Shown: positions 1-64,000 of the stretch, piece by piece
How positions within the stretch are numbered: position 1 is the stretch's first letter
How the letters are laid out: every line of letters starts with the position of its first letter
Assembly: GCA_049999805.1 (NCBI GenBank)
Contig: JBNGIO010004579.1
Span: forward strand, 1-64,000
Reading direction: 5' to 3'
Length of the DNA: 64,000 nt
DNA from: Folioceros fuciformis
Taxonomy: Eukaryota
Translations under genes and position numbers: made by a program
Notes under the pieces: generated by a model
Databases searched by the model: none
Seen by the model: only the letters and a program-made list of their open reading frames with translations
What the model was told of the DNA's origin: nothing

Positions 1-1055
1 CTACATCTTTTGACTCCTGATGCCCTTGCCATTTACACTGATGGTTCTCTTCTGGATGGTCATGTGGGGGGCACGACTGTTTTCTACTTCAATGGGGATA
101 TTGTCCATCAATTATCTTTTGGTTTAGAAACATACTACGGGGTTTATGAGGCAGAACTCCTTTCTGTGGTCAAAGCAATTTCATGCCTGCCCACCCTCTT
201 TGCTTCCATCCCCAGGATTTCATCAATTATAATTTTCCTTGATAATCAAGCAGCTATCATGTCTTTAATGGACACTTCGGCTCGCCCAGCCCAAGCCATA
301 TCTCTCCAAGCTAGGACATCTCTCCATGCCTTCTCGGTTGCTCATCCGGAGGTTTCCCTTAATCTCCATTGGATTCCGGGCCATCACAATATAGTTGGTA
401 ATGAGCATGCAGATGTTACCGCCAAGGCTGCCACTCTTCTTCCCATTTCCTGCGAAGACCGGATCCTATCAGTGTTCAGAGCTCGCCAGCAAATTCATGC
501 TGCAAGACTACAGGAGTGGCATTTACGGTGGGTTTCCTCAACTAAGGCTTCTGCGCTTAAGAGGGTGGTGCTTGGTGGCCCTTCGGCCTCGGTGCTACAA
601 CGCCTTGGTCTCCATGACCGTAAGCTCTCATCATTTCTCACCCAGCTTCGGACTGGGCATACGGCTATTGGGGCTTACTTTAGGAGATTCAACATTGCAG
701 AGAATCCTTTTTGTCGGTAATGCAAGTCTTTAGAAGAAACTCGTCACCACATCCTTGGCTAGTGTATGGCCACTCGCAACACTTGGATCCAGATGTTTCA
801 AGGCTCTTACTACGATATCCGCCAACTTCTTAGTGTTCCCAAACTCATGGAAAAACTTCTCTCTTACTTCAAGACAATTGGCGATTACTTAACTTAGGCT
901 TATTGACATAGCTATCTAGATTTGCTATTTTGTTTGCTTTAATTCTCTTGCTTTCTTTCCCAAAGTGTCCATTGAATCATGTTTTTGATTCACTTTCCGG
1001 CGTCATAGCCTCAGCTGCATACTCCTAATGATAAATAAATAAATAAATAAATAAA
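1..1055 (+). mobile_element. 3' end of a decayed non-LTR retrotransposon (LINE): RNase H, C-terminal CCHC finger, 3' UTR and (TAAA)6 tail
   Basis: ORF 10-720 has non-LTR RNase HI motifs (IYTDGS, VYEAEL, IFLDNQAAI, LHWIPGH..GNEHAD) then LTQLRTGH. Reading through in-frame stops TAA 718-720 and TAG 760-762 gives C-x2-C-x8-H-x4-C (CR*CKSLEETRHHILG*C), ending at TAG 895-897. A (TAAA)6 tail lies at 1032-1055. Confidence 0.85.
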
Positions 1056-1458
1056 ACCCTAAACCCTTCTCGTTCGGCATATGAAAACCCAATGAATACA
1101 CCCGTATGGATTGAAGGTACGTATAGTATATACATACGTAGAGGTAAAAAAGCCAGAAATGGAACGTGTTTACATTGATTACTATAACTTATACCAAACG
1201 TGTTTTCTAACCCTAAAAAATGATTTTACCTCATTTTCTAATTGACGTTGTTCCAAGATTCAAGCGCCACGAAGCACAATGAGCACGTGGACGTCCCAGG
1301 TTTCAGCTGTGTCATCGGCGCTTCTTTTGCCGAGTTCCGCCCTGCGGTTTTGCCATATCCGAACCTTTCCAGGCTATCCAGGCCAACCCTAGGAGACTGT
1401 CTCTCCCTGAGCTCAGCCCGCCTGGCACTTTGGTGTTGGAATCTACAGTGTGCCTGCA

Positions 1459-2570
1459 ATGGCGTTGGCTTTGGCGCCAGGGTCGCGCCTTTGTCAGGGC
1501 CATCAACTGCAGGCCTGTGTTGCGAGCCCTACGTTCGGTAATGGCGGGTACTTGAGGACGAAATGCTCGGCCAGAACCCTCAAGGAGAGGCAAGGAAATT
1601 CGCTTAGGATTTCTAGTCTGTTCGGTGGCGGGAAGAAGTCTGAAGATGTCGAGAGTGCAGATGAGCAGAAGAAGAAGGTCTGCCATCCCGCAATGCTTCT
1701 GCACAGTCTTATGCAGTAGAATCTAGTTTCAGCCTTGACTGAATGTTGGTACCTGTGCAGGCAGGGCTGTTCGGGAATATGCAGGGCTTGTATGAAACGA
1801 TGAAAAAAGCACAGCAGGTAGTGCAGTCGGAAGCAGTTAAAGTTCAGAAGGAGCTTGCTGCGTAAGTCATCCACATCCATCTGTACTTGTGAACTGGCGA
1901 TCCCTGCAGTCGGGATTGTCGGGAGATTCCAGCTCTCCAGCTTTTTGTCCCCCGGTTTTGACACACCGATGGCGTGTACAGGATTACCCTGCATCTGCAA
2001 CCTTTCTGTACTTAGAGCTGGTTGAAACTCTCTTTTTGGATGTTGCAGTGCCGAGTTTGATGGATATTGCGACAATGAGCTTGTGAAGGTACGTACTGCC
2101 GTCTCTGCCACAGTCGGTTCGCATGGTGTAGAGAGCATTTCAAGTTTCAGTATCTCTGGCACTCCTCTGCAGGTCACCCTTTCTGGTAACCAAGAGCCCA
2201 TCCGCACTGAAATAACAGAAGCTGCCTTGGAGCAAGGAGCCGAGGTACTACTTCCACACAACCTTTCTTCCTTCATAGCAGGGGCTCGTGGTCGCTTGCT
2301 GTCACAGGGTGGGTGTGTCTGTGATACCAGTCGCGTAATCACCGTCTCGATTCTTTCCTGATGCAGAAACTCTCGACGCTGGTAACGCAAGCGTATAAGG
2401 ATGCCCATACAAAAAGTGTTACGGTATGGATTCACAGCCCTTCCGATTGTAATTTTTTCCGTAGTCCCCTTCGCTGAAAATTGTCGGTGTGTCTCCCTCG
2501 CTCATTGCAGGCCATGAAAGATCGCATGAAGGATCTTGCGGCAAGCCTGGGAATGCCTCCGAACCTCTGA
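1459..2570 (+). CDS. Plastid YbaB/EbfC-family nucleoid-associated protein (STIC2-like), about 6 exons
   Basis: Transit-peptide-like N-terminus, then spliced exons AGLFGNMQGLYETMKKAQQVVQSEAVKVQKELA / AEFDGYCDNELVK / VTLSGNQEPIRTEITEAALEQGAE / KLSTLVTQAYKDAHTKSV / AMKDRMKDLAASLGMPPNL*, separated by GT-AG introns. Confidence 0.9.
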
Positions 2571-2731
2571 AGTTTCCAGGATCTGCAATTTTGTATGATT
2601 AGCGCTCTGAGAGGCTCCGGAAGTGGGAGATGATTTATAGGTCTGGGACCTGCATTCATTTTTCTGTACAGCAAGGTACGGTGAGCTGTAAAATTTCGCG
2701 CCGATTAACCGATAACTATTGCGGCCTTCGA

Positions 2732-5700
2732 ATGGTTTTTCCAAATAAAGTGGCCTGTCGTAGGCTCGCCAAGTCTCACTGCAGCAGCAGTTGCCTTCAC
2801 GCCTACTGCGTCCCGACTAGGCATTCGTCGCATGGCTTTCGGCGATTAAATGGTTTCCCGAGCCTTCGTTCGCTACTCCATCTGAACGTGTTAGATAGCA
2901 CATACGCAGACGTTCTGGAGTACGAGGACAAAGACAAGTGGGAACCAATTGAAGCGGACAGGCATTTAACTCAATGCCTCCTGCACCGCAGCTTCAGTTG
3001 CGTGGATTGGTGCAATGGTTGGCGGTCTGCATTGCGTTGTATGGGTTCCGGCAGTCTGTTATCCGCAGATCAGCCGTGTGCTTGAAAGCCCAAGTTCTTA
3101 TCCCACCTCTTCTCGATTATCTGTCAGAGCAGGATCGTCGGTTTCCTCCACTTCCAGTAAGCTCGAATGATTCCACTTGTGCAAGGATTGGTTGCTTCCC
3201 TTTGTGTCTCATTCCTTCACAGATGAGGAAGATGTGGCGAGAAGAATCACCGTGGCTTCAAGTATCGGCAGCCTGGACCTGAGCGACTGTGGTGAGCACA
3301 TTTGGTTTCTGGAGCTGGTTCCTTGCTTCTGCATCAGTGGCTTCCAACCTTGGGATGGTGGGCAGGGCTCCTGGAAGTGCCATCTCAGGTCTTCCAACTC
3401 GGCGGCCTGGTTGATCTCTCGCTTGCCGGGAACAACATCGACCATTTGCCGGATGATATTCAGAACCTGCGCAATGTATGAGCCCTCCCTCATCCTGAAG
3501 CAAAGTTGGTTGTTGACTGTGAGAAGCCTCTGACCACTGAGTGCAGTTACGCAGACTGGGGCTCGCAGGAAATTTTCTCCGAGAGCTGCCACCCGCAATT
3601 GGAAAGCTTCGGCAACTTGAGGGCCTTTGGGTTCATGGCAACGCACTCCAGACTCTCCCAGATGAGGTGGGTTTCACACTGAAGAGGGGGAGCACTGGAT
3701 TCTGCTGAAGTCCGAAGGAATGCGTAGAGTTCTTCGGTCATGCAGCTCACAGCCACCTTCCTCATCGCAGATTGGTGAGCTCGGGCAGCTGCGAATGTTG
3801 GCTCTGGCAGGAAACAAACTGTCTGCTCTCCCCGAGACCATTGCCGGGCTACTCAATGTTCAGGTAACTCTGACCGACCTTAGTAGTGGATGAAGCGGGC
3901 CAACCATTTCACTCTTCGGAAGTGGTCAAAGCAATTTGCTCGAACGCCCCGTTGGTTGCAGACTCTATCAGTTGCAGGCAATCTTCTTCAAGAAATGCCT
4001 CGCGGTAGGTTCTTGCTGACGTTCACTGAAGCTCGTCACCAGATGTTCACTCAAGCTCGTTACCTCGCATGCTGAACCCGCTTAGGTTGGCCTCATGATG
4101 TTGCAGGAATATCATGTCTGCAAAAGCTCCGAGTATTGGCATTGTACGGAAACAAACTGTCTGCGATGCCAGAAAGCTTAACGCAACTGCACAGTTTGGA
4201 GGATCTATGGCTGCAGGTAAAGCCGTCCTCACGTCTTGGAGTTGAGGATCTGACAATGTTGCATTTCCCCCCTGGTTTCTGATACTCTTTGGACAGGGCA
4301 ATGATATAGAGCGGTTGCCCACGGACCTTAGCGGCTTGAAGTCCTTGAAGCAGTTTTCCCTGGCAGACAACATACTCAGCGACCTGCCCGACTCAATTGG
4401 GCAGCTTCGGACCCTTGAAACTCTATGGCTGTGAGTCCATGTTGTCTACTGATCGCTATAAGGGATTTGGTCTTGGTTGTCCACGTCGTTCATCAAATGT
4501 CCGTGCAGATATGGCAACATGTTGCAAAGAATACCGCCAAGCCTTGGATCTCTCAGCAAGCTGGCTCACCTCTGGCTGGAGGTAATGTGGAACCTCTCAG
4601 TCGTGATACCCCGTCTCTGTCCGTCTTAGATCTTCAATTCATACGTAATAGTGAATGCAGGGAAATCCCCTAGATGCAAGATCCTTGCAAGAGGCATTGC
4701 CAGGCTTAGCCCACTTGAAAAACGTCGGTGTCTCCTGTGATATCGTAAGTGCGCAAGAGAAGCAAGGTGTGAAGCATGGTCCTTCGCGTTTAATTGATAG
4801 CACTTGTGATAAAATGTTCAGCTTGCCGCAGGAACCTTGTGAGAAAAACCTTTCTGTATCGAAAATTGCTGGAAGTGGGTTAGCTCCCTCGTCAGGAGGG
4901 TACTTCAAGGTAGATCAATCAATCAATCTTGCTCGACAGGAATCCCTATCTGCAATACTCATTCCCTGAACTCGCCGCAGCTTTACAGCGAAGGGATCTG
5001 CAAAGTCGTCGTTGTCGCTTTCGGCAGTGCTCCCTGTGTGCCAAATTGGTTGGTTGCTTTGAACAAAGGTTTTAAAAAAAGGCTAGATTGCGCTGTCTCC
5101 ATGGTCACCAAGCTGGCTTTCATTGATTGCAGGGGGCGGCTGCTGCGGAAAGTGAGGAAATCCATGGAAGCTGGTGTTGTGGCTCCTTCCTTCGATATTC
5201 TGTACGTGGTGGACAGCTGCCGATCCTGGTACACCCACGATAGTTTCCAAAGACATGTGAAGTCGGTGACCTCGTCGGAAACGCAAGGAACAAGGATGAG
5301 ACCCGGCTGGTACTACAGGCAAGAGTTGAAGGCAGCTCTCAAGAAGTACGATAGGGTGCTCATGCTTGGTGATTCCATGGGCGCAAGTGCAGCTCTTCTT
5401 TTCTCAGATCTAGCCACATCAGTCATCGCACTGTGCCCCCAGGTCTGCACGGCAGTAGCCATTATCTGGTTTTGGCAGACCGCATATGCTGGGTTCATGA
5501 AGCAGCTGACTGACGCGCTTGTGTTCAGGTGGACTTGACCACGTCTTCTATAAGGCCTGGCGAGGATAAGCCGTGGCTGCAACAGTACAAGGAGGCAATA
5601 CTAGAGTCTGTCATGTCCTCAAGAGCTAAAATTGCAGTACACTGTGGAAGCTGGTCACATGACGTGGAGCAGGTGAAGATTTTGCCTTCCAACAAGGTTG

Positions 5701-5915
5701 GTCCCCTTCCTAACATGAATGACACAACCCCAGCCCCCTTCCCCAGCAGCTCTCATGCCGACTGGACTGGGATCTCGCAGGTGAATGTAGTGGCACACAA
5801 TGTGGATGATCATCGGCTGGCCAAGGAGCTGGACTCCGCTGGAACCCTGCTCTCTCTTGTACAATCCGAAATAGAACAGGAAATGAGGCAGTGTGTGGCC
5901 CACATCCCTCGCTGA
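2732..5915 (+). CDS. Multi-exon protein with leucine-rich repeats and a C-terminal alpha/beta-hydrolase-like domain (start codon uncertain)
   Basis: Short exons encode LRRs (LVDLSLAGNNIDHLP, LRRLGLAGNFLRELP, LEGLWVHGNALQTLP, LRMLALAGNKLSALP, LKQFSLADNILSDLP). Later exons give VVVVAFGSAP, DILYVVDSCRSWY and VLMLGDSMGASAALLF (GxSxG elbow). Stop at 5913-5915. Confidence 0.75.
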
Positions 5916-6027
5916 ATCTTTCTCCTAAACATGAAACAGCTCCTTCCGTCTGTCCCCCCAGAATGAACGCAATTGGCAGACAGAAATTCGCCACAAAACG
6001 CGATATGTTACAAATCAAAGGATGGGA

Positions 6028-6855
6028 CTAGCTCAGATCTCGGATCTTCCGGATGAGGCCCCCTCGACCAGGAAACATCCGATCCAGCTCCGCACCTGCA
6101 GCCTCAGCCGTGAGCCGAGGGCCCTTGCTCGATTCCACCCGTTCTCGTCTAATCTGCCGCCGCCGAAGCATCTCCTCCCGGAGACTACTCCCGGACTCAT
6201 CAGACTCCGCTTGCACCTGTTCCGCAGCACCACCGAGGCCATTATATCTTCCTCGAATCGCGGCGTGCATTTCCTGCAGCATCTTCTTACCACCCACTTT
6301 CCTCTTTTCCTTCGGCACATCGGGAGAAGCTGGGACCGGGGTCTGATGCTCAGGCTTCTTCAACCGAGGGATCCGGCCTCCCTCGGTTGTCCCGAGCAGC
6401 GCAATGTTCACCTTGCTCCAGCCCAGCTGATCATCCAAATCCCACCCGAATGCCAAGGCAGGAGCCAGCGCTGAAGTCCGCTTCCCCGTCAGCTGCTGCT
6501 GCAGCATGGCAACGCTCTGTCGAGTGTCCATGTGCTTCTCGATCTGCTCCCACTCCAACCTCTCTCGGTAGACAGGATCCTTGAGAACTTCCACGGCCCG
6601 CTCCCCCCACTCCGCGAGATCCCCGTTCAGGTTCGTCGACATCCACTTGAGATACCGCGATGGCAGCGTTCCCATCATGCTTCCCCGGAACTTGCCGAAT
6701 GGAAGCTCCATGTCTCTGGCCGCTGGTGGCTCATTCCTTCTCCGACCCACAACCTGCAGGCGTATTTGCTGCCGCACTGGCAATGCCTGCATCTCCAGCT
6801 TCAACGATGGAATCCCCGGCGTGAAGGGACGATGCAATGCCAGGGCCGCAGCCAT
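6028..6855 (-). CDS. Single-exon, probably plastid-targeted protein with an LPFGKFRG...LPSRYLKW motif (DUF3820 / exonuclease X C-terminal-like)
   Basis: 275-aa ATG-initiated ORF with a transit-peptide-like N-terminus and the motif ARDMELPFGKFRGSMMGTLPSRYLKWMS. Confidence 0.7.
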   Translation of the reverse strand: MAAALALHRPFTPGIPSLKLEMQALPVRQQIRLQVVGRRRNEPPAARDMELPFGKFRGSMMGTLPSRYLKWMSTNLNGDLAEWGERAVEVLKDPVYRERLEWEQIEKHMDTRQSVAMLQQQLTGKRTSALAPALAFGWDLDDQLGWSKVNIALLGTTEGGRIPRLKKPEHQTPVPASPDVPKEKRKVGGKKMLQEMHAAIRGRYNGLGGAAEQVQAESDESGSSLREEMLRRRQIRRERVESSKGPRLTAEAAGAELDRMFPGRGGLIRKIRDLS

Positions 6856-7067
6856 TGTTTCTGGCCACCTTCGGGACGTCCTCCCTCACATCCGCCAAGC
6901 CGCTTCCTTTGCTTCGCAGGGTGATGAGCGTGGGGTGCGGGCGAGCACCTTGGTAACATAACGACCGTTCTGACAGAGAAGTACCCTAATAGATAAAGTC
7001 TGGCTGCCTACCACTCGCAATCGCTGAAACGAGGGAACTCGCTGGGGCTTGCAATTGTCTGTGGCTA

Positions 7068-9472
7068 ATGGGGGAAGGAGGAGACGTTGCTGCGGAGTCT
7101 GCGGAGGCGGAGCGTGAAGGTGTGAGATTCTTGGCGGTAATTCAGAGTTCTGGAACGGGATTGCGTGTTTCTCATGCTGGGGTGGACAATGCAGTCCTGG
7201 AGGAGGAGGTTGGGAAGATGCAGGATGCAGCAGGGCCGGATGGAGAGGCTGGTTCTGCGGAAGGCGTGATACTGCAGCGGGCACCTGATGAAGAACCGTT
7301 TCGGCATGAAGCCGTGGTTGAGGCCGCAAGTGGAGAGGAGGAGGGAGGAGGTATTGTGCTAGAAAGAGTTTCTTCGGAGACACAGTTCGTGATACATTCG
7401 GAGGGAGCAGTAGAAGCTGAAGCAGCTGGAGCATGTGATATAGGTTTCGAGGGGGAATTGGGGAATTCTGACGTTCTTGATGGAGGGAGTGATGGAGGAG
7501 AGGTCTTAGAAGGTGTTATTCTGGCAAGATCACCAGCCGATGGAGATTTTATGTCGGAGGTGCTTGTAGAACAGGAAAACGGGAAGGATCTCTACGGCAA
7601 TCAGATCGTCATGGAGAGAGTTGTGGAAGACCCTTTTAAGATCACTTTAGGGGATGCAGATGGAGGAGCTTCTGCGATGGAGCTGGATGGTTCGGTTGAC
7701 TCGGAGTTGGATGGGATCAAGGCGGATGATAAGTCTGAGAAGAAGAGACCCAGGGAGGAGACGGAGGACCCGAGGGAACCAGCGGACGTGGGAGGTACTT
7801 CGAGTCTTCGGTGCATGGGTGTAGGGAGATCTTTTGATGGTGCAAAGGTGACTGACGATGTTGTTGTCGTGTAGAGATGGTAGTGGATGCTAGTACAGGA
7901 GCACAAGGTGATGGTGAAAAGGATTCGAGAAAGAGAGTGAAACAACATGCAACTGGAATAGATGGGGGTGCATCGAATAACCACGGTGTTCAGATGCCCG
8001 AGAATGAGAATTGCGCACAGGTGGAAAATACGGATATAGTTTCTCTCGAGGAGGGTGCTAAGCAAGATGAGCAAGCAGAATGCAAGCCACGAAGGTTCAA
8101 GAAACGGAAAGTCGCTTTGATGGTGGCGTACAGTGGAGTTGGGTATCAAGGCATGCAGAGAAACCCTGGTGCCATCACTATAGAAGGCGAATTGGAAGAA
8201 GCTCTTTTCAGAGCTGGGGCAATTGCTGAGAGTACTTTTGGAGATCCTAGAAAGGTTGACTGGATGAGAGCTGCACGAACCGATAAGGGTGTCAGTGCTG
8301 TTGGCCAGGTAGTTTCAGGGAAGTTTTTCATTGATCCTCCAGGGCTTGTGGAGAGAGTAAATAGTTATCTCCCTAAGCAGATTCGGGTCCTGGGTTACAA
8401 GAGGGTGATACATACGTTCAGTGCCAAGAATCTTTGTGACCGGAGGAGGTATGAGTATGTCCTTCCCGTTTTTGCATTTGACCCCCGAGTTCATCAGTAC
8501 AGAGATGATGGGTTGGTGGATGAAAAAGGGTTGATTCAAGATGCAGCACATGCGAGTGTGAAATCCTCTGAAAATGGAGATGCACTTGTGCACATTGATC
8601 TAAAGGAGATAAAGACGACTGCGGTGGATGGTTCAGCAGAGATTGCTGATACAGATACTGACTGTTCAGAGCTCAAGACAGCCGGCCTTGCCCTGGATGG
8701 TGGCTCTACTGTCCTGCAGGTAGCTAAGGCAGAGCTGGGGACTGCTGAGGTTAATCAGCTTAGTTCTCCTCTTAGCCAATCGAATGGCATGACAGGCAGC
8801 CAGGAGAACTCTTTCAAGTTTGATGACGAAGTGCGCAACCGGCTCAACTGGGTACTTCAGAACTATGTAGGAACGCATAATTTTCACAACTTTACGTCTC
8901 GCATCAAGGCCGAGGATCCCAGTGCTAGAAGATATATTGTGTCATTTAAGGCCGATAAGGTGTTCGAGATTGATGGGTTGGAGTTCGTTAGCTGTGTTGT
9001 TGTGGGACAAAGTTTCATGCTTCATCAAATACGGAAAATGATAGGGCTGGCAGTGGCGGTCATGCGCAACTGTTTACCTGCCTCTGTTTTTGAAACCGCA
9101 CTGAGCAAGTAAGTCGTTTGTTCTTTGTTAGGGTTGGCATGCTACTCTCAGGATTTCCTCAGTGTTGTTTACGCGCTTACTCTCTATTTTATGTGTCACA
9201 GAGATGTCAACTTCAATGTGCCGATGGCCCCCGAGGTTGGCCTGTTTTTAGATGAGTGCATGTACCCAGCTTACAACTCACGATTTTATGGGACTCATGA
9301 GGAGATCTCCCTCAAGGATTACAGAAAGGAGATCGATGACTTCAAGCAAGAGTTCATCTACAAGCAAATTGCGAGATCCGAAGTCAAGGATCGAGTGGTT
9401 GCTTTGTGGCTTCAATCTCTGAACGACCGTAACTTCCCGCATTTTGTTTCAGCAAGGGAGCAGGGATCATAG
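7068..9472 (+). CDS. tRNA pseudouridine synthase (TruA/Pus1 family) with a long acidic N-terminal extension; 3 exons
   Basis: Motifs KRKVALMVAYSGVGYQGMQ, RAARTDKGVSAVGQ (catalytic Asp), YVGTHNFHNFT and GQSFMLHQIRKMIG. Intron 7795-7874 (GTACTT...CTGAC...GTAG) joins the two ORFs in frame; second intron about 9109-9201. Confidence 0.93.
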
Positions 9473-9999
9473 CTTGGCAAAAGGAGATAGGTGCTTAGTG
9501 ATTTGAATTACTGCAGCAGCTTGGCACCCTGGCCAACTATTGGAGCTAACATGCTGAAATGGCCTGAGCGGATGGGGGTTCTCTCAAGAACTAGGGGTTT
9601 CCGAGTCGGTCTTCCAACCCCAGACGAGGGTGGCAAGGAAGTTTGTTGCTCACCGCCAGTTTTGCTCCCTTCGAATGTGAAGGGTGTCCCACGCTTAGAC
9701 TTTCGGAGGTTGAATATGATTCCTGATACCAAATTACCAGGTTCAGGACACTCTAAGCTTTCAAAGGCTTTGCGGTCAGGTGGGCTTGGTGTGGTGCCAA
9801 AATCCTTCGGTACTTTCTGTGAATCCCGTCATCCGAATGTCGTTTGGGTCTGGGAATCTGCCTATCTGACAATGAGAGCCCGTTGTTACACCAGTGGATC
9901 ACTCGGTCAATTCAAAATGGACGGCGGTGCCTGGGAAGTTGACGCCAGGAGACCACTCCCTAACCCTAAATGGTGGCCAACGGGTTAGAGCCGGTCAGG

Positions 10000-12116
10000 C
10001 TATAGAATCCAGTTGCACGTTTTGAATCCCTGGTGGTCGGTGAACGTGATCCAAGCCTGACCCAAGCGGCCGCCTCGCCTCATGTCAGCAGCCCGACCAC
10101 AAGTTCCTACTTTCGGGGAACCCAAAACCAAGGACGCAAAATGCTGCCACATTGGCGCGTCCCACAGCGGCTGTAGCCGCAATGCCGGCATGTGGCGAAC
10201 CAAGTCCCTGGCAAGCAGCAGCCACATTCTAATCCGCTCGTCATCGTCTCTCGTCAGCTCCACAGTGCGGTTGTGGACATGGTACATCTTGCAAAGCGGG
10301 TGACCCATGCACTGGTGTGACGACACGTTCGCGTACTTGTCGTCCAGCCACTGGACAGAGCCGCGCTCCAGGCGCATTCCCATGTAGATCAGCCCCGACG
10401 CCATGGCCTGCTCCTCGTACATGTGGTGCACCACTTTGAAGGGAATCAGCTCCACCAGCACAGTGTCCTTGCGCTGCATCAGGGACGGGTTGAGCAGATT
10501 GGCGCCGTGCAGAGAGACGCTGATCCCCGCGTCCTTCATCAGGGCCACCTGCTGCCAGAAGTCCATTCCCACCAGCTCCACTGCTCGCCAGTACAGGCCC
10601 GTCGATGCGACAGCGGAAAGCATGGCCCGTGCGCTGGCTGGATCGAATTGCCGCCGCTTGAATGTCCCCGTGTTGTTGCGTAGGATGTAGAGAAGGTGGA
10701 TCGAAGGATCGAAGAGGGGGCCTGATGGCGGCATCAAGCGCTGGTGTATTGCCGGTGCCGCCTGCCTGTACAGTCTCCTGCGCATCTGGTCCGCTGTAGC
10801 CACTCCTCCTGGCCAGTAGCTTGTCTGAGAGCAACAGCACATCCAAAAGCGTGGATCAACACAAAGATAATATCTGGATCATGATTCTGCTGTCCAACAT
10901 CTCTTGGAATGGTTCAGAAACAAAACAGTTTCCAACAATACAAGCAGGATCCTGCAGGGAAGACTCTGTTCGATGGCATCATGAGCAATAAACAGACGAC
11001 AAAGCAATGTGAAGAGAATTCACCTTGAGAATGCCTGGTAAAAGAGCTTTCTGAAAACAGACTGGTTGTTGCTCGCTTGCGTCTGCGATTGATCCATTGA
11101 ATTCCACTCTCCCGGCAGCAGCACTCCTTGCTCCAAGGATGTGGCTAGGAGGTATCCTCCATCCTTCCAAAGGCCGCATGTTCACCAGGCCCAGCACTTC
11201 TGCCAGGTATGTAGCATGGTACGGATGTGCAACTCCCCGGGATAGGACGTCAGGCTCCAAGTACTGCCCCAGGCCTTCCGGCGCAATGCGGAAGAGGAAG
11301 CGGGAGATGACGTCAGAAAAGGCCGGCAAAGTTGCTTGGTTCATGAGCAACAGCACATTCACTCGAGCGTGGAGGTGAGCAACATTTGTTGTGGCTCTTT
11401 CCAGGTTGATGAGACAGGAGGTTCCATTGTGCCAGGTTACATTCCTGTCATGGAGCCACTCCAAAGGTCTCTCTGTGACAGGCCCGAATCCGGTTTCCCG
11501 AGCTTTGCTGTGGTCCTGCCAATACTGCCTGAGGTTGCACGAGACGGGCGCCACAGGCCCGTCGGGGAAGAAGCTGGTACCATGTCGACACGTTTGTTTT
11601 CCTGCAGCTTGCACACACGAGTGTCACAGATTATGGACGTGGAAATCGTGCCGACATTTCTGCGGATGTCGACCGGACTGTTGAGGTTTTCCAAAAGGCT
11701 ACTGACCGGGAGGACGCACCGAGCACTACAAGTTTAGAGCCGTTGAAGCAGACATTCCTGAACTCCCAGAAGCGCTGGCTTCTAGCCTGGTCGTCTTTCA
11801 AGGAATAAATCGCCAAATCTGAGTTTCTCCTCGCGAAGTCGGGATCTAAGCTCGCGAAGTAGCGGGCTTCCTCTTGCAAAGCGTCCGAATCAACTGCTTG
11901 AACAGGACTGCTGTGTTCTTCTCGCAGAGAAGAGCACCAAGTCTCGAAGCCTCGTCGAGGGAGTCCGACGCGGACCACGCTGATGGAACCCAACAAGCAC
12001 AGGCAGAGCGTGGCAAGAAGCCACGCGATTGTAACGCCAGCAGGAATGCATTTGCGTCCTCGGTGCCAAGGGAATCTGCGCATGGCTGCACGCTGCAACG
12101 GGCTGCCTTTAGCCAT
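10000..12116 (-). CDS. Glycosyltransferase family 61 (DUF563)-like type II membrane protein; 3 exons
   Basis: N-terminal hydrophobic anchor (VTIAWLLATLCLCLLGSISVV), FRNVCFN, PVCFQKALL, and the GT61-type C-terminus FWQQVALMKDAGISVSLHGANLLN...VLVELIP. GT-AG introns connect the three ORF segments in frame. Confidence 0.75.
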
Positions 12117-12835
12117 CTCTGTAATGTGAAAGAACTGGCTCGAATGGCTCCTCTGAAAAGCAGGAGTCTTCCCACGTTTTCCCCCATGGACGCAGGACGC
12201 CCGTGCTGCTTTACGGGCAGTGTGATAACTGCCCTTGGACTCCTCATCTTCACAGCACTACAGACGACGCGAGAACCCGTCTGCTGTTTCCACTTGCAAT
12301 ATTCGGAAGATCGCGAGGTCTCATCATTTGTGTCTCGACGACTACAGTCACTCCACTTGCTACATGACAAAACCAAGGAGAACTGCAACTGACATTTCTT
12401 GGGAATGATGAAGTGGGCATAGTACATTTCTACCTTTTTGCTGCTTTTGCTTATCCCTTCAGTAGGTGTCCACGTGCATTTATCCATACAAAACCAGTTC
12501 CGGAAGGATACTGCTGACACTGTTTGCTACTACTCATCCACTGCAATGCAGCTCCTCATTTGACATCCTTCAATACTTGCACTTGGCCCAGTAAGTTCCA
12601 CACTTAGCTTTCTGTTAATGAGAGAGTCAACCAGTGACGAAATACCAGGCCAGGATGATCAAGGCGGCTCGACCTTAAAACCTCGAGTGTTACGCCCTCT
12701 ACTGAGTGATAAAGAGGGAGGTGAGACTTGCCCCGCCGTGTAAGCATTCTTGTCATGACAAGATATCCACCTGGTTTTCATCAACATCCACTACAGATCA
12801 CGCTCTGTGCAGAAAGCCCTGGGAGGAGGCAAATA

Positions 12836-15114
12836 TCAAGTTGTGCTTGTAGAAGCACTGCTGTAAATTTGCGTGTCTTCCACAACCCAGAAGGGATTGC
12901 CTTCTCGAATCCAAACCTCAGCTATCCTTTTCAGCTCTCCTTCCTGGAAATCAACCACAGTGAACTGGCGATCTGAAACCTCTATCAGGTTACCCTCACA
13001 TTCTGAACAGCTTTCAGGCGGAGGCACAGGCTCCGTTGAATTGGGGTCCGTGACAAGCATGCGCCTTGTCCTGGGTACAACCGCACCGTTCAGATACACT
13101 GTTCCGTTGGCTCCGGCAACAACCATCGTTCTTTCCCCAACGACTTGCAGCTTCTTGTGCATGTGCCCGAAGACCACTAACGGAATTTTTCGCCTTCCTG
13201 ATGCTTGCACAGTTGCAATCGCTGCAGCTAAGTCTGAAACGGAATATGAAAGAGTCAAACTGCGTCCAAGGGAGCAATAAAAGCGGCACATAACAAAATT
13301 CCAATTATGTATCGATTAGGAGGTAAATACCACGATCCCCATGATCACCAGCTTTTCGAACCCAGTCTTTCCCGCAGATATCGTATCTGTTTGGTCCCAA
13401 TCCTGAAAAACCATAACCGTTTCAGAACCCCAGCCCGAAGGAATCCACATGCGTTGAAGGTTATCAGAAAGCCCTGGGTTATGCATGAAACAACCATGCA
13501 GCTAAATGAATTACCACAAGTATCATGCTTTGTGGATCCCAATCCTGCTTGCAGTACAACAAGATACTATAACTGAGTCATATTACAGTTGTTGAAACTC
13601 ATGCACAAAGTTATGGTGTGCATAAATCAGGCTGAACCAATCTTGCAGCCAGTCGTAGTACAAACAGCATACACAATTGGCCTGTGCTTGTCGTGAAAAG
13701 AAAGAGGAGCCGAGCTAAAACCATTTGCAATCAGGTCTTACCAAGAGGACCATTGTGCGCTAGAAAAATCAGGGAATGATCAATTGGCGCTCCAAGAGCC
13801 ATCTCTGTTATTCTTATTTCACTCTCCACCATGGTTCTGATGCCATACCTGATAAAGCAACTGATCATGATAAGTGGGAAAAATAAACAAAGGAGCCAAG
13901 GAGGGCACCACTTCAATAACCACATCATTTTAGTTCTTGGAGCTCATCCATGCAAAAAAGTTCACACATCCTTACCGCTGGCCAAGCAGATCCGCAGGGT
14001 TAAAATGGGTTCCTCCACTGGAAAACGGACGACCGCCAACCACACTAAGCTGGTACTGAGGATAATCTAGTCTGCTATATCCCACATGCTCCTGTCCCAG
14101 GCTGTGAACACAGTCTTGTCAACAACCTCTGTCAAGTAATGAAATCACAGAAGGCACGAGCCGACAGTAACACCACTTACGCAAGAAGCTGAGCAGTGAC
14201 ATTGTCAGGATCTTGACATGGGTCTGCCCTGTACTTCTTTTGCCTGGCCTGCCAAGAAAATATCCTGTCATGACCAATGTGAGGTGACACCCCAACATCA
14301 TACACTGATAGCTTTCCTGCCCTGTGACTGGTGTTTTACTCCAGAAGCTCCTTCCGTACACAGTATGGCTCAACTCAAGTACCTTTTGTAAGGCCCAGCT
14401 GTCCACCAACAGTCATGGTTGCCAAGAATGACGGATTTCGGAAAATTAAGGTCGCTGATGCTTTTGACAAGATCAACATTCTCCTCACCAAAATCCCCTG
14501 CTTTCCATCACACGGCAGAGATAACAGTTCAGCCTCTGTAGACATCAGGCTTTTGACCTCAAGTTCACCAGCTGCCTCAAGCGCCTCAGAGCCTGTGAAG
14601 CATTTCGAAGAGCAATTACACCCCCGCCCCCCCCACCTCCTAGCGACAAGCAAACTGTCTGTTCGAAGCTGCCCATGGCAAAGTCTCAGTCAAAGCCATG
14701 CGGCCAACACAACTTGATTCGGTGCACCTGTAAAGAGGACGAGGTCCGGCTGAAAACCAAGAGGGCAAGCAATGTTAGATTTCCCCTCAAACGGCCGCAA
14801 TTAAAATCCACCCCGCATCACAGAGGGGCACAGTACCTTCAAACCCCTCAGAGCCATGTGATCCTTCACGGGATCCCAGTCCTCATGCTGGCGAATGCAA
14901 GCACGATTAAAAGCAAAATCCCACGAAGAAAGAGACGGAAGCAAGCGTGAGAATGAAACACGTCCACTGGCCTCGTGCAGAACCTTACCACATCACCAAC
15001 GACTGCGATCCTAAGCGACTTAGGCACATCAGGTCTGCCCGTCATGGCTGCTGCCCGAGGTGCAGATCGAGATCTGCAGAATGATGAAGCGCGCCAGGAG
15101 TTCATGAGAACCAT
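12836..15114 (-). CDS. Calcineurin-like metallophosphoesterase, TIGR04168/DevT-like, multi-exon (start approximate)
   Basis: Exons give LRIAVVGDV(H), KSVILGNHDCW, LSVVGGRPFS, IFLAHNGPLG, PLVVFGHMH and TVYLNGAVVPR. Confidence 0.85.
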
Positions 15115-16238
15115 TCTCGAAGACCACTCCGGCACGGCAAAGGCATCCAATCACAAAACGGAGCAGCAAAACCAGTGCCGCACGTATTCTAATTGACTAG
15201 CAATGTGCAGGCTCACATCCTGCCTGACCAATCCGGCAAGCTTCCCGCAGAGAGAGGAAAAACGTTCACGCACATTATATCCTTCAGCTCAGCATGCCAA
15301 ACCCTCACTTAGAGGTGATAAGTAAAACTATTGTCGCGCGATCGGAAGAGAACGCGCTGCTGTCAGCTTCTCCATGGCGTCGGATCTGCTGTCGCGATCC
15401 TGCAGTGCGGAGCAACAGGCAGCGTCACCGACGGCATCGACGCCATCCTTGACGCCGTGTCCGCGTGCTCCATCGCAACGCCTGTGCCTGTGCCTGTGCC
15501 TTTGCCTTTGCCTGTGGCCCTGCCGTCGAGAGTGCACGCCGGCTGTCCGGCAGGCAGGCTTTTCCGAGTCCCCCGGGAGCCTGCCCGGCGAGCAGTCGGC
15601 GTGCGTCTCGTCTCGTGCCGCGTCTTCTCGTGTCTTTCCCCTCTTGCCTGGGCTGCTTCACATCTGCTGCATTTAGTTGCGGTCCCCGCTTTGCATGCCC
15701 GACGCTGCGACCAGATACAGTACACAAAATCCGCGCCTGCGCCTTCTCCAGTGAATCTTCGAATTAAAGTAATTATTGCCCATATGTTGTAAAATAATTA
15801 TACATCCAAACTTAACCCGTCATGCCCTATTGTTCTTGTATTTTATATCTTATATCTTATTTTCCAGTTTTACTCAACCAGCTGAAAGGTCTATAAGTGT
15901 TTGCATAATATTATCAGAAAATAAGAAAACAAATTATACTTTCACTTCTTGTTTTGCTAAAGCAATAGCAAGGTTGGGTGCATATCTAACAAAAAGACCA
16001 TGCACCATCATTGGGAGAAGTGGGTAAATCTTCTCGTCACTAATCCAAGGCCAAATCACAAAACCTTAGCCCGTTTGCTCAAGCTTGCTCGAAAGTATAC
16101 ATTCAATATTAAAAAACAACATACCGAAAAATTCTATGCATGTCTAGAGACACGACTACATTCAAAGCAAGATAGGTCCTATTGAATCGGCTCTTGACAT
16201 CATAGGACTCATAATGGCTCATCTTATGGATCCTGACT

Positions 16239-16490
16239 ATGATAGCAACATGGCTTTTCTATAGGAGATTGAGTTGGGAACTAACTTTGATAGCAACATG
16301 GCTTTTCAATAGGAGATTGAGTTGGGAACTGACTTTGATAGCAACATGGCTTTTCAATTGGACATTGAGTTGGGAATTGACTTTGATAGCAACATGGCTT
16401 TTCAATNNNNNNNNNNGGACATTGAGTTGGGAATTGACTTTGATAGCAACATGGCTTTTCAATAGGAGATTGAATTGGGAACAAAGTAGG
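16239..16490. repeat. 48-bp tandem repeat (about 5 copies, with a 10-N gap at 16407-16416)
   Basis: Repeating unit ATAGCAACATGGCTTTTCAATAGGAGATTGAGTTGGGAACTGACTTTG. Confidence 0.9.
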
Positions 16491-16700
16491 AACTTAAAGA
16501 AGTGAAGGTTTTGTGTTCTCTCATTTTTATGTCTAAGATTTAAGCTAGCACTCAGAAGTTGATAATAAGACATAGCTTACATGAAGGTTGGGCTCATACC
16601 AGGTTCGGAGTCCCATAGCCAGCTTGATTCGTGCAGTCTCCAGGGCTCATGGTGGCCAGGGGAGTAGAGCCCAGTAGACTTCACGAGTCTCTGCAGGTGC

Positions 16701-18425
16701 CTACAGTGACAGTTCTGGAGGAAACAGAGTCTGCAGAGCAACAGTTCGGTCCAAAAACAGCAGAGCATCGTACCGGTTGGCCAAGGACGTGGGCACATAA
16801 TTCATTATCCAGTCATGGTTAGGTTTATACACCGCTGTGATGTGTCTATGGCCCCGCATCTCCGCCAAACAGCCTTCCCGGTGCTTGGAGCCGAACACGA
16901 ACGCCAGACGCCCTTCATTCAACCTCCCAGCCACCAAATGGAAGTCTAGTTCCCAGCACATGGACGTACAAGGAGGCACCGTCAAGATCTCCCCGGGACC
17001 ATCCGCGGTCTGCGACGCAAACACGGTGCCCCGGTAAGTGCTGAATCCTACCAACTTCACGGCGTCCCTTCCCAACTCCTCCCTGGCTAATCCCCCTAGA
17101 TTGACATATCCGTCACGACTCAGGCTGCTTGCCTTGTAGTCCCCGATATGCAAGTTGTGCGACCACACAATTCCCTTCGACAGCGGCCCGTAGTGATCAA
17201 GCAGATCCCTGACCGTGTCCATCATATGGTGGACGCGGACGTTCCAATACGTGCCCCCCAGTTTCTGAAACATGCACCGGTAATATTTCTCCACGCTCTT
17301 CACAATACGAGCACTCTGTACTGCTTCCAAGAAAGCAGTAGGCTCGACGCTGTTGCGCCGCTTCTGCAACATCTCCTCAAGCGTGTCCCCTAATCCCTCC
17401 TCGCAGCCCTTTGGATGCGAGATTAGCGACCTGGCGTAGTCCCACTCTTTCCTCAGATAAGGATTGAAACACTCGTATCGAAGCCTCGCCTTCTTGGCTA
17501 GGATTGGATCAATCCGCTCCATCGCCGTCACTGCATCCTTGATCGACTCCGCCAGGGAGAAAATATCCAGGCCGTAAAATCCAACCCGATTCTCAGGACT
17601 GTTAACCTTGGAATTCCATATCCACATCCATGCCACCATCCTCTGTAACTCCGTGTTGCGAAACGTCCACGTCGGCCACCTCCTGCATTTGTGCAACAGC
17701 CGTTTTCAACATTAACCTCCCAGCGACATTGTTCCCGCACATACATGTTTCATTCATCTCTTCAAACTCCGTGACTCCAAATCCACAGGCCTACGAGGAA
17801 ACAAGCCTCACAGAAGACACAAACATACATACTTGAAAGAATGAAGGACCTCGCTGACACTGCTATTTTTATAGCGGTCAGGATGTTCCTCCACCTGGTT
17901 GATGAAGCCGTTCACGTTTTGCGACGGAGGCCACTCCCCTTCAATAGCGATGAATCTGAATCCGTGCTTGTCTATGAGTTCCTGTGAGATCAAACGACGC
18001 CACTCGTAGAATTCGTGCGTGCCGTGAGTCGCCTCTCCCAGCATCACCACTCTGGCGTTCTTCAACTCATTGAACAACTTGCTGAGGTCTGCCACCGATT
18101 TGAACGGTATAGCCAGCTCCGACAATTCCTTCACAAAGTTGGAGTCCGTAGGGTGTTGTGATTCGCTCGCAGCAGCAATCGGAATCTTTGGCTGCTTTCC
18201 TCGGAGCCTAGGGTTCTTTTGGCGCTTTCCTCCAGACCTGAGTTGAGTGCAATGTCCGATCCGCTGCCGCCAGGAACGATCAAAATTCAGCATGCAGGCT
18301 GCAGATGGCTTTCTCTCATGAGATAGTGCACCAGCATAGGACGGAGGCAAGTCACTCCACCCTGGCCCCCTCTTTTGCAACGACGGTGGTACGCAGGACG
18401 ACGACATGTCGATTACACTCGCCAT
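16701..18425 (-). CDS. Erythromycin esterase (EreA/EreB/YbfO) family protein, 2 exons, with a transit-peptide-like N-terminus
   Basis: Motifs ARVVMLGEATHGTHEFY, GFRFIAIEGEWP, RWPTW, FYGLD, WNVRVHHM, IVWSHNLHIGD and RYDALLFLD. Intron 17683-17832 (GTATGT...TGCAG) joins HSFK|RWPTW in frame. Confidence 0.88.
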
Positions 18426-19423
18426 CACGACAATCACAATACTTACGATGATGCATCTTGCTTATCCTCCTATGTGCTGTATATGATGGGTACAGGATGG
18501 AGACCTAGGACCTTCTTAACTCCTGGATTTATTTGAATCACGGTAACGGATCTTTACACAGTACGATTTGAAAAGGAGGTGAATAAATGTGTCTATCCAA
18601 GACTCTCACAGGGCCCATGCTGCCATGTTTGGGAGCACACCCAGGGGAGCGGAACGTCCTTCTAAGAGTGCACAAGAAACCGCTGAACTAACAGAAGAGG
18701 CCAAATAAAAAAATTGCAGATTAGTGAGGGCAGGCATCCATGGAAGTGGGTTGCGGGCTGCTGAGGTCGGCTGATTGGTCTGTTGGCGTAGTTGGAATGG
18801 CAGACCAAGACAATCTGAAATCAGAGGAACAGAAAAATCACATCTTCGGACGTGGTGGCCATTCTGGGGTTTTAGACTGTGAGGAAAGTAAGCTCCAACG
18901 TGGTGAGGTTTAGGGATTACTGATCCAGGGAAATCGAAGAATATCATGACGAGGCAATGCCCCGGCTGGCGTCGTCTAGCACAAGTGGCAGCGGTTGCGG
19001 ATAATACCCTACAGGAGAGCTTCCCTGTCATCACCAGGGAATTCCCTCATCCCGTCACGCACCGAAGACAATCACAGGCCTGCACAGTACAGGATTTGCA
19101 GTATAAAGGGTTGACTGGATCGTGATGTCCATGCTACCAGTCAGGCAGCAACATCAGCTGGTAATCCTGTATGGATCACGGGGGTTGAGATGCTCTGAGG
19201 CGTTTGAGCTGGGGCAAAGATACGAAGAGCTGGGTGCCCGATGTGAAGGTGGTGAGCAGGCACGTGAAACGGCTGTGCTGGATAAGCGATACAGCTTTGT
19301 GCAGACTGCAGCGGATTGTCTGGAGCAGCTGCTGCTTCCTTGAGGGTATCGTGGATCGCTGGTAGGGGTGGTGAAGAGCTTTTGAAGTATTGGCGCACTC
19401 ATGATCATCCTAGGGCTTTACTG

Positions 19424-20797
19424 ATGGCCCACGTTGTAGGTGTCAGGCCGGGGGCTGTTTCTGATGAAGATCAGAACAGGGGAGAGTATGAGAGTCTCAG
19501 TCTTTATTCAAGTTCTGATTTCACATATCGGGCCAAAGCAGCGTACAGGGAGATTCTACGAACTGTGGACGGACTCCGACCTCTGCACACACGAGTCTCA
19601 AGGCTGAATGCGGCATGGGTAACACCCTCCGCTGCTGGCAGCCTTCTCCCCAGGTCAAGTGGAGCTTCAAGTGCATCTGGCAGTACACAAGAGATCTGGA
19701 CGAGTCCTTCAGCTTGTGGACGCCCATGGGTCTCCTTTCTTCTCTGCCTCAAAGTGAGTGAGATGGTTGCCTCAATTTCAGTCCTTCATGTCTCTGGGGA
19801 TGAGAAGCCCCTAGTACCCCTACGTGTTTGGATTGCCGGCTATGCTGCTTACTGTCTTGCCAGCCTTCCTGTGCTGTACTGGCGCTATGTGCGTCAGTAC
19901 GACTTCGCTTCCTACGTGCACCACTCGTTGCTTCCTGCACATGAATCCGACGAGTATCCGAGGCTGCTGGCTGCAGACCATCAGAGCACAGAGTCTTCAG
20001 GATCAAGGTACGTGCGTGCGCAGCTAGGGTGCACCTTTTTGTGAGCTGGATGCTGCGACACATCATAAGTTGAGGCGTGTTGTGGATGTTTTGAATTTGC
20101 AGGTTTGTAATGGCACTGGGAAGATTTGACATAGCTCTCCATTGTTTCGTACTTGTCTGGTTTGTGGTGGGAAATTTCTGGATCTTTGGTGGAGAAATAT
20201 CATCCAGCGATCTAGCTCCCAATTTGTACTGGTAATATCATGCTCATCTGCAGGCTGGGTGGCCCCAAAGTGTTGTGTTTCATTATGTTAGCAAGCTTTG
20301 CGTGCTGGAATGCAGTGTCGTTGCCGACTTTTGGAATGGGGGAGCCCAAGGATGCATGTGAAGCATGAGAACTAGGTGTGACGTAAGCATATGCATCTGC
20401 CTGCTTAGTTGGATGTGTGAGGAGGGTCTCTCATCAGATGTAAGCGGAATGAGGCTAAATGAATGCTCATGACAAGTTTATTTTCGCAGTTCATCCTGAT
20501 GGGAGTCAATGGTGCTCCTGCAGTGCTTTTTCTCTAGCTCCATATCCCAGCATAAAACGAACGTTCCTGCTTTGCTTTTACGTGTCATGTACATACGAAA
20601 GCTTGCTGTAACATGTGCGTTGCGTTGCGTTGCGTTGTGGACACAGGTGGTGCACTGTTCTCTTGGTTCTCGACTGGTTTGGATACGGATTAACGCTGGT
20701 CATCTGCGTGGGCTGTGTTTGCTGCCTATCAACTTGGCGACGGGATATCGCTGATCACTATGGGGTGAACTTCGAGGTCAAGAGTACGTTGTACTGA
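19424..20797 (+). CDS. Truncated duplicate of the membrane RING-H2 ligase at 24410-26368: transmembrane region kept, RING domain absent
   Basis: Collinear similarity and the same first two intron positions (introns 20008-20102 and 20232-20646). The spliced frame stays open to TGA 20795-20797. No RING motif was found downstream. Confidence 0.7.
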
Positions 20798-23700
20798 TGG
20801 GTCTAATTCATGGGGCGGGCGGCACGAGGGTTCACACTTCTTAGTGGGCCTGGCTGCAGTCATCATGGTGGTGGCTGTCACTGGTCTCGCTTATGTTCGA
20901 TTCTTGCCGTGTGCTGATGTGGGAGTAATCTCCTTTTGACTAAAATTGTTGTGTTCAAGAGTTGTCCTTGCTTGCTCATCACCCTGCTGCTCAAGCAGAT
21001 GCAGTATGATTCCGCGTGCACGGGGATGTCAAGAAGTGTAGACTAGTTCTTCTGGGAGGAAGAAGAGAAGTGCAAGTGGGCGAGCTGTTTAGACCAGGTT
21101 ACTGTCTGGGTTAATGCTAGTGGTAGAGTCCCGGGCTTATGGTGTGCCGATTGCACAGCCTTCGCGGATAAACGAAGGTTCTCGAATTCGGGGAGGAGAG
21201 GGGAAAAAAAGAAAGTCTGTTCTCTGTTAAAAGATGTGGTTCATGTTATGGAATTTGGTTTGGGGTTTTCACAGTTGACTTGTTAATGATCTCCCGGAGA
21301 CAGACTAATCTTGGTTTGCTGACATCAATGAACGGCTGTAAGGAAACTCTTGTACTATGAACACGGTGGATCGATAATGTTCTTAGTGATACCTATGTTC
21401 TGAAATGAGAGTGCAGAAAACTTTCTTTGTAAAAAACACATAGCAAGCCGGGTGTCATGAACCCTGTCCCCAATTGGATTGTCCTTGTTATTAGTGTTGT
21501 TGTTCCCCTTTGAAAAATGTCTTAGAGAAGCAAAATCCCGGCCTCCAAAATCAACCCCCATCTTCCGAGAAATCAAGCCCTCGTTCCAGATCATATGCGA
21601 GGCCAGTCCAGATCATATGCGAGGCAAGTCCAGTGTATCCCCCAATTTCTGCCGTCCTGGAGCCACCAGTCTATTTTCCATAGCTGTGTGCAACTAGCGC
21701 ACGAGGCGCAAACCTGGTAAATGTCATATCGATCAGCCTTGACTATCAGCAGGTAGACGCGTTTTGTCACAGTTGAGCAACGCAGGATTTTCTGCGAAAC
21801 CGTCGAAGGCAAACCAAAAGCTTTTCCACAGTTCAGGTCGTGGTAAGATATACTCCTGGACGTCCAGTTCAAAGTGAGCGAAGTATATTCAAACCTGCAA
21901 CTGGTGTCCCGATTTAAGGGCGTCAGCCTACGGCTGATTGAGTTGCAAGCCACTGCAGTAGAAAGCATTGAAAACTCCGAGACAAAATCAAAAGTTAAAA
22001 CGACTGATGTCTACCTCACAATGACAGTTACAAGTTCGAGGCAATGGCAGGCCCATCCTCTTGACAACTGTTGGAAACTGAATCACTGGCATGGAATTGC
22101 TCCGAAACCTTACTCGGACGACACACAGCCTACATCTTGACGCCTAGTGAATCCTGATGCCGTCTCCGACACACTGCAAATTGTTCGCATTAGGAAGAAC
22201 GCAATCAGGGAAGACACAAGCTTGCAGTAGAATTCACTGGCCATTAACCCTCCCGGTGACGCAACCGAGCTATTGCAAGGCGTAAGAACTTCTTCCAACC
22301 TGCTGATCTGTGGATTGTCCGAATGCTCTCCATCTTGACTTCCCTTAGACGAATGTTTTCGAAGAATCGAATGAGACGAAACCGTTTGCCCTGTGTCGTG
22401 TGTCCGAATGTGTGGATGATTGTGAATGTGGCCTGTCGTCCAATACACGTGTGCCGCGGATTTCGTTCTCCTCACCACAGGACAGGTTGTACGTGCCTCA
22501 TACGACGGGATGCAGACGTCACCAAACGGAGTTGTGCGAGTTGATGATGTGATAGGCTCTGTGTTGTGTGTCAACAAGCGGCAGTCTCTGGCGGACGCTC
22601 GCTCAGGACCGGTCGAGGGTCGCGACCGACTTAGGTTCGAACCACAACCTCTGGTTTCGTGACCACCTGACAGAGCGACCTAGTCCCGGGTCGTTCATTT
22701 GTGTTGACGACGTAGGCGTCGGTCGATTGGGGTGTGGGGCCACCGATCCTGTCCCTGGTCGCGGGGAGGGGCGCGCAGGACTGGGCTGGGCGGGGCTAAG
22801 CTGGGCTGGGCTGCGCATGGCTTGCAGCGGCATCGCCACTCTTGCCTGCACTTGCCTGCGTCTCCACTGGGGTCTCCTTGACCACACCTCGCTGTGAAGC
22901 ACATCGCTGGGCTCGCACCCGGGCTCGGTCTCTGTTGGATCTGCTGGATTTGCAGAATTGGAGCACCGAAGGCCGCTTTCTCCTCGGCCCGCGTCTGCGG
23001 ACCCGCAGAATTGGCTCAATCCCGCGGCCCGGCTTGGCTCTCGGAGGTGAGATTGGAGAGGAGCTAGCAACTGCGTGTGCATTAGAGGGGAAGTGAGTGT
23101 GTTTTGGATTGGGGTTTGCCGGGTGCCCGAATGTGTTGCTGGAATGAGGGGTTAGCAATTCAGGGGTCCGGCAGGCCTGGGTGATGCTAGACCCCCGCGG
23201 ATTTCGGCCATCCAGCTCCAGCGCACCGTGACAGGGTGTGTTGCGGGCGCTGAATCTGGGTGAGGCATATTGGATTAGGGTTGTGACGTGCGTACTCGTC
23301 GTGTGGAGTGCGGAGTAGGGAAGGATGTTTGAGAGGAGGGGCGAGGGCTCCGGTGTATGGAAATTGTGGAAGAATTGGGGTTTGAATCTACGAGGGTTGG
23401 CAAACCCGGCGTTGTAAAGAGTTTCCCGTGCGCAGATTGGCGTCATGCTGTCTTCTTGTGTGGAATGCATGTGCCTATTTGTACCCGGGCGTTGAGCCTT
23501 TGTCATGCCCCGAGGGAAGGTGTGCATTCAGGTTTTGTCTCTACGGGATGCAATGCAGAGTGTGTGGTTGTAGTGTGGCCGCGGGTCGGATGAGCACGGG
23601 TGGTGTCTCCTTGGTGCCATGATATGTCATGGAGAAGCCATACTCAATGCCCATCGTGAGGTGCTCATGGTGGCGGGGAAGACTGAAATGGTTGGATTTC

Positions 23701-24409
23701 CCGTGTTTGAATGATTTGGCTATCCAGAGCGAATGTTTCTGTGGCATCTTGTATAATGGTACGCTTTTGCATTCTGTGTGAATGTTGTGCCCATGTCTGC
23801 ATCCTTGCATCCTTACTTTAAGCAGAGGGTTTGAGCTCGGACATTGGTTGTGGTGAAGTATTTCTCTGCCAGGAGAAACTTTCTGATCATGACTCAAGTT
23901 TATTCTTTGGGATCAGGAAATCTGTCAGGCAGACCCTCATCTTTTTGTCCTTCCTGTGCAGGGCTTCACAATCTTCGCCTATGATGATTACATAATGTTT
24001 GAGAGTCTGGGGCAGGCTCTCGGGTCTGTACGCAGGTATTTCACGAGGAGCAGGGAGTATTCCAGAGCATTCTCCTGGTGATGGTTGCAAAGACGTGTGG
24101 TATCGATGCTATTGGCCTCGATGCCCTCGGGCAAAAGTCTGAACACAGATTAACTAGGACAACGGCGGCTTCTGAAAAGCTAAACTTACGGCCGAAAGGG
24201 TCATGATATGCATGCGACCAGTCAGGCAGCAACATCAGCTGATCACCCTGAATCACTAAGGTTGAGGCATCCTCAGGAGTTTGAGCTGGGTCGAAGATCC
24301 AAGGTGTGCCCGATTTGACGTTGGTGGGCAGCCGTGCAAAACTTGCTTAATAGATAATCCATCATTGAGGCTGCTGCGGGTTGTGTCAGCTGCTGCTGCC
24401 TTATTGTCG

Positions 24410-26368
24410 ATGGCTGGTGGGCGTGAAGAATTTTTGGAGTCCCAGCACACTGATACATACCCTTTACTGATGGCCCATGCGTCCTCTTCTACTTCAGACT
24501 TGGATCACGTTGTAGTTGTCAGGCCAGGGATTGTCCCTGACCAAGATCACAATGGGGGACACTATCAAAGTCTTAGTGGCGCTTCTGATTCTCAGGCCGA
24601 ATCTGTGGTGGTTCCTGTAGGAGCTCTAAATGGACGACCATCTGGAAGCTCGGGTTCAAGGTCTGATGCAGCAGCAGTAACACCCACCTCCGCTGGCACC
24701 GTGCCCCCGAGGTCAAATGAAACCTCAAGTGCATATGGGGGTACACGACAGAGGACAAGTCCTTTAAACTCTGGACCATGGATCTCCTTTGAACTAGTAA
24801 TCACAGTGAGCCAGATTGTTGCCTCCATTGTAGTCCTTTCTGTCTCCAGGGATGAGAAGCCACAAGCGCCTCTCGGTCTGTGGATTGCTGGCTATGCTGC
24901 TGGCTGTCTTGCCACTCTTCCTCTGCTGTACTGGCGATATACTCATCGGTATGTCCGACTTCGGGATCAAGACACTCTCCCAACTTCTTCAACCAACCCT
25001 CCTGCTCACACCTCCAATCCCTCTAATGACACATCTTCCTACGTGTCCCTTTCATTGCCTGCTGCACATGATGAAGAATCCGAAGGGGATCCAAGGTTGC
25101 AAATTGCAGATAATGAGGGCACAGAGAGTTCAGGTTCAGGGTACGTTCAAAGCTAGTGCATGGTCTTGTCATGTTGCCTTTAGTTGGCCTTTCCTGCGTC
25201 TCACTATCAGTTGAAGTATGTTGTGGATCTTTTGCAGGTTTGAAACGGCGGTGGAAAGATTCAAAATAGTTCTTGATTGTTTCTTTGCAGTCTGGTTTGT
25301 GGTCGGAAATGTTTGGATCTTTGGTGGACGATCATCGTCCAGCAATGCTCCCAATTTGTACAGGTATTGCTCATCCCTGTGCACTTCTGTGGGTGGTCCC
25401 AACTGTTTTTGCATGATGCTTGCAAGCATGTGCACCTTTCGAGTGGCTGTGTATTGACTTTTTGGTTTGGCAGCCGAAGGATGCATGTGAAGCATTAGAG
25501 CTAGTAGTGAAATGAGCATGTGCATGTGCTTCCTTAGTTGGATGCGTGACCGAGGATCCCTCGACAAATGAGGCTTTGTGCATCTGACAACTTTGATTTT
25601 TGCAGTTAAGCCTGATATGAGTCTATGGCATTCCTGCCTTGCTTTTATGCTATGTGCAGATGAAGTTTTCTATAACACATGCGTTGCCTTGTCAACACAG
25701 GTTGTGTATTGTTTTCTTGACTTTCAGCTGCATTGGGTATGCAATGCCGTTTATCCTCTGTGCGACCATATGTTGCTGTTTACCTTGCATCATCGCTCTG
25801 CTGGGCTTCCGGGAGGACGACAGGCAGGGACGTGGAGCTTCAGAGGAAGCTATATCAGCATTGCCAACCTATAAGTTTAAGGCCAAGGGTGGAAGTCACG
25901 ATGGCAAGCCTAAGGAGGACACTGAGTCAGACACCGAGGCTCCAGGCGAGGGTGGCATTGTTGGATTCGGCACAGATAATGAACGAGTCGTCTCGGCAGA
26001 TGATGCAGTGCGTCTATTTTCCTGCTAATTAACTCGTCCCTTTCGATTTGTGGTAGTGAATGTACTGTAGCTGGCTTAGTTGGTTCTAGTTTTTACTGAT
26101 GTTTCCTTCCTTGAACCTGGATGCACAGCTGTGCTGCATCTGCCTGGGCAAGTACAAACATGAGGTGGAGTTGAGGGAGCTCCCGTGTTCGCATCATTTC
26201 CACGTCGAGTGTGTTGATAAGTGGTTGAAGATTAATGCTTCTTGCCCCCTGTGCAAGAAGGAGGTAGGAGGAGGTAGTGAGACCCAAGATCAGGCCAGTG
26301 AGGCAGTTGAAGAGCGGGACGTTGCTCAAACAGTTGCAGGAGCAGAAGTGGCTGCCAGGACTGGTTGA
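24410..26368 (+). CDS. Transmembrane RING-H2 E3 ubiquitin ligase; 4 exons
   Basis: Motifs SPLNSGPWISFELVITVSQIVAS, DCFFAVWFVVGNVW, ICCCLPCII and GASEEAISALPTYKF, followed by the RING-H2 CCICLGKYKHEVELRELPCSHHFHVECVDKWLKINASCPLCK. Confidence 0.95.
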
Positions 26369-26849
26369 TGCTTCGTCTTGTTGAGTATCAAAGATGGGGG
26401 CACTGTGTCTAGATGCGCTTACCCGCTGTACTCCCTAGCAGGTTGTTATGAGTCTCCCCTCTAGCCGTTTGGACTGCTTTCCAAGTGAGGAGTCAAATCA
26501 GCAATCTAGATCGTTGAGAAGTGATAGGTTACTGATCCAACGTGGTGTAAGCTAACAAGCAGATTGCCACCCATGCGCCCATATCCTGCTTGTGGTTAAG
26601 CAGGCATCCTCTGAATTGCATCTTCGGTGATGCAGATAGTTCAACCCAGTCCTGCCACCGGACGTGAACAGCTTTGGACAGTCTCCAAGGACTTTAACGC
26701 GGTTATTTGTCCATAAAGTCTCTTGTTTCAATACTCCTCGATGTAATGTACATTTTTGCTACCTATAATGACAGACTCTACAATTTGCGTCCTGCCCGTT
26801 TGATCGTCGATTTTCTTTTGTTACATTGCGGCGTTGTCAGAGTAGGGAG

Positions 26850-28838
26850 TCAGTCGGGCAAGATGGGGAGTCGGCTGACGCTGGTCCCTCCTGTGCTTGA
26901 GAGGTGTTTACCATCTTCCTCACATTCCAGAGCAGGTCCAGCAGAGAGCGATGCTCCACCAGCAGAAGCGTGGGAAGGGAGAATCCTGAGGCGAAGCTTG
27001 GCATCACTCCCAGCCTTCTCCGTGGCCAACTGGTACCCTTCCGCTAGCTTCTCCTGCAAGCCGATAACATCAATGCTCCTAGGGAGCAGCTCCACCGGCT
27101 GACCCCTGGGAATCACGATACGCTCTATGGCCTGCCGCGCTTCCTCCAAGGCATCTATCCTCTCCTCCGACGTGCTACTGCTACCCCGCTCCCTGCTCTG
27201 TTGCTCCGCGTCCCTCTCCCTGAGCGCATCCGACGACACCCACGCATTGCTCACCAACGTCTCCATCCCCAGAATTGCCCGCAGCGCCCTCACCATCTGC
27301 GCCATGGTGTTGGCCTTGATTGCGAAGATAGGAAGCTGCCGAAACTTGGCCATCCCCCGTACCCAAGAGTTCTGCTTCAACTTGCTCCTCAGCGCCAGCA
27401 CGGCGTCCGCAGCTCCGATGTCGTCCGTGAGCTGCACGGCCTTTTCCAGCCCCATTACCTCCACCACCTGCTCTAGCGCCGCCTCCGTCACCTGGTACGC
27501 GAAGAGCTTCAGAGGAGGGTCACCCAAACCCCAACCCTTGCCGCCACGTCCCGCCACATAGTCCTCGTCCTCCAAGCCCTCCTCATCGCTCTCACCATCG
27601 CTGCCGGAGCATCCATCCTGGGAAGCTTGGCTTTCCACGAAAGCAGAAGAAGCAATCACCTGTCCGGTATCCGTCATCCTCCGCACCTCCACCTGGGGAG
27701 TGCGCCCCGCGAGAAGAGCGTCCACGGTGGCCGCCAGGCTTCGATGCACGCGCCACTCGCTCCTTGACGCCATCTCCACCGCGGCCGTGAAGGTCGGCGG
27801 GCCCATCCGCTCCAGCACACTCTTCTGCACACCCCGCCTTCGAGCCTCCTCGTCCCCGAGTGTCACGCTTTGGATGCCCCCCGCCAAGCTCTGAAGGGAG
27901 GGATTCTTGATGAGGTTATCCACAGTCATGCCGTGCGCGGTGGCCACCAGCTGCACTCCCCGCTGCGCGATGGTCCCCGCTGCAGCAGCCTCCCGCTCCG
28001 TCCCAATCTCATCAATCACGATAGTCTGCGGCATATGATTCTCCACGGCCTCAATCATCACGTGGTGCTGCATCTCCACCCTGGCCACCTGCATCCTCCT
28101 AGCCCTCCCAATCCCGGGATGCGCGATGTCCCCGTCCCCTCCAATCTCGTTCGAGGTGTCCACCACCACGACGCGCCTCGCGTACTCGTCCGCCAGCACC
28201 CGCGCCACCTCCCGGATGGCCGTAGTCTTGCCGACCCCTGGGGGCCCCATGAGCAGCAGCGAGCCTCCCCCGGCCACCAAGTCCCGCACCATCTCGGCGC
28301 TCCCCGAGATGGCCCGCCCCACCCGGCATGTGAGCCCGACAATCTTCCCTCCCCTGTTCCGGATCGCGCTCACCCGATGCAGTGTCCTGTCGATTCCCGC
28401 CCGGTTGTCCTCCGCGAAATCCCCGACCACAGCCACGGCTCTTGCCAAATCCTCTGCCGACACCGCCTGCTCCGAAATCGGCCAATCCCCGGACGGGAAC
28501 CTGGCCACCGGCCGCCTCCCGAGGTCCAGCACGATTTCCACCAATTCCTGGATCTCCTCATGCTGCAGCAGGCTGTCCCGCAGCGGCTCCGCCACCAACG
28601 CCACCAGCTGCTCCAGCTCCCCTTCCAATGCGCGTCCTTTCTCTTCCCCTTGCGTTTGAACAAACAGCCTCGTCGTCAAGCTCCGCCCCCCGCCATGGCC
28701 ACACCACCCGGTCACGTGCCGGAGCCGAAGCTCCACGCCCCATCTCCCGCGTCCGCCACAAACACGATCTTGACATCGGACTGGGGTCGTGAAGCCGACG
28801 CGGACGCGCACGCCCGGGGCCACGATCAGGCAATTCAT
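26850..28838 (-). CDS. ycf45: Ycf45 / SpoIIIAA-family AAA+ ATPase with a degenerate C-terminal R3H-like region; intronless
   Basis: EIVLDLGRRP, DNRAGIDRTLHRVSAIRNR, Walker A GPPGVGKTT, VDTSNEIGGDG, Walker B IVIDEIG, ATAHG, and C-terminal VELLPR...RLRILP. Confidence 0.92.
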   Translation of the reverse strand: MNCLIVAPGVRVRVGFTTPVRCQDRVCGGRGRWGVELRLRHVTGWCGHGGGRSLTTRLFVQTQGEEKGRALEGELEQLVALVAEPLRDSLLQHEEIQELVEIVLDLGRRPVARFPSGDWPISEQAVSAEDLARAVAVVGDFAEDNRAGIDRTLHRVSAIRNRGGKIVGLTCRVGRAISGSAEMVRDLVAGGGSLLLMGPPGVGKTTAIREVARVLADEYARRVVVVDTSNEIGGDGDIAHPGIGRARRMQVARVEMQHHVMIEAVENHMPQTIVIDEIGTEREAAAAGTIAQRGVQLVATAHGMTVDNLIKNPSLQSLAGGIQSVTLGDEEARRRGVQKSVLERMGPPTFTAAVEMASRSEWRVHRSLAATVDALLAGRTPQVEVRRMTDTGQVIASSAFVESQASQDGCSGSDGESDEEGLEDEDYVAGRGGKGWGLGDPPLKLFAYQVTEAALEQVVEVMGLEKAVQLTDDIGAADAVLALRSKLKQNSWVRGMAKFRQLPIFAIKANTMAQMVRALRAILGMETLVSNAWVSSDALRERDAEQQSRERGSSSTSEERIDALEEARQAIERIVIPRGQPVELLPRSIDVIGLQEKLAEGYQLATEKAGSDAKLRLRILPSHASAGGASLSAGPALECEEDGKHLSSTGGTSVSRLPILPD

Positions 28839-28987
28839 CTCCCATCGTCTCTCGTTCCTATCACATGGCATCATGTATCCATCCATCCTATGTCAACCAC
28901 ACCATGGGCCCATCCCATTTTCTCCCATATCATGGGACATGCCTTTATGAAATGTGATGGCGACTCGCATATCCAGTTTCAGTGTGC

Positions 28988-29058
28988 GGGATCCGGAATT
29001 CGAACCTCCGTCGTCAAGTGGCGAGAGTGTTCCGTGCTAACCAGGCATCCACGTCCCC
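28988..29058 (-). other. tRNA-like (possible SINE head) element with pol III A- and B-box-like motifs
   Basis: The minus strand reads GGGGACGTGGATGCCTGGTTAGCAC...GGAGGTTCGAATTCCGGATCCC, with complementary GGGA/TCCC ends but no clean cloverleaf. Confidence 0.4.
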
Positions 29059-30131
29059 TGGAAGGAAAGCCTCCTTCCGTTGTCCCCGTTCCGCCTTGCG
29101 AACATCATGTTATCCTCTATAATACAGTGGCATCCAATCCGCTAACCCGGGCTCCAGGTTCATATAACCCCGGCACGGTTACAAATATCTCTGCTCTCTA
29201 ACCAAATATCTTGACAACCAGACAAATCGCATCCCGTTCTCGTGGCACTGCATCCACCACCACTCCCTCGTCCCGCAGAAGCCCACGGCGCAAAAAGGGG
29301 CTGCGTCTACACACCCCCGGCCGGACACAGCCCTAGAAGAAGCGCCCGGCTAAGACATGCCCAGAATGTGCGGGAGCGTTAAGTCCGGGCGCCTCATTCA
29401 CGCAGTCCCCACTGACTACACTTTCTCTTCTCTCATCACAGTTGGGCCGATATCGCTCATGAGGGTGGGAGGCGAGAAGAGTGCGGGGTCAGAGAAGCGG
29501 CAGGGCTTGAGAGGTTGTGAAAGTGTAGGGTTTTTTTGTCCTGGCACTCAAGTAGGGCAGCGGCTTAAACCCTAAACCATCCGCTACATGGTGCACGAAG
29601 GACGCAGCTTTTCTGTCCTTGCAGATAGAGTGCTGCTGCTGTCGCTGCTGCTACCGCTCAGGGAAGATCTGCTCGTCGAGATAGTCGACGGCTATCTTTG
29701 TTTCCGCCCTGCCGATCCCTGGTGAGCTTCTAGACTGCCCGTTCTGTGTGCGGTGTTGTTGGGCGTGGCAGGGTTCGGAAGTTTCTAGAAGGTGCGGCAT
29801 GTTGTGTTGGGGATGGTTTGTTGCCTCGTCTGGAGGGACGGTGGGCGAGGTTCTGTTGCCCTCGTCGTATGTGTTGGAGTGTCTGGTGGGTTGGGTGCGG
29901 GGATTGTTTTCCTTTGCTTGCAAGTGAGTTTTTCTTGTGACGGCGGGGGTTGGGGCTGCGGATGACATCACCGGGCTCTGTTGCTGATGGGTGATGCTGT
30001 TGTGTGGATGCAGGCTAGACGCTGAGGGGTTGCCTCCCTACACATAGTTGGAGAGTGCCGTAGGAGGTATCAGCGTGGCGCCGATAACGGGCAGGGAGGT
30101 TGGCGTCCGAGCGCTGCTCTGGGTCAGAGCC

Positions 30132-32681
30132 ATGGCTGGAGCCACCACCCTCACTCCCTCCGCCTCCCTGCAGCTGCAAGGGCTATGTCTGGAGACGTCT
30201 AAGAGGGCTTTGGCGTCTCGGGCCAGTGCCGCCGGGTGGCCTAACCCGGCCCTGTCGCTCTCCTCGTCATCGTCCTCCTGTTTCGGTGGCGAGGCTGGGA
30301 AGGTGGGCCTGAGCGTTTCTAGGCCCGCGTTCCTGACGCCCGGGCAGAAATGTCCGGACGTGCTGAAGTCTGCCATGTGTTTTCAGAGGGACGGGCTGTT
30401 GAAGGGGATTGAGGATTTTGACTCCTCCTCCTTCGCTGCGAAGGGGTCCAGGGGGGTCCACACGCAAGGGGCGTACCAGTCGTCGGCGGTGGTATCTGCA
30501 GAGTACCTGGTAGCAGAGGACGAGCAGACCAATGTGAGGGATGGCAGGTTCAGCAGCGCCTCCAGTGGTCTCTTCTCCTACGATGTCAGGGGTGAGCCTG
30601 TTGGAGCTTCGGAGGCTGCAGATGCTAGGGACCCACTTGTCATCGCCAATCTGGGCATTTCTGACACCATCGTCAAGGCTTTGTCTGCCCGTGGTATCGA
30701 GAAGTTGTTTCCTATCCAGAGCGCGGTGTTGGAGCCCGCCATGCGGGGCAAGGACTTGATAGGCCGGGCCAAGACGGGGACCGGGAAGACGCTAGCTTTT
30801 GGGATACCCATCCTCCACAAGATTTCCGAGGAGAATGAGCAGAACAGATTAGCCAAAAGGATGGGTCGCACTCCCCGGGCTCTTGTGCTTGCACCAACCC
30901 GAGAGCTTGCCAAGCAGGTGGAGCGGGAGTTCAAGGAGTCAGCTCCGCACCTGAGCACGTGCTGTGTCTACGGAGGTGTGTCCATCATAGAGCAAAAGCG
31001 ATCTCTTGATCGAGGCGTGGACATTGTTGTCGGCACACCGGGGCGAGTGATCGACCTGCTTAATCAGGGTAACCTCAAGCTGCAAGATTGTCGCTTTATC
31101 GTCCTGGATGAAGCAGATCAGATGCTTGCTGTTGGCTTTGCGGAGGATGTGGAAAGGATCCTGGAGTCTGCGCCGACTGTGAGGCAGACCATGTTGTTTT
31201 CCGCCACCATGCCTGCATGGGTCCTTAAGTTGTCCCGGCGGTATCTGAAGGAGCCCACGACCATTGATCTGGTGGGGGACAACGATGAAAAGCTTGCCGA
31301 GGGCATCAAGATTAAGGCGGTGGGGGTTGGTGGAACCATGAAGAGGACGGTCTTGAATGACCTCATCACAGTCTACGGCAAAGGTGGGAAAACCATTGTG
31401 TTCACCCAGACTAAGCGGGATGCTGATGAGGTTGCGATGGTTATGAGTCGGATATTGGGTTGTGAGGCCCTTCACGGTGACATCTCCCAGCACCAGCGTG
31501 AGAAGACTTTGAACGGGTTCCGTTCAGGAATATTCTCTGTCCTGGTCGCCACAGATGTGGCTGCTCGAGGTCTGGATATTCCCAACGTCGATCTCGTCAT
31601 TCACTACGAAGCACCTAATGACTCTGAGACCTTCGTCCACCGCACGGGAAGGACAGGCAGGGCTGGGAAAACTGGTACTGCCATCCTGATGTATGCGAGC
31701 CAGCAGCAACGAACACTGAGAACTATCGAGCAGGATGTGGGATGCAAGTTTGAGTATATCGCACCTCCAACCTTGTACGAAGTATTGAGGTCGTCCGCCG
31801 ACCAAGCGGAAGACCAGATCAGGAAAGTGCATCCTGAATTGAAGACTGTCTTCCTGGAGACTGCAGAGAAACTTTTGGCAGAGCAGGGTTCTGGGGCACT
31901 CGCAGCTGCGATTGCACACATGAGCGGGTACACGCAACCTCCTGCCCCGCGCTCTTTGATCACCCATGAGGAAGGGAAGGTCACCTTGCGTCTCATCCGC
32001 ACCGGACGACCCATTCGCAGTCTCATCAATGCGCGAGCTGTCACAGGAGCCGTGTCGAGCATCTTCCCTGAGGCGGCATACCAAATGGGTAAAATCCGTG
32101 TGATCTCAGAACCTGATGTTGACGGGGCTGTTTTTGATGTGCCTGAGGAGTTGGCCAAAGAATTCCTGTCGAAGCCTACTGCAGCTGGCGAGACTGTGGA
32201 CATGCCTAAAGTGCTTCCCAGGCTGGAGGATGATGAAGAGGACATGAGATCGCGCGACTTTGGAAGGTTCTCAAGNNNNNNNNNNNNNNNNNNNNNNNNN
32301 NNNNNNNNNNNNNNNNNNNNNNNNNNNNNNNNNNNNNNNNNNNNNNNNNNNNNNNNNNNNNNNNNNNNNNNNNNNGGTGGCTATGGATCCTCTTATGGAT
32401 CCCCCAGTGGTGGTTACGGGTCCTCTGCCGGTGGCTATGGATCTCCTAGTGGTGGAGGTTATGGTGGCTATGGATCTGGTAGTGGAAGTGGTGGCTACGG
32501 GTATGGGAGTGGATCTGGGAGCACAAGGTCTGACGGTCTGGTAAGGAGAGGCGGGGGAGATTCTTATGGTGGCAGCAGTGGAGGTTCTAGCAGGGGTGGC
32601 TCGTTCGGTGGTGCCTGCTATGTATGTGGGCAGCCTGGTCACCGTCCCTCAGACTGCCCTTCAGGTGGTAGTAGGCGGTGA
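30132..32681 (+). CDS. RH3: Plastid DEAD-box RNA helicase RH3-like (GUCT domain, Gly/Ser-rich tail, CCHC knuckle)
   Basis: Q motif (LFPIQ), [30 protein letters not shown] and [10 protein letters not shown], then a GUCT-like region and [15 protein letters not shown] 100-N gap lies at 32276-32375. Confidence 0.93.
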
Positions 32682-33284
32682 AGGGGCTCTTCTATGTGGG
32701 TAGAACGGAGCGAAGCTTCCGTAGCTCAAGGAGAAGCGTCCGTAGTCTGGATAGCACGGATAATATGCTAGGGTAAGTTTATGAACACCGTAACTCCATA
32801 TAGCTCTGCGGAATATCCCGTAAGTCGTCTCTGGCTCCACTTTTAAACTGGGCCATACACGGTGTCTGAAGAGTGTAGTAATCCGTTTCCTTTGAACAAT
32901 GCCATGGGAATTGTTGGCTCAACATGTGGTAGAATGGCATGTTCCTTTGGAACGTAGTTTCCAAGATGTAAAGAGACTGTAGTGACGTATCGAGATAAGC
33001 AGAGGATGCTAGAAGTGGCCAGACTTAATACTCTAGGTTTGATAATCTATATTTGATTTGTGAATTCTTATCTCTTGAAACGTTAGACTCATGGGCTGCC
33101 AAATTTCTGTCCTTCGCTGCAGACCTTTCTCCCTCCATCATGTGTCATTACAATTTGCCGTTGTCACACTTGCCAGAGTGACCAAGAGTGACTATAGTTC
33201 TCAAAACCATCGCACAAAGGCCCGAAGCAAGGCGAACAGTACAACTGCCTGTACAGCTGCAATGAATATGTACAGGCACGCAGC

Positions 33285-34750
33285 TCAGACGTCCTTCTCA
33301 CTGACAACTTCGTAGTGCAGTCCAGCCCCCTGAAGCCTCTCTTGCAGATTAGTAGTAGCAAAGGCGGCCCCAGGTGACCAAACTCCACCTTGCGGTAAAA
33401 ATTCTCTCTGGTCGAGCACCAATAGAGCAGACTGTATCAGGCATATGGGGGTTGTGATGTAGCCGATCTCAGGGCCAGTTATGCGGGTCACAATCTGCTT
33501 ATCTGGCTTCTGCGTTGTTGATGTGGGCAGACTGCTATACCCCTTGCCCACAAACCACATGGAAAAGTAGCTGGACTCCACTTCCTCCTCCGTAGGTCCA
33601 TCCTTGGAGAAAGTGCCCAATGAGAAAAGCGACGGGTAAGCCAGAAGCAGCTTCTTTCCCCACGAGAACTGCGCAAGAAGCGTCCACACTAATGCCATTA
33701 TTATCAAAGCAATGATGGCTCCAAGGCTTTTGTTGGCAAGGTAACACCCATAGTAAGCTGGCTGTATAGACCTCCATTTCTGCTTGATGGTTTCCAAAGC
33801 TACATGATCTCCAGCACCAGCTGCCGTGGGCAAACCATCAGGGTACTGTGCCAACGTGGACTGAGTTTTCCGGACAAGAAGAGGGTCTGCAGAAGGTAGC
33901 TTCAAACCCCATGAGCCTGAGTTCTCTTCCCACTTGATAAGGGCAGGCTTTGTGGCTGGCAGGCCCGGAATCTGGAAAGGTGAAGACGACACAAGTAAAA
34001 AAAATCAAACACGGAAACCGGCAAGTAAGCACATTCGACAAGAAAGGGAGTGAATGATTAGCCACCGGAGAAAAGAACCATCATAAGTACCTTTGGTCGA
34101 GTACGCCGCGGCTTACGTTTCCTCAGCTCTGCCAAATTCTTAGAGCTGGAGAGCCCCAGAATAGCAGACTCATATGTGCCAAAGTTGCCACGAATTCTCC
34201 CACCCTTGGTACCCAGAAGGAGAAACGAGTCGACGCTGTTCGGAATCCACCTTCTGGTGGAAAACTCATGACTCGTGTACAGAGCACCTGTCTCCGCAGG
34301 GATGGAGTCATAGCCACAAGCTGAGACGACCAGAGACCCATTCTTGACAGCCAAGTCATGGTACTTGAGCTCCATGGTCTCCATGAACTCCGGCTCTCCG
34401 GTGATATCCAGATAATCCACCCCAGCCTCCACACAGGCTGCTACCACGGGCTCCCCGTACTTCCGATAAGGCCCCACACACGAGACGAGCAGCCTGGTCT
34501 GCTTGCAGAGCGCAGCCAGAGAGTCGCGCGAGGTCACATCAGCTTCGATAATGCGTATCTGAGACGCGAGACCCGGACCACCCGCCCAGGTCAGTGCGTC
34601 ACTCAGCTTCACCTTGCTCCGGCCGGCAATCCCGATCTTCCGCTTCCCACCCTTCCCATCGTCCTGGAACTTGAGCATCTCCCGGATCACATACTTCCCC
34701 GTAAAGCCAGAGGCTCCGAAGATAACAACGTCTAGCAACTGCTCAGCCAT
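33285..34750 (-). CDS. Saccharopine dehydrogenase-like oxidoreductase (SCCPDH-like); 2 exons
   Basis: Motifs DVVIFGASGFTG, IAGRS, CVGPYRKYGEPVV, YLDITGEPEF, CGYDSIP, GPEIGYITT and GGVWSPG. Intron 33972-34090. Confidence 0.93.
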
Positions 34751-36939
34751 GTCCGCCTGCTTTCCCCAGGTCCGCTCCTGACGCCTGGTCGCCTACCGTC
34801 TGCCACCTCCGAAACACAGACTGAGCGACTAAACCACCCCGTTCCCTCGCTAGGGCATTCACTACTTGAATAAACCAGTGCCATTTTCTCGATTGAATCA
34901 TCCGATCGTGACCGGATGCAGCCTCAGGGTCTGCCCCGTGTCTGAATAACGGTGCGTCCAGGGCAACAAGAACCCTTGCTTACGTGCCCGCGTTCATCCG
35001 GTTTCAGCTCGAAGCACACAAACTCCATCCAAAAGCAGCTCGAAATCACGCTTGGATGCTGCTGTTCTCACATTTCGCGAGCTGGGGTTGCAGGGATGCT
35101 GTCTCTCCACTGATGTCGACAGGTACTCCGTAAAGGTGGAGTACGTGTGCCTGGAACTCCACCTTCTGTCTGCAAGCCGTTCATCATACGTTATGTGTGG
35201 GAAAAGGTGATGACGAAAGAAAACTGCACCGACATTGAGCAAGTGACAAACACTTGCTTGTGACGCAACCTTAGCTTTGGACTTCGCAGCTGGCCTGATT
35301 ACCATTGCCCTTGGACAAAATGCCCTCCAGTAAGGTGAGGGAAGACACGCCGATTGCAAACCTCTCTTCCATATCATCCTAGAATTCTTCCAAATTGCAG
35401 AGGCCTGTGCAAAGTCTCGTGCATGGATTCGGCCCCCCATCTCAAGTGTGTGTAGAGTACTCCTATACTCGTGTACTCGTGTTCAAAGCAACATAGCTGT
35501 TGCTGCGTTGCTGCTTTATTGGAGAAGACTCATCAAAATCTTGTCACGATGCAGACAAAACTTGAATCAAATCCATCCCATCTTGCTCTGTAATGCTGGG
35601 TATGAGCTAGTTCTTGCACTTCACAGTTTTGCTAAGATAGGGGATGGTGCAGAATTAGCCCCAACTCGCTTATGCTATTTCATAAATCAAAGGTAGCAAA
35701 ATGCATAGAAAGCTTCACACATAACCTTGTCTTTCTAAAAACCATGGCAATCACACACAGCCACAATATTAAAGAAGTTATGTTGGTTGATATTAGTCTA
35801 CCTAAAAAACTATGTTTAAATAAAATAACTCAAACTTATGTCACTAGCTAATGAAGTCATGTATGTTTATTTGAAGCTGCCTAAAGAGTTCATAGTACAT
35901 AGTATTATTTGACCACTAAATTAAGATGATCTAATCTAAACTTTCATTAATTTTTTTAAAGATCTAGATGTGTGATGCAAAGCTTTAAAATATTATTTTT
36001 TTGGAGGTTCTATTTTACGTCACATACCTATCGTTTGTCTTTTCAATCCTCGCAAGGTGAGACACAAATCTCCACCTACAAACTCATAGGCTGCATAACT
36101 TGGTGTTAGGTGATAAACACCACGTAGCCCATTTATGCACTTATACTTTAATGATAAGAGAATAATAATAAGTTATTTATTTATTAGAGAAAACTCTACC
36201 CCTTACATAGGGAGATAAATCATGATAAGAACTCTAGGGGCTAACCCTCGAAGGGTAATGCCTACCAATAGCACCTTTAATGTAATCCACACTCTTATAT
36301 AGTAACTCCTCGAGGAATCCAATGATTATTAATTATTAGATTTAGGGTAATCCCTAAACCCTAAATGGAGAGATAGGTATTTTCTATTATTAAAAAAGAG
36401 AATCTTGTCTACTCCAAAGATGGGAGGAATGATCGGGGCCAAAGATAAAAAGGTACTAGCTCCTTCAAACATCATTCTGATGCTCCCAAAATGTCATGAA
36501 GTAGAATAATAAAAAGTCTACTACCTACCTACCACCGGTGTTGAAGAAAGGCCTACTTACCATCGGTGCCAAAGAAGCTGCTTAACTTGCACTTAAGCCG
36601 CTTGCACTTGTTGCTGTTCTAAAACCCGCAGGTGCCAAAGAAGCCGCTTATTCTAAAACCCACAAGTGCCAAAAGAAGCCGCTTAACCTCCGCTTGTTAC
36701 TCCTGCGCTTGTCACTATTCTAAAATTGCATGCATACGTTTTGTCAAAAGAAGACCACCGCAAAGGAAAGAGAAGACTAAACCCTAAACCCAATGTGGAC
36801 TCCCTACTCTCTACCTACCTACAAATTACTACCTTGGTGCTATTCAACCCATTCTATATGAAGATTGGGTCTTATGAAGTTAAAGCTTCTCGGAGAGGCC
36901 TCATTCTCTTATTGAGCTCTTTCTTCTTAAGACACTGTC

Positions 36940-37165
36940 CAGGTTGCCCTAAAGAGGTTAAATTGCCTTGCTGCCCTAAAGAGGTTAAATTGCCTTGTTG
37001 ATGCCTTATTCTCTTCTAGCCACCAACAAGGTTGCCTTGCTAATGCCTCATTCTCTTCTAGCCACCAACAAGGTTGCCTTGCTGATGCCTCATTCTCTTC
37101 TAGCCACGAACAAGATTGCCCTAAACATGTCAAATCGCACGATGGCCTCATTCTCTTCTAGTCAC
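36940..37165. repeat. Degenerate tandem repeats (27-bp x2 and 42-bp x3-4) in an AT-rich, probably TE-derived region
   Basis: TGCCCTAAAGAGGTTAAATTGCCTTG occurs twice; GATGCCTCATTCTCTTCTAGCCACCAACAAGGTTGCCTTGCT is repeated. Confidence 0.8.
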
Positions 37166-37820
37166 CTAAATGCAACTTATACTAAACCACAATGTCCTTG
37201 GTGGTAAGGCACCAATAAGTCCCTAGATTAATTAATAATTAATTCTATGACTAGAAATAGTCATAGAATTCTATGACCCGATTACAATTACGTATAACGT
37301 TTGTACTAAGAGAAATACTTATTACAAGCAACATAATCAATGCTAAGTGCATCTATGATTTTCATCACTTCAACACTTAATGGCTTCTTTGCTACTCTTG
37401 ACCAGTGGTGGGCATCCTTTAGTTTAGCTCTCAATTCTTTATAACTCTTACTAGGAAAGCCACTCCCGGTACACCAGATCTCAAATCTTAGCAACAAGTC
37501 AGACAACTTGTCCTTGGTGTGCCTTTGAAGAGTTGGACACTATGACTCCAAGTTGGTTTCCAAGGAGTTGCCTGACATTTGGAAGGACTCCAACTTGGCA
37601 TCCATCCCTTGAACTTGAAGGAGTTTGTAAGCCACCAGTGGGAAGAGCCACCTTCAAGCATTTCAACATTTGTCATAGTTTGCAATTCCAAGTTCAATTT
37701 TGCCCTTAATGAATTTTCAATTTTGCCCTTAATGAATTTTGATGTGCCTACATTGAATCTCTCTTTCTTCGCTCCTCTTCACTTGTATCATAAAAGTCTA
37801 TCTTGTAGTACGAGCTTCCA

Positions 37821-38190
37821 TTTCCACAAGCTCCCCCTAAGTTGCAAAAGTCTGTATGCCTTGCTCCAATTCCTTTCCACAAGCTCCCCCTAAGTTGCAA
37901 AAGTCTGAATGCCTTGCTCCAATTCCTTTCCACAAGCTCCCCCTAAGTTGCAAAAGTCTGTATGTCTTGCTCCAATTCCTTTCCACAAGCTCCCCCTAAA
38001 TTGCAAAAGTTTGTATGCCTTGCTCCAATTCCTTTCCACAAGCTCCCCCCTAAGTTGCAAAAGTTTGTATGCCTTGCTCCAATTTCTTTCCACAAGCTCC
38101 CCCTAAGTTGCAAAGTTTATATGCCTTGCTCCAATTCCTTTCCACAAGCTCCCCCTAAGTTGCAAAAGTGTACATGCCTTCTCCAATTTC
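37821..38190. repeat. 53/54-bp tandem repeat, about 7 copies
   Basis: Unit TTTCCACAAGCTCCCCCTAAGTTGCAAAAGTCTGTATGCCTTGCTCCAATTCC, with a C-run of variable length. Confidence 0.92.
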
Positions 38191-38373
38191 GTCTCTCCAA
38201 TGTGAACACCTTCTCACAATAGGTCCTAGTAGATGGGATGCAATAGATCATTCCCAAATGGCTAACATGCAACAAATCAAAATTAGGTCATTCTAGAAAT
38301 TGAGTGCATAGAGATATGATGAACTTATGACCCCTTTGTAATTGTAGTCGCAAACTAGAAGGATGCCTAAAAC

Positions 38374-39525
38374 TCACAAGACAATTTGACTAGCCATTGG
38401 ATCAAGTATAAAAGGCGGCCCTATATGGGCATCACAATTCATAGAACTCCATATATTTTTGGAGGTATGGTACGTGATAAGTCGAGTGATCATTTCTCCT
38501 GAAGTATCTTGCTTGTTACGGAAAGAAACATAAATACAAATGTAAGGCTCTAAAACTTTGACAGCGCAGGCAAACTCGTTTACATTGCAAGACCTAAAAG
38601 ACTCTTCCCAGAGTTTCAAGGGCATAGTGATCTCAGGTCCCGAATTGTCCACCTTCGAGATCGAGATGGTTCTGGAGGCACTCGAGACATGGACGCTGTA
38701 ACGAGTCCCCGGAATCGGCGAGGCCACGGAACCGGGGCTTTGAATAGTCTGTCTCGGGATCAGAACCTGCCTGGCACAGAAGGACGGGGGAGCCGGGGTC
38801 CAGGTACCGGATCCCGATTCATATTCAAACCCTGCACCGTCGTGAATCAAGGCTCGTAGTAGGTAGCTGTTGGAAGCGAAATCCGCGTCCAATGTCAGAT
38901 GCAACATTCTGCACACCAGGTTTCTGTTCATGTCCACCACTCTACCCCGCTCGTAGGGTATGCCTGGCAGCTCCTTCCACTCTCTTGTCATAGCGTTCCA
39001 AATCACCAATGGTTCGAGGATCATCATATGCAATGGGGTGCCCCGACCCGCAGAGAAGCAGGCCAGGCCTCCTGATGCTGCACGCAGGTAAGGCGCGCAA
39101 GAGGAGAAAGGTAACTCCAAACTGACCAGGCTCCATCGTGGATCGAGATCTGGTGTTGTTACATTGCGGCCTACTGTGTCCGTCGCAGGACCTTGGATCG
39201 CTAGTGGAACTATGGAATTCCGCGTCCACTCCCGCAGGAACACGGGGGACGACAGAAGCCGGTGCCAAGCTTTGCACACGGTATGACACCTTAGCACCGG
39301 GGCCAGAGGCAGCCATTCCAACACACTCTCCAACAATTCTGGAGGTAGATTTCTCCAAATTTTGTCATCCATCTCCACCGTACCACTGGCACTAGCACTG
39401 GAGTCGCTGGCCTTTGCACTAGAGTCGCTGACTCCAGCACTGGAGTTGCTAGTCCTAGCACCCGAGTTCTCATCCGAGGGCACCCCCCAGGCATATTGCA
39501 CCAAACAAAAATTTGCGGGCCGCAT
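38374..39525 (-). CDS. F-box protein, intronless (start uncertain)
   Basis: F-box IWRNLPPELLESVLEWLPLAPVLRCHTVCKAWHRLL, followed by AASGGLACF and LVIWNAMTREWKELP, typical of plant F-box proteins. Confidence 0.85.
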   Translation of the reverse strand: MRPANFCLVQYAWGVPSDENSGARTSNSSAGVSDSSAKASDSSASASGTVEMDDKIWRNLPPELLESVLEWLPLAPVLRCHTVCKAWHRLLSSPVFLREWTRNSIVPLAIQGPATDTVGRNVTTPDLDPRWSLVSLELPFSSCAPYLRAASGGLACFSAGRGTPLHMMILEPLVIWNAMTREWKELPGIPYERGRVVDMNRNLVCRMLHLTLDADFASNSYLLRALIHDGAGFEYESGSGTWTPAPPSFCARQVLIPRQTIQSPGSVASPIPGTRYSVHVSSASRTISISKVDNSGPEITMPLKLWEESFRSCNVNEFACAVKVLEPYICIYVSFRNKQDTSGEMITRLITYHTSKNIWSSMNCDAHIGPPFILDPMASQIVL

Positions 39526-39910
39526 CTTCAACTTCAACCTTTGTTGCCTGCAGGTGTACTTGTCAGTATGGCCTGGACAACAAAATTTGTAATAAGTCAC
39601 CAACGATCAACGATGCAAGTTATCAATTCAAGCCGGGAAATGAATTGCCCTGTGGAACAGAGGGGAGGACCTCTATTTAATAGCAAAAGGCAGCGCTAGT
39701 CCAGAGGCAGATCAGTACGAGAGACACTAAAATAAGTAGCCTTGCCTTGCATGAGAGACATGCAGCCGTGAATGTATCTTGCAGCTTAATGTCGGTGGTA
39801 GCTAAGAGAGGTTTGCTTTTGATAGCAGGAGAATCAGGCAGCTTTTTGGCCTAGAGGTACTGTCACTTCTAATTGTGTGTCTGCCTCGCCCTTGCTGATA
39901 GGGGGTGTTC

Positions 39911-40026
39911 CTAGTGCAGACCTTAGGGTGTTTCTAGTCCAGATCTTAGGGCGTCACTAGCCCAGACCTTACGATGTTACTAGCCCAGACCTTACGGTGT
40001 TACTGGTCCAGACCTCAGGCATGTTA
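39911..40026. repeat. 23-bp tandem repeat, 5 degenerate copies
   Basis: CTAG(T/C)CCAGACCTTA(G/C)GGTGTTA-like units. Confidence 0.75.
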
Positions 40027-41191
40027 CTTCATCACCTTGCAAACCTTGCATGGTCGTCTAAAGGTTCCAAACCTGGGTACGCACAGAAAAGGGAATGCTG
40101 CCTTCCCCCTCTGATCTCGAGTTAGCCCATCGATGAGCGACACCTCTTTCACAAGAACTCGAAAAACCACTGCTCTTCTCTTCGACTTCTAATTGCTATC
40201 GCCGTATAATTTCCATCACACGTGTTGCACCAGGCTGTTCACAACACAGTTAAGACTGTGCCATCAGGACTCCATTGCAGTGACGAGCTCTTCATCCAAA
40301 CTCGATCGGCATGCACGGAGACTACTCGTACCCCTTGAGCACAAGAACAATCCTTTCTCCCTCGATTTGACTTCTGTGCAGTGTGTTTCCTCGAGGTATT
40401 CCAAAGGTATGCTTCAAGGTAAGGCAAAGCTTGCCAAGGAGAAAACAATGCTGTCCTTGCTTCTCCTGTGCTGTCTCATGGCCCTTAGTTCAAGCTTCCT
40501 GGTAAGCAGGAGCTCAGGCTGATTTGTTCGTCCTTGAGAACCTGGATGGGACATGAATGCTGGGGCCCCGTATTTTACACGGGATTGGTCTCCCTTTTGT
40601 ACAAGTTGTGTGTCAACATTTCTTTTTTGTTGTCGGACGACTCTCTGGATTTCTGGATTGGATCGGTGGACAAGGCAAAGGGAAAGGGATCCAACGGTGA
40701 CAACAAAATCGCGCACGGCAACTGAAGGTACTTGAAGTTACGCTGGACTGGTAGGTTCCAACCACAAAGGAGTAACATGGCGTCGAAGTAATGTTGGACA
40801 GTTAGGTTCCACCAAGAACGCCCTTGCCCACAACAGTACCAGACATTCATTTGCATATCCTTGCCATCCAGAAGTTCCCAGGCCTTCCAATCGATGCACA
40901 GATCTGTACAAGCTCCAATTAAGCAATAAGTCGGAGGAGGTTGACTTGAACTACACCTTGAAAATGTAGCAGTTTAAGATATCTGCACATTCCTGTAAGT
41001 TCCAGGCTGAGAAGGAACTAGAGGAACAGGCATTCATCTGTCATACCCTTGGCACAAAGAAGCTGCCACGCCTTCCGATTGATGTACAGGCCCCAATCAA
41101 GTGTTAAGTTGGAAGAGGTTGGTTTGGACTACTTGTTCCATCTTCAATTGATTTAAACTGCATACAGGGCCCATCCTTGACTGCTTACTAC

Positions 41192-43846
41192 TCAATGCCT
41201 GTCACCACAGGAGCACGAGCCATCAACAAAACGGTGCACACGGTGTGCATCTCTGACCACAATCTCCCGCCTTTCCAGCCTAGACATGATCTTTGTGCCG
41301 CTGTGGCAATCGTTACACATCCGGAGATTCTTGGTAACTAGCAAGGGTGTGCCATCTGGGGTTGCCAGCAGACCATATGCCAATGCCAATTTCTCAGCAT
41401 GCCCACACAATGCGTCTTCCTTTTCCGCCTCTGACACCGCCTTCGTCACCAGCTCTGTGTGTGGCACATGGCCACCTTCCTCCTTCAGCCGCAAGTTCAC
41501 GCTCATGAGCTTAGAAGATATGTCATCCCTTGCTTCTCCCACTCTGAACTCGTGCACCTGGTTTTCTACTTCAATCCACGCCTTTGCAGGCTTCTTCTTG
41601 GCGCCTGCAAGCTTACGCAACTTTTCTATCTCCTGGGCATCTGCCCATAGACCTGCGCTTGAGTACATCGTTGCCAAGAGTGCATACGCTGATGCATTTT
41701 CAGGCTCCAGGGCAATGACACGCTCAAAACAGCGTCGTCCGCGCTCCAGGTCACCATGGCTCTTGCAGGCACTGAGCAAGCAAATCCAACCCACAACCTT
41801 ATCCTCAAATGGCATACTGCATAGCATGTCTTCCGCTTCGTCTAGATGACCAGAACGCCCAAGCAGATCCACCATGCAGACATAGTGAAGCGTTGTAGGT
41901 GCAATCCCACGGTCATCCACCATTATCTGGAAGAAACGCCGCCCCTCATCTACCTGGCCCAAATGACTACACGCCACCAAAAGGCATAGAAAAGTGGCAC
42001 CATCTGGTTCGATGCCTTGTTCTTGCATCTTCCGGAAACAGTCGAGGGCCATTTTCCCATCATTTTGTTGAGCACAGCCTTTAAGAAGCGCCGTCCATGT
42101 TGCCACATCCCTCGTAGGCAGCCTGTCAAACACTGCGCAAGCCTCCTCTAATCTCCCACACTTGACATACATATCCACCAGGCAGTTGCCAATGACCAAG
42201 TCAGGCTCCAGTCCTTGTTCGTTGATCTCAGCGTGAACCTGCCTACCTTGATTGAGAGCGCCCACACTGGCACAGGCTTGAAGGAGGCAGACGAATGTCA
42301 CATTATTTGCAAGAGTGAGGCCCTCCTTTCGCATGTCGGCATACAGGCTGAGGGCTTCTTGCCCAAGGCCATTTTGAGCATATGCTGCAATCATGGTAGT
42401 CCACAGCACCACATCTCTGGTGCACAGCCCGTCGAACACACGCCGTGCAATCTCCAAGCTCCCACATTTGGCATACATATCAACCAAGCAGCTGCCGATA
42501 ACCACATCACCCTCCAGTCCCCGTTCCTTAATCTGCCCATGAAGCTCCATTCCCTGTTGCAAGTCTCGGATGCTAGCACAGGCCCGGATGAGGGAGGCAA
42601 ACGTAGAAGGACTGGGCATGGTGCACTCCTGTTCCATTCGAGCATGAAGACCAAGAGCTTCCCTACCCAGGCCATGCTCGACATATCCTGTCAGCATGGC
42701 ATTCCACGTTGCCACATCTTTGTGAGGCATTGTGTCGAACACTCTCTGAGCGTCCTCCACACTTTCACACTTTGCATACATCTCTATAAGGCAATTACCC
42801 ACAACCACATCCGCTGTTACTCCACTTTCTTGAATGTGAACATGAAGCTGCTTGCCGCGATGTAGATCTCTCACAAGGCCACAAGCTTTCAAAACGCTGG
42901 CAAACGTGAAATCATCCGGAGTTACACCCTCATGTAGCATACTTGCATATAAGCTCAGAGCTTCTTGACCAAACCCATGCTCCGCATATCCTGAAATCAT
43001 GGCCGTCCAGGTGACCACATTCCTCTGGGACAAGCTGTTGAAGACCCCGCGTGCTTCATCCAGCTCCCCACATTTCGCATACATGTCTACCAGACAGCTA
43101 CCGACGAATACATCCGGGACATCGCCACTTCGCAGAATATCAGCATGTACATTCTTCCCAGAAGCTAGATCGCCTGCAATAGAACACACCTTCAGGACTA
43201 CCACATACACATAGTTGTTGGGTTTGATGCCCGACGTCCGCATCCGATGATACAGTTCTACAGCCTGGGTGAACTGGCCATGCTCAGCAAAACCTGAGAT
43301 GATGGAATGCCACATGAACATGTCTGGTGCAGTAACAACCGAAAATACCTGCATTGCTTCCTCCAGTTTCCCATGAGAGGCATACATGCGAATGATGTGG
43401 TTAGCCAGGAACGTGTTCGACTCATACCCACTTCTAAGAGAGAGGGCATGCACACGCTTGCCAAGATCCAAATTCCTGTCTGCGATACACCTCTTGAGAA
43501 CACGATAGAAGTGAGTGTGGGAAACGAACGCCGATCGCTGCACCACTAGGTCCAACGCCTCAACCACATCACAGAGCCTTCCCTCCTCAAAAAATCCCCT
43601 CAAGGAAAGATCCAGCTGCTCCGGCTCCAGGTCCTTGCCACCACCTCCCTTAACCCTAACCTTGATCCTTGGTGCCTGGCCTCGCTGCACACTAGCCAAG
43701 GCACTCACCCAGGGATTGTGCCCGACAGATGTGACCTTGGTAGCCGCACCAGCTGTGGCAAACGGTCTGGAAATAGTCTTGCAGCCCTCTCCAGAAAGCA
43801 GGAGCAGCAATCGAAGCCAAGTCACCATACCGCCCCGGCCTCTCAT
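41192..43846 (-). CDS. PLS-class PPR protein with E1/E2 and a KP-type DYW domain ending DRH (candidate U-to-C editing factor)
   Basis: P-L-S repeats, ACSHLG, KKKPAKAWIEV (KPAxA), HAEKLA, KNLRMCNDCH and terminal CSCGDRH. Confidence 0.93.
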   Translation of the reverse strand: MRGRGGMVTWLRLLLLLSGEGCKTISRPFATAGAATKVTSVGHNPWVSALASVQRGQAPRIKVRVKGGGGKDLEPEQLDLSLRGFFEEGRLCDVVEALDLVVQRSAFVSHTHFYRVLKRCIADRNLDLGKRVHALSLRSGYESNTFLANHIIRMYASHGKLEEAMQVFSVVTAPDMFMWHSIISGFAEHGQFTQAVELYHRMRTSGIKPNNYVYVVVLKVCSIAGDLASGKNVHADILRSGDVPDVFVGSCLVDMYAKCGELDEARGVFNSLSQRNVVTWTAMISGYAEHGFGQEALSLYASMLHEGVTPDDFTFASVLKACGLVRDLHRGKQLHVHIQESGVTADVVVGNCLIEMYAKCESVEDAQRVFDTMPHKDVATWNAMLTGYVEHGLGREALGLHARMEQECTMPSPSTFASLIRACASIRDLQQGMELHGQIKERGLEGDVVIGSCLVDMYAKCGSLEIARRVFDGLCTRDVVLWTTMIAAYAQNGLGQEALSLYADMRKEGLTLANNVTFVCLLQACASVGALNQGRQVHAEINEQGLEPDLVIGNCLVDMYVKCGRLEEACAVFDRLPTRDVATWTALLKGCAQQNDGKMALDCFRKMQEQGIEPDGATFLCLLVACSHLGQVDEGRRFFQIMVDDRGIAPTTLHYVCMVDLLGRSGHLDEAEDMLCSMPFEDKVVGWICLLSACKSHGDLERGRRCFERVIALEPENASAYALLATMYSSAGLWADAQEIEKLRKLAGAKKKPAKAWIEVENQVHEFRVGEARDDISSKLMSVNLRLKEEGGHVPHTELVTKAVSEAEKEDALCGHAEKLALAYGLLATPDGTPLLVTKNLRMCNDCHSGTKIMSRLERREIVVRDAHRVHRFVDGSCSCGDRH

Positions 43847-44369
43847 GGGAGGCGTCCGGGGTCCAATTCATGAACCCGAGATATACGTCGGACGATGCCG
43901 TCTTCAACTTGGTCCCTGATGTGGCTTGCCTCACCTGGAGTTCATCCCGCAGAACAGGCAAGATGAAGGTGGTACAGAAGATCTGAACCGTGCTGCCATT
44001 GCTGACTACTCGCAGAACTCTCCTGCTGGCATTTACGGATCTCAAAGCTGCACAGAACTACGAGCTGGTGTTCACTACAAGCCATGGAAGCTCGTTAGCT
44101 CAGAAGCTTGCTATCAAACAAGGTGCACGACCCACACCAAGATGCCCAAAGATCTGCAGGGGAGTCAGTAACTCCTTTCCCTTGCATTCATCCAACGAAA
44201 CAAGCACAAACAATCTGCGTACAAGCCTCATATCAGCACCAGCACTGCGGGGTATTAGGAAAGGAAACTCCATCGCCCAGATGGCGACAAGGACGGGATA
44301 TCCGCTTTGATTTTGTCGCATTCCATTCATCACGATCGAACCCGGTGGGAGGCGTCTCGGCAGCGGAGC

Positions 44370-47300
44370 ATGGCCATGGCATTGGCCAAAGTGTTGCCAT
44401 GCCCTGTTTCACAGCCGACGTTGGGTCACCAGCTGGATCAGCATCCGAGCTGCGGATTTTGCCATACCGACAAGCGACGCTGCGTTCCATCTGAGACGGG
44501 AGTGTGCAGGGCCTACACCCGGCAGCAGGCCCTTGAGGCTGCAGAGACCGGGGAGGAGCGGCTGTGGCACCAATTCTTCGTGGATCCCAGGCAATGGTGG
44601 GACAACAGGGCGGACAAGCCCAGTCCCCGCCATCCCGACTTCAGGCACAAGGTATCCAGGCAGGTGCTGTGGCTCAATAGCCGGCTGAAGCCGGAATGGG
44701 TGGATTCGCAGCTGGCCAAGTGGGATGCAGGTGCAGGGGATGGGGAAAAGGAGGCAATGGTGGAGAGGCTGAGCAGGATATGCGAGGATGCGGAGCTGAG
44801 CGATGCTGTGGAAGCCTTGAACGTCCTGGTGCTGCGGGGATGTCGCATACCTGACTCTGTTCTGTATCGTTTGCTGAAGAGGTGCTCGGGAGAGAAGGAC
44901 CTGGTGCTGGGTAGGAAAGTGCATTCCATTGCCAGAAATGGCGGGTACGAGAGCGACGCATTCGTGGCAACTCACATTTTGGGGATGTATGCTGCTCATG
45001 GCAAGCTGGAGGACGCAGTGCAGGTATTCGGGAAAGTGCAGGTACCCAATGCCTACATGTGGTCTTCCATCATTCTGGCACATGCCCGGCTGGGACGGCC
45101 TTCGGAGGCCATCGGCTTTTACAGGCAGATGCGGAACTCGGGCGTGAAGCCGGACAACCACATCTTTGTGGCAGTTCTGAAGGCGTGCGCATCTGCCACG
45201 GACTTGGTTGCAGGCAAAGAGGTGCATATTGATATTTTGGGCAGTGATGTCAAGTGTAATACCTTCGTTGGCAGCAGCCTGGTGAACATGTATGCCAAAT
45301 GCGGGAGCTTGGAGGAGGCTCGCACCGTTTTCGATGCACTGGCCACAAAGACGGTGGTTACATGGAATGCTGTGATTGCAGGCTACGCCCAACAGGGTCA
45401 TCGGGAAGAAGTTTTTCATTTGTACGATAGGATGCAAATTGATGGCTTACAAGCCAATAAGGTTACATTCGTGTGCTTACTCCAGTCGTGTGCTACTTTG
45501 GAAGCTTTGAATCAAGGGAAGCATCTTCACACAGAGATTCAGCAAAGAGGACTAGATACTGATCTAGTTGTGGGCAATTGCTTGGTGGACATGTATTCTA
45601 AATGTGGTAGCGTGGAGGATGCTCGCAGAGTTTTTGACCATCTACCCACGAGAGACGTGGTGACATGGACTGCGTTGATCTGGGGATATGCAAATCAAGG
45701 AATGGCTCAAGAAGCTCTAAGTCTGTATGCTAGTATGCAGCAGGAGAGCCTGATCTTGGGTGATCGAGTTACGTATGTGTGCCTGCTGAAAGCTTGTGCC
45801 AGCATCGGGGCCCTGCATCAGGGGAGGCAGCTTCATATGCAGATTGAGCTGGAAGGGCTTGCAACTGATGTTGGTATAGGTAACTGCCTGGTGGACATGT
45901 ACTCTAAATGCGGGAGCGTAGGAGATGCTCGCCAAGTGTTTGATTGTTTGCCCACGAAAGATGTGGTGACATGGAATGCCATGATTGCAGGATATTCTCA
46001 GCGTGGGCTTGGTAAAGACGCGCTTGATCTGTATGACAGGATGCAGCTGTTGGGTTTGACTCCAGCCGACCGTATTACGTTTCTCTGCCTCCTTCAAGCA
46101 TGTGCCAGTGTGGGAGCATTGCATCAGGGGAAGCAGCTTCATGCACAGATCCGTGATAGGGGGCTGGAAGCCGATCCTTCTGTCTGCAGCAGTCTGGTGG
46201 GCATGTATGCCAAATGTGGAAGCTTGGGGGATGCTCGTGCTTTGTTTTCCGAATTGCCAACAAGAGACCTGGTGACGTGGAATGCCATGATTGCTGGATA
46301 CACTCAGCAGGGGCTCGGTCGTGAAGCTTTAGCTCTGTATGCCAGTATGCAGCAGGAGGGCACCACCCCCAATCACCTGACATTTGTGTCCATCCTTCAA
46401 GCGTGTGCCAGTGTGGGAGCGTTGCATTATGGGAGGGAGCTTCAGGCACAGATTCAAAAACTGGGCTTAGAAGGTAATGTAATGGTTGGAAACTGCACGG
46501 TGGACATGTACTCTAAGTGTGGGAGCCTGGAGGAAGCTCGCCGAGCAGTTGACAGGATGCCCGTACGGGATGTGGTTACATGGAGTGCTCTGCTCAACGG
46601 CTATGCCGAACATGGCGATTGCCAAAAGGCAAAGCAGTGCTTTGATGAGATGTGTCAGCAGGGCGTGGAGCCTAATGAGTCCACCTTTGTCTCCCTACTT
46701 GTGGCATGCAGTCACGCAGGTCTGGTGGAGGAGGGCCAGCGGTACTTCAAAATGATGGTGGAGGACCACGGGATTTTACCCACAGACGATCACTACAACT
46801 GCATGGTGGACCTTCTTGGGAGATCAGGGCACCTGGATGAAGCGGAGTCGTTTCTGCAGAGTGAGCCATTCCAGAACCGTGTGGTGGGCTGGACTTCACT
46901 GCTGAGTGCCTGTAAGAACCATGGTGATGCAGAGCGTGGAAGGCGATGTTTCGAGCATCTTACAGAACTGGAACCTGGAAACGCCTCAGCATATGTCTTA
47001 TTGGGTACCATCTACGCGAATGCTGGCAGGTGGGAAGACGTGGGCACAATCGAGAGGCTTAGAAAGTCGTCACGGGCCTGGAAGAAGGCGGCGAAGGTGT
47101 GCATCGAAGTCCAGCACGAGGTGCACGAGTTTACTGTGGGGGAGGAGAGGGCTGACATCTCAGAGAAGCTCAGGAGTGTGAGCAAGAGGCTGAAGGAGCA
47201 AGGTGGGCATGTGCCGCAAACTCAGTTGGTGCTGAGATCAGTATCCGAACAGGAGAAGCAAGATGCCTTATGTGGCCATGCAGAGAAGCTGGCCTTGGCG

Positions 47301-47486
47301 TATGGACTCCTGAACACTCCTGATGGCACTCCTTTGCTAGTCACTAAAAACCTTCGAATGTGCGACGACTGCCATAGCAGCACCAAGATCATGTCCCGCC
47401 TTGAACAGCGAGAGATTATAGTTCGAGATGCACACCGTGTGCACCGTTTCCTGGATGGAACGTGTTCATGTGGGGACAGACATTGA
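44370..47486 (+). CDS. PLS-class PPR protein with an N-terminal OSB-type PDF motif and a KP-type DYW domain ending DRH
   Basis: LWHQFFVDPRQWWDNRADKPSPRHPDFRHKVSRQVLWL, then PLS repeats, WKKAAKVCIEV, HAEKLA, RMCDDCH and CSCGDRH. Confidence 0.93.
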   Translation: MAMALAKVLPCPVSQPTLGHQLDQHPSCGFCHTDKRRCVPSETGVCRAYTRQQALEAAETGEERLWHQFFVDPRQWWDNRADKPSPRHPDFRHKVSRQVLWLNSRLKPEWVDSQLAKWDAGAGDGEKEAMVERLSRICEDAELSDAVEALNVLVLRGCRIPDSVLYRLLKRCSGEKDLVLGRKVHSIARNGGYESDAFVATHILGMYAAHGKLEDAVQVFGKVQVPNAYMWSSIILAHARLGRPSEAIGFYRQMRNSGVKPDNHIFVAVLKACASATDLVAGKEVHIDILGSDVKCNTFVGSSLVNMYAKCGSLEEARTVFDALATKTVVTWNAVIAGYAQQGHREEVFHLYDRMQIDGLQANKVTFVCLLQSCATLEALNQGKHLHTEIQQRGLDTDLVVGNCLVDMYSKCGSVEDARRVFDHLPTRDVVTWTALIWGYANQGMAQEALSLYASMQQESLILGDRVTYVCLLKACASIGALHQGRQLHMQIELEGLATDVGIGNCLVDMYSKCGSVGDARQVFDCLPTKDVVTWNAMIAGYSQRGLGKDALDLYDRMQLLGLTPADRITFLCLLQACASVGALHQGKQLHAQIRDRGLEADPSVCSSLVGMYAKCGSLGDARALFSELPTRDLVTWNAMIAGYTQQGLGREALALYASMQQEGTTPNHLTFVSILQACASVGALHYGRELQAQIQKLGLEGNVMVGNCTVDMYSKCGSLEEARRAVDRMPVRDVVTWSALLNGYAEHGDCQKAKQCFDEMCQQGVEPNESTFVSLLVACSHAGLVEEGQRYFKMMVEDHGILPTDDHYNCMVDLLGRSGHLDEAESFLQSEPFQNRVVGWTSLLSACKNHGDAERGRRCFEHLTELEPGNASAYVLLGTIYANAGRWEDVGTIERLRKSSRAWKKAAKVCIEVQHEVHEFTVGEERADISEKLRSVSKRLKEQGGHVPQTQLVLRSVSEQEKQDALCGHAEKLALAYGLLNTPDGTPLLVTKNLRMCDDCHSSTKIMSRLEQREIIVRDAHRVHRFLDGTCSCGDRH

Positions 47487-48358
47487 CTGGCAAATGCACG
47501 TCCGCACGAAGATGTGGCTTGTCCGCCCTTCATCCAAGGTTGATATCTCAGCGCGCGTTCTTCCAACTCTCTTTTAGCCTCCACTTCGCAGACTGAAGGA
47601 ACAAAGGGCAGGGAGGAAGGAACGCTCACTGAAAGGGGTAGAGTCGGTCCGACCCCCATTAGAGCCAGACGGTATGCAACTGCATCCAGGCCTCCTTGGT
47701 TCCGAGACGCTCGCCGAAGGCCAAGCACCTGATAGCCAAAGGGCCAACACAATCCATGGATGCCTGCGCGTTTTCCGAACGGTATGTGTCCGCCGTGGCA
47801 CAAAGGGTCAATCAGTTCTTCCGACTCCCCTAGCCCATTGCATAATGTGCCAGGTTTGCGAATTTCCTCATAGGTGACTGTAGAAACATGAGTGGCTGCC
47901 TTGCTTGGAGATGCCGAGATCCGCGACCTTCGCATTCAGGTCCGGTCGTGGATGGTATTTGAGAGACAAAGATGGACAAAGACGATGGCCTTGCTTCCAC
48001 CTTATCGGAGGGAGTTCTTCCCTCCCGCCTTAGAGATGGTCCTTGAGTGTGTCAATTGTGGACGAATTCGAAGACGAGGATAGCACTTCTGTCATCCACG
48101 GGACACCCCGACAACTTCACTCCCGACAGAATCCTGACCTTTTTGACAAATTGCTGCGCGAGGTCAAGGGAGCTTCTCTGTTGCTCACCCTTAGTGTGCC
48201 GTGCCGTCAGCGAGCTGTCCAGAGTAGAACCCTACCGAAACCGCCGACTCCGTGACTGGGAGACGGCAAGAAGTGTGCTTGCCTTGGCGTACAAGTGTGC
48301 TGTACACTCGCCTTACTTGTTGTACGCTTCGCCCAACCGGCAGGAAGGCTTGGTCATA

Positions 48359-50476
48359 TCACTGCCGGTCTTTGCAGGAGCATGCGCCGCATGAGAAGCG
48401 GTGCACCCGGGTTGCGTCTCTAACTACGATTTCGCGTTTCTCGAGACGTGACATTATCTTGATGCTACCATGGCAGTAGTTGCACATTCGAAGGTTTTTG
48501 GTGACCAACAACGGGGTGCCACCGGGAGTGTTGAGCAGACCAAAGGCTATGGCCAGTCTTTCAGCATGTCCACACACGGCATCTTCCTTCTCACGCTCGC
48601 GGATGGGCTTCAGACCCAGCTGCGTCCATGGGGCACGGCGTCCTTCGTCCACCAACCTGGTACTCACGCTCGACAACATGTCCGACGAGGTGTCGGACTG
48701 CTCCTCTCCTACGATAAACTCGTGCACCTTGTTCTTCACTTCTATGCATGCCCTGGCCGGCTTCTTCCAGGCGCCTGCAGACCTTCTCAGAATCTCGGTT
48801 TGCTCCACGTCCTCCCACCGCCCAGCTTTTTCGTAGATGTTGCCCAACAGGACGTAGGCCGATGCTTTCTCAGGTGCCATTTTCACTATTCGGTCAAAGC
48901 ATCTTCTTCCTCGATCTGCATCATTGTGGGCTTTGCAGGCACTGAGCAGAGATGTCCAGCCCACCACGTTATCCTGGAGCGGCATAGTGTGCAGCACCTC
49001 TTCCGCATCATCCATACAACCTGCCCGTCCAAGGAGGTCGACCAGGCAGTTGTAGTGATGGTCGGTGGGCTCAATGCCATGCGCTTTCATCATCCTAAAA
49101 TACTCCCGGCCCTCATCCACCAGCCCAGCATGACTGCATGCCACGAGCAGACTGATGAAAGTACTGCCATCAGGATCCACGCCTTCACGCTGCATCTCTA
49201 AGAAACACTGTCTTGCCCTTTCTACATCGCCATTTTCAGCATAACCACTGAGGAGGGCATTCCATGTCACAAGACTCTTGACAGGCATTCTGTCAAACAC
49301 TGCGCGAGCCTCTTCCACGCTCGCACATTTCGCATACATGTCCACCAGGGTGTTGCCCACAACCACGTCCACCTCCAGCCCGATCTGCCGGATCAGTTTG
49401 TGAAGTTCCTTGCCCTGCTGCAAGGCTGCCACTCTACCACATGCTTGAAGGAGGCACACGAATGTGACAGTGTCTGCAGGAGCTAAGCCCTCCCCTTGCA
49501 TACACGCATACAGATCGAGAGCTTCCTGGCCCCGCCCATGCTGAGCGTACGCTCCCAACATGGCAGTCCATGTCACCAGATTCCTGCTCTCCAGTCTGTC
49601 AAACACCCTCCGAGCATCCTCCAAGCTGCCGCACTTGGCATACATGTTTACCAGGCTGCTGCCCACGAAGCTGTTACACCTGACACCACTGCCCAGAATA
49701 TCAGCGTGCACCTCTTTGCCTGCAACCAAGTCCGTAGCAGATGCACACGCTTTAAGAACTGCCATAAAGATATGGTTGTCCGGCTTCACACTCAACGCCC
49801 TCATCCGCCTGTACCAAGCGATGGCCTCCCTGGGCTGCCCTTGCCGGGCATGCTCCAGAATGATGCAACACCACATATGGGCATTGGGCACCTCCACTTC
49901 CCCAAACACCTGCACTGCATCCTCCAGCTTCCCATGCGCAGCATACATCCCCATGATGTGCGTTGCCACAAATGCATTGTTCCTGTACCACCCCTGCCGG
50001 GCAACAATGGAATGCACCCTCCTACCCAGCTCCAGGCCCTTCTCCCCAGAACACCTCTTCAACAGACGATACAAAACAGAGTCATGCACCCTACAGCCCC
50101 TTTGCACCAGCACGTCCAAGGCCTCCACAGCCTCCCCCAGCTCTCCGTGTTCGCACCTCCTGCTCAGTCTCTCCACCATGGTCTCCCTCTCCCCATCGCC
50201 TGCAGCAGCATCCCACCTAGCCAGCCGCAAATCCACCCACCCGGGCTTCACCCGGCTGCTGAGCCACAGCAACTGCCTGATACCCTTGTGCCTGAAGTCG
50301 GGATGTCGGGGACTGGGCTTCTCCGCCCTGTTTCCCCACCACTGCCTGGGATTGACAAACCAGTCCTGCCATAGCCTCTCCTCCCCGGTCTCAGACGAAA
50401 CGCCTCCTCGCTTCCCAATATGGAATAATCCACAGCCCGGCTGAGACGGCAGCCTTTCGGCCACTGCCACGGCCAT
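48359..50476 (-). CDS. PLS-class PPR protein with an N-terminal OSB-type PDF motif and a KP-type DYW domain ending DRQ
   Basis: LWQDWFVNPRQWWGNRAEKPSPRHPDFRHKGIRQLLWL, a short PLS array, WKKPARACIEV, HAERLA, RMCNYCH and CSCKDRQ. Confidence 0.92.
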   Translation of the reverse strand: MAVAVAERLPSQPGCGLFHIGKRGGVSSETGEERLWQDWFVNPRQWWGNRAEKPSPRHPDFRHKGIRQLLWLSSRVKPGWVDLRLARWDAAAGDGERETMVERLSRRCEHGELGEAVEALDVLVQRGCRVHDSVLYRLLKRCSGEKGLELGRRVHSIVARQGWYRNNAFVATHIMGMYAAHGKLEDAVQVFGEVEVPNAHMWCCIILEHARQGQPREAIAWYRRMRALSVKPDNHIFMAVLKACASATDLVAGKEVHADILGSGVRCNSFVGSSLVNMYAKCGSLEDARRVFDRLESRNLVTWTAMLGAYAQHGRGQEALDLYACMQGEGLAPADTVTFVCLLQACGRVAALQQGKELHKLIRQIGLEVDVVVGNTLVDMYAKCASVEEARAVFDRMPVKSLVTWNALLSGYAENGDVERARQCFLEMQREGVDPDGSTFISLLVACSHAGLVDEGREYFRMMKAHGIEPTDHHYNCLVDLLGRAGCMDDAEEVLHTMPLQDNVVGWTSLLSACKAHNDADRGRRCFDRIVKMAPEKASAYVLLGNIYEKAGRWEDVEQTEILRRSAGAWKKPARACIEVKNKVHEFIVGEEQSDTSSDMLSSVSTRLVDEGRRAPWTQLGLKPIREREKEDAVCGHAERLAIAFGLLNTPGGTPLLVTKNLRMCNYCHGSIKIMSRLEKREIVVRDATRVHRFSCGACSCKDRQ

Positions 50477-50626
50477 GCTCCCCGGGCACCGGACTCGATC
50501 GAGACGAACGGTCGAAAACCGAAAACGAAGTGGATATCTCGACACCTTAGAAATTCGAGCAATTCGCGTCTTACTCCGGGTCTTGTCTTGGGCGAGAGTC
50601 GTGGAATCCAATTGCTTTTGTCGGCC

Positions 50627-51589
50627 ATGGCGGGCGCGCTGGGAGGGAGCTTCCCGGCTGCTTGGCTGGGCGGGGGCCTATGGCCGGCTCGCAGGCGGCG
50701 CCGTCGGAGGGTGAAGGCAGCTTCGGACAAGGCCGGGGCGGGCGAGGTGGAGTCCGCTTCGCCCACCGGGCGATGGAATTTCCCTCTGCGGGCAGCGACC
50801 ACAGCGGGTGCCTTGGCTTTGGTGGGCGACACAGGCGCACAGGTCTTGGCCTCCCGGCAGGCGGCCTCGTCTTCGCAGCGAGAATGGAGTTACCAGCACG
50901 ACTGGGTGCGTTCAACGCGCATGTATAGCTATGGCTTCGCGCTCTACGGCCCTCTGTCTCATGTCTGGTACGAGTTTCTGGACAAACTGCTGCCTCAGAA
51001 GACGGCCCAAAACCTGTGCCTCAAGGTATTCTCCCGAGGCATGTTCCGCCGGCCAGGGTCACGAGCCTGCCTCACCCTGCCTTCCTGCCATGCCTCCTCT
51101 CCTGTAATGTGCAGGTCGGGTTGAACCAGGTGGTGCTGGGTCCTTGTGTGATCGCCATCGCTTTTGCGTGGAACCACTTGTGGCAGAATCAGTTGGCCCA
51201 GCTGCCCGCCAAGTATCAGAGACATGCCTTTCCTACGCTGATGAATGGTGGGTCCCCTGTCTTTGCCATGCCATGCCTTGCCTTTCCTTGCCTACTCTGG
51301 TGCATTGACTCTTGGCTGGCTGTGCTCGGCAGGTTGGAAGTTCTGGATTCCAGCCAGCGTGCTCAACTTCGGGTTAGGCTGCCTACTTGCTCGCTTGCTC
51401 CTGCTTCTCACATTTGCATTTGCACACCACGCTGGTTTCATTATTACATCTACTTCTGCTCCTGGACTGACACTATCAATTGCCCGGACTCACCGCAGGG
51501 TGGTGCCTCTCCAAGCTCGAGTCGCCTTCATGTCTACCTGCTCCATCTTCTGGAACCTCTACCTGTCCTCGGTTGTCATGAGCAAGTGA
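50627..51589 (+). CDS. Mpv17/PMP22 (SYM1-like) membrane protein; 4 exons
   Basis: Motifs TTAGALALVGDTGAQ, HDWVRSTRM..YGF..YGP..HVWY..LD, KVGLNQVVLGP, GWKFWIPASVLNF and VVPLQARVAFMSTCSIFWNLYLS. Confidence 0.92.
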
Positions 51590-53802
51590 TCTAGCTTGTC
51601 TCTGCTGTTCACCGTTTTGTGTGACCTATCATGCATGCGGCATTGCTCTGTCTTTGCGGTGCTCCAAGGGAGAGATGCGTGATTTTGAGCACTGAGCTCA
51701 GGAGGAACGGAGCCTACATCCGGTTGCGCTAGCAGCCTGATGCGACCACATTTTTTAGGCTCCTCACATCACTGTGTAAAGAGTCGGGAGGTGGACGATG
51801 ATGGATCCTAGCGAGACATCTGGGCCCTGTCGCTACCTCTCCCGTCATTTGAGATTCATTTACACTGTAGGGCTGGTCTTCTAAGACCACGCCGCATACC
51901 CACAGACGTGGTTTGTCCACGCTGAGCATATGATGTGGGTAGACCAGCATTTCAATTTACAAGTTGGTTATTGCGTCCTGAAGAACACAAGCTTGAACGT
52001 ACGTAACAACTTGGTATGTACTGCACTGATTCGGACTTGTTTACTGATAGGAGGCCTCGGCCTCGAACCCAGACATGAAAGGGGTGCGTAGAAAGTCGTC
52101 ATGGGGAGGATTGGGAACACCCTGCACACGAAAGGGCTGGCCAGGGATAAAATTGTGGTGACTTTGCTTTTGGAGAATCGAATAGCTAGAATCTACGACG
52201 GTATTGGAATGGGAAGAGGGAAAGCCTACACCATCACTAGGACAACCATGATCCTCCAGAGATGGCCTAGTGCAAGGTGAGGGAACAGATTATGTACAGC
52301 TTGTCATCATAATTATTTTGTCAACACAGCTAGATATACTGGTTCTTGTCTCAATGTGAGGCCTTTCTCCGGGTGCCTCCCCCTTTCCACGAGAGGTCTT
52401 TCTCGGCATGAGCTAAACCTCCGTGGCCCGAGGGTTTAGGATCGCGAAGGAGGTTGGCACGGGCTAGTGCAAGAGGAGGCTCACAATTGGTGATAGTGAG
52501 TTTCGTGTGTCTTTGGAATTGAAGTCTCAAGGTACAAGTTTGTACCTTGAGATAATCCTGTTAAGATTGAGTTTCCCTTTACAAGTCCATCTACAAACGA
52601 TTGGTTTTTGCCCAACAAACAAGTAGGTGAACTTACAAGTTTTGTTTGCAATTAGCGAGCTATACTCAAACTAAATTGATGCTTCCCATTGAGTGTATTG
52701 AGTGCTTCTTCTATGCTTGCAAGCACATCTTGCATCTCACTTAGAGAGAGAGGTTGAGGCAATGCAAGATAGGTTAGATGAGTATTGGGGCTTTGTGTTA
52801 GAGATGGTATCTCTTCAGGTGGGTTGTTCCATAGTGGTGAATGGCTCTATAGGCACTATAGAGCAGGAGGTTCAGGTATTGGCAAGGGTAGTTGAGAACA
52901 TTGATTTGCGCTAAACGATCATATTTGGCAAAGAGCATTTAGTACATTTCGAAACAATGATATCCTATTTTTAATCATATTTCCCACAAACTAGGCCCAC
53001 TTGATATATCTATTTTTAAACTTGTCCTTTATTTTTTGCAATTACATAATAAGAACTTCTTAATTATTCAAATAATCAGTTTTTTGTTTTCCTTTGAAGA
53101 TGTGCTGGTAGACCAACACACTCACTCAATAATAAAGGTAAAACATATAATGATTTATTAAATCATCATATTGAAATATCATAATGTTGAAACCTTATTA
53201 TTAAAAAGTGTGAAAAGCTATGTAGATATAACAAGAGGCAGGTTTATTAAGGTATTTTGAAACCCCACATTTTGCTTTGTTCAAAAAACCTCACTTAGGT
53301 AACAAGACTAACTATTTATCTTGATTTTTTTTTTTCCGACTATCACTAAGTACCAAAATATTCGCGTCTGCTGAACGAGACATTATGTAATTCCACTTTG
53401 GATATTGCTTTTCGATAAAGTTTTACGATGGACGACTTGGAATTATCCAATACATGTTGAGGATTTGTAATTTGTTTTTCACTTGAAGGGCGTTTTACTG
53501 AAATCCGACCGTTTAGCGCAGGCCTTGCTTACTATTGTAATGGTTCATGCTGTTCAACGTGAGAATATTGTGGAAGTTGCGCCACTCCATGAAGAGTGTG
53601 CAGGTCTACTGGTGCACTCTTGATGCAACTTATGAGAGTGCGTTGGTAGAGCGATATAATCATGTTTCAGCGTGTGCAAGTGCGTCGGTAGATCGATGCA
53701 CTCTTAATGCTTCATGTTGTTCATTACCTTATGGTTCCGCGTTAATATAAAAATGATGTGCTAATTTTTGGGTCTTTTTTTGTGATTGAGGTCTTCAAAC
53801 CT

Positions 53803-54015
53803 GACTACAAGGTACATAGACAAGGGTTAAAGGAGGAGCGTGAGAAGAGTATTGAACATCGTGTGAAATGCTAGGGTGACTCTGGCAAGTACATTGGGTT
53901 GTCCTTTGATAGTATGGATCAACAAAAACTTCGGTCTTCTTCCAAGGATTTTGTACTTATAGTTGGATAACGCGGCAAGAGAAAACAAAAACACTTTGCT
54001 CTTTTCGTATCTCAA
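53803..54015 (+). mobile_element. Decayed fragment of a Sola-like (DDD) DNA-transposon transposase
   Basis: Translates as HRQGLKEEREKSIEHRVKC*GDSGKYIGLSFDSMDQQK and, after a frame change, LPRILYL*LDNAARENKNTLLFSYL. These resemble the DxMDQxK and LDN..RENKN motifs of such transposases. Confidence 0.5.
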
Positions 54016-55594
54016 TATCTCTGATATGCAAAGCGCTTATACCCCAATGTCAGTGGCACCTGAGATGGAGAGGCCCTAGACTTCCATAGATTTATGCGGC
54101 CTATATCTTATGGGAAAGCTGGTTGCCAAAATGTTGTTGTGGTTCAACAGCTACACAACATTTCTTTCCAACATCAGTTTAGATGACAATAGAGAGTCGT
54201 GGAGGCCAGGGCTTGATAATTGTGATGAGAGGGAAACGGTACTCACAGATCAATATTAGTCTCCAAATGAGGGTATTAAGTTTCTAAAGCACATTCCGGA
54301 AACAGTGATGAAAGTTGCTTCATTGATACATCTGCTACATTGATCATAATTGATACATTAGCCAAGTCAATGCACACTTGTCATGACAAGCATTTCTTAT
54401 GTTGCTTTTGGAGATACAAATAAGTCTATTGGCTTTGGAGACCTCTGTGCTATTGGGTTTCCCTAAGAAGTAGGGCTCCTCTGACTCTATCTTGTCCTTG
54501 TGTTTTTTTAACCTGGGACTCACTCGTCCTTGAGGCTTTTGTTGAGGAGGAGGTTTGGATCCCCTATAGGCCTCATTAAGAATTGCTAGAGCCTCCTTAT
54601 CTTTTGAGGCAAAGGCTACATATCCTCCATCTTTCTTCTCGCTTGTTGAGGCTACCCTTCAAGGGCTACAAGCATCTTAATTACTAGAGAAAATTTATTG
54701 GCAGTGTAGGTGGCCCTTCATTCCAACACTTGTTAATTCTTAATCCCACTCAAGCTTGACTTTGCTCTTGTTTGTGGAAAAGAGCCAAAGCTTGGCTTCT
54801 AGATTGACCTGGCATTTAGGCATTGTGCATTGCACTGACAACTTCTCCTTTGAGATGTGTTTTTGCTTAGACTTGGTCCACTCTTTTGCCTGCTTCCTTT
54901 TGACTTGCAACAGCGAGGCCCCTCTTAATGTTTGTGGGTCGCACTTGGCTCAATGGCTTAATGTCACTTGCTATGGAAGTTCGGTTTTCCCATTGAAGAA
55001 GCTCCCCTACATCTTGCTTAGTGGAAGTACTCTTCAGGCTAACCTATTTTGATTTAAGGAATTAATTTTCTATTATAACTGTGATTATTACTCATCCAAC
55101 TCAAGTCATGGCCTATGAACTTAACATTCTAAACCCTTGAGGATGTCTGGTAGAAGGTAGTTCAACAACTATATACACAAATGCTCTTCTATGCAAGATT
55201 ACCACATATTCATCTCCTTAGCCATCAAGACTCATAGAGCATGAAGCTTGTTAAAGGAATGCACGAATGAGCCTATCACAGTCACAAAATTGAGGCTAGT
55301 CTTCACCTTTCTTATATGGTTGCTTTCTTTAGGCAAAGGGTATTCATCATTGTAGAAAGGATGTCGAATGAATAATATGTGTACAGGATGTTAGTGAGTG
55401 GGGTGAAGCAACTTATTTAGCTCGAGTGGTACAAAGGCCTTTCACATCCTTAACTATGAATTTTTGTGGGTAGCCGATAGATAAATTTTGACGATCGTGG
55501 AGCTTGTCTCCTTAGTTTTCTTGCCCTTCACAAGGTGATTTCACCTTCGTTCCCTTTCAAGGCGATCGGTTTCTATCTGTTTTATATAATAAAG

Positions 55595-55618
55595 TATATA
55601 TATATATATATATATATA
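55595..55618. repeat. (TA)12 microsatellite
   Basis: Read directly from the sequence. Confidence 0.95.
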
Positions 55619-56346
55619 TTTATAGACAAAATATTCCGAATTCTTCTTGTCATTTAGTTTCATAGGAGTATCTCTTTTGTTTTTTTATTAGATAAATTCT
55701 TATATATTCTTGTTATCTAGGTTTTTTCAATAATAAAGTCTCCATTTTTATCCATAGGTAAGGGGTTTCCGGGTCACTCTCTTCCTTTGGTTTCGTACAA
55801 GGTGTTTCCCTGTTTTTTTTCCTCATTAGATAAACTCATGTACATTCTTGTTATCTAGGTTTAACGATCGGCTAGTTCCGTTGAATAGATCTGGAATCGT
55901 CGCTTCATCACTGTACGACAGGTTGAAAAAGGTTTCACTGCACGGCGTGCTAGGTAGAAAAAGGGAGCCATCGATGCGATAGTTTTACTCTTCCTTCTTC
56001 TTCGTCTTCTCCCTTGAGACGATCATCAGTCCGGCTGGTTGTGGGTAAAGTGATCCCAGGCAACGACTCTCTTCTATAGTTGTGTGCCAGCAAGCCAACC
56101 AGCCAGCAAGCAAGTAGGCATTCCATCGAGGTAGGCAAGCAAACAAGCGAGCAGGCGAGCGAGCGAGAGAGCAAGGAAGACGCCAAGTAAGGGAGGTGAG
56201 CAGGGGGAGCATGGCCGTGGAATAGATTGCTTAGCTGCTTGCTGCGAAATTGAGGAGTCTATGTTTGTGTCTTTCATAACAGGCACGCAGGGGCAGTGAA
56301 AGAGTTGTCGAAGATACGCGCAGTTGGCAGAGCGAGAGCGCGCGGA

Positions 56347-59300
56347 ATGGGCTCAGCAGGGCCGTCAGGAGGGTACGTCGACCTGCATACCTTTTTCAAG
56401 GGTCCATCAGGTTCCCCTCACCCAGCCTATCCCACTCCATCCAACCCCTACCCGCAGGCTCCCCCGGTGTATTCCTACCCGACGCCGTCAAATCTTCCTC
56501 CCAATCCCGGTGCCTACGGCTTCAGCACCCCTCCCACAGCCTCCTACTATGTGCACTTCGGCGGGGGCCAAGATCTGAACCCGCGTCCCCCTCCTTTCCC
56601 CCCCTTCCCCCAGCTTCCTTCCTCGCATTCCCTTCCCCACGCCTCTGAGCCCCAGGTTCCAGTGCAAGGAGTGCAGCCAGCTAGCAGTCCCACTCTGGAC
56701 GGGGCCCGGCTCATGGCTCTTCTCACCACCTCCTCTGCCGTGGAGGGAGACATGGCCGGCTCGCTGGAGCTACCCGAAGGCTCCCGGGCAGGTCCAGGGC
56801 CCGGACTCCCGACTGTGGCTCCTCCGGCAATTGCTCCCGCCATTCCCACCGCTCCCCCGGTTCACTCTCTGGCTACTCCCTCTGGGCCCAGGATGCCTGC
56901 CAGGCGAGGTCAGGGGCGATCGATTTCAGGGAGTAAGGTTGTGTACGACATAGATGTGAGGCTGCCTGGAGAAGCTCAACCACAGTTGGAGGTGCAGCCT
57001 ATCACTGTGTACACGTCAGAGAATGTGATGGTCGTGGGGCGGCAGATTGCTGTCAACAGCGAATATATCTGCTATGGCCTCCGGGGAGGTAACATCAGGA
57101 TTCTCAATATCCACACAGGATTGCGGGCCCTTCTTCGAGGACACTCACTGGTCTGTCCGACCTGCTTGCGTATGTAGAACATTGTTTGGATGTGTCTGTG
57201 TGATGATGTGTATTAAGCATTTGCGTTCATCACTGTCTCACTCCAGAGAATGACCGACATGGCTTTTCTTGCCCCGAATCTCCATTTTGTAGCCAGGTGA
57301 GGTCGTGGCGTCTGTCATGACATTCGAGCTCCGTCCTCTATCGCTGAACCACGCTTCATTTGGTAGTCACAATTGGACTAATTTATTGGCTGTTTGTTTG
57401 ACTGGCAGTGCAAGCTCCGATGGCCGCGTTTTTGTTAGGGAGATAGTAGCGGATGGTGGCGAGGATGGGAAAACACAGATAAGGGATAAGATAATTTTAG
57501 CCCTGCTTCTTAAGGGAGATTGGGAATCGGCGCATCCACTTGTTTGCTGGCATTCTCACATGCAGGTCACCTTTCTGTTACTGCCGTTGGCCTAGTTTAT
57601 GATTTTCTCTAGTCATGGCTACTTATTGCTGCTGAACGGACTCTGTACTTCGAATATTTTTGCAGAAGACGCTTTACGTAGGCATTGGCAAGTATCTTGT
57701 TGAGATAAATATTTCAGCAGCAGGACGACTAGCACCACCTGGTGGGTTCACAGTGGACAACCCTGTGGAATTTGATGTGAATCGTCCACCGGAGGGCATT
57801 TTTGCAGTGTGTGGACATGAAGGTGATGTTACCAGCCTGGCAGTAACTGATAAATTCCCCAACTGTGTGGCTACTGCTTCGAAGGATGGGGTGGTGAGTC
57901 TGTTCTTGCCTTTATCAATGCCACTCTTAAACATAGCAAGATCCAGATGCTTTTTGTTCTACTTTCTCACTTTCTACTGCTGCCATACGGGTGACGCAGG
58001 TACGTTTCTGGGTCTCCAATAAGACACCTCTAATGACTTTAATCCCTCATAACCGTCAACCTGTTGGCACAGTTGCCTTTCTCGCAGCTCCTGGTGGGCC
58101 TGCCAGCTCGGGTGGAGTTCTGCTTCTGACAGCGGTGTGTGGCCATCGATTTTAAGCTTCTGTTGCCCCTCCTTCATTGGATCAACCTTGACGTTGCATT
58201 CCCTCGTCATAAGGAAGCCTCTGATTAGACTTTTTGCTAATTGGAGGCTTACTCTGCTGTGCTTCAGGGGCCTTTAAACCGAGAACTGAAGCTCTGGGCG
58301 CAGAGGAGTTCGGGAGTTCCTTCATCGCCTGCTTCACGTGGATGGATTTGCTTTCAAACTCTTGAACTCCAGAGCTCAGCTGAAACTGCGTATGACAGGG
58401 CATTTTTTAATCAGGTGGTGGTTTTACCACATGCGAGCTTAATCCTTCTAGCTAATGCGAAGAAGAATGCTCTGTATGCAATCCATGTAGAGGTTGATGC
58501 ACATGGTAACCCCAGGCGCATGGATTACATAGCAGAGTTTTCTGTGACTATGCCTGTGCTTAGCCTTACTGCAACCATCAACGAGGAAGCAATGGTTCAA
58601 GTTTATTGTGTTCAAACTCAGGCCATTCAGCTGTATGCCCTTGATATGACTCAGTGTTCGCCTTCACCAGATGAGAGTGGTAGCTCCTCGCCAAATTCCG
58701 AGGGAAATATTGGTAGTGTCGGGTCACCAGCCTTACAGAATCTTTCTGGGACTTTGACAAGTGAGGCGACAGTTGCTTCATCATCTTCTAGTTATCAGAG
58801 TGGCCTGGATGTTGGGAGACCTATGAATGTTGACAATAGCGTAGATTTTGAAACGCCTGTGGACCATTCTGTTGATCAAGCACCAGTGACGTCTGATGTA
58901 AGTAGAGCGATTAGTTTGGATCTCACTGAGGATAGCATAGCAGAAGGATCTTCTGCGCCAGTAAAGGACGGCGCAAGTACTCCAGAAGAAGTTCCCTTTA
59001 ACGAAGAGCAGAATGTGTCTGAAACTGAGGTGCATTCTAGTTCCAGAAGCGGACATGAGGTGGGCAGCAGCACGAGCGCATTGGCAGATACGAACAATCA
59101 TAAACCTGAGAAACAAGTGGAGGAAGAGGGGTTAGAGACCAGGGCTGAACTGCCACCATCTGATGATGATGGGGAAAGGGTTTCTGACAATTCAACGTTG
59201 AGCCAAGTTGTTCAACTTGTGGGCTTCAGTGAAGAAGAGCTACAGGACACACCGCGTCCTATGTTATCAGGAGGTGCCGCTTCAGCTCATTCACTGCTTA

Positions 59301-61879
59301 CTCCATCTCAGCTCATGCAGATGGCTCAGGGATCAACAGTTGGACAAGGCAGCTCGCCGCCCCTGTCCTCTCCTGTTTCTCGACCAGCAGGAGGGGACTT
59401 GGGCTTAGATGAGAAGAAGGTTGAGTACACCACTTTCAATGTGGAAATGGATAAAGTGCTTGGTCCTGAGAGCAGCACGGCCATCTTGGAAGTTTCTGGT
59501 GATCAGGAGGTTTTCCGAGATAGCAGTGCATTGTCTTCGGATGTTTCTCGAGAGAAGACGCAGATTCCTGTGCAGGATAGAATGTCAATTACCAGTAATG
59601 AGGAAGATGCTGCTGATGAAGCTTCGCTGGTTTTGGATGGTGAAGCGTATGAAGAACGGGACTCTTCAGTCCTGCATGTAAGGGAAGGTCAGGAAGTTCT
59701 TAAGGAAAGTTCAGTTACCAGATCGGATGTCATCCGAACGGCTCTGCCTTCACCGGCCTCGGGTGCAGCAAAAGGCAGGAAGAACAAGAACAAAGCAAAC
59801 ATCTCTGGAGTTGGAATACCAGTTGTTTCTGAAGCTACCTCCATGAGATCCAGTGTTGTACCGACAGCCTCTACAGTAGTATCTTCTGAAGGCGAACCAA
59901 GTGTAAGCACCAGTTCAAGGCCAAACACAATTGAGGGCTTGGCTACTCAGGCGATTGCTATGCAGGATACATTGAATCAGGTAATGAGGTCTCTGCTTTA
60001 GCTTTTCTCTTGTCGACTTATTTATAATTGAACCTCTGTTCCTTTCTCAACTTGAAAAGAGAATATGTCCTGGATGAAAGGATGACTGACTGATGCGTTT
60101 GCATTTCCAGTTAATGGTGATGCAGAAGGAACTACACAAGCAGATGGCAGTTATCTTAGCTGTTCCACTCAACAAAGAGGGAAAGCGAGTGGAGATCGCT
60201 TTAGGGGCACGCATCGAGAGGGTTGTGAAGGCACATGGTGATGCAATGTGGGCCCGAATGCAAGAGGAAAATGTCAAACGTGATAAAGCGGACCGAGACC
60301 GATTGTCATCGGCTTTCTCAAACTTCTTCAACAAGGATCTGCCTGTGGCTTTTGAGCGCACTCTGAAGAAGGAGATAACTGCTAATGCTCCAGCAGTTGC
60401 AAAGCAGATCACACCTTACGTCGAAAAGGCTGTCATGGCAGTTTTTACTGATGGTTTCCAGGTATGAACTCTGGAGTGTTGGACAGCTTAGATAGCCTGA
60501 TTACTTTGCATTCCTATCCTGGTATTTGTTGGTTTCTTATTCTAATTTCTGGTAGCAGAAGTCCCTCGGCGAAAAAATTTCATCACAGTTGGAGAAAATT
60601 GTTTCAACAAGGCTGGAGGCATCTGTGAGCAAGCAATTGCAGACTCAGTTCCATACTGCAGGAAGGCAAATACTGCAGGTTGGAGTTCGGACAGGATATT
60701 GTTTTTGCGTTGTTGCTTTCCTTTTGAAGTATGACTTGTGGTGAATCCCATTAATATTTGGCTGATACTGTGCAGGATTCTATTCGGGCATCATTTGAAG
60801 CATTGATAGTTCCGGCATTTGATAGGTCATGCAGGTCAATGTTCGAGCAAGTAGATGAGGCTTTTCAGCAGGGGATGGCTGAGCATACAGCCCATGCACA
60901 GCAACAGTTCAACGAGTCTCATTCTGCACTCGCCAGCACCCTGCAGGTAGTGGACCTAGCTATTATGTTTGATCCTTGGTCTATGCTTGTTGTGAAAATT
61001 GACGTGCAGGTTTCCACCGTCAGTATCTGCTCAGTCGTCTCTCCTCCTGGCCGTCTATCTTCCTCTGAACTTGCCGCTCGTCATGCAGGATGCAGTAACT
61101 TCTGCAACATCTCTTGTAGCTTCTCTGAAAGGGGACATAGCTGATGGGCAAAGGAAGCTGGTGGCACTAGCTGAAAATGCAGGTGCTACAGCTGCGAGGG
61201 CTGGTTTAAGTGTTGGTCAGAGCAATTGCACACTTCGTGATAAGGTAAATGTGAAGATGACCGACTTTGAAATACAGATGAGTCTACCGCATGTGGAAGG
61301 AAGGAAGCGTGGGGCATGTACTGATACTGGCTTTTGCACTTTGGACACGTGATCTACGTAGGTGCTCTCGCTGCAGCATGTGGAAGAGGCTCTGGATCCT
61401 ACGATTGAGCTGTCAAGGTTGGTGAGCGAGGACAGGCTGGAGGAGGCTTTCAATAGAGCCCTTTCATTGAGTGACGTGGCAGTGGTGTCATGGTTATGTA
61501 CTCAGGTGGGCCGAAAGACAGCTGATTGTCGTTGGTGGCGGTGTGCATCTCTGACAAGAGGCTAACCGTCTGACTGCTGCAGATTGATCCGGAAAAGCTT
61601 TTCACGAGGGTCCCGCTGCCCCTGAGTCAAGGAGTGCTGTTATCTCTGGTGCAGCAGCTTGGCTGCGAATTAGGACAAGACACGACCAGGAAACTGACAT
61701 GGATCCAACATGCTGCTCTTCTACTGAACCCCAATGACCCCCTGCTCGCACCCCACATGAGGCCCTTTCTAGAGCAGCTTTACCAAAATTTGCATCGCCA
61801 GATGGTGGCTTCTCCGGGCAACCCATCCATACGGCTGGTGATTCATCTCGTTAACTCCTTGCTAACATCATGTAAGTGA
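56347..61879 (+). CDS. VCS: VARICOSE / enhancer of mRNA decapping 4, multi-exon
   Basis: Pro-rich N-terminus with [35 protein letters not shown]40 region ([25 protein letters not shown]); [12 protein letters not shown] and [15 protein letters not shown]; coiled coil ([11 protein letters not shown]); C-terminal [20 protein letters not shown] and [14 protein letters not shown]. Confidence 0.95.
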
Positions 61880-62127
61880 ACTGGAGTGGACCATGAAGTG
61901 TGTATACTGACCCGAGAGAGTTAGGGGGTCGTAACACGTTTTGCAAACTCGATGTTCTACATTTGTTGCCACTTCTGTGGATGTCATGTAATAAATGCGG
62001 CTGCGCACCGCTGCTTTATTTGTTCCTTCCCGGACCCTTTGATGCCCTAATTGCTTGGTTGGTTCCGGTACTCTGAGCGATTCAAATGCCGCCATCGTGG
62101 TGGCTCTGGAAACCTGTATTATGAGGG

Positions 62128-64000
62128 ATGCCCGTTTGTGCTCGAAGTGTTTGGTTGATTCTACGCAGTAGACTGACAGGATATCAGTCCTTGGGTGCAC
62201 CGCGGGCTCGTGGCTTGGCTGGGTACAAGTCCAAGCTCTGCAGTGAGCACAGCAGAAAGTGCACAGTTGCCCGCTGTGGTAGGTATGCCGTGCTCCTCAG
62301 ATCCACTCACTACCTTGCCCAGCCCTTGGAAGGCTCGGTTCGCAGTTTGGATGATGCCGACAAGTTGGCGAGAACTGCAGGGTATGCCGACCCTGTGGAA
62401 TGGAGAAAGCTGTGTGATCATGGACAGCTTCTCAAGGCCTTTGAGGTGCTGGTCCGCATGGCTGACAAGGGTGACTTCGTGTCCAGGGACATGCTGTATC
62501 ATCTGCTCAAGGGTTGTATTGAGTACAGGGATGTGGGCATCGGCAGGCGTATTCATGCCGTGTCTGCTGGCCTTGGGTATGGCGGGAATTCCTTCTTAGC
62601 CACTCATATCATTCGCATGTATGCTTCTCTGGGTAGCCTGGTGGAAGCGAGCCAGACATTCAGCCTGTTTCCTGCACCCGACGTGTTTGTGTGGGCGTCC
62701 ATCATTTCTGCACATGCTGAGCACGGCCAGCCGGATGATGCGGTGCAACTTTATCACCAAATGAGGCAGTCAGGTGTCCAGGCGAACGACTACGTGTTTG
62801 TGGCGGTCTTGAAGGCCTGTGCTCGTGGAGGGGATTTGACGTCCGGAAAGTGGGTCCATGGTCATGTCACGGACACTGGGGGGCGGCCTGGTGCCTTTGT
62901 TGGCAGCTCGCTTGTCGACATGTATGCCAAATGTGGCAGCCTGCAGGACGGCCGTGCCGTATTCGACAGCTTGCCCACGAAGACTGTAGTGACATGGAGT
63001 GCCATGATCAGCGCATATTCTCAGCATGGCTTTGGTCAGGAAGCCCTCAATCTGTATGGTAGAATGGAGCGAGAGGGCCTGACGCCAGGGAACGACGTCA
63101 CGTTTGTGGCCCTTTTGAAAGCCTGCGCTAGCATTGGAGCCTTACAGGAAGGACGGCGGTTGTATGCTCAGATTCTCAGCTGGGGAGTCAGTGTGAGCTT
63201 AATTGTCGGTAATACCTTACTGGACATGTTCGCGAAATGTGGGAGTCTGGCGGATGCGCGCATAGTGTTTGACGGGTTGCCAGCCCGGAGTTTGGTCTCG
63301 TGGAGTGCCATGATTGCAGGATATGTGCAACATGGGCGTGGGCAGGAGGCTATCAATCTGTTCGATAGTATGTTGCAGGATGGAGTCGTTCCAGATAGCT
63401 TCACACTTGTTTGCGCTTTGAAAGCATGTGCTGACGTAGGAGCTAAGCAGAGAGGCCAGAAGATTCATGCCCAGGTTCTGGAAATGGGACTAGAAACAGA
63501 TTCGTTCATCGGGAATGCTTTGGTGGACATGTATGCCAAGTGTGGGAGTATGCACGACGCTCAAGGAGTTTTCTCCAGATTGTCCAGAAGAGATGTGGTG
63601 ACATGGAATGCCCTGATTCATGGCTATGGCCTACATAATAATTGCAACACGGCAATGAGGTGTTTTCTGGAGATGCAGCAGCAGGGAGTGGAGCCGGATG
63701 GTGCTACATTCCTCTCTCTGCTCATGGCATGCAGCCATGTGGGCCTGGTGAATGAGGGCCAGTATTTCTTCAGGTTCATGGTAGAAGAGCATGGCACGCT
63801 GCCCACTGCCGAACACTACAGTTGCCTGGTGGACCTTCTAGGGCGAGCCGGGCATTTGGAAGAAGCAGAAACTGTGCTGCAACGGATGCCTTGCCAACAG
63901 GACGTCGTCGGGTGGATGTCCCTCCTGAGCGCTTGCCTAACTCACTGTGACGTGGAGAGAGGGAGGAGATGCTTCAATCGTCTGACTGAAGTGGATCGCC
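62128..64000 (+). CDS. PLS-class PPR protein of the same family, running off the window end (missed by the ORF track)
   Basis: Open frame from ATG 62128 (MPVCARSVWL...): MLYHLLKGC, FLATHIIRMY, FVGSSLVDMYAKCG, ACSHVGLV, YSCLVDLLGRAG and E1 VVGWMSLLSAC. No PDF motif. Confidence 0.9.
   Translation, partial: MPVCARSVWLILRSRLTGYQSLGAPRARGLAGYKSKLCSEHSRKCTVARCGRYAVLLRSTHYLAQPLEGSVRSLDDADKLARTAGYADPVEWRKLCDHGQLLKAFEVLVRMADKGDFVSRDMLYHLLKGCIEYRDVGIGRRIHAVSAGLGYGGNSFLATHIIRMYASLGSLVEASQTFSLFPAPDVFVWASIISAHAEHGQPDDAVQLYHQMRQSGVQANDYVFVAVLKACARGGDLTSGKWVHGHVTDTGGRPGAFVGSSLVDMYAKCGSLQDGRAVFDSLPTKTVVTWSAMISAYSQHGFGQEALNLYGRMEREGLTPGNDVTFVALLKACASIGALQEGRRLYAQILSWGVSVSLIVGNTLLDMFAKCGSLADARIVFDGLPARSLVSWSAMIAGYVQHGRGQEAINLFDSMLQDGVVPDSFTLVCALKACADVGAKQRGQKIHAQVLEMGLETDSFIGNALVDMYAKCGSMHDAQGVFSRLSRRDVVTWNALIHGYGLHNNCNTAMRCFLEMQQQGVEPDGATFLSLLMACSHVGLVNEGQYFFRFMVEEHGTLPTAEHYSCLVDLLGRAGHLEEAETVLQRMPCQQDVVGWMSLLSACLTHCDVERGRRCFNRLTEVDR

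What the first reader, a model, noticed from the sequence alone, without database searches (positions are those of the whole stretch)
44562..44715. OSB-type ssDNA-binding PDF motif fused to a KP-type PPR-DYW RNA editing factor
Seen: between the transit peptide and the first PPR repeat lies LWHQFFVDPRQWWDNRADKPSPRHPDFRHKVSRQVLWLNSRLKPEWV, in the same uninterrupted ORF as the PPR array and DYW:KP domain. Established: this matches the PDF motif (LW..FF..P..WWDNR..K..P..PDF.HK....LW) of plant organellar OSB proteins, which binds ssDNA; PLS-DYW factors normally have only a transit peptide before the PPR array. Inference: this is a PDF + PPR + zinc-deaminase-fold editor. It might be tethered to nucleoid ssDNA or R-loops for co-transcriptional U-to-C editing, use PDF as an extra RNA clamp, or act on ssDNA. 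I am not aware of a description of this architecture, but could not search the literature.
Basis: partly seen in the sequence, partly recalled or inferred. Interest (0 to 1): 0.85.

Follow-up and report, generated by a model that had tools for sequence, protein, structure and literature searches.

The report
OSB-type PDF domain on PPR editors
Two neighbouring plant organelle RNA-editing genes carry, ahead of their RNA-binding repeats, a genuine copy of the small DNA-binding "PDF" domain otherwise known from organelle DNA-maintenance proteins, and the same fusion turns up unannotated in mosses, lycophytes and ferns.

Summary
Window 44562-44715 (+) encodes the quoted peptide inside one intact ORF (44370-47486, 1038 aa): presequence, PDF motif, PLS-type PPR array, E motif, DYW deaminase.

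The motif is a true homologue of the OSB PDF motif. An HMM built only from 324 PDF motifs of 186 OB-fold (OSB-architecture) proteins hits 2 of 1308 six-frame ORFs of the window, at E 2.4e-20 and 7.8e-17. BLASTP to an Arabidopsis OSB1-group protein gives 49% identity, E 7e-16. The second hit is the neighbouring PPR-DYW gene (48359-50476, minus). A third clustered paralogue has no PDF.

The fusion is not unique to this genome and not tied to DYW:KP. 13 of the 150 best database representatives are PDF+PPR proteins, named ones from Sphagnum, Diphasiastrum, Selaginella, Ceratopteris, Adiantum and Pteridium. Most complete ones end in E-type C-termini and one in canonical DYW:PG.

Pfam has no PDF model, and eight literature searches found no description of PDF+PPR. 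AlphaFold predicts a compact domain (pLDDT 90) with no solved structural relative.

Function is inferred: an auxiliary single-strand nucleic-acid binder at the 5' end of the PPR tract. I rate it a new variant of a known kind, of moderate to high interest.

The parts
44370..47486 (+). Gene A: intact intron-less CDS (1038 aa plus stop) = presequence - PDF - PLS PPR array - E - DYW (KP-class, DRH end)
44370..44552 (+). N-terminal presequence (aa 1-61), putative organelle targeting peptide
   Evidence: AF2 pLDDT <50 for aa 1-49. dN/dS 0.74 with indels against paralogue B. The start MAMALA / MAVAVA is shared by both paralogues. Targeting itself was not tested.
44553..44726 (+). PDF domain (aa 62-119), the finding
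   Evidence: AF2 pLDDT 89.9. dN/dS 0.34.
44787..46919 (+). PLS-type PPR array (approx. aa 140-850)
   Evidence: Pfam PPR, PPR_1, PPR_2, PPR_3. Helical repeats from aa 143 in the AF2 model. Boundaries are approximate.
46920..47087 (+). E motif (aa 851-906)
   Evidence: Pfam PF20431, E 2.1e-13
47205..47477 (+). DYW deaminase domain (aa 946-1036): HAE, CDDCH, CSC, ends GDRH. The KP box upstream reads K-A.
   Evidence: Pfam PF14432, E 3.6e-36; alignment
48359..50476 (-). Gene B: paralogous PDF-PPR-E-DYW gene (705 aa from the first ATG), KP box KKPARACIEV, ends KDRQ
50210..50383 (-). PDF domain of gene B (74% identical to that of gene A)
41192..43846 (-). Gene C: clustered KP-type PPR-E-DYW paralogue WITHOUT a PDF motif (comparator). 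Its DYW domain is 85% identical to gene A's.

Best explanation
SHOWN: Gene A (44370-47486) and its neighbour gene B encode PLS-class PPR RNA-editing-type proteins with an E motif and an intact DYW zinc-deaminase domain of the KP class (hornwort-like 'DRH' end). Between a fast-evolving, predicted-disordered presequence and the first PPR repeat, each carries one copy of the about 55-aa PDF domain. This domain is homologous to the ssDNA-binding PDF motif of plant OSB proteins. The N-terminal PDF plus PLS-PPR architecture is an old, recurrent one in non-seed land plants (moss, lycophytes, ferns and this genome), with 1-3 PDF copies and E, DYW:PG or DYW:KP ends.

INFERRED: the PDF domain is kept in the mature protein as an auxiliary, sequence-unspecific binder of single-stranded nucleic acid. 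PPR tracts bind RNA with their N-terminus towards the 5' end (established knowledge). The model joins PDF to the first PPR through a continuous helix. I therefore think it most likely grips the single strand just 5' of the PPR footprint. That would add affinity or residence time for the target transcript, while the PPR code sets specificity and the DYW domain does the pyrimidine exchange. Identity and architecture: about 0.95. This particular role: about 0.45.
For: Identity:
- A profile of the 2 window motifs finds 713 representatives at E<=1e-3 among 1.84 billion, 226 at <=1e-10.
- These include named OSB proteins (P0104, P0106), and P0017, which is 91% identical to Raphanus 'protein OSB1, mitochondrial'.
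- They also include proteins with a Pfam SSB domain N-terminal to the motifs (P0027, P0046 above cut-off).
- The reverse test with an OSB-only HMM gives E 2.4e-20 and 7.8e-17 for 2 of 1308 ORFs.
- BLASTP to an Arabidopsis OSB1-group protein gives 25/51 identical, E 7e-16.

Conservation:
- In an 88-sequence alignment W9, W19, R23, P32, F34 and W53 are invariant.
- dN/dS between paralogues A and B is 0.34 for PDF against 0.74 for the presequence.
- A contig of a related organism covers 44000-45292 at about 90% identity, with a 3-nt (in-frame) deletion at 44522.

Folded domain:
- AF2 gives pLDDT 89.9 for aa 58-125.
- In the 350-aa model aa 1-49 score <50, PDF scores 90-95, and helix 110-140 runs on towards the PPR helices.

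Recurrence: 13 of the 150 best representatives are PDF+PPR, from named taxa.

Nucleic-acid binding by PDF: reviews citing Zaegel 2006 state that the PDF motif of AtOSB1 suffices for ssDNA binding (PMC6963530; PMC4166229; passages read).
Against: - No binding, localisation, expression or editing data exist for any PDF-PPR protein.
- Recombinant AtOSB1 and AtOSB2 are reported to prefer ssDNA over RNA (PMC4166229 passage). This favours the DNA-tether rival over an RNA clamp.
- The continuous-helix junction rests on a 17-sequence alignment, with pLDDT dipping to 74 at aa 121-130. I could not inspect coordinates or PAE.
- A paralogue in the same cluster (gene C) lacks PDF.
- 6 of 15 predicted Diphasiastrum isoforms lack PDF. 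So the domain is dispensable for at least some family members.
- Cleavage of the motif with the transit peptide is made unlikely by conservation but is not excluded experimentally.
Confidence: 0.5

Rival explanations
1. Nucleoid tether. PDF binds ssDNA, namely the displaced non-template strand of transcription bubbles or R-loops, or replication and recombination intermediates. It would concentrate the editing factor at organelle nucleoids so that editing happens co-transcriptionally.
For: PDF of AtOSB1 is reported sufficient for ssDNA binding, and OSB1/2 prefer ssDNA to RNA (review passages). OSB1 is genetically linked to mitochondrial R-loop levels (PMC8330923 passages). The PDF consensus residues are all kept in the PPR-borne copies.
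Against: There is no direct evidence. One PDF copy may bind weakly. The predicted rigid, in-line attachment to the PPR solenoid fits continuation of the RNA path at least as well as a tether. Most organellar PPR editors work without such a module.
Confidence: 0.27
2. Protein-protein or assembly module. PDF mediates oligomerisation, or docking to OSB or other nucleoid or editosome proteins, rather than nucleic-acid binding in this context.
For: Tandem PDF arrays with no other recognisable domain exist (66 of 275 PDF proteins had neither a PPR nor an OB match, many with 4-11 repeats). This shows the unit works in varied contexts. AtOSB2 is reported to be tetrameric (PMC6963530 passage).
Against: The invariant positions are aromatic or basic (W, W, R, F, W), which is typical of single-strand binders. 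No interaction data exist and no complex prediction was run.
Confidence: 0.12
3. The DYW domain acts on ssDNA presented by PDF, so that DNA rather than RNA is the substrate.
For: Only the co-occurrence of an ssDNA-binding motif and a deaminase-fold domain in one chain.
Against: Most complete PDF-PPR proteins seen have no DYW domain at all (6 of 7 outside the window). So PDF cannot be there mainly to feed a deaminase. PPR tracts are RNA readers, and DYW:KP and DYW:PG activities described in the papers read are on RNA.
Confidence: 0.03
4. Chance resemblance, annotation or assembly artefact, or dead relic (pseudogene, or a motif removed with the transit peptide).
For: No RNA holder was listed for the locus, so transcription is unproven.
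Against: E-values of 1e-17 to 1e-20 against an independent OSB profile. Two intact ORFs of 1038 and 705 codons. dN/dS 0.34 in PDF and 0.11-0.20 downstream. The same locus is present in independent assemblies of the same and a related organism. The same architecture occurs in six named genera.
Confidence: 0.03

Closest known systems
[quoted passage not shown]
   Same: The about 50-55-aa motif has the LW..(F)F..P..WWDNR..K..P..PDF.HK....LWL....P.WV signature. It is 49% identical to an Arabidopsis OSB1-group protein and gives a full-length match to an OSB-only HMM. It lies in a nuclear-encoded protein with an N-terminal presequence.
   Different: There is no OB-fold/SSB domain (0 of the PPR proteins matched the OB profile). 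PDF is N-terminal rather than C-terminal. It is followed by a PPR-E-DYW editing module.
DYW:KP PPR proteins (candidate U-to-C editors; hornwort 'DRH' subgroup)
   Same: PLS array, E motif and a DYW domain with HxE, CxxCH and CSC. Ala after the catalytic His where the DYW:PG protein P0091 has Ser. C-terminal DRH (subgroup name from PMC9478123 passages).
   Different: It carries an extra folded N-terminal PDF domain. Gene A has K-A instead of the K-P pair. Published designs and descriptions that I read treat the N-terminus as presequence plus PPRs only.
PPR proteins with accessory nucleic-acid-binding domains (e.g. maize PPR4 / PpPPR_3 with an N-terminal RRM)
   Same: A general single-strand binding domain is placed N-terminal to a sequence-specific PPR tract. 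The list of accessory domains (RRM, LAGLIDADG, SMR, NYN, CBS, SAP) is from PMC9459714 passages.
   Different: Those are P-class proteins with an RRM. Here the protein is a PLS-class editing factor and the domain is PDF, which is on neither that list nor the fusion survey of PMC13386178 (0 mentions).
PDF+PPR proteins already in public databases (e.g. Selaginella XP_024517303, Sphagnum CAM6033764, Diphasiastrum KAJ7517631 and KAJ7570437, Ceratopteris KAH7429238, Adiantum KAI5076972)
   Same: N-terminal 1-3 PDF motifs followed by a PLS PPR array.
   Different: They are annotated only as hypothetical or generic PPR proteins. They end in E-type C-termini or DYW:PG. None seen has the KP-class DYW of the window genes.

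Membership tests
PDF motif/domain (as in OSB proteins) | About 50-aa motif with the conserved Pro-Asp-Phe signature and flanking W/R/K positions | tested here: met
   PDF is present (HPDFRHK). W9, W19, R23, P32, F34 and W53 are invariant across 88 aligned proteins including the window's.
PDF motif/domain (as in OSB proteins) | Significant profile similarity to PDF motifs of bona fide OSB (OB-fold + PDF) proteins | tested here: met
   HMM from 324 motifs of 186 OB-fold proteins: E 2.4e-20 and 7.8e-17, the only 2 of 1308 ORFs hit. BLASTP 49% identity, E 7e-16 to an A. thaliana OSB1-group protein.
PDF motif/domain (as in OSB proteins) | Binds single-stranded DNA | not testable with these tools
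   Known for AtOSB1 only from review passages citing Zaegel 2006. The original paper is not held.
OSB protein family | Central OB-fold/SSB-like domain with C-terminal PDF motif(s) | tested here: not met
   No SSB/OB Pfam hit in genes A or B. No PPR protein matched the OB profile (PPR&OB = 0). These are therefore PDF-bearing proteins, not OSB proteins.
PLS-class PPR-E-DYW RNA editing factor | Tandem PPR (P/L/S) repeats followed by E motif(s) | tested here: met
   Pfam PPR E 1.2e-91, PPR_2 6.7e-95, E_motif 2.1e-13.
PLS-class PPR-E-DYW RNA editing factor | C-terminal DYW deaminase domain with HxE and CxxC zinc/catalytic residues | tested here: met
   PF14432 E 3.6e-36. HAE, CDDCH and CSC are aligned with Sphagnum DYW:PG protein P0091.
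PLS-class PPR-E-DYW RNA editing factor | Edits a specific organellar RNA site | not testable with these tools
   No organelle genome or transcriptome of this organism was available. The PPR code was not matched to targets.
DYW:KP subclass | Lys-Pro pair in place of the Pro-Gly box at the N-terminal edge of the DYW domain | tested here: not met
   Gene A reads KKAAKVCIEV (K-A). Genes B and C read KKPA (K-P). The PG protein P0091 reads KEPG. Gene A is assigned to the KP class by the other features and by 85% DYW identity to gene C. It is a divergent member, not a textbook one.
DYW:KP subclass | Altered residue after the catalytic His, and a non-DYW C-terminal triplet (hornwort subgroups DRH and GRP) | tested here: met
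   HAE against HSE. Ends are GDRH (A, C) and KDRQ (B) against DYW in P0091. Criteria from PMC11845758 and PMC9478123 passages.
DYW:KP subclass | U-to-C editing activity | not testable with these tools
   Needs an editing assay.

The most novel reading that the evidence does not exclude
PDF-PPR proteins physically couple RNA editing to the organelle nucleoid. The PDF domain would hold the editor on the displaced single DNA strand of transcription bubbles or R-loops, the same substrate that OSB proteins police, so that C-to-U and U-to-C editing in hyper-editing non-seed plants is co-transcriptional. This would be an ancestral land-plant arrangement, shared by moss, lycophytes, ferns and a hornwort-like genome, that seed plants lost and replaced by MORF/ORRM-type helpers. 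PDF itself would be an older single-strand-binding repeat that also forms long arrays in Symbiodiniaceae dinoflagellates.
Probability: 0.2. Interest if true: 0.85.

Novelty: new variant of a known kind. Interest (0 to 1): 0.6.

Why it matters
PPR editing factors are usually described as a transit peptide, a PPR tract and C-terminal E/DYW domains. Accessory domains listed for PPR proteins (RRM, SMR, LAGLIDADG, NYN, CBS, SAP) do not include PDF.

A conserved, folded, single-strand-binding domain at the 5'-proximal end of PLS editors is found in the plant lineages with the heaviest editing and with U-to-C editing. It suggests an unrecognised layer of substrate capture, or a link between editing and nucleoid DNA.

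It is directly testable with existing E. coli and human-cell editing assays run with and without PDF. It could also be a useful add-on for synthetic C-to-U and U-to-C editors.

It widens the PDF domain beyond OSB proteins, and apparently beyond green plants. It also explains why annotation pipelines miss the domain: there is no Pfam model.

Tried and rejected
- **Word-index protein searches.** Queries with the motif (1 hit of 3 candidates) and with P0002 residues 60-125 (1 of 6) returned only P0003. The index is too strict for this short motif, so it gave no census of PDF-PPR proteins.
- **First HMMER job.** The job with alignment A1 failed because the profile exceeded 1200 positions. It was rerun with A2.
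- **Whole genome.** None is held, so I could not count PDF-PPR genes or test KP versus PG co-occurrence in this organism.
- **Expression.** No RNA holder was listed. The run guessed to be RNA (X3) also covers the upstream intergenic stretch at the same depth, so it behaves like DNA. This says nothing either way on transcription or splicing.
- **Solved structures.** The PDB sequence search with the PDF profile gave 0 hits at E<=10. Foldseek against PDB had a best E of 6.3. VIA-align against 48,161 chains had a best Z of 3.6 and none >=5. No solved relative was detected, which does not prove a new fold. The PDB search with A3 only returned PPR and SSB chains through the flanking columns.
- **Motif tree.** The tree of 390 motifs over 54 columns is unresolved. 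The PPR-borne motifs need 10 label changes, but starred branches force only 1. Single versus multiple origin of the fusion cannot be decided.
- **Earlier scan notes.** None were found.
- **Papers not seen.** Zaegel 2006 is not held. Gutmann 2020 and Gerke 2020 were not read, and supplements are closed. A mention of N-terminal PDF there cannot be excluded.
- **Complex prediction.** Not run, because no specific protein partner is claimed.
Full report
**1. What is at the coordinates**

It lies in a single open frame whose first ATG is at 44370 and whose stop ends at 47486, giving 1038 aa (P0002).

Pfam finds many PPR repeats (PPR E 1.2e-91, PPR_2 6.7e-95). It also finds an E motif at aa 851-906 and a DYW_deaminase domain at aa 946-1036 (E 3.6e-36). 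It finds nothing for the 51-aa motif at E<=1.

A six-frame pattern scan found the motif twice in the window. The second copy is in the neighbouring gene on the minus strand. That gene runs 48359-50476 from its first ATG (705 aa), with the motif at 50210-50383, and it is also PPR-E-DYW.

A third PPR-E-DYW gene lies at 41192-43846 (minus). It sits head-to-head with gene A across about 520 bp and has no such motif.

**2. Is it the OSB PDF motif?**

A profile of the two window motifs was run against 1.84 billion cluster representatives. It gave 713 proteins at E<=1e-3, 226 at <=1e-10 and 19 at <=1e-30. Many of them hold 2-13 matched stretches.

Several of the listed hits tie to OSB proteins:
- P0017 (E 2.6e-36) is 91% identical to 'protein OSB1, mitochondrial' of Raphanus.
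- P0104 and P0106 carry OSB names.
- P0027 and P0046 have a Pfam SSB domain above cut-off N-terminal to the motifs, which is the OSB architecture. P0004 and P0052 have the same domain below cut-off.

BLASTP of the window motif against the 261-aa Arabidopsis thaliana member of that OSB1 group (P0189) gives 25/51 identities, E 7e-16.

I searched all 1308 six-frame ORFs of at least 30 aa in the window. Exactly two hit: gene A (68.3 bits, E 2.4e-20, HMM positions 2-56 of 57) and gene B (57.1 bits, E 7.8e-17). One caveat is that the OSB set was itself gathered with the window motif as bait. Its members are, however, independently named OSB or carry SSB domains.

In an 88-protein alignment the positions W9, W19, R23, P32, F34 and W53 are invariant, and L8, F13, P16, W20, D21, K26, D33, H36, K37, L43, W44 and P51 are nearly so (numbering of the 68-aa window segment). 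The window copies keep all of them. Homology to the OSB PDF motif is therefore established. Genes A and B are not OSB proteins, because they have no OB fold.

**3. Is it part of the mature, functional protein?**

Between paralogues A and B, Nei-Gojobori dN/dS varies along the gene:
- 0.74 for the presequence (31 alignable codons, with indels)
- 0.34 for PDF (58 codons)
- 0.20 for the first PPRs
- 0.11 for E-DYW

AlphaFold2 with the 88-sequence alignment folds aa 58-125 into a compact helix - three short strands - helix unit, with mean pLDDT 89.9.

A 350-aa model from a 17-sequence alignment gives pLDDT <50 for aa 1-49 and 90-95 for PDF. It shows a helix at aa 110-140 (dipping to 74 at 121-130) that runs on towards the PPR helices, which score above 90.

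So the motif behaves as a selected, folded domain downstream of a disordered presequence. This argues against removal with the transit peptide but does not prove retention.

Contigs of the same organism, and of a related one at about 90% identity with a 3-nt deletion at 44522, cover the locus. No run on record as RNA was found, so transcription and the absence of splicing are not shown.

**4. How widespread is the fusion?**

Among the 150 best representatives, 13 also match the PPR part of gene A. They are P0003, P0035, P0074, P0091, P0094, P0107, P0113, P0114, P0121, P0131, P0132, P0143 and P0151. In all of them PDF is N-terminal, in 1-3 copies.

Named sources are:
- Diphasiastrum complanatum (P0132, P0114, P0143)
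- Selaginella moellendorffii (P0131, annotated 'PPR At3g09040-like')
- Ceratopteris richardii (P0151)
- Adiantum capillus-veneris (P0094, P0035)
- Sphagnum compactum (P0091)
- Pteridium aquilinum (P0074, P0121)

The rest come from unnamed assemblies.

Of the 7 that look complete, 6 end in an E-type C-terminus. One (Sphagnum) ends in a canonical DYW:PG domain (EPG...HSE...CSCRDYW). None has a KP-class domain.

Only the top 150 of 713 hits could be inspected, so these are minimum figures. PDF is thus an accessory of PLS-class PPR proteins in general in non-seed plants, not a KP-specific feature. The combination with a KP-class DYW was seen only in the window.

A motif tree is too poorly resolved to decide on single or multiple origin. 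The window motif's nearest neighbours are other PPR-borne motifs: gene B, P0003, P0113 and the fragment P0061.

**5. The DYW class**

I aligned the three window genes with the Sphagnum DYW:PG protein. All three window genes have HAE where the Sphagnum protein has HSE, and all keep CxxCH and CSC. They end in GDRH (A, C) or KDRQ (B).

Passages of PMC11845758 and PMC9478123 define DYW:KP by three features: the KP-for-PG box, changes around HxE, and a variable C-terminal triplet. They name a hornwort 'DRH' subgroup. Genes B and C have K-P, while gene A has K-A at that box. Gene A's DYW domain is 85% identical to gene C's. I treat gene A as a divergent KP-class member, and I take the source to be a hornwort-like plant. 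The latter is an inference.

**6. Cluster evolution**

Gene A is mosaic. Its aa 1-330 (presequence, PDF, first PPRs) are 74-78% identical to gene B but only 45-51% identical to gene C. Its DYW domain is 85% identical to C and 68% to B.

Synonymous divergence between A and B rises from about 0.4 at the 5' end to about 1.9 in E-DYW. This points to recombination or gene conversion among clustered paralogues, with the presequence-PDF-first-PPR block moving as a unit.

**7. Mechanism**

*Shown:* the architecture, the homology, the conservation and the predicted fold.

*From the literature (review passages only):* the PDF motif of AtOSB1 suffices for ssDNA binding, and OSB1/2 prefer ssDNA to dsDNA and RNA. 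OSB1 restrains R-loops at some mitochondrial repeats.

*Inferred:* PDF adds sequence-unspecific single-strand binding at the N-terminal end of the PPR tract, which is the 5'-proximal end. I favour an RNA clamp 5' of the PPR footprint (about 0.45), because the domain is modelled in line with the solenoid. The nucleoid ssDNA or R-loop tether is a serious rival (about 0.27), because OSBs are reported to prefer DNA. A protein-interaction role (about 0.12) and ssDNA as the deaminase substrate (about 0.03) are less likely. The last is weakened by the 6 of 7 complete PDF-PPR proteins that have no DYW domain.

**8. Comparison with what is known, and novelty**

Pfam has no PDF model, which explains the generic annotations. 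The literature searches gave the following:

| Search | Result |
|---|---|
| 'PDF motif' + pentatricopeptide | 1 paper, where the two terms are unrelated |
| OSB + PDF + PPR + DYW | 0 papers |
| PDF motif/domain + 'organellar single-stranded DNA' | 5 papers |
| OSB1, OSB2, OSB, DYW, 'PLS-type' and 'organellar single-stranded' (at least 3 of the 6) | nothing relevant in the 20 papers listed |
| pentatricopeptide + OSB + fern | nothing relevant in the 15 papers listed |
| Anthoceros + DYW + N-terminal + U-to-C | nothing relevant in the 12 papers listed |

The remaining two searches gathered background rather than testing novelty: 'PDF motif' + OSB1 + ssDNA (3 papers) and 'DYW KP', U-to-C and hornwort.

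Three papers were checked by term search:
- The 2026 OSB-evolution paper has 0 mentions of PPR (PMC13393729).
- The 2026 kingdom-wide survey of editing-factor domain fusions has 0 mentions of OSB, PDF or single-stranded DNA (PMC13386178).
- The Physcomitrium PPR overview lists RRM, LAGLIDADG, SMR, NYN, CBS and SAP as accessory domains (PMC9459714).

I could not read Zaegel 2006, Gutmann 2020, Gerke 2020 or any supplements.

My verdict is a real, apparently undescribed accessory domain on a known kind of protein. The example proteins are already in public databases, and the function is untested.

**9. Structure search**

No solved relative of the PDF domain was detected by sequence, by Foldseek or by VIA-align (best Z 3.6).

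Noticed in passing
P0005, P0006, P0007, P0008, P0014 (hits): Proteins made of 7-11 tandem PDF motifs with no OB fold or PPR. P0006 and its 5 other named cluster members are from the dinoflagellate Effrenium voratum, and P0007 is from Cladocopium sp. (Symbiodiniaceae). The repeats keep the LW..LF..W.DYR..K..FPDFK..LWL.S..P.WV signature. [quoted passage not shown]
   Followed up: partly
window 41192-50476: Three KP-class PPR-E-DYW genes lie within 9.3 kb (minus, plus, minus). Gene A is a mosaic: its 5' third is closest to gene B and its DYW domain is closest to gene C. dS between A and B is about 0.4 at the 5' end and about 1.9 at the 3' end. This suggests gene conversion or recombination among clustered editing-factor paralogues.
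   Followed up: partly
window 47082-47111 (aa 905-914 of gene A): Gene A has K-A (KKAAKVCIEV) where its paralogues have the class-defining K-P (KKPA...). The effect on activity is unknown.
   Followed up: no
P0132/P0153-P0155 and P0114/P0156-P0165 (Diphasiastrum complanatum isoform sets): Of 15 predicted isoforms of two PDF-PPR loci, 6 lack the PDF motif, 1 has a truncated one, and the rest have 1 or 2. In that lycophyte the PDF-coding part may therefore be alternatively included. These are gene models only.
   Followed up: no
window 44496-44743: Summed contig depth over the PDF-coding bins is about 4.5-7.6 times the single-copy flank in the best DNA holder (39.6-66.5 against 8.72). This hints at several more PDF-coding paralogues of at least 85% identity in that genome. 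Contig depths are a weak measure.
   Followed up: no
P0042 (Coptis chinensis), P0052 (Striga hermonthica): PDF motifs occur in long gene models together with a kinesin motor, or under an 'interactor of constitutive active ROPs' name. These may be merged gene models rather than true fusions.
   Followed up: no
window 7877-9112, 16701-17639, 26850-28886, 30132-32681, 38374-39525: Other long ORFs include a pseudouridine-synthase-like protein, an erythromycin-esterase-family protein, an AAA/PTPase-domain protein, a DEAD-box helicase with a GUCT domain and an F-box protein. This is a compact, intron-poor nuclear plant region at about 51% GC, and the window contains 110 N.
   Followed up: no
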